Assembly (NCBI GenBank): GCA_002269645.1
Contig: NIVC01002239.1
Span: 220,325 to 284,324, forward strand
Reading direction: 5' to 3'
Origin: Macrostomum lignano
Taxonomy: Eukaryota
DNA: 64,000 nucleotides
The position numbers were made by a program, and so were the translations under genes. Numbering within the stretch: the first letter of the stretch is position 1; the number at the start of each line of letters is the position of its first letter. Positions 1-64,000 of this stretch are shown here, piece after piece. Under the pieces are notes generated by a model. The model saw nothing but the letters and a program-made list of their open reading frames with translations. It did no database searches and was not told the origin of the DNA.

Positions 1-863
1 ATCCTTTTACATCCTTCATTTTTCTGTCTTATTTATTTTTATGCAGAGTTGTTCAAAGACGTTTTTTGTGCTTGAAGAAGCATTATTTACCTAAATTACC
101 TAATTTCATATCTGTAGCAATAAAACGCAAGGCAAAATAGCTAAAAATAAAATTGTCATGAAAATGAAGCTGGTGATTTATAAAGTAGCTATCTTTAAAA
201 ATATTATGAATCCTAAAACTTAACTAAATTAAATTATTTTAATATGTACATGCATTAATTGTACCTTTGGAAGCCGTTGTTTTCCTGATAAAATATTTCG
301 AATTCTGATGAATATCAGAAAATTCGTAGAGAATAAAGAGTTGGATTTTTCAATAAAATTATGAATAGTGAATTATCCTATATAAAATACTTCCTATCTT
401 ATGAATAATTGTGTTAGTTAAATTGACGCTCGTCAATCTTTGAAAAAGATTGAATGCTGCCTTTGAATTTTTGAAGCACTCATATTTCGACAAAGCAGGT
501 AAAACAATAAGACCAAAAGACAATTTTTAGCTTGTAAATTCTCTGTTTAATAATTTAAACGAAAAGTTCCTACTGAATTATTCGATGCTCAAGGTAATAT
601 ACACTATGTATGAGAACATTCGCGCTAAACTAAAGATATTTTCATTATAGTTTACTTTAGCTGTGCGAAAAAGCATTCTTTGACTATCATCAAATGCACC
701 TGGGAGATAAATGTAAATTACGCTGAAAATCGCACCAGAGATAAAATACGTAGATAGCCACATCAGGTAGCCGCCACATCAGGTCGTCACCTCATGCAAA
801 GATACAATTAAAGCAGAATTTCCAACCTGAAGATGCGGAATTTTAGGACGGGTCGAATCGCGG

Positions 864-2231
864 CTATTCATCTTTGTCCTTTTCGAGCTCGTCGACTTCT
901 TCCTCCTCACCCTCGACGCTGTCAACGCCAACTTCTTCGTAATCCTTTTGCATGGACCCCAGGTCCTCCCGGGCCTCGGCGAACTCGCCCTCTTCCATGC
1001 CCTCGCCAACGTACCAGTGGACGAAGGCGCGCTTCGAATAAAGCAGATCGAACTTGTACGCCAGTCGGTCCCAGGCCTCTGCAATGGCGGTGGTGTTGCT
1101 CAGCATACAGACAGCGCGCGGCACCTTTGCCAGGTCCCCGCCTGGCACCGTGGTCGGCGGCTGATAGTTGATGCCCACCTTGAAGCCGGTGGGACACCAG
1201 TCAACAAACTGGATCTCACGCTTGCTCTTGATCTTCTGAATGGCTTCGTTCACGTCTTTCGATGAAACGTCACCGCGGTAAAGCAGACAGCAGGCCATGT
1301 ACTTTCCGTGCCGCGGATCGCACTTCACCATCTGATTGGAGGCCTCGAAGCAGGCGTTGGTAATCTCCTTCACTTTCAGTTGCTCATGGTGAGCCTTCTC
1401 GGTTGAGATAATTGGGGCGTACGTTGCTAGTGGGAAATGAATTTTCGGGTAAGGCACAAGGTTGGTTTGGAACTCGGTGATGTCAACATTGAGAGAGCCA
1501 TCGAAGCGAAGCGACACCGTGATAGAGGAGACAATCTGACTGATAATGCGGTTCAAGTTTGTGTAGGTTGGCCGTTCAACGTCAAGGTTGCGCCGGCAGA
1601 TGTCGTATATGGCCTCGTTGTCAACCATGAAAGCGCAGTCCGAGTGTCGCAGGGTGCCGTGAGTGCATAGAATTGCGTTGAACGGTTCCACCACGGCTGT
1701 GGACACTTGGGGCGCCGGATAGACGGCAAACTGCAGCTTCGCTCGCTTTCCGTACTCAGAAGAGAGCTTGTCCATGAGCAGCGAGGTGAAGCCGGCTCCA
1801 GTGCCACCGCCGAACGAGTGAAACACCAGAAAGCCCTGCAGGCCGGCGCAGTTCTCCGCTACTCGGTTGATGACCTCGCGAACGCTGCTCACGACTTCTT
1901 TGCCGATGGTGTAGTGGCCGCGTGCGTAGTTGTTCGCTGCATCCTCCTTGCCAGTGATGAGCTGCTCCGGGTGAAACAACTGCCGGTAGGTGCCGGAGCG
2001 CACCTCGTCAAGGACGGTCGGCTCCAGGTCAACAAAGACAGTCCGAGGCACGTAGTGACCGGAGCTGGTCTCCGAGAAAAATGCGTTGTAAGAGTCGTCG
2101 CACTTCTCTCTACCAGCGGAAGCCATCAGGCCGTCTGGTTGGATACCATGCTCTAAGCAATAAAGCTCCCAGCACGCGTTGCCAATCTGCACTCCCGCTT
2201 GGCCAACGTGTATGGAGATGCACTCGCGCAT
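864..2231 (-). CDS. TUBA: Alpha-tubulin, intronless, divergent (455 aa)
   Basis: [29 protein letters not shown] start, GGGTGAG tubulin signature, [17 protein letters not shown]-terminus; single uninterrupted ORF. Confidence 0.98.
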
Positions 2232-2588
2232 TTTGCTTTTGATTCGATAAACTAAAATTAGCAGTATAGCCTACATCAGTAAATTCCTGAGCCGGTCTTG
2301 GGCACAAGTGCATGTTTAATGCGATTCCATTATCAAATAATACAGGTTGATAAAATCCCCAGGTGTCTATGGCTGCAGCTGGCTTCTCTCTTCCGGGGGC
2401 ACGCGGATCCAGTTTATTTTCGGCATCCTGACTCTGTACTCAGCCGTCTATGGCTCTTAACAGACCACATTCCATGCAAATGCAAATTCAGTTAGAAATT
2501 ATGGGTAAACAACTACTGAAGCTGCATAGCAGTTCTGTGTTGATGTGCTGAATCTATCAACGAAATACGTTCGAAAATCTCCAGCACT

Positions 2589-5542
2589 ATGGACGATTTC
2601 AACAATGACTCCTGGAGGTGGCTTCTCTCCCGTAGCGAGCGTGACAATGAGTCGATATATGACTGGGTAAGCGAAAAGTCCTGAAAACTTGGGACTTACA
2701 GTGAAAGAACTGTCAAAAGTGACTCTATGCTAATTACATTTAAAGCTATTCGTTTCCATTGCAACAAGGCAATCTCTTATTTCTTATAGTCACGACCAGA
2801 AATTTTTCAATACGAAGCGAAGCGTGCGGGTACAAGCAGGAACAACAGCAACACGGTCTCTGGAGGCGGCATCCGGGATGTGCAGGTTCACAAGTCTAAG
2901 TCAGGCAAGGAGACGCGCGTCGAGACTGAACTGCAGAGCAGCGGAATGGCCACTGACCTCAACATCAACATAATCATGGACAGCGACTCGAATATGTCCA
3001 ATGTGTGAGTTCCAACTTTTTAGCCCTATGATACTTTACAGAAATACTGAAAGAACACTAAGACAAAGAGGGGCGCTTCTGGAATTCGAGTGAATGCAAG
3101 TAATATTTGTCCATCAGATGTGGCAAATTTAAAACTTTCGATCACTGTTGCTGTTGCATGTATATCAATAATATAAATACAAGTAAATGATTCTTCACTT
3201 ACGCAACATTTGTTAAAGAAAATTATTACAAAAAACTCGTGATAGGATTGTTGCAACAAAGACCACACTTACATAACAACAACAGCTATTCTTATCTTTC
3301 GTTTTTATTGCACTTGTCCTCTCAAGGGTTGGCAACTCGCTGGAGTACGAATCGCTGGACCAGCAGCGGCCCTCGGACGAGACTCCAACGCCCGTGAGTG
3401 AGGAAGGCGGCGGTGCCGACGGAGGCGGTAGTGCAGGCGGTGCGAAACCCGGCGACGAAGGGGGAGGAGCTGAGGGCGGCGGCGGCCTGACCAGCGAGTG
3501 GGCCGCGGTTCCGAACCTCGGCGGCGAGCAGCTCAGCGAGTCCAGCAGCGAGCATGGCGAAGTCATTGAAGCGGCTGGCGCCGAACCCTCCGGCCAGCCC
3601 ATGGAGAGCGATGACGATGTTGATGACGGCGGCGATGAGGAGGAGGGCGAGGGCGATATGGACGACGCCATGAGGCACTTCCAGCGGTACCTGGACGGCG
3701 AGAAGATTGACGCTCTGCGCGGGCCTAGCAAGGATGACGACGCCAAGGACACACTGAAGAAGCTGCCCACAGGGCACCTGGAGAAGGAGGGCGTGGTAAT
3801 CGGATGCATGAGCGTGTTTGCCGACGTGCACATCAAGGAGTTCATAGTCATGCTGTCCGACGATATGATCCAGGCGTTTCTGGTCGACCCGGAACGATTT
3901 CGTTCTGTGGCAAATCGAACCAAATGCGAAATTGAGGTAAGAGACTACACGAGTACTTGGATAGCTGTTGCACTAAAACTTAAAAAAGCTAATATTTTCC
4001 TTTCGAAACTGAATCTTAAACTACTTCTTTTTCTTCGAGTTTCCAGTAGTAGCGGAAACTACCAGATTTGTGTCGGTGCCAATTTAGCCCTCTGGAAAGG
4101 CTCGCTAAATCGCTCTTTTTGATTCAGTAATGACAATATATGAAATACGGTGTTTTCTGATATTCGCAATAGAACAGTAAATATAGGTTATATTGAGCAC
4201 TGCTTACAACCAGATGCCACTTAACTTGTCCTCATTACTGCGCACTGGTTCGCTCAATCAGGTGACTCGGCGCATCTTGAACCGGCGCATGGGCAAATAC
4301 CGCTGGCTGAAGTACCTGGTGGTGATCATCCGCGGTCCGAGCTACTCCTCCATCGACCAGTGCGACAAGATGATGAGCCTTCTGTTCCCGCCCTACAAAT
4401 GGCGCAAGCCCTACGGAGCCCCGGCCGCGGTGTCCATGTTCCTGAAGGAGAACACGCCCGACAACACGGATCTGTACTTCAACTACCAGCGCACCGGCCC
4501 CTGCCAGCGAATGTTCGGCGAGATCTCCCTTCGGGCTCCGTTCCGCAAGACCAAGTCCAGGCCGGTGGAGCAGACGCCTTGGAAGATGGTGCAGAAGCGC
4601 CAGCAGTGGGGAGTCTTGGAGCCAAAGAACGACAGAATGGAGGTCAGTTTTCTTACAGCGTATCCACTAATTTTAGTTCATCTTCTGAGTATTTAAGGCA
4701 TTCCCCACTGATTGGTTAGTTTTGAAAAGCTTTTAAGCCGCGTTTTACGTTGAGCTTTTAGCGTACTAACAAGACTAGCAATCTAGTGCCCCCATTCGGG
4801 GCGCCCAATAAGCAAAGAGCAAAAATTATTTATGGAAAACAATTAAAAAAAGCACATTTTCTTAAGAACCGATTCCTTCTTCAGTTTTAGAAATCACCTT
4901 ATTCAACTAAAATTGTCACGGACAAATTTGTTTGCTATGATTCTTTTTATCTAAAATTAAAAAAAGACGACAAATAAAACTTTCACAAAGATAACAGACA
5001 TTCCCCTTAGTAAGTATCGATAGCAAGTATCGATCCCCAGATAGCAAGCACCCTCACCCTCCAAGAGTAAGCAACCGCAGATAGCAAGTACCCACCCAGA
5101 TAGCAAGCATCCTGCAGACAGCAAGCATCCCCCAGATAGCAAGCATCCTGCAGGCAGCAAGCTGCAAAATAGATCAAAATAGATCACACATACCGTCATC
5201 CTGCAAAATAGATCACACATACCGACAGACAGACATACCGACAAACCACTTTTAGTTTAGCGTACGTACGCACGTACAAGATTATTTAGTTGTAAATAGT
5301 AAAGCCATACTTGGAGTAAATGTAGTAATTATATGCAATGAATATTGCAGCGCCTGCTCAACCACGTGTATCCGGAGCGGGGCGGCTCCACATCGCAAGC
5401 CATGGACCAGAACATCAAGTGGGCGGACGCGGCCGTACAGGCGGTGGAGATGAGCAAGGCGCGGGACCTGGCCCGCTCCCAGATGCTGCAGTCGAGGCGC
5501 CTGGAGAGCGAGCCGCTCTACGCCAGGGCGGTGGGCGAATAG
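2589..5542 (+). CDS. Uncharacterised 5-exon protein (~507 aa), acidic low-complexity region plus possible degenerate KH-like domain
   Basis: Exons 2589-2666, 2790-3004, 3327-3936, 4214-4642, 5351-5542; all GT-AG with phases 0,2,0,0 consistent and GC3-rich codons. The KH resemblance (IKEFIVMLSDD...VANRTKCEIEMP...VVIIRGPSYSSIDQCDKMM) is by eye only. Confidence 0.8.
5030..5235. repeat. Degenerate short tandem repeat (cagatagcaagcat-like) in intron 4 of the KH-like gene
   Basis: Several copies of agatagcaag / gcaagcatcctgcag and a duplicated aaaatagatcacacataccg. Confidence 0.6.
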
Positions 5543-6634
5543 TCTCGGCACTGAGGCAGAGATTTGGGATTTGGGAGAAGGAACGTGATACAATTATTAT
5601 ATTGAGGCCGTTCCACTGGAAAAGTATGACGTGGCAACTCAATCCAGAGATAGCGGTCTGCCGCTGGCTTCACTGGATTAATTGCTTTCGCGCGAGCTGA
5701 CTCTAAAATAGATTAGTAGATTCCCCCCAAGCGTCAGTATTCTACCTCAGGTCATCTTAGCAGCATTAGTTTATGGTGCGTACGCTTTGGTTGAATACGC
5801 AACTTTACTGCACTCCTCAACACTGCAGACCACGCATTCTCCATTTTCGTCCTACTTATTTTGCACTAATTATTGCGAAATACATGTTCGCACTGTTTTA
5901 GTACATTTTGCTCTTATTTTTTTCAACTATTACAGCAGTCTGTGCTAAAAATAAACACTTTAGCCGACTCGAAAACGGCAGTCGCGAGCGCCTCAGTAAT
6001 AGCTCGAGCAGCCACGGTAGGGCTTACTATAGTTTTAAACTGGTTCCGACCGTTTGATTCTGTCTGTCCTGTTGCTGCAACTGGACGGTGGTGTGGCGAA
6101 ACCTGGACGTAGGCTGTACTGAGCCGGGTGTTAACCCAGAAGTTGACACTTTCAGCATAGAAAAGGATTGAATCAGAAGTAAAAATGTGAACTTCGTTGT
6201 CTTTACTGTCGGATGCTTCTCAACGAGAGTCCTGACGTCGGTACACACGTCTGTGTTTTGCATTCGGTATACATTTTAACGCCATCGCAAAGAAACAGGA
6301 AGCGAGACAGATCCGGACCTGAACCGTATTGAAAGTTACGAATCGGCAATATATCCTACATACTACTTCGAGTAGCCACTACTGATAAAGCGATCATGCC
6401 AACTGATGTTCCCGGGCCCTGATCAAATCTTACCGCAAATCAGCCAGTCACGCGCCAGTAGAAAAACATTTCCACCGAATCTCTGCGTGCCTTCTTCTGC
6501 AGTTTGTGCAACCAATAGGAAATCAGCTCGGGATGGAGGCTCAGAACAGCCTTGGATGCTTAAAAATATCTTGTTTTTAGCTCGTACACTGTGGTCGTTG
6601 TAAGTCTGTGAAGAATGTCCTCATCCCCAGCGTC

Positions 6635-9600
6635 ATGGGCCTTCTGCGACTCTGTCTGGAGACGTTTATCGAGCGCACCTCCATGCGAGGCTTCCGGGGC
6701 TTCTACCGCGCACCCGTGACCGGCCTCCGGGTGCTCTGGCTGGTCTACCTCATCTCCATGGCAACGCTGCTGCTCAGCAGCGTCTACTACTTGGTGTTTG
6801 AATACCTGGACTATCACGTGACCGTGCAAGAGAGTGATCGAGTACAGCACGTAACGCCGTTGCCCGCCATCTGCGAGTGCAGCCAGGGTCCCATCGGGTT
6901 CGCCGCGGCGGGACTCTGGCAGTCCGGCCGAGTGAACTCGCCGGGTCAGCTCAACCAGGTGACGCAAGCTATGGGTCAGGAGGGAAACAACAGCTGCGCG
7001 AGAAACCCTTGGTGTCATTTTTTAGCAATCATAAGCATCGGACTCTCGCTTAGAAGCAGCCAAAAGACATAAAATTTAGACTTTTCGTTCGAAATGTATC
7101 CAAAAAGATCCAAGTTTAGAGTTTCTGTTCACCATGTGCAATAAAACCAGTCGATGTTTATGGGACTGGGTCATAATAAAACAAGAACCCTACACCAGTG
7201 AATCCAGATTCCTCACTACAACGGCGAAAAATTTCCGATGCCGATAAAACTTGAAGCTCTGGTCTGAGTTTTTTTCAAGTGAAATACTATGACACAATGC
7301 TTACACTCAGGGAAAATTTATGGTTTACAACAAACACACTTCGCTGCTGCTCATTTCAATAGGAGTTGCGCGCCAGCATGCTGAGCGCTTACTGGGCCGG
7401 CAACCTGCCCGCCGCCAAGGAGCTGTTCTTCACGGACAAGCTGTCCACGTACTTCCAGAACCTGGGCGTGGACGAGGCTCGTTCAGTCGGCTTGCGACCG
7501 GAGGAGATGGTGCTGCTGTGTTTGATTCGCCACTCCAAGAACAACAACCATCTGTGAGCCACGACGAGACCTGCCGGATGACCATTTAGCTGGTGCGGCA
7601 CCCGCTGTACCTGAACTGCTACGACATTGCCATTGATGAGTCCGACTCGCCTCAGGTGGGAAACAAATTTCTCTGGGTAGCGCTTTGTTATTATTGAAGG
7701 CGGTGCGGTGTTTACCTTCAAGCAGGGCTTTGAAGGCACCATGCGGACGTGTGGCTCCTGTTCCAAACCCAAATGTCAAACCTTGTTTTAGCTAAAATAA
7801 TTATGGAAAAACTCGCTAACGTCCTACCTAGGTGGGTTGAAAGTAACTTCGTAGCCATGGGTTTACTTGATCCAGGTGCGCGTATTGTGGGATGAATAAT
7901 TTTGACCTTTATGAAGTTAACTAGGATTTCACAAACAAGTGGTGCTAACACGCCATTTGTGCTGGCTCGTACTTCATGGAAGCGCGCGCACAGTAGACAT
8001 AGTTTAGTGTTAAACAGACTATCGGGAATTGAGGCGTAGCACTTGACTTGGAACAGCACACGAAAGCGATTCGTGTGAACAAATTAACAGAGGGTATTAC
8101 TGGGCTCTAGTTCAGTTATGCGAAAAAATTTCTGTTAGAATTAAGATCCTACGACCCTATCGATCGATTATCATTGGTGAACGTCTCATGCTATAAATTA
8201 TCGTTATGATTCGTGTCAGGTGAGCTCCGTCGTCTCTCTGGTGCAGCAGTCCGGTGACCTTCTCAAGCCGCAGGGTGATGAGGATGCAGACAGCGGCTCA
8301 GGAAGCAGCAGCACAGACAGCAATGGCCAGCAAGAAGCAGAGCACTTCCGGACCCACGTGCATGACGTGTTCACCCAGGCGCTGGGCATGCGGGTGACGT
8401 TGCACGAGCCCGGAACGCATCCGGACAACGACAGGCACGGCGTCAGCGTTGGTCTTCAGCAGAACTCGGAGCTGCGTTATCGTCTTGTTCAACGGCGACG
8501 GCTCAGCGTTGGCGGTCGCAGCTCGGACGATGCGGAGTCAGTCGAACTGTCCGGAGGCTGCAGTCCGGAAACTCCGGAGAGGCAACTGCGTGACTTTGAT
8601 CAGGTGTACCGGTACACATTCACTGGCTGCATGAGCGAAGCCATCGGCCGGCTCATTCTTGCTGAATGCGGCTGCGTGTCGGCCTTTCACCTGGTCGCCA
8701 GCCCGCCGAATGCCACGCATCCGTTCTGTCACTTGCACGACCAGTTTCTGGGGCGACGGCTGAACTGCGTCCGGGACATCCTGCTGCCCACCCGGATAGC
8801 GAAGCTTCGCTCGCAGCACTGCCCACAGAGGTGCAACTTCAACCGCTACGAGCTGCAGGCGAGCTCAGCCCGCTGGAAACCTTCGGCTTCACAACTGCGT
8901 CTGGCATTGAATGTCACGCATTCCTGGGAGGTGCTGGCGAGTCAAAACGTCAGGTACAGCCACCGCGAGGCGGCAGATCGGACTCTGGAGACCTACCTTA
9001 GCACGAAACGAAAATCTGCGATGAGGTGAGAGATGCTTCTACGAGTATATTGTTTACCTGAATAGCCTGCTGGCTGACGCCGGCACCCCGGACACTGCCG
9101 GTGGCGCGGCCTTTGTTCGCGCCCAAGCCATGAAGCGCGCCCAAGCCATGAAGCGCGCCCTGTGACGCTGACTTTTGCCATCCTGACAGCGTATTTTGTT
9201 GTTGTTGTTGTTACCTGAATAATTTGAAAGCAATAAGCTGAATAACAATAAACAAAAAATTGCATTGCATTTACTCTACGATTGCTATGCTGCGATCAGA
9301 GCCTCTCAACAGAGCAGCAGTGATGAGGCGGAGCGCAAGCAGCGGCTGAAGCTGAAGAAGCTGACCCTGGTGACTGTGAGCCGTAGCTCATACGACACTC
9401 TCTTGCGCACGGAGGTTCTGCAGATCACGCTGCCGGCACTGCTGGCTCGAATCGGCGGCCTCGGCTCGCTGACCATCGGCTGCACCCTGGCGGTGGCCTT
9501 TGAACTCATCGAGCTGGTCTGCCTGACGGCGATGCGGTCGCGAGAGACGAGAGGTCAGAAGCAGATGAACCTGCGGCGAAGGTCTGGTCCGCTACCCAGC

Positions 9601-9639
9601 GACCCACTGGCGGCCGCGCAAGTAGAAGCACTTGTGTGA
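6635..9639 (+). CDS. DEG/ENaC (amiloride-sensitive channel family) subunit, divergent; possibly pseudogene or assembly error
   Basis: Pre-TM1 FIERTSMRGF, TM1, PAICECSQGP (PAVTxCNxNP-like), HPLYLNCY, GMRVTLHEPG, Cys-rich ECGC...C...CPQRC, TM2 RIGGLGSLTIGCTLAVAFELIE. Exons about 6635-6958, 7363-7655, 8220-9025, 9300-9639. Exon 2 needs a 1-nt frameshift near 7550 and has an in-frame TAG at 7587-7589. Confidence 0.85.
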
Positions 9640-10635
9640 CTGCTGATACGCTTTATATGTCGCTGGCATACCATATAATACGACCAGATTACTGTTTCTG
9701 GGTTTGAAAACCCTTCGGCTGCGATCCTGGGAGTCACAAACAAACCAAATCATGTTTATCAGAGCGAGCAGTTTCCTGTGACTTGTATATTTTTAACTCC
9801 TTCAGCTTGATTTTGTTTGAAATTAAACCAGAACTCTTATCAAATTGAATCACTATGGCGTATTTTTACTCTGCACTCTTGTTTTGGTGTCTTGCAGCAA
9901 CCCGAGATCTGAGCTGAATCAAATTCGCATTTAGTCTTAGACTGCGCAGCTATCTATAGATTCTTTAACTTCGGTCAACTCAATGCATTTATAATGTGAA
10001 ATGTAGGACCAAAACTTATCCAGCACTCTATCTAGTTACCACGGCGTTCTATTCAAGCCTATCGAAGATCTAGAAAAGCCCGAAACTTACGAACGTAAAT
10101 GTGTAAGTGTCAGCTTGGGGAAGCAAGGACATACTAGACTAGAATGAAGTGTTCCTAGTGGCCCTTCAGGGGAAGGCCAAACTTAATTTACAGCTGAAAC
10201 TCCGGCTCCAAGATCTGCCCAAGCCTCTCCGTGAACCTTTTGCAGCTTCCTAACGCAGCTAATGCACTATCCAGTGAAATCTAGATTCCCGATCTCGAAA
10301 GTCCCTAACCAAAAAATAATGCTGTCGTGTCTGGAAGTTGAAGTCCAACAAAAATTCCAGGGGCATGTTTCGCAGATCCTCTACTGCAAAATGGCTTATT
10401 CTCGGGAGGCCAGAAATTCAAAAATAGGACGCCGCAGAGGACGTTTCCGTCATGCTCTCGAGGCACGCTGATTAGCGAGGGTTCCCGATGTACTTTTAGC
10501 CTATCTGGATTGCCGGTGTCATCCAGTATCCAATTTCTGAAAATTCTGGTAACTTAGGAAACAAAAAAGAAGTAAGGAATGACTCCACTGCTTTCCTCAG
10601 ATCAGTCTGTCTGTCTGTCTGTCTGTCCGTCTAAT

Positions 10636-10651
10636 AAATCAACAAATCAAC

Positions 10652-10682
<31 letters not shown>

Positions 10683-10701
10683 ACAATCAATCAATTAATC
10701 A

Positions 10702-10735
<34 letters not shown>

Positions 10736-10740
10736 CCAAC

Positions 10741-10808
<68 letters not shown>

Positions 10809-10814
10809 TAATCA

Positions 10815-10869
<55 letters not shown>

Positions 10870-10886
10870 TAATCAAATCAATCAAC

Positions 10887-10918
<32 letters not shown>

Positions 10919-10941
10919 TAATCAAATCAATCAACCAACCT

Positions 10942-10983
<42 letters not shown>

Positions 10984-11000
10984 TAATCAAATCAATCAAC

Positions 11001-11071
<71 letters not shown>

Positions 11072-11154
11072 CCAATCAATCAACCAATCAATCAAACAAT
11101 CAATTAATCAGTCAATCAATCAATCAAATGAATGAATGAATGAATGAATGAATG

Positions 11155-11207
<53 letters not shown>

Positions 11208-11269
11208 GTCAATCAATCAATCAATCAATCAAATCAAAAAATCAAAAAATCAAAAAATCAATAATTCAC

Positions 11270-11306
<37 letters not shown>

Positions 11307-11545
11307 TGAATGAATGAATGAATGAATGAATGAATGAATGAATCAATCAATCAATCAATCAATCAGTCAATCAATCAATCAATTAATAAATCAAACAATC
11401 AATCAACCAAATGATCAATCAATCAATCAATCAAACAATCAATTAATCAATCAATCAACAAATCAACCAATCAACCAATCAATCAATCACACATTAATAA
11501 ATCAGCAAATTAATCAACAAATTAATCAATCTAACAACCAAGCAA
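10636..11545. repeat. (AATC)n tetranucleotide microsatellite, ~900 bp, with (GAAT)n islets
   Basis: Direct reading; GAAT runs at ~11128-11157 and ~11306-11342; short (CTGT)n run just upstream. Confidence 0.98.
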
Positions 11546-11822
11546 TCATTGATTGCTTAACAGGTCAAAGGGCCTACCTTGAATCGTTTTCTTTAACTCT
11601 TACCGTTTGCGATGTTAATTAATGTTTTTCAGAGTGCCAAAGACTCCGCACTACACTTCATAGCGCAATAAACCCATGCGTTTGCCTTCAATTTATTTTT
11701 CTGTTATGCGTTATGCGGTTTAGCAAAAAAACAAGATAAGTTGCTTTTGTTTGGCTGCTTTGCTATCCGTTAGTGAAAAAAAAATTACCAAGAATTTATT
11801 TCAAGAAAGAATTTCGCGCAGG

Positions 11823-14436
11823 TCACAGCGGCATCAGGCGGATGCATCTGGGCGTCCAGTTGGTCCTGTCTGCCTCGTGCAGGCCCAGAGTTCGAATCTC
11901 GCTGCGCCGCGCATCGTCCACGAAGCTGCAGGCGCAGAACAGGATGCCGTTGACGGGCAGCCAGGCCAGCGGGCCGGGCAGCAACGCCGGGTCGCGGAAG
12001 TTGCCGACTTTTTCCAGCACGTCCCGGCGCAGCTGGTAGATCTGGATGCAGCGCTCGGCCAGCAGGGACAGGAACAGCAGGCCCAGCTTGTTGCAGGCCG
12101 CCACGTGCTTCGGTCCCCGACGGTAGGTCATTTGCAGGTTCTGGCGCAGCCGGCCGGAGTCGATCTCGATCACCTGGACGGCCTCGTCTGTCTGGGCAAT
12201 CACTGCCAGGTTGCTCAGGGTGCACATCTCCGTTGGCGAGGACAGCGGATGGTAGCCGCTGAACGGGTGCCGACTCCACGGTGTAAGGCGGGGCAGCTCG
12301 TACACCTGGATGAAGTAGTTGCCCTTCTGGTCGTTGCCCGGCTTGCAGGTAGCGATGTAGGCGATCCGCTCGTACACTGCCATGGCCAGGATGGGGAAGC
12401 GGCGCTCGCTCATGGACAAGCGAACTCCGTCCGGCCGAATCACCTAGCGGAGGATTTTATGCGGCCAGTTTAGCCAAACAAACTATTGAGCTAGTTAACT
12501 TTAGATCAGCAAATGCTACGTGTCCTTTACTCTGTGCTCCGTGTCCTGTACTCTCTGTTCTCCGTGTCCTGTACTCTCTGTTCTCCGTGTCCTGTACTCT
12601 CTGTTCTCCGTGTCCTGTACTCTCTGTTCTCTGTGTCATGTACTCAATGCTCCGTGTCCTGTACTCTCTGTTCTCTGTGTCATGTACTCAATGCTCCGTG
12701 TCCTGTACTCTCTGTTCTCCGTGTCCTGTACTCTCTGTTCTCCGTGTCCTGTACTTTGTGCTCCGTGTCCTGTACTTTGTGCTCCGTGTCCTGTACTCTA
12801 TGTTCTCCGTGACCTGTACTCTCTGTTCTCCGTGTCCTGTACTCTCTGTTCTCTGTGTCATGTACTCAATGCTCCGTGTCCTGTACTCTCGGTTCTCCGT
12901 GTCCATTACTCAATGCTACGTGTCCTGTACTCAATACAAACCTGCAAATTGCACGTGGTCGCTACCAGCAGATGTCCGGAGGGCAGCACGCAGGCGGAAC
13001 GGGCCCAGATGCGCCAGTCGAGGCGCCTGCTAGCCGCCAAGTCGTCCCCGGAGAAGGTGACGGAGCGGAAGCAGATGCCTCTGCTCGGCTCCGCGCAGAT
13101 GAGCCGCCGGCCTACGGGGTCAAAGGAGAGAGAGATCACCGGCTCGGGGAGGCGGCAGGCCATCAGCTGCGTCAGCGCCAAAATTGACTTTGGACCTGGC
13201 GGAGGCGGGTTCGGCAGCAGCGGCAACGGCCGAGCCGCTTTGGGAGGCGGAAGCTGCTGGTGGTGCTGCATCGTGAGTTGATGCTCCTGCTGCTTCAGGC
13301 GAGCTCTCTGCTGTTTTGCCTTCGCCGAATCGTCCAGCGGATCCGGCAGGTGCAGGGCCAGTTGCGGCAGGCGCCTCGTGGACTCCAAGTTGCTGCCTGC
13401 GGACAGCGGCTCGTCGGACGGGCGAATTTCCAAGGTTGATAGCTCTTGCTGCTCACCAGCCTGCTGCTCACCAGTTTGCTGCTCACCAGCTTGCTGCTCA
13501 CCAGCTTGCTGCTCACCAGTTGGCTGCTCACCAGCTTGCTGCTCACCAGTTTGCTGCTCACCAGCTTGCTGCTCACCAGCCTGCTGCTCACCAGTTTTCT
13601 GCTCACCAGCTTGCTGCTCACCAGCCTGCTGCTCACCAGCTTGCTGCTCCTGCTCGTCAGATTTCTGCTCCCGCTTATCGATCGGAAGGTGCAGTCGCAA
13701 TGCCACCGCATCGAGACTAGCTTCGTCGTGACCAGGATCCCTTTAGTTCCATCAACACAGTTATCGAACGCTTGATTATTTGAAACTCGCACTGATGCTC
13801 CCTCATCAGTATTATATGCTGCAAATTAGGTTCTAAATTGGTGCAAACACAAACAGCAGCTCACCGCATCGCTGACTGGCGCTGAGAATCCCTGGCGGCT
13901 GCCAGGCTGCTGGAGTTCCGCAGGCTGCAGTCCAGCAGCGTCACAGACGAGGAGTTGTCGCGATCGTCGGCGCCCTCCGTCTCCTCCAGGATCTCCCAGC
14001 CTTCTTCGCCTTCGTCAGCTTCGCGACTGGCCAGCAGCTGCCGGAGACGACGCTGGGCCGCCTCCAGCCGCTGGAGCTGCTGCCGGGCGTCGCGACCCAG
14101 GCCGAGAAGACGCCTTCGCCGGCGAAGTCTATGAAGCAGCCGCATGTACTCGGAGATGTCCAGCTGCTCCAAGCTGCTCTGCCCCTGGCTGCGGTCCGCG
14201 CCAACTGGAGCCGCCGTTGCAGTCTTTGTGCTGGTCATCAGACTCCTTGTAGCCCTAGTCATAGTTTTGGTCCTCATCTGCCCGTTGGCTGGACTCGGTG
14301 GCGACAAATCCAGCATCATCTCGAGCTGAAGCCAGTCATCGCGGGACACCGATGACGCGCTGGAGCCGGACTCAGATTCGTTGAAGTTATCCCTGCTTTT
14401 GTGGACGTCGACTTGAGTGACCACTTCGCAGTCCAT
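11823..14436 (-). CDS. 3-exon protein (~663 aa): coiled coil, EQQAG repeat, Pro-rich linker, C-terminal NHL-like beta-propeller
   Basis: Exons 14436-13865, 13740-12942, 12443-11823 with GT-AG and phases 2,0. Propeller-like blades (ISLSFDPVGRRLICAE; SACVLPSGHLLVAT; PKHVAACNKLGLLFLS; PGPLAWLPVNGILFCA). Start codon uncertain. Confidence 0.75.
12515..12935. repeat. 23-bp minisatellite (gtgtcctgtactctctgttctcc) filling intron 2 of the NHL-like gene
   Basis: Direct tandem copies with 21-23 bp variants; explains the Cys/Pro-rich ORFs listed here. Confidence 0.95.
13448..13650 (-). repeat. Coding 15-bp tandem repeat, 13 x EQ(Q/K/P)(A/T)G
   Basis: Lies inside exon 2 of the NHL-like gene in its open frame. 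Confidence 0.9.
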
Positions 14437-14654
14437 TCTGTCGTGAGCGGCCGCGGTTCCTCCCGCTGAACTCACTTGGTGCGAAAATCAAGGCCTGCGG
14501 CTGGCAGCCTCATCAGCTTCTCTATGGGCCAGGGTCTTCTGCAGAAGCGAACCAGTGCCACAGAGATTAACTCAAGCTGCTATTTTGGAAGCATATTAAA
14601 AGCTTTTTTCCGCAATAAATATGCACATGGTTTTAATTATAGAACTCGTGACAA

Positions 14655-14890
14655 TTCTCACTGACTAGTGTGATTCTCACTGACTAGTGTGACTCTCACT
14701 GACTAGTGTGACTCTCACTGACTAGTGTGATTCTCACTGACTAGCGTGATTCTCACTGACTAGTGTGACTCTCACTGACTAGTGTGATTCTCACTGACTA
14801 GCGTGATTCTCACTGGCTAGTGTGACTCTCACTGACTAGTGTGACTCTCACTGACTAGCGTGATTCTCACTGACTAGTGTGACTCTCACA
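14655..14890. repeat. 19-bp minisatellite (ctcactgactagtgtga(t/c)t), ~12 copies, upstream of the NHL-like gene
   Basis: Direct tandem copies; ACTAGT core with TCAC/GTGA dyad. Confidence 0.95.
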
Positions 14891-16107
14891 GACTGGGCCA
14901 CCTCCATCTTTTCAGATCCTAAATTTCAGGCCCATCGCCACCTTCAGATCCTCTTTATGGGCCCATACTCCACAGAGACCTCAGTTGGACTTTCCAATAG
15001 TATGCTTCAGCTCTCAGCGTCATTTGAAAAGTACAGTCCAGTTTTTATTTTCTAAGAAACCTTGTTTATCGCAGAGCTTATCTCAGTAAAAAACCTTATT
15101 ACCAATACTGTATATTATTATTGATGCATAATGCATAACTAACTAGTACATAGCACCAAACTTTGTATTTGCTTCAGGTCATTATCATTTCGCACTCATT
15201 GATGAGAGCCATCAGCTCCAACTCCAGCATCAACTTCTACATCATCTAGCTTTTTAGCGGTGTGAAAGAGCCTTTACGCTTTTGCACTGTTTTGCGCTGT
15301 GCCGGTCAAGCTTCAAATTAACCAATACGAAACTGCCGCTCAACATTTGAATGCCGGTTGCCGGTGCCCGGTTTATTTACTGAACGGAAAGAGCTACATC
15401 TAGGTCGATAATCTAGTAGTAGTAGATCTAAGCAATATGATAAACTTGATCAGAAGAATTCTAACTGCTAGATGCTAAATAAAAACTACTCGTACTATTA
15501 GTAGTTAAAAAGATAATATTGTAATAATAACCATAAAGAGATACAACCATTGCGAACTATTGTTGTATAAAGCTGGAGCGAATGCGGAATCATAAAAGCT
15601 GGGAGTAAATCATTCGTTATGATTTGTGAACAACCAGAATGAGGGCAAGGACTTCTAGGCTAGAAGGACGCTGCACTCGGCATGCCAGCGGGAGAAGTTG
15701 GTATTATTTAATTTATTAATTTTTCTCGTAAACGCGAGTTTCTTTCCGAACAAACGCCTATAATTCAGCAAATTCTCAAACATCTGCGAGTGCAGCGCCC
15801 TGGGTGCAGTGCAGTCAGCGACATCCTTAGTGGCTCTTGAATTGACTGTGAATAACTATTTGTTGCACTTCACTGCTTGTAAAATGTTAATAATTATAAA
15901 TAGGGTTAAAGCATGTTACCAACACTGATTGCGTGAATGAGACTAGCTAAACGTCTAGCTGAACTTTCTAAAAAGTGCAAAAATTATAGCGAAAATCTGC
16001 CAGCTCTAGGTGGCGAAGTACAGGATGAAAGATGACAAAACTAAAATGAATCCGTGTCTGAATCAGTTCTGCAATCTGATTGCAGAATTTTATCATTGAT
16101 TATCCCT

Positions 16108-16232
16108 GACTCCCAAAGTGGCTCCCCTGACACACAGAGTGGCTCCCCTGACACCCAGGGTGGCTCCCCCTGACACCCAGAGTGGCTCCCTGACACACAG
16201 AGTGGCTCCCTGACACACAGAGTGGCTCCCCC
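16108..16232. repeat. ~21-bp tandem repeat (cagagtggctccctgacaca) downstream of the ATRR-like stop
   Basis: 5-6 direct copies. Confidence 0.85.
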
Positions 16233-16332
16233 TGCACCTGATGCTTCCTCAATCTATTAAATACGCCTTCGAATTCCATCGAGGTACTTTCAGTCCCCAT
16301 ATCGCCTGCAAACAGTAAAAAAGTGCAGCAGC

Positions 16333-19300
16333 TCAAATCGGTGCCTCCCGAGGCTCCACCAGGATCTCGTTGACGCCCACGTGCGGCGGCTGCTGCACAG
16401 CGTACAGAATCGCCCTGGCGACGTCCTCCGGCTCAAGCATGGTGTACTTGCCCTGCCCGCTGAACTCCTTGTGCGCTTCCGAATCCGCGTCGTCCCGGCA
16501 GGCCTGCAGTTGAGCAAAGGAGATGCGGGTCATCGGGGTCGGAGCGGAGAATTGAGATAAGTGGATGGAGTTGAATTTTAGCATTAAAGCCATTCTTTTC
16601 TCTGTGGCGAAAATACAGCAGCGAAATTATCAACACAACCGGCGAGAGGCATTGCTGCCCATTCCGCCGACTCCCCGAGCAGGCACACAAGCGCGCGGAT
16701 ACGTACGCAGTCATACGCGCAGACACACCCTCACACAGGAGTGTACAGCGGCCCTGAGTTTCTAATCTTCAGGCATGTACACTTCACTGTGCCCTGGGGG
16801 TTGGCCCTCAAGGGTGTTAATTCCACGAGTAGAGCCAAGCCGATATTCCAGTTTAGCCCCAAATTAATGTGACCACACTTGGAATCGAGCCCGGGCCGCT
16901 GGCACATCAGAGTGACTGGGGAATTGCGACCGATGAACGCTAATCAAAATACGCTTGTTCAGCACTTCCTAGCTCCCATTGTCCCTTTCGGAAGATAGAA
17001 GCTTCACAAAATAGGAAATTTCATATCAACGAACAATCTACCGAAGAACTCTCTATAGCTTAACAGTAACGTTTATTTGCCATTTCGTGCTTTTGAAGTC
17101 TCGAGCAAATGAAAGGGCCGGAAAGTCTTTTTCGAGCTTGTGAAACGCTCTCTACCGTCCCTCTACAGTCATCACAGTAGGCACTCTGACTCAGCTTGCG
17201 AGGGAAAACCTGCCAGCCAGAATGAGAAGCATTAGAAATCCAGTGCCTCTTGTTCTCAAAACCTGCTCACCTGCAGCGGAGTTCTCACGTCCCCGGGCTG
17301 CACGCAGGTGACGCGAAGGCCTCGACTCGCCACCTCGAGGCGCAGGGCCCTGGAGTAGCCTTCCACGAAGAATTTGGAGCCCGTGTACACGGCCAAGCCC
17401 GGAAACGGAGCCCGACCAGCGTCGCTGCTCAAGTTGACGATGTGGCCGCCACCCCTGTCCAGCATGATGGGCAGCACGGCCTCCACCGTGTGCACCAGGC
17501 CTCGGCAGTTGACGTCGATGGTGCGGTCGGTGAGGTGCGTCAGGCCGCTGAACGCCCTGGTATAGTACATCACCCCGGCGCTGTTCACCAGGATGTCCGG
17601 CTGGCCGAGCAGCGACCGGCAGCGCGCCACGGCGGCCTCGACCTCGGCGCGGGAGGTCACGTCGGCTGGGCAGGCGACCGCCACGCCCTGCGCAGCCAGA
17701 ATGCCTTGGCGCACCTGCTCCAGCTGGTCAGCGCGCCTGGCAACCAGCGCCACCTGGCAGCCGTCTCTAGCCAGGGCCTGCGCTACCGCCTGTGGTTGTT
17801 GGGAAACAGGGACTTTTGTGCATGACTTCGGACAGCAAGCTCACTAGATGCAGGATGTTGTCTTCTTAATGCAACAATTGAAACCTCGGGATTCACATGG
17901 CGGACGGAAATTGTTGAACAATTATTGAGCTTTTCCCATTTAATTCTGAATGCGCTTTGGGACCAGGTGGAAGCTTTTTTACGGAAGAGAAATTATGGAT
18001 AGATTTTAATTCGCTAATGGCGGACATCCAAAATACATTCTACTATACTTCGACGCTTTTAATTGTACAATTCTCTATTGACCTCTCATTCACTTGCAAT
18101 ACAGTGAGGTTCTGTTCGCACCTGTCCGATTCCGCTGCTGGCCCCGGTAACCATGGCAACCTTGCCTAGCAACGCTCCGCCGGAGGTGTTTCTCCTGGCC
18201 CGCGGCAGGAGGCCCCGCTCGGCCAGGCGGGCCACGTACACGGCCAGCAGGCTGGACTCGATGGCCGGATATCCGCTCTCCAAGCCCAGGCTGGGCAGAG
18301 CAGCACGCAGCTGCCTCGAGTCAAAGGTGCTGAGCTGCCCAAAGTACTGGGATCCGCCAGACGGGGCCAGCTCCTCCAACAGGCGCAGCAGCGATGCGAT
18401 TGGCTGGCAGGCCTCAGCTAGTTGCCGCAGCTCCACCAGCCAATCAGCGTAGTCCACGCGGCGCAAGGTATAGCCGCTAACCGACAACCAATCGCAGAGC
18501 AGGTCAAAGCTGATTGGCTGCGGATTAACCAGGTGAAAAATCTTGCCAGCGTGCAGGCTGAGCTGGGCCATGGCGCGCACGATGACCTCGCTGGTAAAGT
18601 CTACCGGAGTGAACTCCAAGCGCCAGTTGAGACGGGGCGCCTGCCCACTGCGTAGCACACCCTGAAAGTCGGTGAGTAGCAAAAAGTGCTTAGTAAGTGT
18701 TCTTTCAGGAACTGCACCAGTACGCACAGCCACTCGGCAAGATAACTATGTCCATTGATACCCCCGTGGGTCCACAGCAGCAACCAACCTGCAGCATGAG
18801 CAGCGTCAGGTCCTGCGGGTTCCAGGCGGCGTTGGCCCGGTCCCCGGCTTGGTTGCCCAGCCGGTACACGATCACCGGCATGCCTCGGGCCCGAGCCTTC
18901 ATGAGCAGCTGCTCGGCCACCCATTTGGTCTGGCTGTATCCGTCGGCGAGTTCTTGAGCGTGGACGCTGGTGTCGGCGTCCTCGCGGCAGTCGGCCAGAC
19001 CGTTCGGAAACACAGCGTCGGTGCTGACATAGTGCACTGGCTTGACGCGGACCGCTGACGCAAACAGGATCACGTTCTGCGTGCCCAGCACGTTCGGTCC
19101 GTACAGAGCCTGTGAATGGTCGGAATTCAGTGCACTTTTTCTGGTTTTGTCGGTCTGTGAGTGACTGCAGAGGGCTAGCAGAGCAACTAGCATGCGCTAA
19201 AACAGCAAATAAGGAGAGTCCCTCACCGTGTACGGGTAAATAAGGTTTACGTAGGCACCAGCGTGAATCACTACGTCGATCTCGCTGCTCAGGAAGGCGT

Positions 19301-22300
19301 AGTCATCCTCTGAGAGGCCGAACTTCACCAGGCTGAGGTCTCCTGCGAATGGCGTCAGTTTTTAACAATGAGAATTGCAGTTTTCTTAGAAAACAGGTCT
19401 TGACTTCGCCAGCTTCGCCCTGATTTGCCGACACCAGGATAGGAGAAACTCTGAGGCTTCTTATATGTCTGAAATTCCCTACAGGTAGGTCGGGTTGCCC
19501 AAAACTCCAATGCGAACTTTGCAACCAGCAGCGCACTCACCCCTAATAACGGTCACCCGGGCTTCAAAAGCAGCCGCAAGGTCCTTTGTTTGATCATCCT
19601 CCTGTCCTTTGGGCCGCAAGATGAGGAACTGCTCTAGGGTAGATCTCAGCCTCCGCTGCAGGCCCCCAGGGTCGCCGCTTCCGGTCTCGCGAACCAAACA
19701 GAAGACTTGCGTTTCGGTGAGGCGCAGCAGGTCGCGCAACAGGAAGGCGCCAAGGAAGCCAGTAGCGCCGGTTAGAAGGACGCGGCCGCGGGACCAGCGC
19801 GACTTGTTGAAGTGCGGGTTGCGCCAGAATGCGCGCAGCTGGATATCCAGGCTGCCGAATGATTTGGCATGTGAGATTGGGTTAGGCACAATACTGACAT
19901 TGTCGCGACTTTCCTATTCATTTCTTAGTTCACCTTCACTTGTCTCTGTTTACTCTGTTTTCTCTCTCTCTCTCTGTCTAGCTCAATCTTGTTATTCTTA
20001 TCTCTCTTTCCCTTACTGCCTTCTGATTGGCTCTCCATTCTCGCCTCTCTCTTCAGTCGCGCACTCCACTCCCTCTCCTTATTATTCTGGGCTCAACCCC
20101 CCAAAGTTAAATGTTCAATAAATATATCGGTTTGGGCCCTGCGCCCACTTACTGGCTCCTTTAGTATTCAATTTAACATCTAATTTAGTTCTAGTGTTTT
20201 TAGTTTTATTTTCTCTACAGGCATAAAACAGGCAGGTAGGCAGATTCCAACGGCTCACTCTGAAGCCTGCGGCTGGTCATGATTGGCCACCTCGGTTTTC
20301 AAATCGAAGGTTCTCGCCTCGGCCTCCGGCGTTTCGTCGGCGGTCCCAGTGCCCCGCGCCGCCGCAGCGTCGATCAGGCGGGCCATCTCCTGCACCGTGG
20401 GGTATTGGAACAGCTCCTTCACGGACAGCTGGCAGCCCAGCTGCTCGTTCACCTTTGAGAGCAGCTTTGTCGCTAGCAGGGAGTGGCTGGAAAACGGCGA
20501 TGGTTTGGCTGCTGTGGACTGGGATTTGCCTGCGAACTTGGGTCTTTCTGCTTTGGAAAATTAAAGCAAACTGAGATCATTTTGCCCTGATCTGTTCAAA
20601 ATACAAATCTTCGAAAAAATGACCTACAGTTGCTATACGAAGTCAGCCTATCTTACCCGCCGTAGTCGAAGAAGCTCTCCTGTATGTCGATCTCCTTGAT
20701 GTCCAGTGTAGCCATCCAGATGGCCGCCAGGCTTTTCTCTGTGGCGGTCTGCGGCAGAAACGAGCAGTCCAGGCTCTCTTGGGCCTTGTCGAAGGGAGGC
20801 AGCGAGGCCTTGTCCAGCTTGCCGATCGCGCTTACGGGCAGGCTACGATGGGTGGGTAGTAAAATTTAATGACATAGGTACTGCACTGCAACTCTGTGGC
20901 TGCTCATGGTTAGCACGTTCATGTGAGCAGGCTTCCTAAGTATTCTACACAGAATCGCACTCAGACAGGGGCTCACTCGGCCAGGAAGACGAAGTAGCTT
21001 GGGATCATGTAGAACGGCAGCTTTCGTTTCAGAGCGGATCGCAGCTGCCTTTTTGTGAGGTCGCCGTTCGATGGAACAACGTACGCCACAAGGAACTTGT
21101 CCTCGCCTTCGCCGCCCTTCACCAGCACCACACAGGCGTTGACGAGCCCACTGTCCAGCAGGGCCACCTCGATCGCCTGAACCTCCACGGAGTAGCCCCG
21201 GATTTTGACCATACTGTCGCAGCGACCGCAGATCTCCAGGCTGCTGTCCGAGAGCAGGTAGCCCCAGTCGCCTGTGCGGTACAGCCGCTCACCCGCCTGG
21301 CTGCCGAGGGCTTTCGGCGCCTGAATGAACTTGCTGCGATTCAGGTCTGGGCGCTTCACGTAGCCTTTGGCCAGGGTTGGCCCGGCCACGTAGATCTGCG
21401 ATCGAGCGGAAATGGGTTTGACAGATATACGAATGCAAGTAGTCAGTCTCGGTTCAGGGTTTTTGTCATTTTTGGTCGAAACTCTATAGTAATATTGAAT
21501 TACCTCTACCGGTCCCCAACTTTTGAACGGAACTCTTACCTCTCCAGCCGCCCCCACCGGCTGCGGATTGAGCGCTTCGTCTAAGATGACCACCTGGACT
21601 CCTGGTAGCAGCCAGCCCACGGGGCAGAACTTGCGTCGTTCCTCCGGTCTGTGCTGAATCCGCTTCAGGTAGTCCGTAAGATCTCTGGCGGCCACGTCGT
21701 GACACTCGGAGATACTGTACAGGTTGATGACGCGGGTGCTGGGCAGCATTGACTGACAGCGCTCCAAGAGGCTTGTGGTAACCACCTCGCCGCAAAGCCA
21801 GATTTGCCTGTAAATGTTTTGGTGTTTCAAAGTCGCTGCCATACAATCTGGGATCATGGAACGGTGTAATGTCTATTCATTATGGAGGTATAGAAACATA
21901 GAAAATTTAGGACAAAATTTTAGTACGAACTTGAGGCTCGCGCAAGCCTCTTGAACTCTTTCCGCCTCCGAATCAAGCACCGTCTCCAGCAATGACGGCG
22001 TGAACAGCATCCGGGTGATGCAGTTTTTCCGCATATACTCCAGCAGCTTTGGTGGATCGTAGATGACATCATCGGGCACCACATAAAGGCATTGACCCTT
22101 CATCAACGGACGCAGCATCTCCCATACAAAGAAAACGTTACAGGCTTCGCGCTCCGGTCCGTTGGACTCGTCATAAGGGTAAGTCACGTGACGCCAGTGG
22201 TAGGAAAAGACAGCACCGCGGTGCGGCATGCCGATGCCTTTCGGCTTGCCGGTGGTGCCGCTGGAGTATACGATGAAGGCGAGGGCGTCCAGATCGATGG

Positions 22301-23150
22301 AGACGGGGACGCAGCTGGTGTCGCATCGCAGCTCATTGAGTTCCTGTTGCCAGTGGTCAGAGAAGACCCACGCAAGGCTGCGCGCTGATTCAGGCAAGCG
22401 CTGTAGCAGGTCGGGCTTTGTCAGCACAGCACGAGGCTCAGCATCGGACAGGACGCTCTCGATTAGCGAGTCGGGGTAGGACAAGTCCATGGGGAGGTAG
22501 GCTCCACCTGCGAATGCGACATGGGCATTTAACAATAGTAACTTCTTTCAGACCTTTCGATGTGTCTGATTTTACACGTACGTCTTCTACACCTACGGTA
22601 GCACAGCAAAGCAAGCTAAAAAACCGTTAAAGGTTTTGCGACAACTATTTTCACTACGTCATATTCCTGCTCGCGACGACGCAGCAGGCTTTGTAAGCTT
22701 GCGCTGCTTGACCCCAGCTGCTTCATGTAGTCTGTCAGTTACACTGAAAAAAACGCTTTCCATATTTGGGCCTGCCTAGACCATCCCACCCTGGTCTTAA
22801 ATCTTTCGTCAGCTTCAACTGATAATGCACTCGCGGTCATCAAATCCGTATGGAGAATAAAAGACGAGTAACTGACCGGCTTTGAGTATGGCAATGTAAG
22901 CCAGCACATACTCGATGCATCTCTCCATGTAAATGATGCCGCAGAGCTCCACATCCAGACCCTTCAGCCGGAGCTCGGCGGCCAGTTTGCTGGACAGTTG
23001 ATCCAGCTCCGCGTAGGTGAGTTGCCGTCCAGCTCCGTCCGAAACGGCGACTCGGTCTGGAGTCAGTTGAGCTTGCCTGCAGAACTGCTCGTGCAGGCTC
23101 CCCGCAGTTTGGTAGGACTCGGCTGCTGCTGCTGCTACTGGCGACGGCAT
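16333..23150 (-). CDS. NRPS-like A-T-R-SDR enzyme (~1309 aa, 12 exons), similar to fungal ATRR glycine betaine reductase
   Basis: Exons 23150-22877, 22507-21931, 21807-21540, 21395-20977, 20842-20657, 20486-20259, 19851-19541, 19342-19227, 19109-18789, 18661-18122, 17789-17271, 16503-16333 (3930 nt, all GT-AG, phases consistent). A domain: YSSGTTGKPKG, ACNVFFVWE, YRTGD, GRCDSMVKIRGYSVE, GKLDK. T domain: FFDYGGHSL. R domain: TGATGFLG, YSQTK. SDR: TGASSGIG, NSAG, YTGSK. Ends VNEILVEPREAPI. Confidence 0.93.
16625..16950 (-). mobile_element. Interspersed repeat, probable tRNA-derived SINE (family B), in ATRR-like intron 11
   Basis: Body 16625-16812 matches the reverse complement of 57262-57460; B-box-like gggctcgattcc (16881-16892) and A-box-like tagcgttcatcgg upstream on the minus strand. 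Confidence 0.6.
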
Positions 23151-23429
23151 GGTTCTTGGGACACGAGATAGTTTTGGCGTCTCCGGGAAAAGAAAGCTTT
23201 GAGCTGACCCGATACTTGGAAAGTGGATAAAGTGGATAGAGATTCTGATTTTATGCTTTGCCTCTAGGGGGCCTTGGAGTTGGGGCAGCAACTTCTGGGC
23301 TGTTGGAAAGCTGTTGGACACGAGGGAAGCGAGGAGAGAAATCCACTGTGGGCGTACTTTCGTCTCAAACTGTACTCAAGTTGCGCACAGTTGAGGGAGT
23401 AAAGCAAGTAGAGAGCTAGAAGGAAGGGA

Positions 23430-24620
23430 ACTCACTACTCCACTGCACTCGACTGTCCCGAAAGGAAAAACTGTGAAGGCCCGACCTCAAGAGCCCTATT
23501 CCGTTCTGCCCCTTCTGACTAACAACGCCTGTATACTCGATGAGAGCGAGCAAAGTGCTGATTATAGACCAGGCGCTTATCTCAGACAGCGTTCGCGTTT
23601 GTTCCTTCAATGAGCTTAAAGATGCCGCCCTCATAGCAGTAAAGCTTCAGTCAAGACGAATTCCCTGATAGCTGTTGATTACCACATGCACTCACAACAG
23701 CGCTACCTCGGAAATAGTTACAGTAAGACCTCACTGTAATCGCATATTGCTTATATGCCAAGTCATGCTTTCTTGAGGTCCAAAGCTCAAATGCTTGTCT
23801 GAATTCTTACAAGGGTTCAAATCAATTCATTAAATGCAGCAGGTGAAACGGTAGCTCTACAGTCTACAATTACCTAGCACTGTTTGCGTAGAAATTCTGC
23901 AGAAATTTGCTTGCTTCTTCGCCATTATTCTTTTTAGGTATAAAATTTTCAGCAAGTGCAAAAACCATTCTATTGAAATGGGTACTATGAATTATGGGAC
24001 TCACTGGTATGCTTGAATTCCAATACACGTGCATGCACTGTGAGCGAAAGTGTTTATATTGTGCTATGCAGTGCATTCTTACATGTATTTTATTAATCTA
24101 GCGTGATCTATCTCCATTTCTTGCACGCTTCATGATCATAACGAAGCATTTCTGCACGATCAAAAGGTAGATCACTGTAGGAGCGATTTTCTTGTACATG
24201 TACAGTCTGTGGTCAGTCTGCACTAGAACTTCCAATCTACATATAGCTCAACCCAGCTACTTAGCCGAGATAATATTCGTGAGTTACTTCGATATGACGG
24301 TGGATGGTAACGCACCCTTGAAACCTTCGTTAGAAGCTTTCTCACTGCCGCTATAATTATTTGATATGCTTCTCTCTACCGTTCTAATATAACATGTCTA
24401 TGTCTTTCTTCCTCGGAACGATTTGTGTCCTTTGAGCAAGTGTTGTACTGTTGGTCTTCGCGGGGTCAGCGTTGTCCCGGGGAGGCCTGGTAAGTCTTCA
24501 AATCCCATAGCTGCCACCAATGTTGTGCCCGTGCTTCTCAGGCTGCGCTAGCACAGTGTTCTGGGTCTGCTTTAAGAGGAAGCCTTCTTGGTTGCGTAGG
24601 TAGTGCTGCCACAAGTCCCT
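23430..24620 (-). mobile_element. Heavily decayed hAT-type transposase remnant just upstream of the ATRR-like gene
   Basis: Fragmented frames give a BED-finger-like piece (DLWQHYL...NSTT/HLLKGHK), DWK...LPFD.AE...KW..ITLD..CKNAL, a near-RWNS segment, and LSEISAWSIISTLLALIEYTGVVS, resembling the hAT eW..l..lL..f..aT..lS helix. Many stops and indels. Confidence 0.45.
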
Positions 24621-27039
24621 TCGGCCCGCCCGGGTCTCAGCTTTCGGTGAGGTGAGGATCCCGACGGAACGAAATAACAAAGGGATGAGCGAACACAGCG
24701 CTTCAGGCAGATTTGCGATTTTGGACTAATAGTCAGCAGATCCTGCCGGGCTCAGTGGGTCGGCTGGAAGGACGGTGTTTGCCTCAGAACAGACCCAGCA
24801 GAGGTCTGGGTTTAGGTTGAGCACTGAGTCAGGATCGACAATGGGAGAAATTGGGCGATTGCAGAACTGGAGAAACTGTGTTTACTGAAGAATGAACAGA
24901 GCTATTAAAGAAATCCTTGACGGAAACAAGGCTTGAGATGGTTCGTTCGTATTTATACTGTAGGCAGGAAACTATACTGCGCACCATTGCATGTACTCGC
25001 GCGAGACCCCGATTTCGTCAGATTGCATATGACGCTGTTGCTAAAATTAGCAATTTCTGACGCTCGGGTTTGCCTCAGAGCAGGCAAGGGTCTTGGCGCA
25101 CGTGATTTCCGCCATAAACACGACTTGCACAGTGAGTTATTCACTGCACTTCGGACTTCGAGTAAACAGCTCGTCATGTGCTCCATATGAAAAGGGGAAA
25201 GCGGCCCATCAGTGAACCCACTAGTGACCGCTACACAGAGAGCGAACCAAGAGCAGGCTAGGTCAAGCTGCCCAGCCGCTGCAAACAATGCAAACAATGC
25301 AAACAAGAGACAGGGGGGAACAGAGAGCGGCAACATGCAGCTGCGCCCAGCGGAAGACGGCAGCTCAGAGTGATTATTTACCTGTGACTACTAGGCCACA
25401 GTTAAAATTATTATAAAGCTACTCTTTTTATTTCAAAGGTATCGTGCATTACAAAGGTACCCAAATGAACTTGGCCTAGTAGCAGAAAATTTGTTATATG
25501 CTACAACCAGATGGCTCACAAGTTTAAAATAACAACCGACGTGCTAATTATTTAACAATGTAACTCTTCTGATATTCCTGCAGGATGATCCGATAATCTC
25601 TTCCTCGACATCGGACCAATACTTACTTTCTTCCCACCATTCTAGTGGTTATTTTATTTCATTCTTTTTAGTCTAAGCTTTTAGTTTCATTGAGCCTGAG
25701 ATTTCATTTTTATTTAGTTTAGGCAAGTTATATAATAAATAAATGTTGATCAAATAGTTTGAAAAAATTTAGTTTGTAATTTCAGTAACAAGTATTGAAT
25801 TTATTGCCTAGGTAGCCTAAAGCAATAAATATTGCCCAAAAATATTAATGAAACAAATGAAATTATTGTAGTAGGCCTAGTAGTAAAGTAAATAAGCAAA
25901 CCTGAAAAGTACACTTTGAATCTTTGTCTTTGATTGATTTGACAAATAGATAATAAAAAATAGAAAGTGGTTTGATTGATTTGAATATCTGATATAAAGA
26001 GTATATAAATTTAGAATATTTTTAACTAAGGTCAATTGTTGATTCTATATTCAGGCCTATTTGTAATTATAACAAAATGAAAACATTGATATTAATATTA
26101 GTAAGTGTTACTAGGCCTATATACCATTTTACCTCCTTGAACAAAGTCTTGTTCAAAATAAACAAGCAGAACTTCAATTTAAACACCTAAAGAAATCCTA
26201 GCACTTGTAAAAAATCAATTTAGATTGTCTTTGGCCAAAATTGTTCTTAAGTAGCAGAGTAGCATGTGCATGCAGTTTAGAAATTCAAAAAACAAATTTA
26301 TTCTTTTCCTTTAGGATTTGCAAAAATAAATATATTTTTATAAGTCTATATATTCTTTTGTTTTTAGTGTACTGCATAATTGTATAATTGTTGTGCATTA
26401 AAACTGACATGTATGAATGTTGAAAAGATTAGGTTGAAGAAGATATTTAATTGCTAGAAGATATAATTGATGAAGTTGTAGCAAAGTTCAAGGAAAAGAT
26501 CATGGAATATTAGCCTTAATAGTACACTTTTGTAAATAATAGTGACATAAAATGTTTTATCAAAGCTACTAACTATAGAGATAACTTTATATAATTGGTA
26601 TACCAACTTAGAGTCAAGGGGTCAATAGTGTACACATTCTAAGATCAGGGATAGCAAAAAGGGTACATGACCAAGATGGCCACACACCAAGATGGCCACA
26701 GCTCTGAATGGCTGCTTGGATAGGAATAGGTCTATATATTTCCTCATTTCCTATTGGCTGTGATTGGGGTGGGGTATGACCTAGCTTCAAGTCTTAGAGA
26801 AGACAGATTTTGTTAGTGAAATTAGACTAAGTAAAACAAAAAACACTTCCCTTTATAGCAGGTATTACTACCTACTAAAGCTAGTAGCACTACTAGTACA
26901 AGACATTTGGTTTTTGTATCATGGATAATAGTTTCAAACCTATCTTCAATATACTAAAACTGACATGTTGTTTGTATATGTTAAAAGTTAAAGGTAGAGG
27001 TTAAAGGTATTAGTTATGATAGAAATAAGCAAAAATTGG

Positions 27040-27850
27040 AGTGCCCTCTTATCTCTGATCTTTTCTCTCATCTCTGCACTCTTGTCTTTTATCTTTTCTC
27101 TGTCATCTCTGCCCTTTCGTCTCTAATCTTTTCTCTCTCTCATCTCTACCCTCTCCTCTCTCATCTCTTGCCATCTCCTCTCTCCTCTCATCCTCTCCTC
27201 ACCTCTCTCCTCTCCTCTCTCCTCATCTCTATCCTCTCTTCTCTCCTCACCTCTGCTCTCATCTCCCTTTTCCTCTTCATTCTCTTCTCCCTTCCCTCCT
27301 TTCTCCTTTCCATTAATCTCCCTTCTCCTCCCTCTCCACTTGTATTTAATCTCTCCTCTCATCAACTCTCTTCTCCTTTATTCCTTCGCCTCTCCTTTAT
27401 CCTATGCTTGTATTTCTCTTTTCTATTCCTTACCCTCTCTCCTCACCTCTGGCCTGCTGTCATCAGGACTCCTCGCTTCGCTTTGGGGGCCAACAAAGCA
27501 GACTATAGAAGGGTAGTCATGAGCTGGGTTCTCAATTGAGGTAAAAAGTTTGCCAACCCCTGCACTAAAAGCACCTGGCTTAGTCACATTAGATAAAAAC
27601 TATATGTATAGTGGAATGGGATTGAGAACAATGTGAACTAGCCTCTCTACTCTCAACCTCTCTACTCTCAGCCTCTATCTACTCTCAACCTCTCTATTCT
27701 CAGCCTCTCCACTCTCAGCCTCTCTCTACTCTCAGTATCTATCCACTCTCAACCTCTCTATCCCCAGCCCCTCTCTACTCTCAGCCTCTCTCTGCTCTCA
27801 GCCTCTCTCTACTCTCAGCCTCTACTTTTGTCTTCTCTCTCAGCTCAGCT
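27040..27850. repeat. CT-rich low-complexity tract plus ~15-bp ctctctactctcagc tandem
   Basis: Polypyrimidine composition; tandem units at ~27640-27830. Confidence 0.85.
27543..27562 (-). mobile_element. Orphan hAT (Charlie/Buster-type) terminal repeat
   Basis: aaaaagtttgccaacccctg is the reverse complement of CAGGGGTTGGCAAACTTTTT. Confidence 0.55.
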
Positions 27851-28185
27851 TATATCTAGTTCTAAAATCTGAAGTTATACTCAAACAAAAACTTGTCATT
27901 CAAAAACATGTGTTGGCAAAATCTCTAGCCTCCTGTCTCTCTCTATGTCCTTCGGATCCTTTGAAACTTCTATTTTCTCTTTTGTTTCCTCTCTTGTTCT
28001 TCTCTCTCTCTTCTCTTCTTTTTCTTTCCTATCTCCTCTCTCCCATCTTCTCTCGTCAATCTTCCCTCACCTCTCTTCTCTTTCATATTTGCTCTCTCTT
28101 CTCATTTATCTCTGGTCTCTACTCTCTCCCATTAGGAAAGAAGGAAAGATAGGAAAGATAGATAGCAAACATAGGAAAGAAGCCT

Positions 28186-28437
28186 ATGTTTGAAAAAGTG
28201 CCCGACTTGTACCAGCTGAGGCCAGCTAGAGGGCAACGCAGGAGAGATATTGTTGTAGAATATCCAATTGAGAATGTGCCCACCCACCTTCTGATGGATG
28301 GGGGCAGTGCGCTGTCTTTTCTAAGAGCCAAAGACTATTCTAAAATCACTGGAAAGAGCGTGGAGGCCTTGGAGCCCCCATGTGTGAAGGCTGTCATGCC
28401 ATTAAAGATTATAGGACTGAGAAAATTTATTTATTAG
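28186..28437 (+). pseudogene. Retropepsin-like aspartic protease fragment (LTR retrotransposon derived), inside the MULE
   Basis: IENVPTHLLMDGGSALSFL resembles the I.g.....LvD(T/S)GS..S.i retroviral protease motif; no flanking gag or RT seen. Confidence 0.5.
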
Positions 28438-28859
28438 GAGTTAGTCTCCTATTCGACCCCCGCTGAGTGGCAGAATGGTAGTCAGCCCGTGATTGCTTAA
28501 TCCCCTCCCAATTAGCGTATTGAAAGTTTTCTTGCCCCATTGGATACCGCTTTTCGCTTATTTACATATGCTTTCCATTATATTCAAACTATGTTGTGAC
28601 TCCGTGCTCATGTGGCAATGTTTAAATATTTAGGATTTGAGCTTGAAATTTGAGCTCAAATTTGAGCTCGTATGGTATGGGTTTATTCCCTATAAGTCAA
28701 TATTATCTTGGAAACCGGAAAAATATCTATGGGTCTGCCTTGCAGAAGGTCCTGCCCCACTGTTTAAAATTTTGTAGGAACAATGGAAGTCTGGGACTGT
28801 TAAAATTAGCACATTTCAGTTTGATTTCTAGTGTTTGTTCGCACCTTGTAGGTCAGTGC

Positions 28860-29400
28860 AAAATTCTCTCTATTCTCTCTCCTCTATCATCTCGACCTTC
28901 TCTCCTATTATTTATTTCCTGTCTTATCTTCTCTCTCTCATCTCTCATCTGTACTCTCCTTTAACATCTCTCCTCTTTTTCCCAACTCTCCCTACTCTTC
29001 TCTCAACTTTCTCCCTTTTACTCTTTCATCTCCCTTCTCTACTCTCTCCTCCCTCTCATCTCTCATCTCTCCTGCTCTCCCATCTCTCTTCTCCTTTCTA
29101 CTCTCTCCCTTCTACATTCTTCTATTTCCTCTCATCTCTCTTCTCTCCCTTCCCCTCTCTTCCTGTCCTCTCGATTCTCCCCCTTAATTCTCCTTTCTCC
29201 TTCACTCCACTTCTCTCCCATTGTCTCTCATGTCTGCTCTCACATATTTCTCTTCTCTCTCCACTTATCTCTACAATCTCTTCCCTCTCCTCTCTCCTCT
29301 CTCCTCTGTTCTAGCTCTACTGTCTCATTTCTCGTCTCTGCTTTCTCATCTCTCTTTTCTCCTCTTTCATCTCTCCTATCTCATCTCTTCTCTCTTCTGT
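28860..29400. repeat. Second CT-rich low-complexity tract
   Basis: Polypyrimidine composition. Confidence 0.85.
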
Positions 29401-30477
29401 TTGTATCAGACTTGTATCTGTACATGTATTTAGAGGTTCGGCTTATTTTGACAAGATTTCAGAATTGTCAGACTTTGATTGAAGCCTTGCGTTTCTTGGG
29501 TATATACTTGCTGAAAAATACATGCATCTCATATCTGTGCAAATTTGCCGCAGTGCATAAAGAGTACAAATGATATTTACATAAATAAATCTGAGGCTTC
29601 ATGCTAAGTGCTGCATGCAAAGTCACTATATTGAGTTATTTCTTTACAAGCCAGATTGTTATCATGGTTACCAACCATAGCAGTTGGCTAAAAATGTTGA
29701 AATTGAAAAATAACGATATGGCTGATTTGACGTGAGCTGTTGTATATAGATAGATTTTTATCTCTATGCAAGCCAGTCAGTTATTTAGACTATTTATGAC
29801 TTCCAATTGTATCGTATCAGTATAGGCCAAGATTGAAAAAAAGTTGCTCTAAGGGTTGGCTTGAGTATAACAATCTGTGAGGCATCACTACCACTAGGGG
29901 AGCACTGTGAGAACTGTTTGATCATAAATTAACTCTTTGCTCATTCAAGCTTGAATTGACAGCAACCCTACTTACCTTTTGTATTCAACTTAAACAACAG
30001 AATACAGCTTGTATGTGATCTCAATAGAAGTGGAAATCAAAAAAAAACAGCATCAGTTGCCACCCATTCACGATATTTCATATTATTTCTAGATAGCAAT
30101 GGATTGACAACAGCTTGTAGCTTGTAGCAATGAATAAATTGTTTTCTATGAAATCTTTCAACAGGCCTGTTCTGCAAATGTGGGTGCAAAAGGTATCTCA
30201 TATCTGCATTTTAATAGCTCATATATGTAGCTCAAATAATATCATGCATAATGATGGGGATGATGGGATGCTGATGAATTATGGAGGCAGAAGTACACTG
30301 AGTCACACATACATGCAGTGACTAGCCCAAGTAAAGGCTGCTTGCTCTGTAAGTGTGATACAAAGAACCCTCCCATCCCAAATTTGAGCATAAAACAAAG
30401 TGTAATATCTGGCAAGAAATGTGCATGGTGATTATTAAATATGCTCCAGGGCTATATTGGTTGCAGCAACTAAGAAG

Positions 30478-30790
30478 GTGCGGATTTTTTGGCTTTTTTA
30501 ACTCGTTTTGATCTGAAATGGCAATAAGGTATGGGTGGCATGGATAGATGACAAAGTTCAAGCAAATTATAGCAATGGGTGTAGTATAAATAAGTAAGTG
30601 CAGATTTTTTTGGCTTTTTTAACTCATGATCTAAAATGGCAATAAGGTATGGGTGGCATGGATAGATGACAAAGTTCAAGCAAATTATAGCAATGGGTGC
30701 AGTATAAATAAGTAAGTGTGGATTTTTTGGCTTTTTTAACTTGTTATGATCTGAAATGGAAATAGAGTGTGGGTGGGCAGCTTGGATAGT
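30478..30790. repeat. ~119-bp tandem repeat, ~2.5 copies, inside the MULE
   Basis: gattttttggctttttaact...ggcaataaggtatgggtggcatggatagatgacaaagttcaagc recurs at ~30481, 30601 and 30721. Confidence 0.85.
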
Positions 30791-30929
30791 TGATTAGGTT
30801 TTAAGCCTCCTTGTCTGCAGGCTGCTGTACCTGCCAGACAGGCTGAGTGTGCAGATGGCTGCAGGCCCTTAGAAAAGCCACAATTAAAGTGTACTTTCTC
30901 TAAGATGTCTGCAATGCGTCTCAAAGGCA

Positions 30930-32110
30930 GCATTCACTCGTGCGTACCTGGCATGCACCTGCTGGTGATGAGTAACAACCTGGCCCCCGTGAACTTGCTG
31001 CTGTAGCCGTCACACCCATTTAGCATCATGCTGTAGCAGGTCCAGCAGAAGGTAGAAGTTCAGCGGCTTCTGTCCACACTTGTTGAGTTGACCATGCCAG
31101 GCTTCTATGTCGTTGTTGGTCCTCTTATACTGCTTGAAGACGCAGATAGCATCACGGTCCCAGACAGGATGCTGCAGCCAAGTAGTGCAACATACTCGGC
31201 TAGCTATAGGAGTAGCTCATTACCTATTGCCAGCAGGCTTGATAATCAAGCTTGATAGGCAACGAAAGCAGGCTTGATAATCAGCTTGAGCCTTACCGGA
31301 CATCAAAAAGAAGGCAAGTGGTACCAGCCTTTCCTGCCCATCAAAGCGAATCGCACTGTGTACACTGTAAAGCTGTTTGAAAGGTGCCTTGACAATGCTA
31401 AAAGTTCTGTCACACTTCAAGATTCGTTGGGTTGATAATAGTTCTCACTGAGTTGTCATGAAGACGAAGTGTTGCCCATTTGTCTCAGGAACTGTCACAT
31501 CCTGCAAATGAAACTGGGCAGGTACATCTCTAGGATCAACTTGGAAATGTATGTCAACAGGTTCCATAGGGCGATCTTTTTTGCAACTGTAATTAGCATT
31601 GCAACTCAATGACTCAATACTAAGCACCTCCTACACTTCAGATGAAAATTTTCTTACCTTCTCCTCCGTGATAATTCTAGCAGAGGTAAACAACATGCGC
31701 TTTGCTCCCTCCTTTACCTCCTTTGCTGCCTTTCTCTTCTGAGCTCACCGATGAACTGGATCGCACATGTGCAGAGCAAGGGCTTCTATGGTTCCATCAG
31801 CACAGCGGACTGCGGAGCCATGACAGTGCAGTGAAAAACGCTTAGTGTAGCAATAGTACATGTTGCCATTTCGCCGTATTTTTTCATCTATCAGATGGCC
31901 AAGGTCTCGTTGGGCATACTGCACTAGAAGGTCTTTTCCGTGACTGCATCCTGCACCTGTAAGAATCTCAAAGGGCTGGGGAGGTGGGCTGCGGGGCGGT
32001 GCAAGCTCTGCTAGAGGAATTTGAATGGATTCTTCCAGAGCTGGATCAGGGTCATTGAAATCTAGATACTGGTAAAGAAAATTTTCTGCTTGTGCCGGAA
32101 TCAGATGCAC
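30930..32110 (-). pseudogene. Decayed MULE transposase (FLYWCH-like finger plus DDE domain)
   Basis: YYCYTKRFSLHCHG...HMC finger; D(R)TFSIVKAPFKQLYSVH...VPLAFFLMSGK..ADY; RTNNDIEAWHGQLN (reverse of ~31085-31125). Multiple frame breaks. Confidence 0.85.
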
Positions 32111-32749
32111 TGGTTCTGGATTTTCAGCAGGCTATCACATGCACCGTGCTGCCAATTCAAGCATTGAGAACACTCAATTGCTTCTTGTCCATTGCAAACT
32201 GGCTGCAGACAGACCACACATGGATATGCACCTGCCATTTTGTATCTAAGTGCTTAGACTGCTGTCAATGAATGAGACAGATGAATTTTGAACAGGGCAT
32301 GAAATTTACCCAGTTTTTATCCCTTTAAACAAGTAAATTAGTCTCAACCAATAAAAGAAATGGAAAAAAGCTACACCAGATTTTATATGAAAAAGAGATT
32401 TGTTTAATACGAAATATGTTTACACCTCTTAGGGGCCTACTATAAGTAGGAAAATAAAACTCATAACCATTTTTGTCTTTAGCCCTGCAATATACTAATA
32501 AAATTTTGACTGCCTGCCTAAACCCCCCGATTGCAACCCCACATCTCCCCACCTGAAGCTATCCAATAGAAAACCAGTTGTCATTTTCCGTGACCCCCAC
32601 CCCAGCTATGGCCATCTTGGTGTGTGGCCATCTTGGTCTTACACCCAAAAAAGTATAGAGCATTTAGAAAGACATCTTATATAGTATGGTAGATGATAAA
32701 ATTATTGGCTGCATCTTTGTGGACAAGAGCACCAACCATGCTTTTACAT

Positions 32750-33420
32750 CAAGGGTTAGCAAACTTTTTTCAGTGTAGGCTGAATTGGAAGACTAGGCTA
32801 AAGCAGCAGGCCAGAAAAATACAACAAATTCTGGCTATAAATGACAATTTTAGACCAAATATAACCAACAACCCTATAGTTAAAACTGATATAGGAATTA
32901 TAGGATAAAAGCTAACTTTTCTTATAAAGTTCCACACTCTCAAATCTATTATAAGGTTTGCTGAAAAAACTGGCCCCTTATACTTTAAATTCAAGTTTAT
33001 ACTAGAAAAAACTTTACTCATGATATATGCACCAGATATTATAAAAAATTTATTATAACAATAAAGGACCTTTTTGTATTGCAACAATAAAGGATCTTTT
33101 TTTGCTTTGCAACAATATAGGACTATAGGACCCTTTCTTTCATATGCCAATAAGCTATGCCATATGCCGGCTCTATGGCACAATTTTCTAGCAGATTGTT
33201 CTATACACTAGATACTTTACCCTAACCATTTTTATATTTGTATATTAGAACTTTCTAGCATACATGTAAGATTCAGGAGTGGGGGTAAAATTGAATGTTT
33301 CAACGCAAAATTGATTTTATAAGCTACTTTTATTTTGTTAGATAGTAAGACTGTTGCAGGCCAGACTTGAAGGTATTGCAGGCTAGATTTGGCCTGTGGG
33401 CTAAAGTTTGAAGACTGCTG
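32750..33420. mobile_element. Non-autonomous hAT (Buster/Charlie-like) MITE, ~670 bp
   Basis: Left caagggttagcaaactttt, right ggcctgtgggctaaagtttgaagactgctg; flanks ttttacat / gtttatat form a degenerate 8-bp TSD (6/8) with central TA. Confidence 0.7.
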
Positions 33421-34762
33421 GTTTATATACATCCCTTGCTGCCTTGGTTGACAAGCAATTGAGGGTTAGGTAGGTGGATCAAGGCCTCAAGTTGACCAAT
33501 TGTTCCTGTCATACACTTGTGCATTGTTCTGTTATAAATCTCTTATAACATAATATTGATATGTTGTGTTTTATCTCTATCCAAATAGAATATAGCTTTG
33601 TTTCTTTTTAATTTCAAGGCTGCATGTATGCATCACTTCAGCCAAGGACAATTTTGGCCAAAGAGTTTGAATTGAATTTTATCTGTTTCAATAGAAAGGG
33701 AGTTTGTTTGAATTGAAGTTTTGCTTCTTTCTTTTGAACAAGACATTGTTAAAATAGGATATAAAATAGTGTACTTGTAAAGGCCCTACCTATTTTCATA
33801 CCCCCAAACTGTAAATCTGATGCATTAGACTTTCTGGGCCTACTACGCTCATATCCCATCTTTGGGTCTCTCAAACCCCATGTCCAATATGCTTGTTTTT
33901 TCTTTCCTTTCCTTGGTAGGAGGTTTGGTAACTCATGTAATAGAAGGAAGCTTTTTCTTCTTTCTAAATTCTATTGATCTCACCAAGTTCCAGGATAAAG
34001 TGATTTACTCTTATAATGATTTCACTGCTATCACCAAAGTTGTTATAGAATTCAATAGTAGAATTATATTCTAATTTCTAAGAATTATTTCTAGAATATA
34101 GTTTAACTTCCTAGTTTTTAGTTGTAATACATTTTAGTAGCATTATAAATGTATTCTGCCCTAAGTAGTTTTACTGGTACATGTACTATTTCCAGTCCTT
34201 GGCATGACCTAGTCCTAGATTAGAAGGTCACCACATTACTCTTCATATTTCTTTGCATAGACTCCTAACTTCCTTTCTTAGTAAATCTCTTCTAACTATT
34301 CCTTGGATTTTCTTACTTTAATTCAAACTAGAAAGCAAGTTGAAGTGTTGAATTTATCATTAACATTGTTTGTACAAATATGAAGTACATCAAGCAAAAT
34401 ATAAAAACAAAATAAGGAATAGCAAAAGTATGGTAAAGCAATGCATTTAGTAACAATGATTAAGGTTAGAGCTGTAGGAAGCAAGCATGCACAAAATGTT
34501 TTGGAACCCAGATAGTGTATGTGCTATTGTCTTTCGTGGTCTTTCTACTGTTAATGGCTGGGATTCACGAGGCCAAAGAGCCTCCAGTGTATGGGCAAAA
34601 GGATTTGGGACACGAGACAAATGCGTGAGCTGTAGGAGCAGGAAGATTATTTGTTTTTGCTCTTAGAATTCAAGACTTTTAGGTCTTAGTCTACTGCCTG
34701 ACGTTGAGCTAATTTGTAATTTTCTCTCCGCTGTGCCAAATGCAATTGCAGATCTGCTTGTC

Positions 34763-37700
34763 ATGGCTGGAGATGATGATGAGGAGCTCAACAGTGCCGC
34801 AGAGGTGTACTCCTGTTTCCGCCACATCGAGCTGTTGCCAGGCGCCAAGCCTCATCCTGGCAACGTGGTTGAGTCTGACTGCCTAGCAACCGTCGACCTG
34901 CCGCCCGCTGTGTTCCCCCTGGCCGACTCGCTGCCCAGTGAGGCCGTCACCGAGGGCCGGCTGAGCTCCCTGCAGCTGCAGGGCGTGCTGTACGCCTGCC
35001 AGCGCCACCGGACTCTGCTGCCTGGCGGCGAGCGGGCCGGCTTCTTCATCGGGGATGCCGCGGGAGTCGGCAAGGTAACTGTGGGAGAAATTGTCGAGCT
35101 GAGCTCAATGAGGCGTGCCTGAGTCGGAGTCTAGGATTTGTTTTGTTGATGATTTTTCGAGTTGGAATAATGGGATTTAGATTAAGGCAGTGGACTCCGG
35201 TTGGGGAGCTGACTCGTACGAGTGTGGCCCAAAGGCGTGCGTTCTGCCACCCCCTCCCCACTCTGTGGCCACTCTTGGCCGATGCGAGGTGTATTTTGTT
35301 GTTGTATTGCAGTTGGGATGACGAGACTAGTTTGCATGACGGGACTCTAGTTTGCATGACGGGACTCTAGTTTGCATGACGGGACTCTAGTTTGCATGAC
35401 GGGACTCTAGATGGGATGGCGGGACTAGTTGGGATGAAAGGATTTGAGTTCGTCGGAGGGGAAGCCAGTATTAGTTCTGAAGCCAATCAAAGCAGTCAGT
35501 CGGGCTGATCCGCCTCCGCAGGGCCGCCAGATTGCGGCGATAATCCTGGACAGTCTGGCCCGGGGCCGGCCGCGCCACCTGTGGCTGAGTGTGTCGCCAG
35601 ACCTCGCCCAGGACGCCAGGCGGGACCTGTTGGCCATCGGCTGCCATGCCCGCGTCATCGACGGCTGCCGGCAGCTGGACCGGTCGGCCACGGCGTTCGG
35701 CCTGGCCAAGGACTGCCGCGAGGGCGTCCTGTTCAACACCTACGCCTGTCTGGTGTCGGGCGGCTCCGGCGCCAGCCGCAAGACCCGCCTTGAGCAGCTT
35801 ATCGACTGGTGCTCCGGCGACTCGGCGCCAGCCAAATTCGACGGCTGTCTCGTGCTGGACGAGTGCCACCGCGCCAAGCACTTCCTGCCGGACGCCAAGG
35901 AGGCCGCCAACTCCAAGGTAGCTGCGGCTGTCATTGAACTGCAGCAGCGGCTGCCGCTGGCACGAGTGGTTAGTGAGCTTCTGGAATCCCTGAACTGGCA
36001 CTGAGAATCTCCCTGAACTGGCATTGAAAATCTCCCTGAACTGGCACTGAGAATATACCTGAACTGGCACTGAGAAAATACCTGAACTGGCACTGAGAAT
36101 ATACCTGAACTGGCACTGAGAATATACCTGAACTGGCACTGAGAATCTCCCTGAACTGGCACTGAGAATATACCTGAACTGGCACTGAAAATCTCCCTAA
36201 ACTGGCACTGAGAATCTCCCTGAACTGGCACTGAGAATCTCCCTGAACTGGCACTGAGAATCTCCCTGAACTGGCACTGAGAATATACCTGAACTGGCAC
36301 TGAGAATCTCCCTGAACTGGCACTGAGAATATACCTGAACTGGCACTGAGAATATACCTGAACTGGCACTGAGAATATACCTGAACTGGCACTGAGAATA
36401 TACCTGAACTGGCACTGAGAATATACCTGAACTGGCACTGAGAATATACCTGAACTGGCACTGAGAATATACCTGAACTGGCACTGAGAATCTCCCTGAA
36501 CTGGCACTGAGAATATACCTGAACTGGCACTGAAAATCTGCCTGAACTGGCACTGAAAATCTCCCTAAACTGGCACTGAAAATCTCCCTAAACTGGCACT
36601 GAAAATCTCCCTAAACTGGCACTGAAAATCTCCCTGAACTGGCACTGAAAATCTCCCTAAACTGGCACTGAAAATCTCCCTAAACTGGCACTGGAATCCC
36701 ACAAACTTCGCCGACACCCCAGGTGTACTGCAGCGCCACAGGTGTATCGGAGCTGAAAAACCTGGCCTACATGACCCGGCTTGGCCTGTGGGGCCCCAGC
36801 CGCCCCTTCGCCAGCTTCCAGGATTTCCGCGGCCTGTTGGAGCGCCGCGGCCTGGCTGCAGCGGAGATGCTGGCCGCCGAGCTGAAGGCCACTGGCGTGT
36901 ACGTGGCCCGCGGCCTGTCCTTCCGGGACGCCGAGTTCGCCATTGTGGACGCGCCGCTCACGACCGGCGACATTGCGCTGTATGACTCCGCGGCTGCTCT
37001 GTGGCGACGAGTGAGCACTGGGGTGGGACGGGGCCCGACTCAGTGTCATGTCATGTCTTATATCATTTCATTGATGTCTAATGTCATTTCACTAATTTCT
37101 AATGTCATTCCACTGATGCCTAATGTCATTTTACTGATGCCTAATGTCATTCCACTGGTGCCTAATGTCATTCCACTTCCACTGATGCCTGATGTCATTC
37201 CACTGGTGCCTAATGTCATTCCACTTCCACTGGTGCCTGATGTCATTCCATTGATGCCTGATGTCATTCCACTGATGCCTGATGTCATTCCACTGATGCC
37301 TGATGTCATTCCATTGATGCCTGATGTCATTCCACTGGTGCCTAATGTCATTCCACTTCCACTGGTGCCTGATGTCATTCCATTGATGCCTGATGTCATT
37401 CCACTGGTGCCTAATGTCACTCTGTCGAAGAAAATTTTCGCGCCGTTAATTCCCAGCGTCACTTCGCTGATGCCCAATGCCATTTAATCTTTACAAAATA
37501 TCGCTTCAATTGAGTCAAATGTTATTCCACTTGCGCCTAATGTCACTCCAATCTCCCCCGCCCCCGCAGATTCACTCCAGCCTGCTCCGCGCCTGCTCCC
37601 TGTGCCGAGTTCGCTCTCCAGGCCAGCACCTGCGCAGCTACTGGTCCGCCCACCAGCGCTTTTTCCTGCAGCTCTGCCTGTCGCTGCGGGTGCCCGCCGT

Positions 37701-40700
37701 GCTGGCTGAGGCCAAGCGGGCCCTGGACATCGGCCTCTGCCCTGTGCTGGGCCTGCAGAGCACCGGAGAAGCCGGCCTGCACGCCTCCGCCGATCTGCAG
37801 TCGCCCTCCGGCTTCGTGTCGGTTTGTCGACACGTGTGCCGGCAGTTCCTGCTGTCGCACTTCCCCGCCGTGTCCACCCTGACTGGCCAGCCCGAGACCT
37901 GGAGCAGCGGCGAGAGACAGCGCCTGCTGGACGAGCTGGAGGCCTGCGAGCTGCCGGCCGGGGGACTCGACCTGCTCATTGACGGCCTTGGGGGGCCTGA
38001 CGATGTGGCAGAAATGACAGGTAGTAGAAACTTGGGGTTTTCATATGTAATTAGTCCTGTGCGATTCTGTGGGAGAATCAGGATCTCATCTGGTGTCTGA
38101 TTGGCCCTGTGGGAGAATCGGGATCCCATCTGGTGTCTGATTGGCCCTGTGGGAGAATCGGGATCTCACCTGGTGTCTGATTGGCCCTGTGCAGGCCGGC
38201 GCAGCCGCATCATCCGCTGCAAGGGCCGCGGCGGCTTTCGCCTGGAGAGCCGGTACGCGGAGAGCGGCGATGCGCAGAGCGTGAACGCCAGCGAGCGGCA
38301 GCGCTTCATGGCGGGCCAGAAGCTGGCGGCCGTCATCTCGGATGCGGCCTCCACCGGCATCAGTCTGCACGCCGACCCTGGCTGTGCCAACACCCGCCGG
38401 CGGGTGCACGTGACCGCCGAGCTGCCCTGGTCTGCCGAGAAAGCGGTGAGGCCCGATGCACTGTAGTCTGAATGCCGATCCTAATTAGAAAGCATGCAGG
38501 ATTTTGTGAATATCCCATTGGGTAGCTTTGTGAATATCCCATTGGGTAGCTTTGTGAATATCCCATTGGGTAGCTTTGTGAATATCCCATTGGGTAGCTT
38601 TGTGAATATCCCATTGGGTAGCTTTGTGAATATCCCATTGGGTAGCTTTGTGAATATCCCATTGGGTAGCTTTGTGAATATCCCATTGGGTAGCTTTGTG
38701 AATATCCCATTGGGTAGCTTTGTGAATATCCCATTGGGTAGCTTTGTGAATATCCCATTGGGTAGCTTTGTGAATATCCCATTGGGTAGCTTTGTGAATA
38801 TCCCATTGGGTAGCTTTGTGAATATCCCATTGGGTAGCTTTGTGAATATCCCATTGGGTAGCTTTGTGAATATCCCATTGGGTAGCTTTGTGAATATCCC
38901 ATTGGGTAGCTTTGTGAATATCCCATTGGGTAGCTTTGTGAATATCCCATTGGGTAGCTTTGTGAATATCCCATTGGGTAGCTTTGTGAATATCCCATTG
39001 GGTAGCTTTGTGAATATCCCATTGGGTAGCTTTGTGAATATCCCATTGGGTAGCTTTGTGAATATCCCATTGGGTAGCTTTGTGAATATCCCATTGGGTA
39101 GCTTTGTGAATATCCCATTGGGTAGCTTTGTGAATATCCCATTGGGTAGCTTTGTGAATATCCCATTGGGTAGCTTTGTAAATATCCCATTTGGATGGTA
39201 ATCTATTGTCGTTCCTTTTTGGTATTTCTCAGTCACATTTGGGATAATAAATATGGGATTTGTATCTGCAACAGCTCGGTCATTCCTGAGCATCCCAAAT
39301 CCCAACTCAGGTGCAGCAGCTGGGCCGCACGCACCGCTCAGGCCAGTCCAGCGGCCCCGTCTACCGCCTGGTCTGCCTGGACCTGGCCGGCGAGCGCCGC
39401 TTCTGCTCCGGTGTTGCCAAGCGGCTGCAGACTCTGGGCGCCCTGACCAAGGCCGACCGGCGGGCCGCCCTGGTTGGCGACCTCGGCCACCTCAACTGTG
39501 ACACCGGCCGCGGCAGGGCGGCCCTGCGCCGGCTGTATCAGTACACTGCGGCCGGCCGCCTGCTGCGGGGCGTAAGCCTGCCGGAGGTCTTCGACGGCGA
39601 GGTCTCGACTGAGCAGGAGGGCGTGCGGGTGAGCATACAGGAGGAGTCATGTTTGAGAGGCATGAAGTTGGGAGTTGGGAGAGTCATGGCTAATGTGAGA
39701 GTCATGGCTCAGGTGAGAGTCATGGCTCAGGTGTTGAAGGCATAGCTCAGGTGAGAGTCATGGCTAAGGTGAGAGTTATGGCTCAGGTGTTGAAGGCATA
39801 GCTCAGGTGAGAGTCATGGCTAAGGTGAGAGTTATGGCTCAGGTGAGAGTCATGGCTCAGGTGTTGAAGGCATAGCTCAGGTGAGAGTCATGGCTCAGGT
39901 AGGAGAGTCATGGCTAAGGTGAGAGTCATGGCTCAGGTGAGAATCATGGCTCAGGTGTTGAAGGCATAGCTCAGGTGAGAGTCATGGCTAAGGTGAGAGT
40001 GAGTCATTGCTCAGGTGAGAGTCATGGCTAAGGTGAGAGTCATGGCTAAGGTGTGAAAGGCATAGCTCAGGTGAGAGTCATTGCTCAGGTAGGAGAGTCA
40101 TGGCTAAGGTGAGAGTCATGGCTCAGGTGAGAATCATGGCTCAGGTGTTGAAGGCATAGCTCAGGTGAGAGTCATGGCTAAGGTGAGAGTGAGTCATTGC
40201 TCAGGTGAGAGTCATGGCTAAGGTGAGAGTCATGGCTAAGGTGTGAAAGGCATAGCTCAGGTGAGAGTCATTGCTCAGGTAGGAGAGTCATGGCTCAGGT
40301 GAGAGTCATGGCTCAGGTGAGAGTCATGGCTCAGGTGAGAGTCATGGCTCAGGTGAGAGTCATGGCTCAGAGTCACCAGAGAAGAATCCGAACTTTCCGT
40401 TAACTTTACGAGCTCGTAATTTGAAACGCCGCTCCCACCTTGGCCCCGCAGCGGCTGCAGGCCTGCCTGCTGGACATGGACATCTTCGAGCGCCTTGCCG
40501 AGCCCAGCGGCAAGTGTCGCCTCCGCGATGGCGAGACGGGCTCGGTGAATCGCTTCCTGAACAGGCTGCTGGGGCTGCCGGTGGCTGAGCAGGCCTGTCT
40601 GTTCCGCTACTTTCTGGCCGCCTGCGGGCTCGAGCCCGCGCCCGGCTTTGGTGAGCGACCTGCACTGACTGCTGCTCCCATTCCCTGTCTTCCCATCTTC

Positions 40701-42222
40701 CCATCCATCTCCCCTATCTTCCCACCCATCTCCCCTATCTTCCCACCCATCTCCTCTATCTTCCCATCCATCTCCTCTATCTTCCCACCCATCTCCCCTA
40801 TCTTCCCACTCATCTCCCCTATCTTCCCATCCATCTCCTCTATCTTCCCACCCATCTCCTCTATCTTCCCACCCATCTCCCCTATCTTCCCACCCATCTC
40901 CTCTATCTTCCCACCCATCTCCTCTATCTTCCCACCCATCTCCCCTATCTTCCCACCCATCTCCTCTATCTTCCCATCCATCTCCTCTATCTTCCCACCC
41001 ATCTCCTCTATCTTCCCATCCATCTCCTCTATCTTCCCACCCATCTCCTCTATCTTCCCACCCATCTCCCTATCTTCCCACCCATCTCCTCTATCTTCCC
41101 ACCCATCTCCCCTATCTTCCCATCCATCCCATCTGTCTTCAAATCCTGTCTTCATGTCCTCCATTTCTTCCAGTATGAAAGTTTTGTGACGAATAGAAAG
41201 TCTATTCGTCCATGCACCTATGCGAGTGCGAGCTCTCCCTCCCCATCGCCAGCACTCGAATTCCCAAATCCCCTCCCGCAGGCCCCGCAGACGCCGCTTC
41301 TCCCAGCTCACCTCTGGCGGCATCGGCGACAGCAGACGACGACTGCCTGGCGGAGCTGCGCGCCGACTCCATCCGGCTGGTGTCGCCGCCAGCCGAGGCG
41401 TTTCAGCAGAGCTGCCTGCCGGCCGGCCTGCTGTCCCGCCAGGTCACCGCCGTCACCCTGGAGATCACCAGGAGGCTGCGGCGCCGGCAGCCTCACCAGA
41501 GCCAGCAGCGGACTCCGCAGCGCACAGTGACTGAGCGGCTCACCCTGCTCTGCGGCTCCGTGCTGCCGCTGCTGCCCGCGCTGGAGGCCTGCCTGGCCGC
41601 CAACTGGGCCGCCCTGCGAGGCCTGCCCGCCTCTCGTCGTCGCCTGCGGTTCCTGCGAGCCCGCGTCGACGCCGATAGCGAAGCCGACCCCGACGCCGCT
41701 GGCGGCAGCCGTCGGTTTGTTGGCCTCCGATTCCCCGCTGCGCTGCTGCGGGCCGCCGAGGCGGAGCTGGGGCGCCGGCGGCTGCTGGCCCAGCAGGCGG
41801 AGGCCGCCTCTGGACCGACGGCAGCTTCAGCGGCGGCCGGCGCAGCGAAGGAGGAGGCTGTGGCGCCGGTAGACGAGCGGCTGAAGCGCCGGGCAACCAC
41901 GGCACCGCCAACCATTCGAAGCTTTTTCGCTCCGGCGGCCGCTGCGCCTTCACCTTCGCCCTCGCCAGTTCATGCCGCGGCGGCCAGCAAGCGGAAGAGC
42001 TGTGGAGCAGCGGCGGCCGCCCCCAGCCCGGCCAAGCAGGCCCGCATCAGCGACCTGTTCGCCGCCAGGCAGCCGGACGAGTCGGTCTGCCCGAACTGCG
42101 ACAAGCAGCTGCCGGCCTCCGTGCGGCCCCGGGACCACTGGGCCGTCTGCCTCGTTGTGGGGGCCAGCGGCCCGGCCGGTGCGGAACCAAAGCAAGAGAA
42201 ACTGGACAGAGATGCAGCTTAG
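34763..42222 (+). CDS. SBNO: Strawberry notch (SBNO/sno family) SF2 helicase-like protein (~1068 aa, 8 exons) with C-terminal PIP-like motifs and UBZ-type finger
   Basis: Exons 34763-35074, 35522-35968, 36723-37010, 37570-38020, 38195-38445, 39311-39628, 40452-40650, 41282-42222, phases consistent. Motifs GFFIGDAAGVGKGRQIA, DECHRAK, RVVYCSATG, YWSAHQRFF, GLQSTGEA, ELPWSAEKAVQQLGRTHRS, RFLNRLLGL. The 5' start may be preceded by another exon. Confidence 0.93.
35326..35412. repeat. SBNO intron 1: 20-bp tandem (tttgcatgacgggactctag) x~4
   Basis: Direct copies. Confidence 0.9.
35988..36692. repeat. SBNO intron 2: 23-bp minisatellite (cctgaactggcactgagaat(ata/ctc)) x~30
   Basis: Direct copies. 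Confidence 0.97.
37045..37420. repeat. SBNO intron 3: 21-bp minisatellite (gtcattccactgatgcctaat) with variants
   Basis: Direct copies. Confidence 0.93.
38071..38190. repeat. SBNO intron 4: 40-bp unit x3 abutting the acceptor
   Basis: gggagaatc(a/g)ggatc..tggtgtctgattggccctgt at 38071, 38111 and 38151, followed by gcag and exon 5. Confidence 0.95.
38500..39192. repeat. SBNO intron 5: near-perfect 24-bp minisatellite (tttgtgaatatcccattgggtagc) x~29
   Basis: Essentially identical units. Confidence 0.98.
39680..40370. repeat. SBNO intron 6: 18-bp minisatellite (gtgagagtcatggctcag) with higher-order variants
   Basis: Direct copies; junctions read CAG/GTGAG. Confidence 0.95.
40690..41130. repeat. 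SBNO intron 7: 21-bp pyrimidine-rich minisatellite (cccacccatctcctctatctt)
   Basis: Direct copies. Confidence 0.95.
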
Positions 42223-42311
42223 TTGCCAGGTTTAGGAGCTGCTCAGAACTGCTCTGGGCCTGGCTTTTCTGCTTGAGATTGGGGCCAGCTGGGCAGCCAA
42301 GCTTGAGTTCG

Positions 42312-42408
42312 TGGCTGTGTACAGGTGGCATACCAGGTGATGGCTGTGTACAGGTGGCATACCAGGTGATGGCTGTGTACAGGTGGTATACCAGGTGATG
42401 GCTGTGGG
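42312..42408. repeat. 29-bp tandem (gctgtgtacaggtggcataccaggtgatg) x3 in the SBNO 3' region
   Basis: Direct copies. Confidence 0.85.
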
Positions 42409-42724
42409 TGACAAGTGAAGGTGATTGAGAGGGGTTGCTTGCTGAGTCACCAGTGCAGAGCATTTATACTTTAAATATTTTATTCTATTTACGGTACAGT
42501 TTGGCAAGATTGGCGGCTCAGTTCGAGCTGATCTTCCAGTCTCATTGCGAGCTCCCCATTTTGCGAGTTTCGCATTCTCTCGCCGATAGCTTCTCCCGTG
42601 TCTAAGATTATTTTATTTTCTAGTTCAAATATACTTCGTAGTTTGCTTCAAGCTTGTGTATATTGCTAAAGTACAAGTGTCTCTAGACCCGTTAAAATCA
42701 CTTCGATTTTTGTCGTGTATTACT

Positions 42725-44087
42725 TACTTACTTACTACCGACGGGGGGCAGAGCGCCGCGAATAGGCCGCGAGGCCCCTATCGCAACCCCAAGCTAAAAA
42801 CAGAAAGGCGTTAGCCTTGGGGCTGCGCCCACCCCTCGCCGGCAGCAGAAGAGCTCGCGAGAGTGGCGTCTGCGATCTTCATCCGCCCAGAATCCCGAAC
42901 GAATGCGCGTAGGTCACGGATCCGGTCCGGAGTGGTGAGTTCGTCAAGCCTTAGCGGATGACCGAGGTGATGCCTCCGCGCCTCGTTGAAGTGCGGGCAG
43001 AAAGTGACGTGGTGCGTCGAGGTTTCCTCTTCTAAATCACAGAATGGGCAGATAGGGGAGCAGCCACTTTGCAGTGAAATGTCTCTGGAAGAAGCCATGG
43101 CCAGTAATGACCATGCACATCTCCCTGAGGTTAGTTTTACTTAAGAAGATTAGATATTCGGATACTTTCCGGTTAATGGCAGGCATAGCCTTTCGTGCTT
43201 GCCGGTATTCGGAGCAGCTGTCCCAGTGAGTCTGATGCTGGCGGTTCAGCCAATCTTGAATGGCGCGGTTGAGCGATGACTTCGGAGAAGGTAACTTGAC
43301 TGAGCGTTGCGCTCCATCAGGGGTGCAACCCCGCTTGGCAAGCTGATCCACAAGCTCGTTGCCGAGGATGTTGCTATGGCCTGGTGTCCAGATAACATTG
43401 ATCCTGTTGAGAATCGCTAGGGTCTGCAAGCTTTTGAGGCAGTCTGAAACTGACTTGGTTGAGAGCTTGATGGAAGACAAGGCCTTAATAGCGGCCTGGC
43501 TGTCAGAGTAAAAATAAATGTCAAAGCTGCTGATGCCAGCTTTGTGCAAATGCTCAGCGCACTGGTTGATAGCTACAACTTCGGATTGAAAAACCGAGAC
43601 ATTCTCACCAAGATGAAGACTCTCCTGTAAGATCGCCTCACCCTTGTGGAAAATGGCAATGCCTGCACCAGCGAGACCGTCACACAGGGATCCGTCAGTG
43701 AAGCAGTGAATACCTTGGCTTCTCCGGTTGATGCCCACGTCCAGCGGGTGACTCCCTCTCGGTGGAAGAGTACACTTGAAGCCCCTCCTGAGGATGAGAG
43801 TGGGGGATTTGCAGTCCACCTCGTCTAAATTGAGGTGGATGCGTTGAAGATCGCGACGGATGTAGTCCAGATGCGGGAAATGAGTCTTCTCGGGCATGAA
43901 GCCTGAGAGCATGTTAGCAATAAATTTATCACAGATGAGACGCGTGGCGCCCTTCATCGCCTCAGCTCTAATGAACAAATGCAGCGGAGGCATGCTGAGG
44001 ATGGTGTTGAGCCCCTCGTAAGGGGTGGATGGATACGCACCGGTGATGGCTCGGCAGATGTTACCCTGCAGTTGGTACAACCGGTCC
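42725..44087 (-). mobile_element. 5'-truncated non-LTR retrotransposon with RNase H and CCHC finger (I/R1/LOA-like), young insertion
   Basis: RNase H FTDGS..., [31 protein letters not shown]; [18 protein letters not shown]; (TAAG)n tail; identical 17-bp TSD ttttgtcgtgtattact at 42708-42724 and 44088-44104; one frameshift near 43085. Confidence 0.93.
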
Positions 44088-44219
44088 TTTTGTCGTGTAT
44101 TACTGGATTCCGCACCGCCTACTTCTAGTAATAGAATGCGGTCCACTGTCTTATATTCCGCTAAAAAATAAGGATTGACAAGCTGGTGACCAGAGATAAT
44201 GACTATTTTAACCAAGTGG

Positions 44220-44450
44220 GAATGACCTGTGAGGATGATGAACTGGTAGTGAGCATAATGACGGAATGACCAGTGAGGATAATGACGGAATGACCAGCGA
44301 GGATAATGACGGAATGACCAGCGAGGATAATGACGGAATGGTCAGGATGATGGAATGACAAGCGAGGATAATGACGGAATGGTCAGGATGACGGAATGAC
44401 CAGCGAGGATAATGACGGAATGGTCAGGATGGTGGAATGACCTGTGAGGA
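44220..44450. repeat. ~24-bp tandem (gaggataatgacggaatgaccagc) with variants
   Basis: Direct copies. Confidence 0.85.
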
Positions 44451-44524
44451 TAATTTTGGTTAACCCAGGTTGGTTCCGTGTTTAGCCTGGAGATATATGT
44501 ACTTTTAATGGCTTTGTTTGAACA

Positions 44525-44655
44525 GGAGGTTGTAGCCTATTGGTTAGAGCCTCTAAATCACGACTGAAAGGTTGGGGGTTCGATTCACTATCCCACTGGA
44601 ACAATTTGTGTCCTTGACCAAGACACTTAACTCTGCATTACTTCAGTTCACCCAG
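44525..44655 (+). mobile_element. tRNA-derived SINE (family A), 3'-truncated, CORE-like body
   Basis: A box tagcctattgg, B box ggttcgattca, then tgtgtccttgaccaagacacttaactctgc; homologous to 53822-53950. Confidence 0.8.
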
Positions 44656-44659
44656 AATT

Positions 44660-45255
44660 TGTCCTCATTGATAATTCCTATTGGGATACTCGTAATAATG
44701 GTCATCTATCCTCATTGATAACTCCTATGGGGATAATAATGGTCATCTATCCACATTGATAACTCCTATTGGGATAATAATGGTCATCTATCCTCATTGA
44801 TAACTCCTATGGGGATAATAATGGTCATCTATCCTCATTGATAACTCCTATGGGGATAATAATGGTCATCTATCCACATTGATAACTCCTATTGGGATAA
44901 TAATGGTCATCTATCCTCATTGATAACTCCTATGGGGATAATAATGGTCATCTATCCTCATTGATAACTCCTATTGGGATAATAATGGTCATCTATCCTC
45001 ATTGATAACTCCTATGGGGATAATAATGGTCATCTATCCTCATTGATAACTCCTATGGGGATAATAATGGTCATCTATCCTCATTGATAACTCCTATGGG
45101 GATAATAATGGTCATCTATCCTCATTGATAACTCCTATGGGGATAATAATGGTCATCTATCCTCATTGATAACTCCTATGGGGATAATAATGGTCATCTA
45201 TCCTCATTGATAACTCCTATGGGGATAATAATGGTCATCTATCCTCATTGATCCT
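44660..45255. repeat. 41-42-bp minisatellite (ctatcctcattgataactcctatggggataataatggtcat) x~14
   Basis: Direct copies beginning where the SINE breaks off. Confidence 0.96.
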
Positions 45256-45955
45256 ATTTGGTGAATAATTGCCAATTCCTCACAGTTAACTCCGTCAGAA
45301 TTATCCCTATATGATCGAATGCCCAATGGGGATAAATGTTATTGCTATCCCAGTGCAGTATGACTGACCAATGAGGATATCCCGATAGTAAGGCCATGGC
45401 TAGCGGCAATATGAAACATTTTCATTCCAATAGACTCAGAAGCGGCAGTTCCTCATGAGCCGGGACTCGCACCTGCCTCAGGTAATTAACTGTGTTTAGC
45501 GCCGGTGCAAATATTGCCCTCAAGCCGGTGGCTGCTGGCTGCCAATCGTCACGCGTCGGAGATCCTAATTGCGCTTGAGAAGGCGAGAGGGCACAGGGCT
45601 GCCAGCTCAAAGCCCTGCTCAGCTTCTTGGGGGAGGTCTCTGGCCACTCCAGCACGGACTCGAGTCCCTTCCCGAGTCGCGCCGCTGCTTCCGATTGAAG
45701 TTCGGACGGGGGCAGCCACGCAGCAATCGCCCACTTGAGCGGGGGGTGGCTGCGGCTTCCCGCTCGATCTCCCGCGGCCATTGGGGCAGCCCGGCCTGCC
45801 CGCTGCGATCCGCCTCTGCCCTCTAATCAGGGGAACATTTTCTCCCCTGGGCGGGGAGATTTCTGCAGTAGCTATAGGGAGGCTCGTTTGAAGAAATCGA
45901 CTGGGTTTAAAAGTTTGAGCTGCCATTTTTTAAAAATAGTCCCGCTTTGAGAGAA

Positions 45956-48900
45956 ATGAACCGGAGCCGGGGGTTCGCGCCCGCGACAGCGTCCGCTCTG
46001 TGGCTCTGCGTTATTTTCTTTGGCGTGGCTCTCAACTCAGGTGAGCGGCCGTGTGCGATGCTTGACCTTGAATTGCGTAAGCAGCCAGGGTCTCCATGGG
46101 ATTGTGCAGGCAGCCAGGGTTTCCATGGGATTGTGCCGGCAGCCAGGGTTTCCATGGGATTGTGCAGGCAGCCAGGGTCTCCATGGGATTGTGCAGGCAG
46201 CCAGGGTTTCCATGGGATTGTGCAGGCAGCCAGGGTCTCCATGGGATTGTGCAGGCAGCCAGGGTATCCATGGGATTGTGCAGGCAGCCAGGGTCTCCAT
46301 GGGATTGTGCAGGCAGCCAGGGTTTCCATGGGATTGTGCAGGCAGCCAGGGTTTCCATGGGATTGTGCAGGCAGCCAGGGTCTCCATGGGATTGTGCAGG
46401 CAGCCAGGGTTTCCATGGGATTGTGCAGGCAGCCAGGGTCTCCATGGGATTGTGCAGGCAGCCAGGGTATCCATGGGATTGTGCAGGCAGCCAGGGTATC
46501 CATGGGATTGTGGTGCGGAGCAGCCAGGGTCTCCATGGGATTGTGGTGCGGAGCAGCCAGGGTCTCCATGGGATTGTGGTGCGGGGCAGCCAGGGTTTTG
46601 TATGGGATTGGGGTGCGGAGCAGCCAGGGTTTCCATGGGATTGTGGCCTGGAGGAAAGGCGGGCAGCCAGTGCTTCCAGGGTGTCTATGAGCCATGGATC
46701 CAAGGGTCTAAGGAGAGGCCATCAAGGATTATTGGGGCTCAGGCCATTATGTGTAGATGGCCTAGGTCATTTTGCTGCAAACAAGGTGAAAAATGCTGTC
46801 AGTGGAGCTCGAGGGCCCCCAAGTCTTGAGGCTCCGGACTCGAGTGACCCCCGAACCCGCCGCTGAACCCGCAGGAGCGCTTGCCATCGAGGCGGCCAAG
46901 AAGCTGTTCACGGACCTGATGAACCGCACGAACTACAGGTCCTATGTGCGCCCCGTGACCAACCACTCGCAGCCGGTGCTGCTGTACATGAACCTCAGCC
47001 TCACCCAGATCCTTGACGTGGTGAGCTCGCGAACGAAATGCTCTCCGGCCTCAGCAACTCCATATCTTGGCATTTTTTCGAATTCCAGGACGAAAAGAAC
47101 CAGATAGTGACGCTGAACATGTGGGTGTTCCAGCAGTGGTTCGACCCGAACTTCCAGTGGGACCCGAGCCACTACGGCAGCATCCACGAGCTGCACGTGC
47201 CGTCGGACGAAATTTGGACGCCGGACCTGGTGCTCTATAACAAGTACGGGGTCCGGGCCGCATTCAGCTGCTAAAACCGGCCGTTCAGCGGCCAATACGG
47301 TGTTGCTCAACTGCCAATACTCAGTTGCTCAACTACCAGTTGCTTAACTGCCAGTACTCAGTTGCTCAACTACCAGTTGCTTAACTGCCAATACTCAGTT
47401 GCTCAACTACCAGTTGCTTAACTGCCAATACTCAGTTGCTCAACTACCAGTTTCTCAACTACCAATACTCAGTTGCTCAACTACCAATATTTAGTTGCTT
47501 AACTACCAATACTCAGTTGCTCAACTACCAATATTTAGTTGCTTAACTACCAATACTCAGTTGCTCAACTACCAATACTCAGTTGCTTAGTTACTCATTT
47601 ATCAAATACTCAGCAGCCAAATCCTCATGTGCACACAACCCCCTTAGCGCCGGTGGCGACTGGGATCTCGGCAGCTCGGCGAACAAGGTGAACGTCCTGA
47701 GCGACGGCACAGTGCTGTGGCGGCCGCCGATCATCTTCAAGAGCCAGTGCGAGATCAACGTGGAGTTTTTCCCATTCGACACGCAGATCTGCACCCTGAA
47801 GCTGGGCACGTGGACCCACAACGGCTACCTCATCGACCTCCGGCACGTGGCCCAGAAGGCCGAGGCCGACCGGACCGGCATGAAAAACTTCGACAACTGC
47901 GAGGCGTTCATCGACTACGCGGTGGACCTCAGCCAGTTTGTGGACAACGTGGAGTGGGACATCCTTGGTGAGCTGGCTTGATGAGGCTACTTAGCCGGAA
48001 GCTGGGAGCTGTTAAATTGAATCAGGTGAAAACTGGATTATTTTGAAGCTGTTAGATAGAAGCCGTTAGATGAAAGCTGTAGATGGGGCTGGTAGATGGA
48101 AGCTGGTAGATGGAAGCTGGTAGATGGAGCTGGTAGATGGAAGCTGGTACATGGAGTTGGTAGATAGAAGCTGGTAGATGGAAGTTGGTAGATGGAAGCT
48201 ATTAGATGGAGCTGATAGATGGAAGCTGGTACATGGAGCTGGTAGATGGAAGCTATTAGATGCAGCTGGTAGATGGAAGCTGGTACATGGAGCTGGTAGA
48301 TGGAAGCTATTAGATGGTGCTGGTAGATGGAAGCTGGTACATGGAGCTGGTAGATGGAAGTTGGTAGATGGAAGCTGGTAGATGGAGCTGGTAGATGGAA
48401 GCTGGTAGATGTAAGCTGGTGGATGGAAGTTGGTGGATGGAAGCTGGTAGATGGAAGCTGGTAGATGGAAGTTGGTGGATGGAAGTTGGTAGATGGAAGC
48501 TGGTGGATGGAGCTGGTAGATGGAAGCTGGTAGATGTAAGCTGGTGGATGGAGCTGGTAGATGGAAGCTGGTGGATGGAGCTGGTAGATGGAAGCTGGTG
48601 GATGTAAGCTGGTGGATGGAAGTTGGTGGATGGAAGCTGGTGGATGGAAGTTGGTGGATAGAAGCTGGTAGATGTAAGCTGGTGGATGGAAGTTGGTGGA
48701 TGGAAGCTGGTAGATGGAGCTGGTAGATGGAAGCTGGTAGATGGAAGCTGGTAGATGGAAGCTGGTAGATGGAGCTGGTAGATGGAAGCTGGTGGATGGA
48801 AGTTGGTGGATGGAAGCTGGTGGATGGAAGTTGGTAGATGGAGCTGGTGGATGGAAGTTGGTGGATGGAAGTTGGTGGATGGAAGCTGGTAGATGGAAGT

Positions 48901-51900
48901 TGGTGGATGGAAGTTTGTGGATGGAAGCTGGTAGATGGAAGTTGGTGGATGGAAGTTGGTGGATGGAAGCTGGTGGATGGAAGCTGGTGGATGGAAGCTG
49001 GTGGATGGAAGCTGGTGGATGGAAGCTGGTGGATGGAAGCTGGTGGATGGAAGCTGGTGGATGGAAGCTGGTGGATGGAAGCTGGTGGATGGAAGCTGGT
49101 GGATGGAAGCTGGTGGATGGAAGCTGGTGGATGGAAGCTGGTGGATGGAAGCTGGTGGATGGAAGCTGGTGGATGGAAGCTGGTGGATGGAAGCTGGTGG
49201 ATGGAAGCTGGTGGATGGAAGCTGGTGGATGGAAGCTGGTTTTCCACAGATTCGCCCCATGTCGAGAGAGCTGCACAGAGAAGCACGAACTTCATTCAGC
49301 TTGGCTTGCAAGTTCCCGCCTGTCCTTCTATTTTCTAAACCAAACCCTGGCAGAGTTCCCCGCCCTCCTCGTTGGAGTTTGCCAAGACAGGACCGCCTGA
49401 CAGCCTGTGCAAACGCCCCCCCCCCTGCTCGTGGATCAGCCAGGCCGGTCAGCTGAGGCCCGCCCGCTTAACCCAAACAGACAGTTGCCAAATTGGCTCA
49501 GCCAGTGAATCGAATCCTGCCGGCTGAATCCCCATCCGCCCTGACCCGCTGCCCGCCCGCCTGACCACCGAGGCAGATGAATAAATTCGAGCTGCGGAGA
49601 AGGAAAATTGCATTTCCGCGATCTCGGCCTAGGGGGGGGGGCAGAAGACCTCCGGGCGGGACCCCCCGGACCTCCCCTCTCTCTCTATTAATTAGCGTTT
49701 GAAACAGAGGCGCATGGTGGAGGCAAAACTGCTGGGGATTTCCAGCAAATTGAATTGCTGCCGCCCGGCCGTCCCCGGCTGAGAAGCCGGGTCACAGCCT
49801 CGCCCGTCTCGCCTCCTCTTTGCTGGGGCGCCTCGCCGGGTCCTTCGTGTCTCGGGTGTGGCCCGCTGCAAACAGCTCTCTCTCTCCGGGGGGGATTAGC
49901 TGGGCCTTGGAATTCGATCTGGAGTTCCGTGCGGACGCTAATCACATTGATTCGCCTCGGAGAGTGCCGTTTTCCCATTCCCCCCCCCCTGTCCCGGGCG
50001 GCGTCCCTCATCTGGCCAAGGTGAGAGCGGCGGGGCGGGGCAGCAGATTTCCCCGCCGGGAGGATTTGCGCTGGAAACTTTCTGGGGCTGGGGGTGGGCG
50101 TGTGGGAGATTTTCTCTGATCCCCGGTGCCGGCCCCGGGCAGCTCAGTGGAGCGCCGATTCTGTGTCGGTCGGCCAAGGGGAAACTTGAGTGGCCGATCG
50201 AGCGGGCCGGCCCTTCAGTATGCAAATAATAACAATAAGCATAGGGCCTGGGCTCAATCAATCGGACAGGGACTTAATCATAACTGCGACCCTCACCCGC
50301 CCAGCTCACTCCACAGCTCTGAGCTTTGAGCTCTCTTTGAGGGTGTGCTGTGAGCAGAGCTGCTCCTGCGCTCCCTGCCGCAGCTCAAATCCCGAAATCT
50401 TGGGCGCGGGAGATTTCGATCCAGGACTATTGGAGAGGGAACAGTGCTGGACTGAAAATCACTGCTAACTGTGTATTGGTTAGTAGCGGCTCTCACTGCA
50501 GCACCCGGGAAGGGGACAGCGGCTCTCACTGCAGCCCCCGGGAAGGGGACAGCGGCTCTCACTGCAGCACCCGGGAAGGGGACAGCGGCTCTCACTGCAG
50601 CACCCGGGAAGGGACAGCGGCTCTCACTGCAGCCCCCGGGAAGGGGACAGCGGCTCTCACTGCAGCCCCCGGGAAGGGGACAGCGGCTCTCACTGCAGCA
50701 CCCGGGAAGGGGACAGCGGCTCTCACTGCAGCCCCGGGAAGGGGACAGCGGCTCTCACTGCAGCCCCCGGGAAGGGGACAGCGGCTCTCACTGCAGCCCC
50801 CGGGAAGGGGACAGCGGCTCTCACTGCAGCACCCGGGAAGGGGACAGCGGCTCTCACTGCAGCCCCCGGGAAGGGGACAGCGGCTCTCACTGCAGCCCCC
50901 GGGAAGGGGACAGCGGCTCTCACTGCAGCCCCCGGGAAGGGGACAGCGGCTCTCACTGCAGCACCCGGGAAGGGGACAGCGGCTCTCACTGCAGCCCCGG
51001 GAAGGGGACAGCGGCTCTCACTGCAGCACCCGGGAAGGGGACAGCGGCTCTCACTGCAGCCCCCGGGAAGGGGACAGCGGCTCTCACTGCAGCACCCGGG
51101 AAGGGGACAGCGGCTCTCACTGCAGCCCCCGGGAAGGGGACAGCGGCTCTCACTGCAGCCCCCGGGAAGGGGACAGCGGCTCTCACTGCAGCCCCCGGGA
51201 AGGGGACAGCGGCTCTCACTGCAGCACCCGGGAAGGGGACAGCGGCTCTCACTGCAGCCCCCGGGAAGGGGACAGCGGCTCTCACTGCAGCCCCCGGGAA
51301 GGGGACAGCGGCTCTCACTGCAGCACCCGGGAAGGGGACAGCGGCTCTCACTGCAGCCCCCGGGAAGGGGACAGCGGCTCTCACTGCAGCACCCGGGAAG
51401 GGGACAGCGGCTCTCACTGCAGCCCCGGGAAGGGGACAGCGGCTCTCACTGCAGCACCCGGGAAGGGGACAGCGGCTCTCACTGCAGCCCCCGGGAAGGG
51501 AACAGCGGCTCTCACTGCAGCACCCGGGAAGGGGACAGCGGCTCTCACTGCAGCCCCCGGGAAGGGGACAGCGGCTCTCACTGCAGCACCCGGGAAGGGG
51601 ACAGCGGCTCTCACTGCAGCCCCCGGGAAGGGGACAGCGGCTCTCACTGCAGCACCCGGGAAGGGGACAGCGGCTCTCACTGCAGCCCCCGGGAAGGGGA
51701 CAGCGGCTCTCACTGCAGCACCCGGGAAGGGGACAGCGGCTCTCACTGCAGCCCCCGGGAAGGGAACAGCGGCTCTCACTGCAGCCCCCGGGAAGGGGAC
51801 AGCGGCTCTCACTGCAGCCCCGGGAAGGGGACAGCGGCTCTCACTGCAGCACCCGGGAAGGGGACAGCGGCTCTCACTGCAGCCCCCGGGAAGGGGACAG

Positions 51901-54900
51901 CGGCTCTCACTGCAGCACCCGGGAAGGGGACAGCGGCTCTCACTGCAGCCCCCGGGAAGGGGACAGCGGCTCTCACTGCAGCACCCGGGAAGGGGACAGC
52001 GGCTCTCACTGCAGCCCCCGGGAAGGGAACAGCGGCTCTCACTGCAGCCCCCGGGAAGGGGACAGCGGCTCTCACGGAGGTCAAATTCGGTTTGTAATTC
52101 GCTGTCTTCTAAGCCTCACGTGACCACCGTCCCGCGCCCAGAGGTGACGGCCAAGAGGAACATCCAGATCTACCGCTGCTGCCCGGAGCCCTACCTGGAC
52201 CTGCTGTTCTCGCTGAAGATCCGCCGCAAGACGCTCTTCTACGGCGTGAACCTCATCTGCCCGTGCCTGGCCATCAGCTTCCTCACCATCCTCGTCTTCT
52301 ACCTGCCCGGCGACTCTGGCGAGAAGATGTCCCTGTCAATCAACATCCTGCTGTCACTCACCGTGTTCTTCCTGCTCATCTTCGACATCTGCCCACCGAC
52401 CTCTCTGGTGGTGCCGCTCATACTCAAGTACCTGCTGTTCACTATGATCCTGGTCACGCTGTCCGTCATGGCCACGGTCATAGTGCTCAACGTGCACTGG
52501 CGGTCCCCGGACACGCACATCATGGCACCCTGGGTTCGCCAGGTGTTCCTGCACACCTTGCCGAAACTGCTGTTCATGAAGAAGCCCGACAACAGGGAGG
52601 GCACTGAAGATGCCAAGGTTGGTCATTCCTGACCCAATCCAGTTCTTGCTGACCCTTCCTGACCCAATCCAGTTCTTGCTGACCCTTCCTGACCCAATCC
52701 AGCCATAGACAATTCTTAACCCAGTGACCCATTCTGCCAGCCCAGACCTCTCCAAATCAAATTGAGCAAATCCCGCCATGAGTCAATGAGCCACAATCCT
52801 GACCCACTCCGACCCGCCACCGACACACCGACAGCTCGATGAGCGCGCACCCGGCAGCCTCGGCCAGACGGCGCACCAGCAGCAGCCTGGCTGGCAGTTC
52901 AACTGGCGGAGCTTCGACGAGTGTCGCTACGGCGACGGCGGCGGCTGCGGCGAGGTTGGCTGCGACCACGGCATCGCCTGCGACGTCGAGATGGCGCTGA
53001 CTGGTGTCAGGAACATCTCCAGCCACTTGAAGTTTCTTGAGCGGAACACCACTGTAAGTTCTGGACCGCTGACCCACTATGCAGTCTCAGTGGTCAGGAT
53101 AGCATGTCCCTGACCCACTATGCAGTCTCAGGGGTCAGGATAGCATGTCCCTGACCCACTATGCAGTCTCAGGGGTCAGGATAGCATGTCCCTGACCCAC
53201 TATGCAGTCTCAGGGTCAGGATAGCATGTCCCTGACCCACTATGCAGTCTCAGGGGTCAGGATAGCATGTCCCTGACCCACTATGCAGTCTCAGGGGTCA
53301 GGATAGCATGTCCCTGACCCACTATGCAGTCTCAGGGGTCAGGATAGCATGTCCCTGACCCACTATGCAGTCTCAGGGGTCAGGATAGCATGTCCCTGAC
53401 CCACTATGCAGTCTCAGGGGTCAGGATAGCATGTCCCTGACCCACTATGCAGTCTCAGGGGTCAGGATAGCATGTCCCTGACCCACTATGCAGTCTCAGG
53501 GGTCAGGATAGCATGTCCCTGACCGGATGCAAGGGTGGCATCACTCGCAGCTCAGAGCTGCTACCCTATCACAGCATTTTTATGCAAGCAGCTTATTCAA
53601 CTGTTGTTAAACTCTCATCTGCACCGGCCCATGAGCATTTTGCCAGAGGGCAATCACGCAATTTGTCTCGCTCTGGCGGCAAAGTTGCTTTACTTGTGCT
53701 GGTGGTGGCGAAGGCACAGACCTTCTGGGCTCTTCAACTATTTCACCAATCCTTGCCAAATTGTCAAATTTTATGTTAAGGAGCTGAATTATCGATCAGG
53801 TTGTTCCCTAGTTGCAGTCTAGGGGCTTGTAGCCTAGTGGTTCGAGCGTCGGACTCACGACTAGAGGTCGGAGGTTCGATTCTCGACCCACTGGAAACAA
53901 TCTGTGTCCTTGAGGAAGACACTTAACTCTGCACTGCTTCAATTCACCCAGCTGTAAAATGGGTTACCAGCATTAGCTGGGGTAATTGAGGGTGCGTGTG
54001 GCGACCCCCCCCCTCCCCCCAGTCCTTGGACTGAACAGCCGTACGCAGCTTTCAGATGTGCCGCGCAATAGCTGCGGCTGAGATTTCGACTGCACATCTG
54101 GCCATTAGGGCACTTAAATTACTTACTCTTAGTTAAAACCGAAGCTGGAGGGCGCAGGCCAACTTCATTCTGCGTCTTACTGGGAGTGCTTCAATATCTC
54201 GACTATCTTGCATGCTAATCTGATCTGATCTGGCTTCCCCTCTTGAGCAGCCGCTCAGGGCTGAGTTCGATCCCGTTCCCGGCACCTCCAGCTCATTTGC
54301 CAATGTTGGCCTGCAGCCCCGGACCGGCTGAGCAAACCTGCTGATTTTCAAACAGAAACTAAAACAAACTTTGCCTCCCCCCGAAATGTGAGACCAAAGC
54401 CGATTTGCCGCTTGCAGATTCGGGACGAATGGAAGTACGTGGCCGTGGTGCTGGACCGGCTGTTCATGTGGCTCTTCAGCAGCGCCGCTGTTATTGGCAA
54501 GTTTCTGCGACTCATTTAGGAACTTTCGGAGATCTATACCAACCGCCAAAGAACTATCAGCAAAGGGACAATCGGCCCCTTTGTAACACCAACCAAAGAA
54601 CTACCATCAAAGGGACAATCGGCCCCTTTGTAACACCAACCAAAGAACTACCATCAAAGGGACAATCGACCCCTTTGTAACACCAACCAAAGAACTACCA
54701 TCAAAGGGACAATCGGCCCCTTTGTAACGCCAACCAAAGAACTACCATCAAAGGGACAATCGGCCCCTTTGTAACGCCAACCAAAGAACTACCATCAAAG
54801 GGACAATCGGCCCCTTGGTAACGCCAACCAAAGAACTACCATCAAAGGGACAATCGGCCCCTTTGTAACGCCAACCAAAGAACTACCATCAAAGGGACAA

Positions 54901-56350
54901 TCGGCCCCTTTGTAACACCAACCAAAGAACTACCATCAAAGGGACAATCGGCCCCTTGGTAACGCCAACCAAAGAACTACCATCAAAGGGACAATCGGCC
55001 CCTTTGTAACACCAACCAAAGAACTACCATCAAAGGGACAATCGGCCCCTTTGTAACACCAACCAAAGAACTACCATCAAAGGGACAATCGGCCCCTTTG
55101 TAACACCAACCAAAGAACTACCATCAAAGGGACAATCGGCCCCTTTGTAACACCAACCAAAGAACTACCATCAAAGGGACAATCGGCCCTTTGTAACACC
55201 AACCAAAGAACTACCATCAAAGGGACAATCGGCCCCTTTGTAACACCAACCAAAGAACTACTAGCAAAGGGACAATCGACCCCTTTGTAACACCAACCAA
55301 AGAACTACCATCAAAGGGACAATCGGCCCCTTGGTAACGCCAACCAAAGAACTACCATCAAAGGGATAATCGGCCCCTTTGTAACACCAACCAAAGAACT
55401 ACCAGCAAAGGGACAATCGGCCCCTTTGTAACACCAACCAAAGAACTACTAGCAAAGGGACAATCGACCCCTTTGTAACACCAACCAAAGAACTACCATC
55501 AAAGGGACAATCGGCCCCTTTGTAACACCAACCAAAGAACTACCATCAAAGGGACAATCGGCCCCTTTGTAACACCAACCAAAGAACTACCATCAAAGGG
55601 ACAATCGGCCCCTTTGTAACACCAACCAAAGAACTACCATCAAAGGGACAATCGGCCCCTTTGTAACACCAACCAAAGAACTACCATCAAAGGGACAATC
55701 GGCCCCTTTGTAACACCAACCAAAGAACTACTAGCAAAGGGACAATCGACCCCTTTGTAACACCAACCAAAGAACTACCATCAAAGGGACAATCGGCCCC
55801 TTGGTAACGCCAACCAAAGAACTACCATCAAAGGGATAATCGGCCCCTTTGTAACACCAACCAAAGAACTACCAGCAAAGGGACAATCGACCCCTTTGTA
55901 ACACCAACCAAAGAACTACTAGCAAAGGGTTCATCTGTCCCTTGTAAAGGCCAGTTCAAAATCACCGCTCGTAGCTCCACATGTTATCAATTTATAGTTG
56001 GTTCAGGCAAATTTTTAGAACTGATCTGAACAAGTTTTGACCACTCAGAGCTACTATTAGTAATGAGAACGGATTAAATGTATTAGTAAAAATTACAATA
56101 GGCCGTTTAAACAACCAACTATTAAAAATATCGAAAGCGCAGCAGCAGACATTAGAAACTTACAGAGTTATCAACATGATACTGGCAGTAGTAAGTACAG
56201 CGCGCACTCTCACCCGAAACAGGCGCAGTGGGCATCTTCATGCAGGCGCCAAGCCTCACGGACTACACGGACCAGCTGACCAGGTACAACACGCAGGACC
56301 GCATAGCAACCATACAGCGGAACTGCAGCGGCTCCAAGAGCAAAGTCTGA
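45956..56350 (+). CDS. Nicotinic acetylcholine receptor alpha subunit (cation-selective type, ~535 aa, 8 exons)
   Basis: Exons 45956-46040, 46875-47020, 47089-47243, 47648-47967, 52142-52617, 52835-53053, 54418-54496, 56223-56350 (1608 nt, phases consistent; last intron GC-AG). Signal peptide, WTPDLVLYN, Cys-loop [15 protein letters not shown], loop [10 protein letters not shown]2 [15 protein letters not shown]4 [13 protein letters not shown]. Confidence 0.96.
46078..46640. repeat. nAChR intron 1: 29-bp minisatellite (gcagccagggtctccatgggattgtgcag)
   Basis: ~19 direct copies. Confidence 0.96.
47305..47590. repeat. nAChR intron 3: 18/22-bp minisatellite (ctcagttgctcaactaccaata)
   Basis: Direct copies. 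Confidence 0.92.
48068..49240. repeat. nAChR intron 4, array 1: 13-14-bp G-rich minisatellite (gctggtggatggaa)
   Basis: Degenerate 5' part grading into a homogeneous 3' part. Confidence 0.97.
50483..52075. repeat. nAChR intron 4, array 2: 33-bp minisatellite (cagcggctctcactgcagcccccgggaagggga) x~48
   Basis: Direct copies with alternating c/a variant; generates the spurious 550-760 aa ORFs. Confidence 0.98.
52628..52705. repeat. nAChR intron 5: ~29-bp tandem (ctgacccaatccagttcttgctgacccttc) x~2.5
   Basis: Direct copies; the same unit is expanded in the inverted copy at 60250-60520. Confidence 0.85.
53070..53525. repeat. nAChR intron 6: 41-bp hairpin-unit minisatellite x~11
   Basis: Unit ctgacccactatgcagtctcaggggtcaggatagcatgtcc; cctgaccc pairs with gggtcagg. 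Confidence 0.96.
53822..54125 (+). mobile_element. tRNA-derived SINE (family A), near full length, CORE-like central domain, in nAChR intron 6
   Basis: A box tagcctagtgg, B box ggttcgattct, body tgtgtccttgaggaagacacttaact...cacccagctgtaaaatggg, simple ttaaattacttact tail. Confidence 0.85.
54530..55945. repeat. nAChR intron 7: 47-bp hairpin-unit minisatellite x~30
   Basis: Unit accaaagaactaccatcaaagggacaatcggcccctttgtaacacca; caaaggg pairs with ccctttg. Confidence 0.98.
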
Positions 56351-56456
56351 CATCGCTACTACACTAAAGTACAAAGTACACAATTTGAACAAACTTTCAA
56401 CCGTGCAACGCGTATAGAATTGAATTTTTCGCTGATGTTAGTACTAACAGTAGCTG

Positions 56457-56924
56457 GGGCGTCGCTATGAATTTTATGGTGGGGGACAAAGCCAATAATT
56501 CTACTCTAATAATTCTAGGCTCTCATCTTAGCGCCATAGACTCTCATCTTGGCGCCGCAGGCACTCATTTTGGCGCCGCTGGCACTCATTTTGACGCCGC
56601 AGGCTCTCATCTTGGCGCCGCAGGCACTCATTTTGGCGCCGCTGGCACTCATTTTGGCGCCGCAGGCTCTCATCTTGGCGCCACAGACACTCATTTTGGC
56701 GCCACAGATACTCATTTTAGCGCCGCAGGCACTCATTTTGGCGCCGCTGGCACTCATTTTGGCGCCGCAGTCACTAATTTTGGCATATTTTAGCGCCATG
56801 ATGCAAAATTTTTGATTTCCACAACGGGTCAGCATGGTTGGGGAGGGGGGCAAAGCATTGGCATGTCCCCCCCATAGATTTTACTGGGGAACTTGTCCCC
56901 CCTGTCCCCCAGGTGGCGACGCCC
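56457..56924. mobile_element. MITE, probably PIF/Harbinger type, with an internal 21-bp tandem array
   Basis: ctg/gggcgtcgcta...tggcgacgccc/ctg gives TIRs plus a CTG (CWG-type) 3-bp TSD; internal ggcgccgcaggcactcatttt x~12 at 56520-56790. Confidence 0.7.
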
Positions 56925-57227
56925 CTGAGTAGTGGAATTTCGTAGTGCAGCAGACTGTACTGGCATCGGCAGAAATAGAATTCTTAAACATTTTAAGCAA
57001 CAAAATTCATGGTGTGATAAAAACTGCTATAGTTTTTTCGTTATCAATCATCTCAATACCCGAAATACAATGTTCTCGAATCCTAAACTGGCTCTTTCTC
57101 TGACAATTCCTAGGCTTCAAAACCCAGTTTATAAAATAAAAATTTACTCAACTATACGCGAGTTTTGTTGTTTTTAACACCAGCAAGTCCCGTAAATCCC
57201 TGTTCCACCAACAGGGATCTCTCGAAG

Positions 57228-57460
57228 GGGGGCGTAGCCCAGTGGTCGTGCAAATAATGAACTTGAGGGCCAAACCCCAAGGCGCAGTAAAGTGTACATG
57301 TCTAACGACAAACAAAGTTAGGGCCGCTGTACACTCCTGTGTAGTGTGTGCCGGCGCGTATGACTGCGTACGTATCCGCACGCTTGTACGTATATGTGTG
57401 CATTGTGTGCCTGCTCAGGGGATTCGGCAGAATGGGCAGCAATGCCGGTTGTGTGACAAT
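57228..57460 (+). mobile_element. Second copy of the family B interspersed repeat (SINE-like)
   Basis: 57262-57460 matches the reverse complement of 16625-16812; preceded by A-box-like ggcgtagcccagtgg. Confidence 0.6.
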
Positions 57461-57806
57461 ATCGGTTAAGTTTCTCAGTTCTTCTCAAACTGCACTCAAT
57501 GTATGCATGTGCGTAATGTAGAGTTAAGGCTTGAACTACCACTTGCATACTTACTCGTACACAGGTGGGCTCATAGCGCTGCTCTTGACTTTGGTTGAGT
57601 CTTCTTCAAGTGATTTTTCTTTCCGCTTTCACCTTCATGGCATTGATTCTATCTACAGTTTAGTTAGTACTTAAATAAATGAACAGAAGGCAGATTTTTA
57701 GATCATCTCTTCGATCGCGAATCGAACATATTATATTTGGATGCTCGAAAACCGAGTGGTAGGATCTAAGATAGCCAACTTAATTCTCTGAAGCAAAATT
57801 ATTTGC

Positions 57807-59328
57807 TCAATCCTGCTTGAGCGGCGGCTTGTCGGGCAGCTGCGGGACAGCAAGGCCGTATTGCATGGCCAGCCTCTTGAACACGGTGATGTGGAAGAAT
57901 GCCATCAGCACCTCCATGTCCTTCTCGGTGAGGTCCCTCGGGTACTCCTTGCGCTCAATGGTGGTCTTGGAGTAAATTCCGCCGACGTAGGACTTGGAGT
58001 TCTGGATGTACTGCACATTGGGAGCCAGAATGAAGGCCTGGGCAACGTTCACCACAATGACGTTGTACTTGCCGTCGCCACGGTTGGCGCAAACGACGTC
58101 GACGAACTGGACCTTGCTGGTGGAGGACCGGTCAGCGTTGAAGGCGATGTCGAAGTCGTTCCAGGTCTGGGACTCTGCCATGGAGCCGATGATGATGGCG
58201 TCCTCGACGTTCTGGAACACGTCCGCGTTGAGGTTGATGAGCCTGGGTAGAACCCTGAGGTAGGTACCCAGGAGATTGTCCATGTTGATGCCGATCGTCA
58301 CAGAGGTCTTGGCGGTCTGCTCGTAGCGGGAGAAGCCCTCGCCAGCGACCTCCTTGATGATGGTGCTGGTGCTGGTAGTCTTGAAAATGTTGATCAGCTT
58401 CGGGACGATGTCGAGACCAGCGCTGATCAGTCCGATGGCAGTCATGGGGTCAATGTAAGCCTGCTCCATGCCAGGGACTTCGATGTCCAGCATTCTGGCG
58501 AAGCGGCCAAGAGCGGCCTGGCAGAAGAAGGACTTCAGCAGCTCGACATCCTCCAGCTTCAGCTTGGCGGGAATGCGCTCAACGCGGATGTTGGCGCGCT
58601 GCACCAGACCCCAGGCGTAGCTCTTGCGCTCCTCGATCAGCACGATGTCCGGAGCCAGCTGGAAGGAGCTCTTGAAGTCGGCAATCATGAAGTCGTAGGT
58701 GTTGTGGGCCAAGTCGCGGTGGCCCAGAACGCAGACGTATTTGCAGTTGGAGCCGCTGTCCTGATCGAAGATGATATCGATGAGGCTCCAGTCGGTGTTA
58801 TCAGCGAACTTGATGATCTCCATGCTGGCCAGGAAGCCGTCGCGCTTGTCGTTCTTGATCTCCAGGTGTCAGTCAGGTAGGCGGCGAAGGCGTCGAAGCT
58901 GTCGGCGTCCACGCCCTCGATGGCCTGCATGGAGGCGGACTGGCTGTAGTGGGTGTAGCCGTTGTTGGTGACCCTCTGCAGCTCGACCGGCAGGGCGGTG
59001 CTCTTCGATTCGATCAGGTTCTTGATGCTCGGGAACCGCTCGGCCCAGGTCTTCAGCTTCGGGCCCAGTCCGCGGTGAACGGCTCGGGGTTGCGGTACAC
59101 TTCATGGTGCTTCGGCTGGAAGTCGTAGCCGTAGTAGTTGGTGGCGCTGAAGGTGTTCTCTGCGAGGTCAGAGTTGGTAGTGAATGAATGCATTTTGTAA
59201 GTTCTTGGTTGTGTTCAAAATACGTAGCAGTCTAAGACATATCTCGACGTAATGCAAATAGATTTGGAGCTGATTGACTTACCAGCGGCCGCAAAGGCAG
59301 CAAGGGAGAGCAGAATGACGAGCTTCAT
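57807..59328 (-). CDS. Secreted protein (~466 aa if two 1-nt gaps are restored) with an internally duplicated unknown domain
   Basis: Exon 1 59328-59283 encodes signal peptide MKLVILLSLAAFAAA; phase-1 GT-AG intron; exon 2 59159-57807 needs -1 frameshifts at ~59070 and ~58865. Very high GC3. Two repeats of F.LAP(D/N)....KS..(W/G)G......E..P..L...D.E.L..FF. Confidence 0.8.
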
Positions 59329-59386
59329 CGTGCAGTGTCTATCGAGGCAGGCTCGAGGCTGAAGTTTTGTGTGTAAATCTCACCAA

Positions 59387-59393
59387 TTATATA
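59387..59393 (-). promoter_or_regulatory. TATA box of the secreted-protein gene
   Basis: TATATAA on the minus strand ~30 nt upstream of an Inr-like ttcagc and ~60 nt upstream of the ATG. Confidence 0.55.
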
Positions 59394-59999
59394 GAGAAAA
59401 TTTAGACAGGTCTCGCGAGCTCCAGAAGACGCCTCGGTAATTTGTTTCTGCTGTGGGAAGCGAACACTTGCCCGATTTGGTGCTGTCAAAATTTGGACCC
59501 TCAGTAGCTAGTTGCCTTCTCGGGCGGGCAGCCTTCCGCAGCTGGTGACTAACTATACTTGACTGATTAGGTTGACTTTGAGTTCGGTTATCCCAAGCAG
59601 CCGCTAATAGTCTCACGACTTGTCAGTCCTGGAATATCGCTCTCTGTTCTTGACAAGTCTTACTAAACCTCTGTTCTTGACAAGTGACAGCATGGCTATG
59701 CATTCGTGCCTGTCAAACTCGAGCCGATAATGCCACTCGCTTGTCACTGCTTATACGATGGTTCAGACGGTTGCGAGGTATTATTTGCACTTTTTGTGCC
59801 TTTTGCGATGTTTGCGATGGACTTCTATAGAATTGCGAGCTCGTAGATGCTTTAGCGGCTTTGGCTCGTATTTTAGGTAAATTTCGCCTTTAAATTAGAG
59901 AGCTACGGCTCTCAAGCAATGCAGCAGATTTCACACCACCTAAATTTCACAACGCCTAAAAGCACTATGGAGATTTGGTCTTTCTTTGTGGTGTTCTTC

Positions 60000-60528
60000 T
60001 GCCGTGGTCGCAGCCAACTTTGCCACAGCCGCCGCCGTCACCGTCGAAGCTCCGCCAGTTGAACTGCCAGCCAGGCTGCTGTTGGTGCGCCGTCTGGCCG
60101 AGGCTCGTCGAGCTGTCGGTGTGTCGGTGGCGGGTCGGAGTGGGTCAGGATTGTGGCTCATTGACTCATGGTGGGGATTTGCTCAATTTGATTTGGAGAG
60201 GTCTGGGCTGGCAGAATGGGTCACTGGGTTAAGAATTGCCTTATGGCTAGATTGGGTCAGGAAGGGTCAGAAAGAACTGGATTGGGTCAGAAGGGTCAGC
60301 AAGAATTGGATTGGGTCAGAAGGTCAGCAAGTACTGGATTGGGTCAGGAAGGGTCAGCAAGAACTGGATTGGGTCAGGAAGGGTCAGAAAGAACTGTTTT
60401 GGGTCAGGAAGGGTCAGCAAGAACTGGATTGGGTCGGGAAGGGTCAGCAAGAACTGGATTGGGTCAGGAAGGGTCAGAAAGAACTGGATTGGATCAGGAA
60501 GAACTGGATTGGGTCAAGACTGACCAGT
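60000..60528 (-). pseudogene. Inverted duplicate of nAChR intron 5 plus the 5' part of exon 6
   Basis: Reverse complement of ~52620-52975, with 14-nt and 12-nt deletions in the exon part and an expanded 29-bp array. Confidence 0.92.
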
Positions 60529-60676
60529 GTTGTGATCTATAGCGCTCTTCCTGTTATCGGGTTATATACCATATTGAATATACTGTATAGTACAAGCGGA
60601 AAAAGTATAGCCTTTTTGCTACCCGCTGGATCAATATGTATACATGTATGTTGATGTATACATTTGCTCCTCATTA

Positions 60677-61051
60677 GGAAGTGACGTGACGCGAAAGTCA
60701 GGAGCTGATTGTTGCTTAATAACTAATGTGAATGCTTGCGATATATTTGTAGAATAGCCAAAGTAACTTGACGAGTTAAAGACGAGAGAGAATAGCTTAA
60801 ATATTGTAAATATTGAATTTCACTGATGCAGTGGCACTGTGAGTGGAGAGAGTACAAAATGGTAGAGATTAAGGGGCGAGGCAATAGCTAGCGCTATGAT
60901 GCACATGGAACAGAGTAGAGTACGCATAGAGTACACAATGATTTACTGAGTACACGCAGATCGCAAGCTGCAAACAAAGTGACTAAGCGAAGTTAAACAA
61001 ACAAACCCCCCCACAGTTACACAGCTCACAACCCAAGCAACCGTCACTTCA
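60677..61051 (-). repeat. 3' LTR (~375 bp) of the Gypsy element
   Basis: Preceded on the minus strand by polypurine tract aaggggggaga; begins TGAAGTGACG and ends CGTCACTTCC (terminal inverted repeat, 1 mismatch). Confidence 0.7.
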
Positions 61052-62400
61052 TCTCCCCCCTTCGAATCGAGCTGGTGGCAGGCCCCTTGTCGAACGAATC
61101 GGATAGCGAGGCAGCTTCACCGGCTAGGGGCCGGCGGTGCTTTCAGCCATCGGCTCCGGCCGATGCAACTCGGTTGGCTCCCCGCCCCTGCAGTCCGATA
61201 GCTTCGCCATCTTCAGCGGATGCAGTAGCGGCGTCGCCGCCACCGCCGCTCTTGGTATCTTGGCAGCTGGTCTGCGGCCTTGACAGCATCGCATCGTCGT
61301 CTGTGGCGCGGGAGGTTGCCGGATCATCGGCTCCGGCCTCGATGCGTTCACTCAGCTGGTCTGCATGCGCCAGGACGGTGCGACCGCCTTGACGGGCGAT
61401 GATGGCCGTGTTCGTCCCTTTTTGCCATAGAAACTCGGCCGGCTCGCGCTCCAGCCCTGCGCCTGGTGCGTACCAGATGTTGGCTCTAATTGGCGTCTTC
61501 ATCGTGATTGGATTGCGCAGCTGCCGTCCCATGAGCTGTGCTAGACTCTGGGTCCGACCGGCGTGTGGAATGCACCTGTAATTGAGTAGGAGTCTGAACA
61601 AGAATGAGTTGTACGGCTCCAACGCTTGGTCCCTGGCCGCCGACGCCCTCTTGATCGAGCCGACCATCCGTTCCGCAAGTCCGTTCGATTGAGGATGCCT
61701 TGGAGGAGTTTTGAGGGCTCGACAGCCGATTCGCTCAAGCCAGGACAGCAGTCCGGCGTCGTGATACTCAGCGGCATTATCACTAACTAGGACGTGCGGG
61801 ACACCGTTTCTAGCGAACACTGACTGAAGAGCGGCCTTAACAGTCGCAGCATCGCGGTTTGGCACTCTCAGGACCTCAGGCCATCCTGACATAGCATCGA
61901 CTAGAATGAGCACCAGTCCAACCTTCGGGATTGTGGCGTGGTCCATATGCACGCGATGCCACGGCTCGTCTTCCTTTGGCCACTGATGTACCGTAGGTGT
62001 GCCAGAGGGCCGAATTCGCGTGCAGGTGGGGCAGTTGCGTACGTGCCGCTCCACGTCCGTGCAATATCCTGGCCACCAGGCCGAGTTGCGGATGAGTGCG
62101 CGAGTTGCCATGGCTCCCTGATGCGATTCATTGTGGACCTGATCCAGGACGCGCTGCCTGAGTGTCGCAGGAATCACCGGTCGATCACCGTAGCAGAGAA
62201 TGCCGTCGTCTATCACTAAGGCATGGCGAACTGATTTTTACAGCCTCTCAGCTGGGGAGCATCCTGACCATCTGCTTGATGCGACTCGCTCAGCAATATC
62301 TTGGAGTAGACGATCGCGCTGGGTCTCCGCTTGCAGCTCCTCCCATGGAATCACCGGGCTGCCAGCCCAATGAACCAGAACCAACTTTTCTGTGCCCGCG
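60677..62400 (-). mobile_element. Ty3/Gypsy LTR retrotransposon 3' fragment (integrase, PPT, LTR)
   Basis: ORF 61143-62216: HHCC (HNESHQG...CPTC) and DDE (HMDHA, SDNAAEY, NGLAERMV). Upstream linker has an in-frame TAA; no RT or RNase H seen. Confidence 0.93.
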
Positions 62401-62831
62401 ATGCCGCGGAAAACCCTGAACTTGCCTGATCGTTAATTTTCTGGTAGTCCATAGGTTCACAAGGACAAATTGTTTCATGTCTTAACTGGGTGAAGAGGTA
62501 GCTCTGGGGTGGTTCTTAGATTTTACGATGCCATGTAATTGTCCAGAGGATTGACGACTACAATTTACTTGTAAATGTAATTTATCCCCCACTTGGGCCT
62601 GGTCTTGTAGTCTGGTGAAACCAATAAACCAATAAACCAATTGGTGAAACCAATAAAAACAACTCAAAATTTATTTGGCCCGGCCAAATAAATGGCAGAA
62701 CCAATTAAAACTATTTAAAGTTTATTTGGCCGAAAAACAAAAAACGTTTCATAAAAAACAAAAAGCAACAAGTAGCAGCCCAGTCATTCGCCGGGAAAGA
62801 GTCGAATAATATTTTCTACTTAGGTTAAAAT

Positions 62832-64000
62832 CTAGTCAAACTGAATTCGAATTTTGTTTGTCTCACCACAAATCTCCACTCGCATTTTTTTCCCTGGTTG
62901 CCCAACGCACAGAGGGTCAGATGGAGGCACTGCGTTAACCGACTCACCAGGCTTAGCTGGCACAGCTGATCTGGCAAATCCGAGGACGTCTCTAGCAACC
63001 TTCTCGTGCCCAACAGAAACTCCAATGTAACGCTCAACGGCTGAGCTGCTGTGGCCGGTAACTCGACAGATGTCAGCGTGTTCTACCCCTGCCTCATGCA
63101 GCCGGGTCGCGCACGTCTTCCTTAAGCTTTGGTTAGTGTAACGCAGCGTGTCGTCCGGTGCTACTTGACCCAGGAGCCCTTGACTGTATTTGCTAGAGTA
63201 TGACGTCCGATCGGTCCTTTCGTGTACCATTCAGTTCCCGAATTCGGCTTCCAGTTTCTGTTCACTGCAAGAAACAGCGCCTTTGAGCAGCCACTTGGAC
63301 GATGACTTACGTACTCCTTGTACGTGCAGACAACACATCTTTCATGGCTAGCTGAGTGAAAACCGCGAACGACCTTTGCCTCCGCACGCAGACTCTTCAG
63401 ACCACCCTGGTTCGTCTTTGAAATTCGATTGTCCTTGAATTCGAGACACTCGTCGCCGTCTGCCATGCCGATAGTAATCTGTCGATCGAACTCTAGGTCT
63501 CTCAGTTCACTTCCCCCACGCAAGGCGAAATGCAGACCAATAAGCCAAATGACTGAGTCGCTGAGTTTCTTAGGTGTAGATAATCCGAGAATGCCTTCGT
63601 CCCAAAGCTTGTCCTCGCTTGTACTAGCAATTACCGCAGACCTGTTCAAACCTGCGCCTTTGCCAGCTCTTGTAGATTCCTTCATAGCAACCTCCAGCGC
63701 TTTCCTACTCTCCATGAACTCCTTATCTTTCCAAAGACTCCAGTCTCGCTTTAGTACAGCTTGCAGATGGAATTGGATCATGGACACGAAATCCTTCAGT
63801 GTAGAAGCACAGTACCTCTCACCGTCTTTATTCCTCACCTCAAGAATAAAAAACTTCAATAAATAATTCAGGTCCGACCTTGACATCTCCGGGAGCTCTT
63901 TCAAGACCATCAGAGATTGCCCTCCGCCTTCTGCCAAGCTATCTTCTTCATGTTGTGCCACTCCTGAAACGTTTCACCATCCATGCAGCTTTTTTCTTCG
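62832..64000 (-). mobile_element. Crypton-A / DUF3504-type tyrosine recombinase, running off the window edge
   Basis: FILEVRNKDGERYCASTL, EDKLW..GILG, LRGGSELR, SKTNQGG, WY...PIG, then after a -1 frameshift near 63180 YTNQSLRKTCAT...TGHSS..V..Y. Confidence 0.85.

What the first reader, a model, noticed from the sequence alone, without database searches (positions are those of the whole stretch)
16333..23150. Animal-encoded, fully spliced A-T-R-SDR NRPS-like enzyme (ATRR-type glycine betaine reductase)
Seen: an intact 12-exon, ~1309-aa gene with adenylation, thiolation (GGHSL), thioester reductase and a second SDR reductase domain, with catalytic motifs present in all four. Known: this architecture defines fungal ATRR (Aspergillus nidulans), which adenylates glycine betaine and reduces it in two 2-electron steps to choline. 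As I recall them, the ACNVFFxWE A-domain segment and the VNExLxEPR..PI terminus match that family. It differs from Ebony/schistosome NRPS (no R domains) and from Lys2 (no second SDR). Inference: this animal can reverse choline oxidation and recycle the osmolyte betaine into choline, a route not part of textbook animal metabolism. Homologues may already be in databases, but function in an animal would be new to me.
Basis: partly seen in the sequence, partly recalled or inferred. Interest (0 to 1): 0.9.

Follow-up and report, generated by a model that had tools for sequence, protein, structure and literature searches.

The report
Flatworm betaine-to-choline reductase gene (ATRR)
This is an intact 12-exon gene of the flatworm Macrostomum lignano for an ATRR-type enzyme, which most likely reduces the osmolyte glycine betaine back to choline; such genes were already known in invertebrates, so it is a sound but unsurprising find.

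Summary
On the minus strand, 23150 to 16333, there are 12 exons with 11 GT-AG introns. They encode 1309 aa that match GenBank PAA59715.1 of Macrostomum lignano residue for residue; that record is named only 'hypothetical protein'.

The domain order is adenylation, carrier, thioester reductase, then a YdfG-like SDR. All catalytic motifs are present. The substrate pocket keeps the betaine cage described for Aspergillus nidulans ATRR: Phe, Trp, Trp and an acidic residue, here Asp instead of Glu. Six of the ten specificity-code residues are identical to fungal ATRR.

In a tree the protein sits inside a 100%-supported animal clade within a 100%-supported ATRR clade. Six of its 11 introns share position and phase with the annelid Capitella orthologue. 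Its neighbours are animal genes. It is therefore a vertically inherited animal gene, not contamination.

The betaine-to-choline function is inferred, not shown. The novelty claim does not hold:
- Hai et al. 2019 already noted atrr genes in invertebrates.
- A 2024 paper studied nematode ATRR.
- A 2025 paper mentions the molluscan homologue.
- RefSeq already names the abalone and sea-anemone proteins 'glycine betaine reductase ATRR'.

A diatom homologue reported to make tryptophanol leaves some doubt about the substrate. Interest is low to moderate.

The parts
22877..23150 (-). Exon 1 (aa 1-91 plus 1 nt): start codon and N-terminal part of the adenylation domain, up to LKAG|G
   Evidence: The donor is GTCAGT. 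The intron position and phase (1) are shared with Capitella. The product matches PAA59715.1 exactly.
21931..22507 (-). Exon 2 (aa 92-283): adenylation core with the P-loop YSSGTTGKPKG and the pocket segment ACNVFFVWE (Val216, Phe217, Trp220, Leu259)
   Evidence: The downstream intron (phase 2) is shared with Capitella.
21540..21807 (-). Exon 3 (aa 284-373): pocket residues Trp287 and Cys289 (IWLCGEVV) and Leu313, Asp321, Val322 (NLYSISECHDV)
   Evidence: The downstream intron (phase 0) is shared with Capitella.
20977..21395 (-). Exon 4 (aa 374-512): adenylation motifs YRTGD and GRCDSMVKIRGYSVE, and the C-terminal subdomain
   Evidence: The downstream intron (phase 2) is shared with Capitella.
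20657..20842 (-). Exon 5 (aa 513-574): A10 motif GKLDK (Lys521) and the start of the carrier domain
   Evidence: The downstream intron (phase 2) is shared with Capitella.
20259..20486 (-). Exon 6 (aa 575-650): carrier (thiolation) domain with the phosphopantetheine-attachment Ser577 in GGHSL, followed by a linker
19541..19851 (-). Exon 7 (aa 651-754): start of thioester reductase R1, with the NADPH-binding motif TGATGFLG
19227..19342 (-). Exon 8 (aa 755-793): R1, segment GDLSLVKFGL...NLIYPYT
   Evidence: The downstream intron (phase 0) is shared with Capitella.
18789..19109 (-). Exon 9 (aa 794-900): R1 catalytic Tyr851/Lys855 (DGYSQTKW)
18122..18661 (-). Exon 10 (aa 901-1080): C-terminal part of R1, the R1-R2 linker, and the start of R2 with TGASSGIG
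17271..17789 (-). Exon 11 (aa 1081-1253): core of the R2 short-chain dehydrogenase, with NSAG, Ser1202, Tyr1215, Lys1219 and the PGDV motif
16333..16503 (-). Exon 12 (aa 1254-1309 plus stop): end of R2, ...VNEILVEPREAPI*
   Evidence: I chose the acceptor at 16503 over the alternative at 16599. It has the better pyrimidine tract and normal SDR spacing, and it is confirmed by the exact match to PAA59715.1.

Best explanation
This is the Macrostomum lignano orthologue of the NRPS-like glycine betaine reductase ATRR.

Proposed mechanism (inferred from the characterised A. nidulans enzyme, not shown here):
1. The adenylation domain binds glycine betaine. Its trimethylammonium head sits in an aromatic cage (Phe217, Trp220, Trp287) next to an acidic residue (Asp321). 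Lys521 and the P-loop serve adenylate formation.
2. The betainoyl group is transferred to the phosphopantetheine arm on Ser577 of the carrier domain. This requires a separate phosphopantetheinyl transferase.
3. R1, an extended-SDR thioester reductase with Tyr851/Lys855, uses NADPH to release glycine betaine aldehyde.
4. The fused YdfG-like SDR R2 (Ser1202/Tyr1215/Lys1219) uses a second NADPH to give choline.

The net cost is 1 ATP and 2 NADPH. The enzyme would let the worm turn stored or dietary betaine into choline for phosphatidylcholine or acetylcholine, and buffer its betaine pool.

What is shown: the gene structure, the domains, the motifs, the orthology and the animal origin. What is inferred: the substrate, the products and the physiological role.
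For: - The gene is intact and matches the deposited M. lignano protein exactly.
- Pfam gives the A-T-R1-R2 domain order.
- Every catalytic motif aligns with fungal ATRR.
- The specificity code of the window protein is VFWLWCLDVK; in all 8 fungal ATRRs examined it is VFWLWNCEIK. The mapping is validated because A. ellipticus and Paecilomyces carry F201, W204, W270 and E304 at exactly the published A. nidulans positions. It also reproduces the five differences reported for plant-parasitic nematode ATRR.
- Asp235 of amino-acid-activating domains is replaced by Val, as in ATRR.
- R2 is 50-54% identical to fungal R2, as close as it is to other animals.
- In an NJ tree with 100 bootstraps, the ATRR clade has 100% support and the animal clade 100%, with the window protein inside the animals.
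- Nematode MiATRR, from the same animal clade, relieved betaine toxicity in yeast.
- NCBI names the Haliotis and Nematostella orthologues 'glycine betaine reductase ATRR(-like)'.
Against: - There is no biochemical or expression evidence for this protein.
- Overall identity to the characterised fungal family is only 37-40%, and 38-41% in the A domain.
- Four code positions differ from the fungal enzyme: Asn to Cys, Cys to Leu, Glu to Asp, Ile to Val.
- The nearest non-animal relatives are stramenopile proteins at 45-46% identity. One of these, the diatom PtNRPS1, was reported to convert tryptophan to tryptophanol.
- The evidence for the nematode enzyme is indirect: yeast growth and RNAi phenotypes.
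Confidence: 0.7

Rival explanations
1. The chemistry is the same, but the preferred substrate is different. The enzyme would still reduce a carboxylic acid to an alcohol in two steps, but the animal and stramenopile branch would have shifted specificity. Candidates are another small onium acid common in marine invertebrates and their food (dimethylglycine, a sulfonium analogue, beta-alanine betaine, proline betaine) or an aromatic amino acid, as claimed for the diatom PtNRPS1.
For: - Four of ten code residues differ from fungal ATRR, including the acidic residue (Asp for Glu) and two residues lining the pocket.
- Position 299 varies widely among animals (W/L/I/V/M/H), and it is Thr in the one diatom aligned here.
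- PtNRPS1 has the same FFVW motif and was reported to bind Trp and produce tryptophanol.
- Animals are closer to stramenopiles (45-46%) than to fungi (37-40%).
Against: - The window protein keeps all three cage aromatics and an acidic residue, and it lacks the Asp235 that binds alpha-amino groups.
- The text of the diatom study that I read describes docking-selected aromatic candidates and mentions no test of glycine betaine.
- Marine metatranscriptome and isotope work links stramenopile atrr homologues to betaine-to-choline conversion.
- Fungal ATRR excluded longer betaines and neutral analogues.
- R2 is very similar to the betaine-aldehyde-reducing fungal R2.
Confidence: 0.22
2. The locus is a silent or decaying copy. 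M. lignano carries several near-identical copies, so this one could be unexpressed or functionally redundant.
For: - The protein cluster holds at least two full-length M. lignano versions (1309 and 1307 aa), a 447-aa fragment and a 1024-aa form.
- A mis-fused 1652-aa model also exists.
- Retroelement fragments lie in the same window.
Against: - The reading frame is fully open over 12 exons with canonical splice sites.
- All catalytic residues are intact.
- Identity to the other full-length copy is 99.5%, and the few substitutions avoid the catalytic motifs and pocket residues checked.
Confidence: 0.04
3. The gene is not truly animal. It would be contamination, or a recent horizontal transfer from a fungus or from the diatoms used as food.
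For: - The family is best known from fungi.
- From my own knowledge, not from a tool result: M. lignano is cultured on diatoms, which also carry homologues.
Against: - Six of 11 introns are at the same alignment column and phase as in the annelid Capitella teleta (binomial P about 1e-11).
- The protein sits inside a 100%-supported animal clade running from Placozoa to tunicates.
- Neighbours in the window are animal genes: a DEG/ENaC channel, a Cys-loop receptor, strawberry notch and tubulin.
- The protein matches one annotated on a 284-kb M. lignano contig.
Confidence: 0.01

Closest known systems
Aspergillus nidulans ATRR (AN5318), the NRPS-like glycine betaine reductase (Hai, Huang and Tang 2019, 10.1101/559534 / PNAS 116:10348)
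   Same: - It has the same four-domain order A-T-R1-R2, with a YdfG-like second reductase.
- Asp235 is lost.
- The cage residues are the same: Phe (code position 236), Trp (239), Trp (299), and an acidic residue at position 330.
- The catalytic Tyr of R1 and the Gly motif and Tyr of R2 are the same.
- The ACNVFFxWE segment and the VNExLxEPRxxPI terminus are shared.
- It falls in the same 100%-supported clade.
   Different: - Identity to fungal orthologues is only 37-40% overall; the T domain is 26-34%.
- The code differs at four positions: 301 Asn to Cys, 322 Cys to Leu, 330 Glu to Asp, 331 Ile to Val.
- The window gene has 11 introns in an animal genome.
- Its activity is untested.
Meloidogyne incognita MiATRR and other nematode ATRRs (Zhang et al. 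2024, PMC11050029)
   Same: It belongs to the same animal clade. Identity to the Heterodera, Bursaphelenchus, Brugia and Steinernema orthologues is 44-47%. The architecture is the same, and the code is the same at 9 of 10 positions.
   Different: The plant-parasitic forms have His or Ile at position 299, where the flatworm keeps the fungal Trp. The nematode work links the gene to plant parasitism, whereas M. lignano is free-living.
Metazoan 'glycine betaine reductase ATRR(-like)' proteins of RefSeq (e.g. Haliotis rufescens, Nematostella vectensis) and the 'molluscan glycine-betaine reductase homologue' mentioned in PMC11869996
   Same: These are orthologues with 50-53% identity over the full length and an identical or near-identical specificity code (VFWLWCLDVK or IFWLWCLDVK).
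   Different: None of them has been characterised biochemically. The M. lignano entries carry uninformative or wrong names ('hypothetical protein', 'Fatty acid synthase').
Phaeodactylum tricornutum PtNRPS1 (A-T-R1-R2; tryptophan to tryptophanol; PMC13194791)
   Same: The architecture is the same. It has the same N-x-F-F-V-W pocket motif and an acidic residue 34 residues after position 299. The stramenopile clade is sister to the animals in my tree, at 45-46% identity.
   Different: The reported substrate is an aromatic amino acid. PtNRPS1 has Phe285 where the flatworm and fungi have Trp, and the diatom Seminavis has Thr. I could not obtain the PtNRPS1 sequence itself.
Lys2 (alpha-aminoadipate reductase), bacterial carboxylic acid reductases, and Ebony
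   Same: All use adenylation followed by a carrier domain. Lys2 and the CARs also have a terminal thioester reductase.
   Different: - None of them has the second, fused SDR.
- The Lys2 equivalog model scores 404 bits against a cut-off of 1030.
- The CAR model scores 198 bits against a cut-off of 1300.
- From established knowledge, Ebony has no reductase domain at all.

Membership tests
ATRR (NRPS-like glycine betaine reductase) | A single polypeptide with the order adenylation, thiolation, thioester reductase (extended SDR), then a YdfG-like classical SDR | tested here: met
   Pfam: AMP-binding 25-385, AMP-binding_C 448-521, PP-binding 551-613, NAD_binding_4 677-927, adh_short 1067-1255. The best PDB match to the last domain is clavaldehyde dehydrogenase, a classical SDR.
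ATRR (NRPS-like glycine betaine reductase) | The A-domain pocket lacks Asp235 and carries the aromatic cage (AnATRR F201, W204, W270) plus a nearby acidic residue (E304) | tested here: met
   The window protein has Val216 at position 235, then Phe217, Trp220, Trp287 and Asp321. The alignment register was checked on fungal sequences that carry F201/W204/W270/E304 at the published numbers. The acidic residue is Asp, not Glu.
ATRR (NRPS-like glycine betaine reductase) | The full 10-residue specificity code of the characterised enzyme (VFWLWNCEIK in all 8 fungal orthologues examined) | tested here: inconclusive
   The window code is VFWLWCLDVK. Six residues are identical, two are conservative changes (E to D, I to V) and two are non-conservative (N to C, C to L). 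The effect on specificity is unknown.
ATRR (NRPS-like glycine betaine reductase) | Catalytic residues: phosphopantetheinyl Ser; R1 Tyr (AnATRR Y811); R2 Gly motif (G1036) and Tyr (Y1178) | tested here: met
   Ser577 in GGHSL; Tyr851/Lys855 in DGYSQTKW; Gly1073 in TGASSGIG; Ser1202/Tyr1215/Lys1219. The Gly-to-Tyr spacing is 142 residues, as in AnATRR.
ATRR (NRPS-like glycine betaine reductase) | Groups phylogenetically with characterised or named ATRRs, to the exclusion of other A-T-R enzymes | tested here: met
   NJ tree of A-T-R1 on 970 columns with 100 bootstraps. Animals, stramenopiles and fungi form a clade with 100% support against three bacterial A-T-R modules, and the window protein is inside the animal clade (100%). 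Limits: this is a distance method, there are few outgroups, and Lys2 and CAR sequences were not in the tree.
ATRR (NRPS-like glycine betaine reductase) | [quoted passage not shown] | not testable with these tools
   This needs enzyme assays or isotope tracing. Only the fungal enzyme has direct data. The nematode data are indirect.
Lys2 / alpha-aminoadipate reductase | Reaches the equivalog model TIGR03443, and has the A-T-R architecture without a second reductase | tested here: not met
   TIGR03443 scores 403.9 bits against a cut-off of 1030.1, and an extra adh_short domain is present.
Bacterial-type carboxylic acid reductase (CAR) | Reaches the equivalog model NF041592 | tested here: not met
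   198 bits against a cut-off of 1300. Only residues 558-1050 match.
PtNRPS1-type tryptophan reductase (diatoms) | A-T-R1-R2 architecture with a pocket said to be opened for aromatic substrates (Phe285 at code position 299, different Phe/Trp stacking) | tested here: inconclusive
   The architecture and the FFVW motif are shared. The window protein has Trp at position 299, as in fungi.

The most novel reading that the evidence does not exclude
ATRR is an ancestral metazoan gene. It is present from Placozoa and Cnidaria through acoels, flatworms, molluscs, annelids, some insects, nematodes, echinoderms, hemichordates and tunicates, with introns shared across phyla. No vertebrate appears among the best 120 hits.

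Its pocket differs from the fungal one at four code positions. On the novel reading, the animal branch has a substrate preference or physiological role that differs from fungal glycine betaine recycling. Examples would be another marine onium osmolyte, or a choline-salvage route that changes the dietary choline requirement of these animals.
Probability: 0.2. Interest if true: 0.55.

Novelty: new member of a known kind. Interest (0 to 1): 0.3.

Why it matters
If the inferred activity is real, this flatworm and most invertebrate phyla can run the choline-to-betaine pathway backwards at a cost of one ATP and two NADPH. That bears on osmolyte turnover, phosphatidylcholine and acetylcholine supply, and dietary choline needs in marine invertebrates.

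No animal ATRR has yet been characterised with purified enzyme. M. lignano is an experimentally tractable model, so it would be a convenient system for that first direct test.

The practical gain here is smaller. It corrects the database names ('hypothetical protein', 'Fatty acid synthase'), and it shows from intron conservation that the gene is vertically inherited in animals.

Tried and rejected
1. An alternative last acceptor at 16599 gives a 1341-aa product. I rejected it because the 16503 acceptor has the better pyrimidine tract and normal SDR spacing, and it matches the deposited protein exactly.
The run with the Nematostella protein was swamped by giant multi-module NRPSs whose scores add up, and it gave nothing useful.
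3. The PNAS version of Hai et al. (PMC6535007) is not held. The supplements of the nematode and diatom papers contain no sequences. I therefore reached fungal ATRR sequences indirectly: a metagenome scan gave a fungal-type locus, L001, and a homology search with it gave named fungal proteins. A. nidulans ATRR itself was not among the 120 listed, so I used close Aspergillus and Paecilomyces orthologues that carry the published residue numbers.
4. L019 from the metagenome scan looked like a full-length match. It is actually a bacterial NRPS module next to a separate SDR gene, so I discarded it.
5. A Biopython BLOSUM bootstrap timed out. I replaced it with a numpy Kimura-distance NJ bootstrap.
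6. The contamination or HGT hypothesis was rejected on intron sharing, phylogeny and neighbouring genes.
7. Assignment to Lys2 or CAR was rejected on NCBIfam cut-offs.
Full report
**1. The observation**

I read the sequence and listed stop-free stretches in the three minus-strand frames. I then joined them through canonical splice sites.

The result is 12 exons: 23150-22877, 22507-21931, 21807-21540, 21395-20977, 20842-20657, 20486-20259, 19851-19541, 19342-19227, 19109-18789, 18661-18122, 17789-17271 and 16503-16333. All 11 introns are GT..AG. The ATG is at 23150 and the stop codon ends at 16333.

For the last intron two in-frame acceptors exist. The one at 16503 has the better pyrimidine tract and gives normal SDR spacing.

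The model is identical from first to last residue to GenBank PAA59715.1 (BOX15_Mlig028061g1, 'hypothetical protein', Macrostomum lignano, on a 284-kb contig). UniProt auto-names the same protein 'Fatty acid synthase'. A second full-length copy of 1307 aa, 99.5% identical, and shorter fragments are also in the databases.

**2. What it encodes**

Pfam gives the following:
- AMP-binding, 25-385
- AMP-binding_C, 448-521
- PP-binding, 551-613
- NAD_binding_4, the thioester-reductase type, 677-927
- adh_short, 1067-1255

No ATRR structure has been solved. The nearest PDB chains are bacterial NRPS A-T modules, the MxaA terminal reductase for R1, and clavaldehyde dehydrogenase for R2.

The catalytic motifs are all present:
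- A domain: YSSGTTGKPKG, YRTGD, GRCDSMVKIRGYSVE and GKLDK (Lys521)
- Carrier: GGHSL (Ser577)
- R1: TGATGFLG and Tyr851/Lys855
- R2: TGASSGIG, NSAG and Ser1202/Tyr1215/Lys1219

**3. Whose gene it is**

The window is animal DNA. The best hits are M. lignano at 99-100% identity. Next come full-length matches of about 50% identity from scallop, corals, abalone, nemerteans, hemichordates, crickets and cockroaches, sea hares, Capitella, starfish, ascidians and Trichoplax. Matches of about 42-47% come from hemipteran insects, an acoel and many nematodes.

Other ORFs in the window encode a tubulin, a DEG/ENaC channel fragment, a Cys-loop receptor transmembrane region, strawberry-notch helicase exons and retroelement remnants.

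The strongest evidence comes from intron positions. I fetched the Capitella teleta orthologue with its genomic DNA and solved its 22 introns exactly. I then mapped them onto the protein alignment. Six of the 11 flatworm introns (after codons 91, 283, 373, 512, 574 and 793) fall at the same column and in the same phase as Capitella introns. The binomial P is about 1e-11. This rules out contamination and recent horizontal transfer, and it independently validates six of my splice junctions.

**4. Relation to the known family**

ATRR was defined in Aspergillus nidulans. It is an A-T-R1-R2 enzyme that adenylates glycine betaine, loads it on the carrier, reduces the thioester to betaine aldehyde at R1 (Y811), and reduces the aldehyde to choline at R2 (G1036, Y1178). 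Its A domain lacks Asp235 and has an aromatic cage (F201, W204, W270) next to E304.

I could not retrieve the A. nidulans sequence directly, so I took an indirect route:
- A metagenome scan gave a fungal-type locus, L001.
- A homology search with it returned named fungal orthologues, including Exophiala dermatitidis 'Glycine betaine reductase ATRR' and several Aspergillus proteins.
- The Aspergillus ellipticus and Paecilomyces proteins carry F201, F202, W204, W270 and E304 at exactly the published numbers. This fixes the register.

In PheA numbering (235, 236, 239, 278, 299, 301, 322, 330, 331, 517) the codes are:

| Group | Specificity code |
|---|---|
| All eight fungal proteins | VFWLWNCEIK |
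| Window protein | VFWLWCLDVK |
| Most animals | as the window, except at position 299 (W/L/I/V/M/H) |
| Diatom Seminavis | VFWLTCLDVK |

The mapping also reproduces the published statement that plant-parasitic nematode ATRRs differ from AnATRR at five positions, with one His/Ile-variable site.

The flatworm protein therefore keeps the whole cage and an acidic partner (Asp for Glu). It differs at 301, 322, 330 and 331.

Identity to fungal ATRRs is 37-40% overall: A domain 38-41%, T 26-34%, R1 33-37%, R2 50-54%. Identity to other animals is 44-52%, and to stramenopiles 45-46%.

In an NJ tree of A-T-R1 (970 columns, 100 bootstraps), fungi, stramenopiles and animals together form a clade with 100% support against three bacterial A-T-R modules. 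Animals are monophyletic (100%) with the window protein inside. Stramenopiles are their sister group.

The Lys2 and CAR equivalog models fall far below their cut-offs: 404 against 1030 bits, and 198 against 1300 bits.

**5. Most likely mechanism**

The proposed steps are:
1. Adenylation of glycine betaine in the Phe217/Trp220/Trp287/Asp321 pocket.
2. Thioesterification on the phosphopantetheine arm of Ser577.
3. NADPH-dependent reduction to betaine aldehyde at R1.
4. NADPH-dependent reduction to choline at R2.

The architecture, motifs, orthology and animal origin are shown. The substrate, product and physiological role are inferred. I put the probability at about 0.7.

The main rival, at about 0.2, is the same chemistry on a different substrate:
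- Four code residues differ from the fungal enzyme.
- The closest non-animal relatives are stramenopile enzymes.
- One of these, PtNRPS1, was reported to bind tryptophan and make tryptophanol.

Against that rival:
- The sections of the diatom study that I read describe docking-selected aromatic candidates and mention no test of glycine betaine.
- Isotope and metatranscriptome work in the ocean ties stramenopile atrr homologues to betaine-to-choline conversion.
- The flatworm has the fungal Trp at position 299, where PtNRPS1 has Phe.
- Nematode MiATRR, from the same animal clade, rescued yeast from betaine toxicity.

A silent copy or a contaminant are both very unlikely.

**6. Novelty**

- Zhang et al. 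2024 described ATRR across nematodes and tested MiATRR.
- RefSeq already names the abalone and sea-anemone proteins accordingly.

What this analysis adds:
- The M. lignano entry, named only 'hypothetical protein' or 'Fatty acid synthase', is an ATRR orthologue with the complete cage.
- The gene is old in animals, as shown by shared introns and a monophyletic animal clade from Placozoa to tunicates.
- No paper in the searched library links M. lignano to such enzymes.
- No animal ATRR has been assayed as a purified enzyme in what I read.

I rate it a new member of a known kind, with interest about 0.3.

Noticed in passing
window 16104-16231: A tandem repeat lies about 100 bp downstream of the ATRR stop codon, in the 3' flank on the minus strand. 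The units are 20-21 nt (or a 42-nt double unit), with about 6 copies and 86-89% matches. The consensus is CCCTGACACACAGAGTGGCTC.
   Followed up: partly
window 864-2231 (-): An uninterrupted 455-aa ORF encodes a complete tubulin (Tubulin plus Tubulin_C domains, E 7e-59 and 1e-51). It appears to be intronless.
   Followed up: no
window 8220-9029 (+) and 50350-52632 (+): There are exons of two animal ion-channel genes. One is a DEG/ENaC (amiloride-sensitive sodium channel) fragment. The other is a Cys-loop receptor transmembrane region, which sits at the end of a 760-aa, 68% GC, low-complexity ORF.
   Followed up: no
window 36723-37487 (+) and 40440-41189 (+): Exons of a strawberry-notch-type helicase (AAA_34 at E 5e-32; Helicase_C_4 at 25.8 bits, below its 30.5-bit Pfam cut-off). 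This is another typical animal gene, about 13 kb from ATRR.
   Followed up: no
window 43037-44215 (-) and 61143-62216 (-): Retroelement remnants: an RNase H ORF and an integrase ORF (Integrase_H2C2 plus rve).
   Followed up: no
P0118 / P0042, Capitella teleta, both listed with a longest contig of 91,660 bp: Capitella has a second, shorter paralogue with A-T-R1 only and no R2. Its pocket has changed (IFYMICMDVK, with NMYGATE in place of NLYSISE), which suggests a duplicate with a new substrate. It may be a tandem neighbour of the full ATRR.
   Followed up: partly
alignment column of window residue Trp287 (code position 299): The third cage residue is not fixed in animals. It is Trp in the flatworm, corals, abalone, ascidian and Steinernema. 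It is Leu, Ile, Val, Met or His in scallop, Capitella, starfish, Trichoplax, an acoel, filarial worms and plant-parasitic nematodes. This could tune specificity.
   Followed up: partly
M. lignano protein cluster (P0001, P0002, P0391-P0394): M. lignano has several near-identical copies or alleles of the gene: 1309 aa, 1307 aa, a 447-aa R2-only fragment and a 1024-aa form. There is also a 1652-aa model that looks like a mis-fusion with upstream low-complexity sequence. UniProt's automatic name 'Fatty acid synthase' is misleading.
   Followed up: partly
L001 (metagenome contig Ga0068621_1000233) 2953-6432: A fungal-type ATRR gene was recovered from a JGI metagenome. It is 90% identical to P0271, with an intron interrupting R2 after ...TQTEDW. 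I used it only as a stepping stone to named fungal sequences.
   Followed up: partly

What the first reader, a model, noticed from the sequence alone, without database searches (positions are those of the whole stretch)
41900..42150. Strawberry notch protein ending in two PIP-box-like motifs and a UBZ-type zinc finger
Seen: the last exon encodes PPTIRSFF (41905-41928), KQARISDLF (42034-42060) and CPNCDKQLPASVRPRDHWAVC (42088-42150). Known: Qxx(I/L)xxFF-type motifs bind PCNA, CPxC...H...C fingers (UBZ4) bind ubiquitin, and the pair marks DNA-damage-tolerance factors such as SPRTN and Pol kappa. SBNO1/2 are known as transcriptional regulators without these modules. Inference: an SBNO paralogue recruited to ubiquitinated PCNA, i.e. 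a candidate undescribed replication/repair SF2 ATPase.
Basis: partly seen in the sequence, partly recalled or inferred. Interest (0 to 1): 0.7.

Follow-up and report, generated by a model that had tools for sequence, protein, structure and literature searches.

The report
Strawberry-notch paralogue with PCNA/ubiquitin-type tail
The flatworm gene in this window belongs to an old, unstudied sister lineage of the Strawberry-notch ATPases; its members end in a conserved PCNA-box-like motif plus a ubiquitin-binding zinc finger, as DNA-damage-tolerance factors do, but the flatworm's own finger has lost the residues that normally touch ubiquitin.

Summary
The last exon (41282-42222, + strand) of an eight-exon Macrostomum lignano Strawberry-notch-family gene encodes PPTIRSFF, KQARISDLF and CPNC-x12-H-x3-C at the stated coordinates, 23 residues before the stop.

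The motifs are not chance. In a clade of 127 homologues, 101 have a long C-terminus:
- 86 carry P-x-T-[ILM]-x-x-F-F-K-P.
- 57 end in a zinc finger. Its profile hits the Pol kappa, RAD18, WRNIP1 and FAAP20 UBZ4 fingers first in the PDB.
- 31 of those 57 have Q-x-x-[ILMV]-x-x-x-F just upstream of the finger.

Green-algal members carry a UBA domain where the finger would be.

The clade includes molluscs, echinoderms, amphioxus, cnidarians, sponges, green algae, stramenopiles and a euglenid. It is separate from Sno/SBNO1/2/FGT1. M. lignano, Nucella and Bryopsis each have both gene types. No vertebrate, insect, nematode or land-plant member was seen.

One caveat applies to this gene. The M. lignano finger keeps the four zinc ligands but is the only one of 57 without the Asp of H-x-D-x-C. 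It also has CPNC instead of CP[IV]C, so its ubiquitin binding is doubtful.

PCNA and ubiquitin binding are inferred, not shown. No paper linking Strawberry notch to a UBZ was found.

The parts
34754..35074 (+). Exon 1 (5' end unresolved; first in-frame ATG at 34763). Encodes the start of the AAA_34 ATPase domain up to the Walker A motif GDAAGVGK.
   Evidence: The GTG 'start' at 34733 in the ORF listing comes from the bacterial start-codon rule and does not mark a eukaryotic start.
35522..35968 (+). Exon 2, AAA_34 continued, with the DECH box (LVLDECHRAKH).
   Evidence: AG/GT borders.
36723..37010 (+). Exon 3, end of AAA_34.
37570..38020 (+). Exon 4, the linker and the start of Helicase_C_4.
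38195..38445 (+). Exon 5, Helicase_C_4.
39311..39628 (+). Exon 6, Helicase_C_4 including motif VI (QQLGRTHRSGQ).
40452..40650 (+). Exon 7, end of Helicase_C_4 (internal QACLFRYF motif); donor G|GTGAGC.
41282..42222 (+). Exon 8, the last exon. It holds a divergent C-terminal domain followed by the disordered tail with the three motifs, and ends in the stop TAG at 42220-42222.
   Evidence: It is 100% identical over 941 nt to the copy in assembly GCA_002269645.1, where the preceding intron is 97.3% identical.
41851..41934 (+). Conserved tail block EEAVAPVDERLKRRATTAPPTIRSFFAP. The family consensus is vE..tPV[DN].K...KA...P.T[ILM]..FF[KR]P.
   Evidence: AlphaFold gives pLDDT 89-96 here, with helices over ERLKRRAT and IRSFF.
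41905..41928 (+). PPTIRSFF, PIP-like motif 1: positions 4, 7 and 8 fit the PIP-box consensus, and position 1 is Pro instead of Gln.
   Evidence: 86 of 101 clade members with a long C-terminus have [ILMV]xxFF here, and 6 of them have Q at position 1.
41992..42000 (+). KRK basic patch, the counterpart of the KKR/KR patch (possible nuclear localisation signal) upstream of motif 2 in homologues.
42034..42060 (+). KQARISDLF, PIP-like motif 2 (Q1, I4, L7, F8).
   Evidence: 31 of 57 finger-bearing homologues have Qxx[ILMV]xxxF within 45 residues upstream of the finger, for example QSNLATMF, QSSIMASF and QQTLVSLF.
42088..42150 (+). CPNCDKQLPASVRPRDHWAVC, a C2HC finger at the position of the family's terminal UBZ4. 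The zinc ligands are kept and the ubiquitin-contact residues are lost.
   Evidence: AlphaFold predicts a beta-beta-alpha fold with pLDDT 82-87.
42151..42219 (+). 23-residue extension after the finger (LVVGASGPAGAEPKQEKLDRDAA). In most finger-bearing homologues (52 of 60) the protein ends 2-5 residues after the last Cys; the rest run 6-18.

Best explanation
The window encodes the Macrostomum lignano member of an ancient second lineage of Strawberry-notch SF2 ATPases. This lineage is distinct from Sno/SBNO1/SBNO2/FGT1.

Shown: the ATPase core (Walker A, DECH box, motif VI) is intact. The hallmark of the lineage is a disordered C-terminal tail that carries, in fixed order:
1. A ~28-residue conserved block ending in P-x-T-[ILM]-x-x-F-F-K-P.
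2. A basic patch followed, in animals, by Q-x-x-[IL]-x-x-x-F.
3. A terminal ubiquitin-binding module: a UBZ4 finger in most lineages, a UBA domain in green algae.

Inferred: the tail works as a two-part address label, as in Pol eta/kappa, SPRTN, SNM1A and the translocase ZRANB3. The FF motif or motifs would dock on the PCNA clamp, or on another PIP-like-motif receptor of genome maintenance. The terminal module would read ubiquitin on the clamp or on neighbouring chromatin. Together they would bring the ATPase motor to stalled or damaged replication sites.

In M. lignano both FF-type motifs are kept. The finger retains only its zinc ligands, so here the ubiquitin half of the label is probably weakened or lost and recruitment would rest on the FF motifs.
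For: - Gene and family: AAA_34 plus Helicase_C_4. An eight-exon GT-AG model equals the deposited protein P0001.
- Paralogy: M. lignano has P0151 (canonical) as well as this gene. Nucella has P0154 and P0004. Bryopsis has P0149 and P0067. An NJ tree on 649 core columns and 214 sequences separates a 125-127-member tail clade from the canonical animal and streptophyte FGT1 clades. Bootstrap support for the tail clade is 76%.
- FGT1-type proteins have Zn_ribbon_FGT1 domains and a PHD finger. The tail clade does not.
- Tail conservation: 86 of 101 members have [ILMV]xxFF, 57 of 101 have a finger, 56 of 57 fingers have H-x-D-x-C, and 31 of 57 have the Q-motif.
- UBZ4 identity of the family finger: the top PDB hits are Pol kappa UBZ1/2, RAD18, WRNIP1 and FAAP20, with E from 2e-7 to 3e-6. 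33 of 40 fingers hit Pfam UBZ_FAAP20.
- Non-homologous replacement by a UBA domain at the same terminal position in chlorophytes (P0067 UBA at 1135-1168 of 1172). This argues that ubiquitin binding is the selected property.
- PIP boxes lacking Q1 or an aromatic at position 7/8 are known to work, and PIP plus a ubiquitin-binding domain marks TLS polymerases, SNM1A, ZRANB3, FAN1 and WRNIP1 (PMC6116012).
- AlphaFold on the tail gives a confident FF block and a beta-beta-alpha finger.
Against: - No binding datum exists for any member.
- The FF motif has Pro, not Gln, at position 1 in 72 of 86 members. It sits inside a longer conserved block with no counterpart in known PIP boxes, so its receptor could be something else.
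- A profile of the FF block finds nothing significant in the PDB. The best hit is Claspin 312-321, E 1.9.
- UBZ4 and UBA domains also work outside PCNA biology.
- The characterised relatives (Sno, SBNO1/2, FGT1) act in transcription and chromatin remodelling (PMC5040591).
- For M. lignano itself, the finger scores only 9 bits against the family profile. It lacks the Pro-Val/Ile loop residue and the Asp at H+2 that the WRNIP1/RAD18 class uses to contact ubiquitin (PMC4370504).
- Foldseek matches to the tail model are not significant, best E 1.8.
- The AlphaFold confidence depends on the alignment supplied.
Confidence: 0.5

Rival explanations
1. The tail is a chromatin and transcription address label, not a clamp label. 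The ubiquitin reader would recognise ubiquitylated histones or transcription or remodelling factors, and the FF block would bind a non-PCNA partner. The paralogue would then do the same kind of job as Sno/SBNO/FGT1 (co-activator, nucleosome remodelling helper), but under ubiquitin control.
For: - The characterised relatives act at promoters and interact with SWI/SNF and ISWI remodellers (PMC5040591).
- The FF motif lies in a 28-residue conserved block that is longer than a PIP box.
- Position 1 is Pro in 72 of 86 members.
- UBZ and UBA domains are general ubiquitin readers (PMC4370504).
Against: - The P-x-T-[ILM]-x-x-F-F-K-P core fits positions 4, 7 and 8 of the PIP consensus, and six members have the canonical Q.
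- Animals carry a second, Q-initiated PIP-like motif next to the finger.
- The closest finger relatives by profile are all DNA-damage-tolerance proteins.
- The canonical, transcription-linked paralogues lack the tail.
Confidence: 0.3
2. In M. lignano the finger still works despite its divergence. It would bind ubiquitin in a different mode (the 'third group' of UBZs), or it would have been re-used for another ligand. The full PIP-plus-ubiquitin logic would then apply to this gene.
For: - All four zinc ligands are kept with UBZ4 spacing (C-x2-C-x12-H-x3-C).
- AlphaFold predicts a beta-beta-alpha fold with pLDDT 82-87.
- The exon is identical in two assemblies while the neighbouring intron differs.
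- UBZs without the canonical contact residues exist (PMC4370504).
Against: - It is the only one of 57 fingers without H-x-D-x-C.
- It has CPNC instead of CP[IV]C, its helix half is three residues shorter, and it does not align to the family profile.
- It has no Pfam UBZ hit even at E<=1.
- D-to-A changes at ubiquitin-contacting aspartates abolish binding in FAAP20 (PMC4370504).
Confidence: 0.2
3. The motifs are chance matches in a low-complexity, GC-rich reading frame, or the exon is not part of the mRNA, so nothing functional is encoded.
For: - Short motifs of this kind are frequent: 61 [ILMV]xxFF matches in the six-frame translation of the window.
- The exon is Ala/Pro-rich.
- One database model (P0122) departs from this frame right after PPTIRSFF.
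Against: - The block, basic patch, Q-motif, finger and stop come in the same order as in homologues from many phyla.
- The splice sites are canonical and in phase, and the model is identical to the deposited protein.
- No stop codon occurs for 313 codons.
- P0122 has several other frame departures and retained-intron-like stretches.
Confidence: 0.02

Closest known systems
Strawberry notch / SBNO1, SBNO2 / LET-765 / plant FORGETTER1 (canonical SBNO lineage)
   Same: The same SF2 ATPase core: Pfam AAA_34 plus Helicase_C_4, and in most relatives the SBNO alpha/beta domain. About 40% identity over the core.
   Different: A separate clade, with both gene types present in one species. The tail lineage has a short N-terminus and no FGT1 zinc ribbons or PHD finger. 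It carries the C-terminal tail with FF motifs and a UBZ4 or UBA module, which 22 of 24 canonical-clade members lack. The RefSeq label 'FORGETTER 1-like' is a best-hit name and does not indicate orthology.
ZRANB3 (SNF2-type translocase recruited to polyubiquitylated PCNA)
   Same: An SF2 motor combined with a PIP-type motif and a ubiquitin-binding zinc finger in one polypeptide (PMC6116012). This is the closest functional analogue of what is proposed here.
   Different: ZRANB3 has a different ATPase family (SNF2 versus SBNO) and a different finger (NZF versus UBZ4), and it also has an APIM motif and an HNH nuclease. There is no sequence homology outside the general SF2 fold. Binding is shown for ZRANB3 and only inferred here.
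C-terminal tails of Pol eta, Pol kappa, SPRTN and SNM1A (PIP box plus UBZ)
   Same: A disordered tail with a non-canonical PIP box lacking Q1 plus a UBZ. The family finger profile hits both Pol kappa UBZ4 fingers as the best PDB match. The core x-T-[IL]-x-x-F-F-K-P recalls the Pol eta C-terminal PIP; this last point is from my own memory and was not checked here.
   Different: In those proteins the tail is attached to a polymerase, a protease or a nuclease, not an SBNO ATPase. The order here is FF motif, then finger at the very C-terminus. The M. lignano finger lacks the ubiquitin-contact residues.
WRNIP1 and RAD18 UBZ4 fingers
   Same: The family consensus CP[IV]C...N.H[ILV]D.CL matches this class, including the Pro-Val/Ile loop and the Asp at H+2 (PMC4370504).
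   Different: The M. lignano copy has CPNC and HWAVC. WRNIP1 is an AAA+ ATPase with the finger at its N-terminus.
Srs2 / PARI type (PIP-like motif plus SUMO-interaction motif)
   Same: Many protist members of the tail clade that lack a finger end in one or two x-T-[IM]-x-S-F-F motifs followed by an acidic-flanked hydrophobic stretch that looks like a SUMO-interaction motif.
   Different: This rests on pattern matching only. It does not apply to M. lignano, and the helicase family is unrelated.

Membership tests
Strawberry-notch (SBNO) SF2 ATPase family | AAA_34 (PF13872) N-terminal ATPase lobe with Walker A and a DExH box | tested here: met
   P0001, which equals the window model: AAA_34 E 1.8e-109 over residues 33-344. 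GDAAGVGKGRQ and LDECHRAKH are read in the translation.
Strawberry-notch (SBNO) SF2 ATPase family | Helicase_C_4 (PF13871) C-terminal lobe | tested here: met
   E 7.8e-82 over residues 485-748.
Strawberry-notch (SBNO) SF2 ATPase family | SBNO alpha/beta domain (PF25373) after the helicase lobes | tested here: inconclusive
   No Pfam hit in P0001 at E<=0.01, whereas P0029, P0025, P0067, P0151 and P0136 all hit. The M. lignano segment is about 70 residues shorter and divergent. No profile-profile comparison was run.
Canonical Sno/SBNO1/SBNO2 orthologue group | Groups with Drosophila Sno and vertebrate SBNO in a tree of the ATPase core | tested here: not met
   The window protein lies in a separate clade, with 76% bootstrap support for that clade. 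M. lignano's canonical gene is P0151.
FORGETTER1 (plant FGT1) orthologue group | N-terminal FGT1 zinc ribbons (PF23547, PF23548) and a PHD finger between the lobes | tested here: not met
   These are present in Marchantia P0136 and absent from P0001, P0029, P0025 and P0067. Streptophyte sequences group with the canonical lineage.
UBZ4 ubiquitin-binding zinc finger | C-x2-C ... H-x3-C zinc ligands in a beta-beta-alpha fold | tested here: met
   CPNC-x12-H-x3-C at 42088-42150. AlphaFold predicts two short strands plus a helix with pLDDT 82-87. Zinc binding itself was not tested.
UBZ4 ubiquitin-binding zinc finger | Sequence similarity to UBZ4 profiles | tested here: not met
   The M. lignano finger has no Pfam UBZ hit at E<=1. 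It scores 9.1-9.8 bits against the profile of 39 family fingers, with only the first knuckle aligned. The family profile itself is met: Pol kappa, RAD18, WRNIP1 and FAAP20 at E 2e-7 to 3e-6, and 33 of 40 fingers hit PF15750.
UBZ4 ubiquitin-binding zinc finger | Ubiquitin-contact residues of the WRNIP1/RAD18 class: a hydrophobic residue after Pro in the CPxC loop, and Asp at H+2 | tested here: not met
   M. lignano has CPNC and HWAVC. 56 of 57 other clade fingers have H-x-D-x-C. The roles of these residues are from PMC4370504.
UBZ4 ubiquitin-binding zinc finger | Binds ubiquitin | not testable with these tools
   This needs pull-down, SPR or NMR experiments.
PIP box (PCNA-interacting peptide) | Q1-x-x-[ILMV]4-x-x-[FYH]7-[FYH]8 (PMC6116012) | tested here: inconclusive
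   PPTIRSFF has positions 4, 7 and 8 but Pro at position 1. QARISDLF has positions 1, 4 and 8 but Leu at position 7. Both fit the 'non-canonical' classes that PMC6116012 lists as functional in other proteins. Six homologues have a fully canonical version of motif 1.
PIP box (PCNA-interacting peptide) | Lies in a disordered region and binds the PCNA interdomain connector loop | not testable with these tools
   The flanks are low-complexity Ala/Pro/Ser. Structure prediction of a complex with PCNA was not available, and the binding assay was not done.

The most novel reading that the evidence does not exclude
Eukaryotes ancestrally had two Strawberry-notch motors. The second one is lost from vertebrates, insects, nematodes, land plants and yeasts, and so has never been studied. 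It would be a clamp-guided, ubiquitin- or SUMO-guided DNA or chromatin translocase of replication-stress tolerance. It would be addressed by a PIP-like motif plus an exchangeable modifier reader: UBZ4 in most lineages, UBA in green algae, and SIM-like tails in several protists.
Probability: 0.3. Interest if true: 0.8.

Novelty: new variant of a known kind. Interest (0 to 1): 0.62.

Why it matters
If the tail does what its parts do elsewhere, this is a widespread and ancient ATPase of DNA-damage tolerance or replication-coupled chromatin maintenance. It would have escaped notice because every classical model organism lacks it.

It would add an SBNO-type motor to the short list of enzymes recruited by modified PCNA (ZRANB3, HLTF/Rad5, WRNIP1). 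It would also give the poorly understood Strawberry-notch ATPase fold a second, testable cellular context.

The idea can be tested directly in tractable species that have the gene: Hydra, Clytia, Hydractinia, sea urchins, amphioxus, oysters, green algae, and M. lignano itself.

There is also a practical point. RefSeq and UniProt names for these proteins ('FORGETTER 1-like', 'strawberry notch homolog 1') hide the fact that they are neither.

Tried and rejected
- Pfam scan of the M. lignano tail for UBZ models: only weak zinc-ribbon noise. The finger's identity rests on positional homology.
- Homologue search with the last exon alone: wasted. Low-complexity words swamped the candidate list and only a 218-residue fragment came back, so no close relatives (other Macrostomum species) were available to test short-range conservation.
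- PDB sequence search with the whole protein: no solved SBNO structure.
- Foldseek of the tail model against the PDB: nothing significant, best E 1.8. UBZ fingers of TAX1BP1, NDP52, WRNIP1 and RAD18 head the list, but at E values that mean nothing.
- Profile of the 15-residue FF core against the PDB: nothing significant. The best hit is Claspin 312-321 KTIHDFFKRK at E 1.9. The motif is too short for this test.
- Comparison of the two assemblies for dN/dS: the exon is identical, so there is no information beyond 'not diverged'.
- Supplementary tables of the M. lignano neoblast/germline transcriptome paper: no SBNO entry. Literature searches for an SBNO link to UBZ, PCNA or repair found nothing relevant.
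- The bacterial promoter/terminator scan and the bacterial start-codon ORF calls do not apply to this eukaryotic locus.
- A Rev1-interacting-region reading of the FF motif was considered and thought unlikely. Pro sits two residues after FF in 44 of 86 members, and such regions need a helix there; that requirement is from my own knowledge and was not tested.
- The first splice-junction scripts used search windows that were too narrow and gave wrong junctions. This was corrected.
Full report
**What is there**

The window is Macrostomum lignano DNA. The best database match to the gene is the deposited protein BOX15_Mlig026843g2 (P0001). Its locus in assembly GCA_002269645.1 is 96-99% identical to the window.

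On the + strand between about 34750 and 42222 lies an eight-exon gene. All its introns are GT-AG, and its conceptual translation equals P0001 except for one Asp/Glu difference. Exons 1-7 encode the two lobes of a Strawberry-notch-type SF2 ATPase: Pfam AAA_34 at E 1.8e-109 and Helicase_C_4 at E 7.8e-82. The Walker A motif, the DECH box and motif VI are intact.

The last exon (41282-42222) is entered through a canonical acceptor in the correct phase. It reads, near its end: EEAVAPVDERLKRRATTAPPTIRSFF ... SKRKS ... KQARISDLF ... CPNCDKQLPASVRPRDHWAVC ... 23 residues ... stop.

**Is it more than chance?**

Not on the motifs alone. The six-frame translation of the window holds 61 [ILMV]xxFF, 7 Q-type and 2 C2HC matches. 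The evidence comes from comparison with homologues.

Among the 120 best homologues, about 60 have a C2HC finger 2-5 residues from the C-terminus, and about 85 have x-T-[ILM]-x-x-F-F some 50-300 residues upstream of it.

Within the clade defined below, 101 members have a sufficiently long C-terminus:
- 86 have the FF motif. The consensus is P-[VK]-T-[ILM]-x-x-F-F-K-P, and six have Q at position 1, which makes a canonical PIP box.
- 57 have the finger.
- 31 of those 57, all those I inspected being animals, have Q-x-x-[ILMV]-x-x-x-F within 45 residues upstream of the finger, preceded by a KKR-type basic patch.

The M. lignano motifs align to these features one for one and in the same order. The FF motif is the end of a ~28-residue conserved block, vE..tPV[DN].K...KA...P.T[ILM]..FF[KR]P. 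AlphaFold models that block with pLDDT 89-96 even in the isolated tail, though with an alignment that I supplied.

**What the finger is**

A profile of 40 family fingers (consensus CPIC...F.....N...N.HID.CL) finds known UBZ4 fingers as its five best PDB matches:
- both UBZ4 fingers of Pol kappa, E 2e-7
- RAD18, E 2e-7
- WRNIP1, E 7e-7
- FAAP20, E 3e-6

In addition, 33 of the 40 fingers hit Pfam UBZ_FAAP20. The family finger is therefore a UBZ4 of the WRNIP1/RAD18 type. According to the FAAP20 structural paper, that type contacts ubiquitin through the Pro-Val of the CPVC loop and an Asp two residues after the His (PMC4370504).

In chlorophyte green algae the finger is absent and a UBA domain sits at the same extreme C-terminus. 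In Bryopsis P0067 the UBA spans residues 1135-1168 of 1172. Replacement of one ubiquitin reader by an unrelated one is good evidence that ubiquitin binding is what selection maintains at this position.

**The M. lignano finger is the odd one out**

It keeps Cys, Cys, His and Cys with UBZ4-like spacing and is predicted to fold as beta-beta-alpha with pLDDT 82-87. In other respects it departs from the family:
- It has CPNC instead of CP[IV]C.
- It is three residues shorter before the His.
- It lacks the near-invariant Asn.
- It has HWAVC where 56 of the other 57 fingers have H-x-D-x-C.
- Against a profile of the other 39 fingers it scores 9 bits, and only its first knuckle aligns.
- Pfam sees no UBZ in it.
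- It is followed by a 23-residue extension, where relatives stop after 2-5 residues.

Its identification as a UBZ therefore rests on position and ancestry. Whether it still binds ubiquitin is doubtful.

**Which Strawberry-notch is this?**

An exhaustive HMMER search of 1.84 billion cluster representatives and name look-ups gave reference points:
- Drosophila Sno (P0146, P0148)
- vertebrate SBNO2 (P0159, P0170), hagfish and lamprey
- a tapeworm SBNO1 (P0137)
- Marchantia 'protein strawberry notch' with a PHD finger and FGT1 zinc ribbons (P0136), and other streptophytes
- a second M. lignano gene, Mlig015939 (P0151, 1367 residues), which ends right after the SBNO alpha/beta domain

A neighbour-joining tree on 649 core columns of 214 sequences puts the window protein in a clade of 125-127 sequences. 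These come from molluscs, echinoderms, amphioxus, annelids, a nemertean, bryozoans, cnidarians, sponges, Trichoplax, a choanoflagellate, chlorophytes and prasinophytes, stramenopiles, a euglenid and others. The clade is separate from the canonical animal clade and from its streptophyte FGT1 relatives.

Bootstrap support for the tail clade is 76%, and 68% for the canonical animal clade. This is NJ with a simple distance, so the support is moderate.

Three species demonstrably carry both types: M. lignano, the whelk Nucella lapillus and the alga Bryopsis. Of 24 canonical-clade members, 22 have neither a finger nor a tail FF motif.

No vertebrate, insect, nematode or land-plant sequence appeared in the tail clade, although protist members outrank every canonical sequence in both searches. 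This points to loss in those lineages, but I did not search their genomes directly. The RefSeq name 'FORGETTER 1-like' is thus a best-hit label. True FGT1 orthologues belong to the other lineage.

**How it most likely works**

Shown:
- an intact SF2 ATPase core
- a disordered C-terminal tail
- three conserved short modules in fixed order
- a terminal module that is a UBZ4 by profile, or a UBA

Inferred, by analogy with Pol eta/kappa, SPRTN, SNM1A, WRNIP1 and especially the translocase ZRANB3 (PMC6116012): the FF motif or motifs bind the PCNA clamp and the terminal module binds ubiquitin on or near it. Together they would address the motor to stalled or damaged replication sites.

PMC6116012 notes that PIP boxes lacking Q1 (Pol eta, kappa, iota, PARG, RNASEH2B) or lacking an aromatic at position 7 or 8 (Pol iota, FANCM, TRAIP, Srs2) are functional. 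The deviations seen here therefore do not exclude PCNA binding.

The main rival is that the same tail addresses the protein to ubiquitylated chromatin in a transcription or remodelling context, in keeping with what is known of Sno, SBNO and FGT1 (PMC5040591). In that case the FF block would bind a different partner. The block is longer than a PIP box and usually starts with Pro.

I put the clamp-plus-ubiquitin reading at about 0.5 for the family and the chromatin/transcription reading at about 0.3. For M. lignano specifically, I think it more likely than not that the ubiquitin half is weakened or lost.

**Novelty**

No paper in the searchable library holds both 'strawberry notch' and 'UBZ'. 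The FGT1 paper and the SBNO papers I opened describe only helicase domains and, for FGT1, a PHD finger.

Databases already carry fragments of the picture: a precomputed UBZ_FAAP20 hit on one sponge protein, and 'UBA domain-containing protein' names on algal members. The architecture, the separate lineage and its distribution appear to be undescribed. I rate it as a new variant of a known kind, namely an SF2 motor with a PIP-type motif and a ubiquitin reader.

**Limits**

- All functional statements are inference.
- The tree is distance-based.
- The absence from model organisms rests on ranked searches, not genome scans.
- No close relative of M. lignano was available to judge whether the degenerate finger is under constraint.
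- The 5' end of the gene is not resolved. The first in-frame ATG is at 34763, and P0001 is annotated as partial.

Noticed in passing
window 35327-35426, 35987-36698, 37063-37419, 38067-38191, 38503-39191, 39679-40370, 40695-41140: Every intron of the gene carries a minisatellite, with periods of 18-40 bp (longer periods are also reported for some arrays), up to 37 copies and 79-99% matches. Examples are a 24-bp unit repeated 28.7 times at 99% and a 23-bp unit repeated 31 times. These arrays produce the long repetitive 'ORFs' on both strands in the ORF list.
   Followed up: partly
window 42312-42406: A 29-bp unit (TGGCTGTGTACAGGTGGCATACCAGGTGA) repeated 3.3 times lies about 90 nt after the stop codon, presumably in the 3' UTR.
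   Followed up: no
window 20973-23321 (- strand): The upstream neighbour on the opposite strand is a split gene for an AMP-binding (adenylate-forming) enzyme. Three ORF pieces cover Pfam AMP-binding and AMP-binding_C.
   Followed up: partly
window 43037-44215 (- strand), also 42811-43098: A 392-residue ORF with an RNase H domain lies just downstream of the gene and is probably part of a retroelement. The adjacent 95-residue ORF has a CPFC...H...C pattern, which is the only other match to the finger pattern in the window.
   Followed up: partly
P0002 (UniRef A0A1I8I7C1) mapped to window 18795-23150 and 34751-40649: This database gene model fuses the SBNO gene to about 575 residues translated from the + strand opposite the AMP-binding gene, and it stops before the last exon. 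It looks like a chimeric or spurious model.
   Followed up: partly
P0122 versus P0001 (corresponds to window ~38195-41930): Another M. lignano model is 94% identical but has several frame departures. One falls immediately after PPTIRSFF and would remove the second motif and the finger. This could be an assembly or annotation error or a damaged second copy. Its DNA was not on record.
   Followed up: partly
window 41284-41830 (protein residues ~760-940 of P0001): The region where relatives have the SBNO alpha/beta domain (PF25373) gives no Pfam hit in M. lignano and is about 70 residues shorter. The flatworm protein is the most divergent member of its clade (48-50% identity to the nearest homologues).
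   Followed up: no
P0123, P0127, P0129-P0131, P0152, P0153, P0185, P0218, P0219, P0225, P0069, P0114 (C-termini): Many protist members without a finger end in one or two x-T-[IM]-x-S-F-F motifs followed by an acidic-flanked hydrophobic stretch, for example VVVDLANSDDD, PIVIELD and EPIDLTADD. These look like SUMO-interaction motifs. Two members have both a finger and such an end. This rests on pattern matching only.
   Followed up: partly
P0197 (Hyalella azteca, canonical clade): One canonical-clade arthropod protein ends in ...KKSSLPNFFENVPVEDDDDDIIMLS, an FF motif plus an acidic or SIM-like end. Tail-type modules are therefore not strictly confined to the second lineage.
   Followed up: no
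window 41289-41290: A second AG lies 9 nt downstream of the last-exon acceptor and would give an in-frame alternative acceptor that removes three residues.
   Followed up: no
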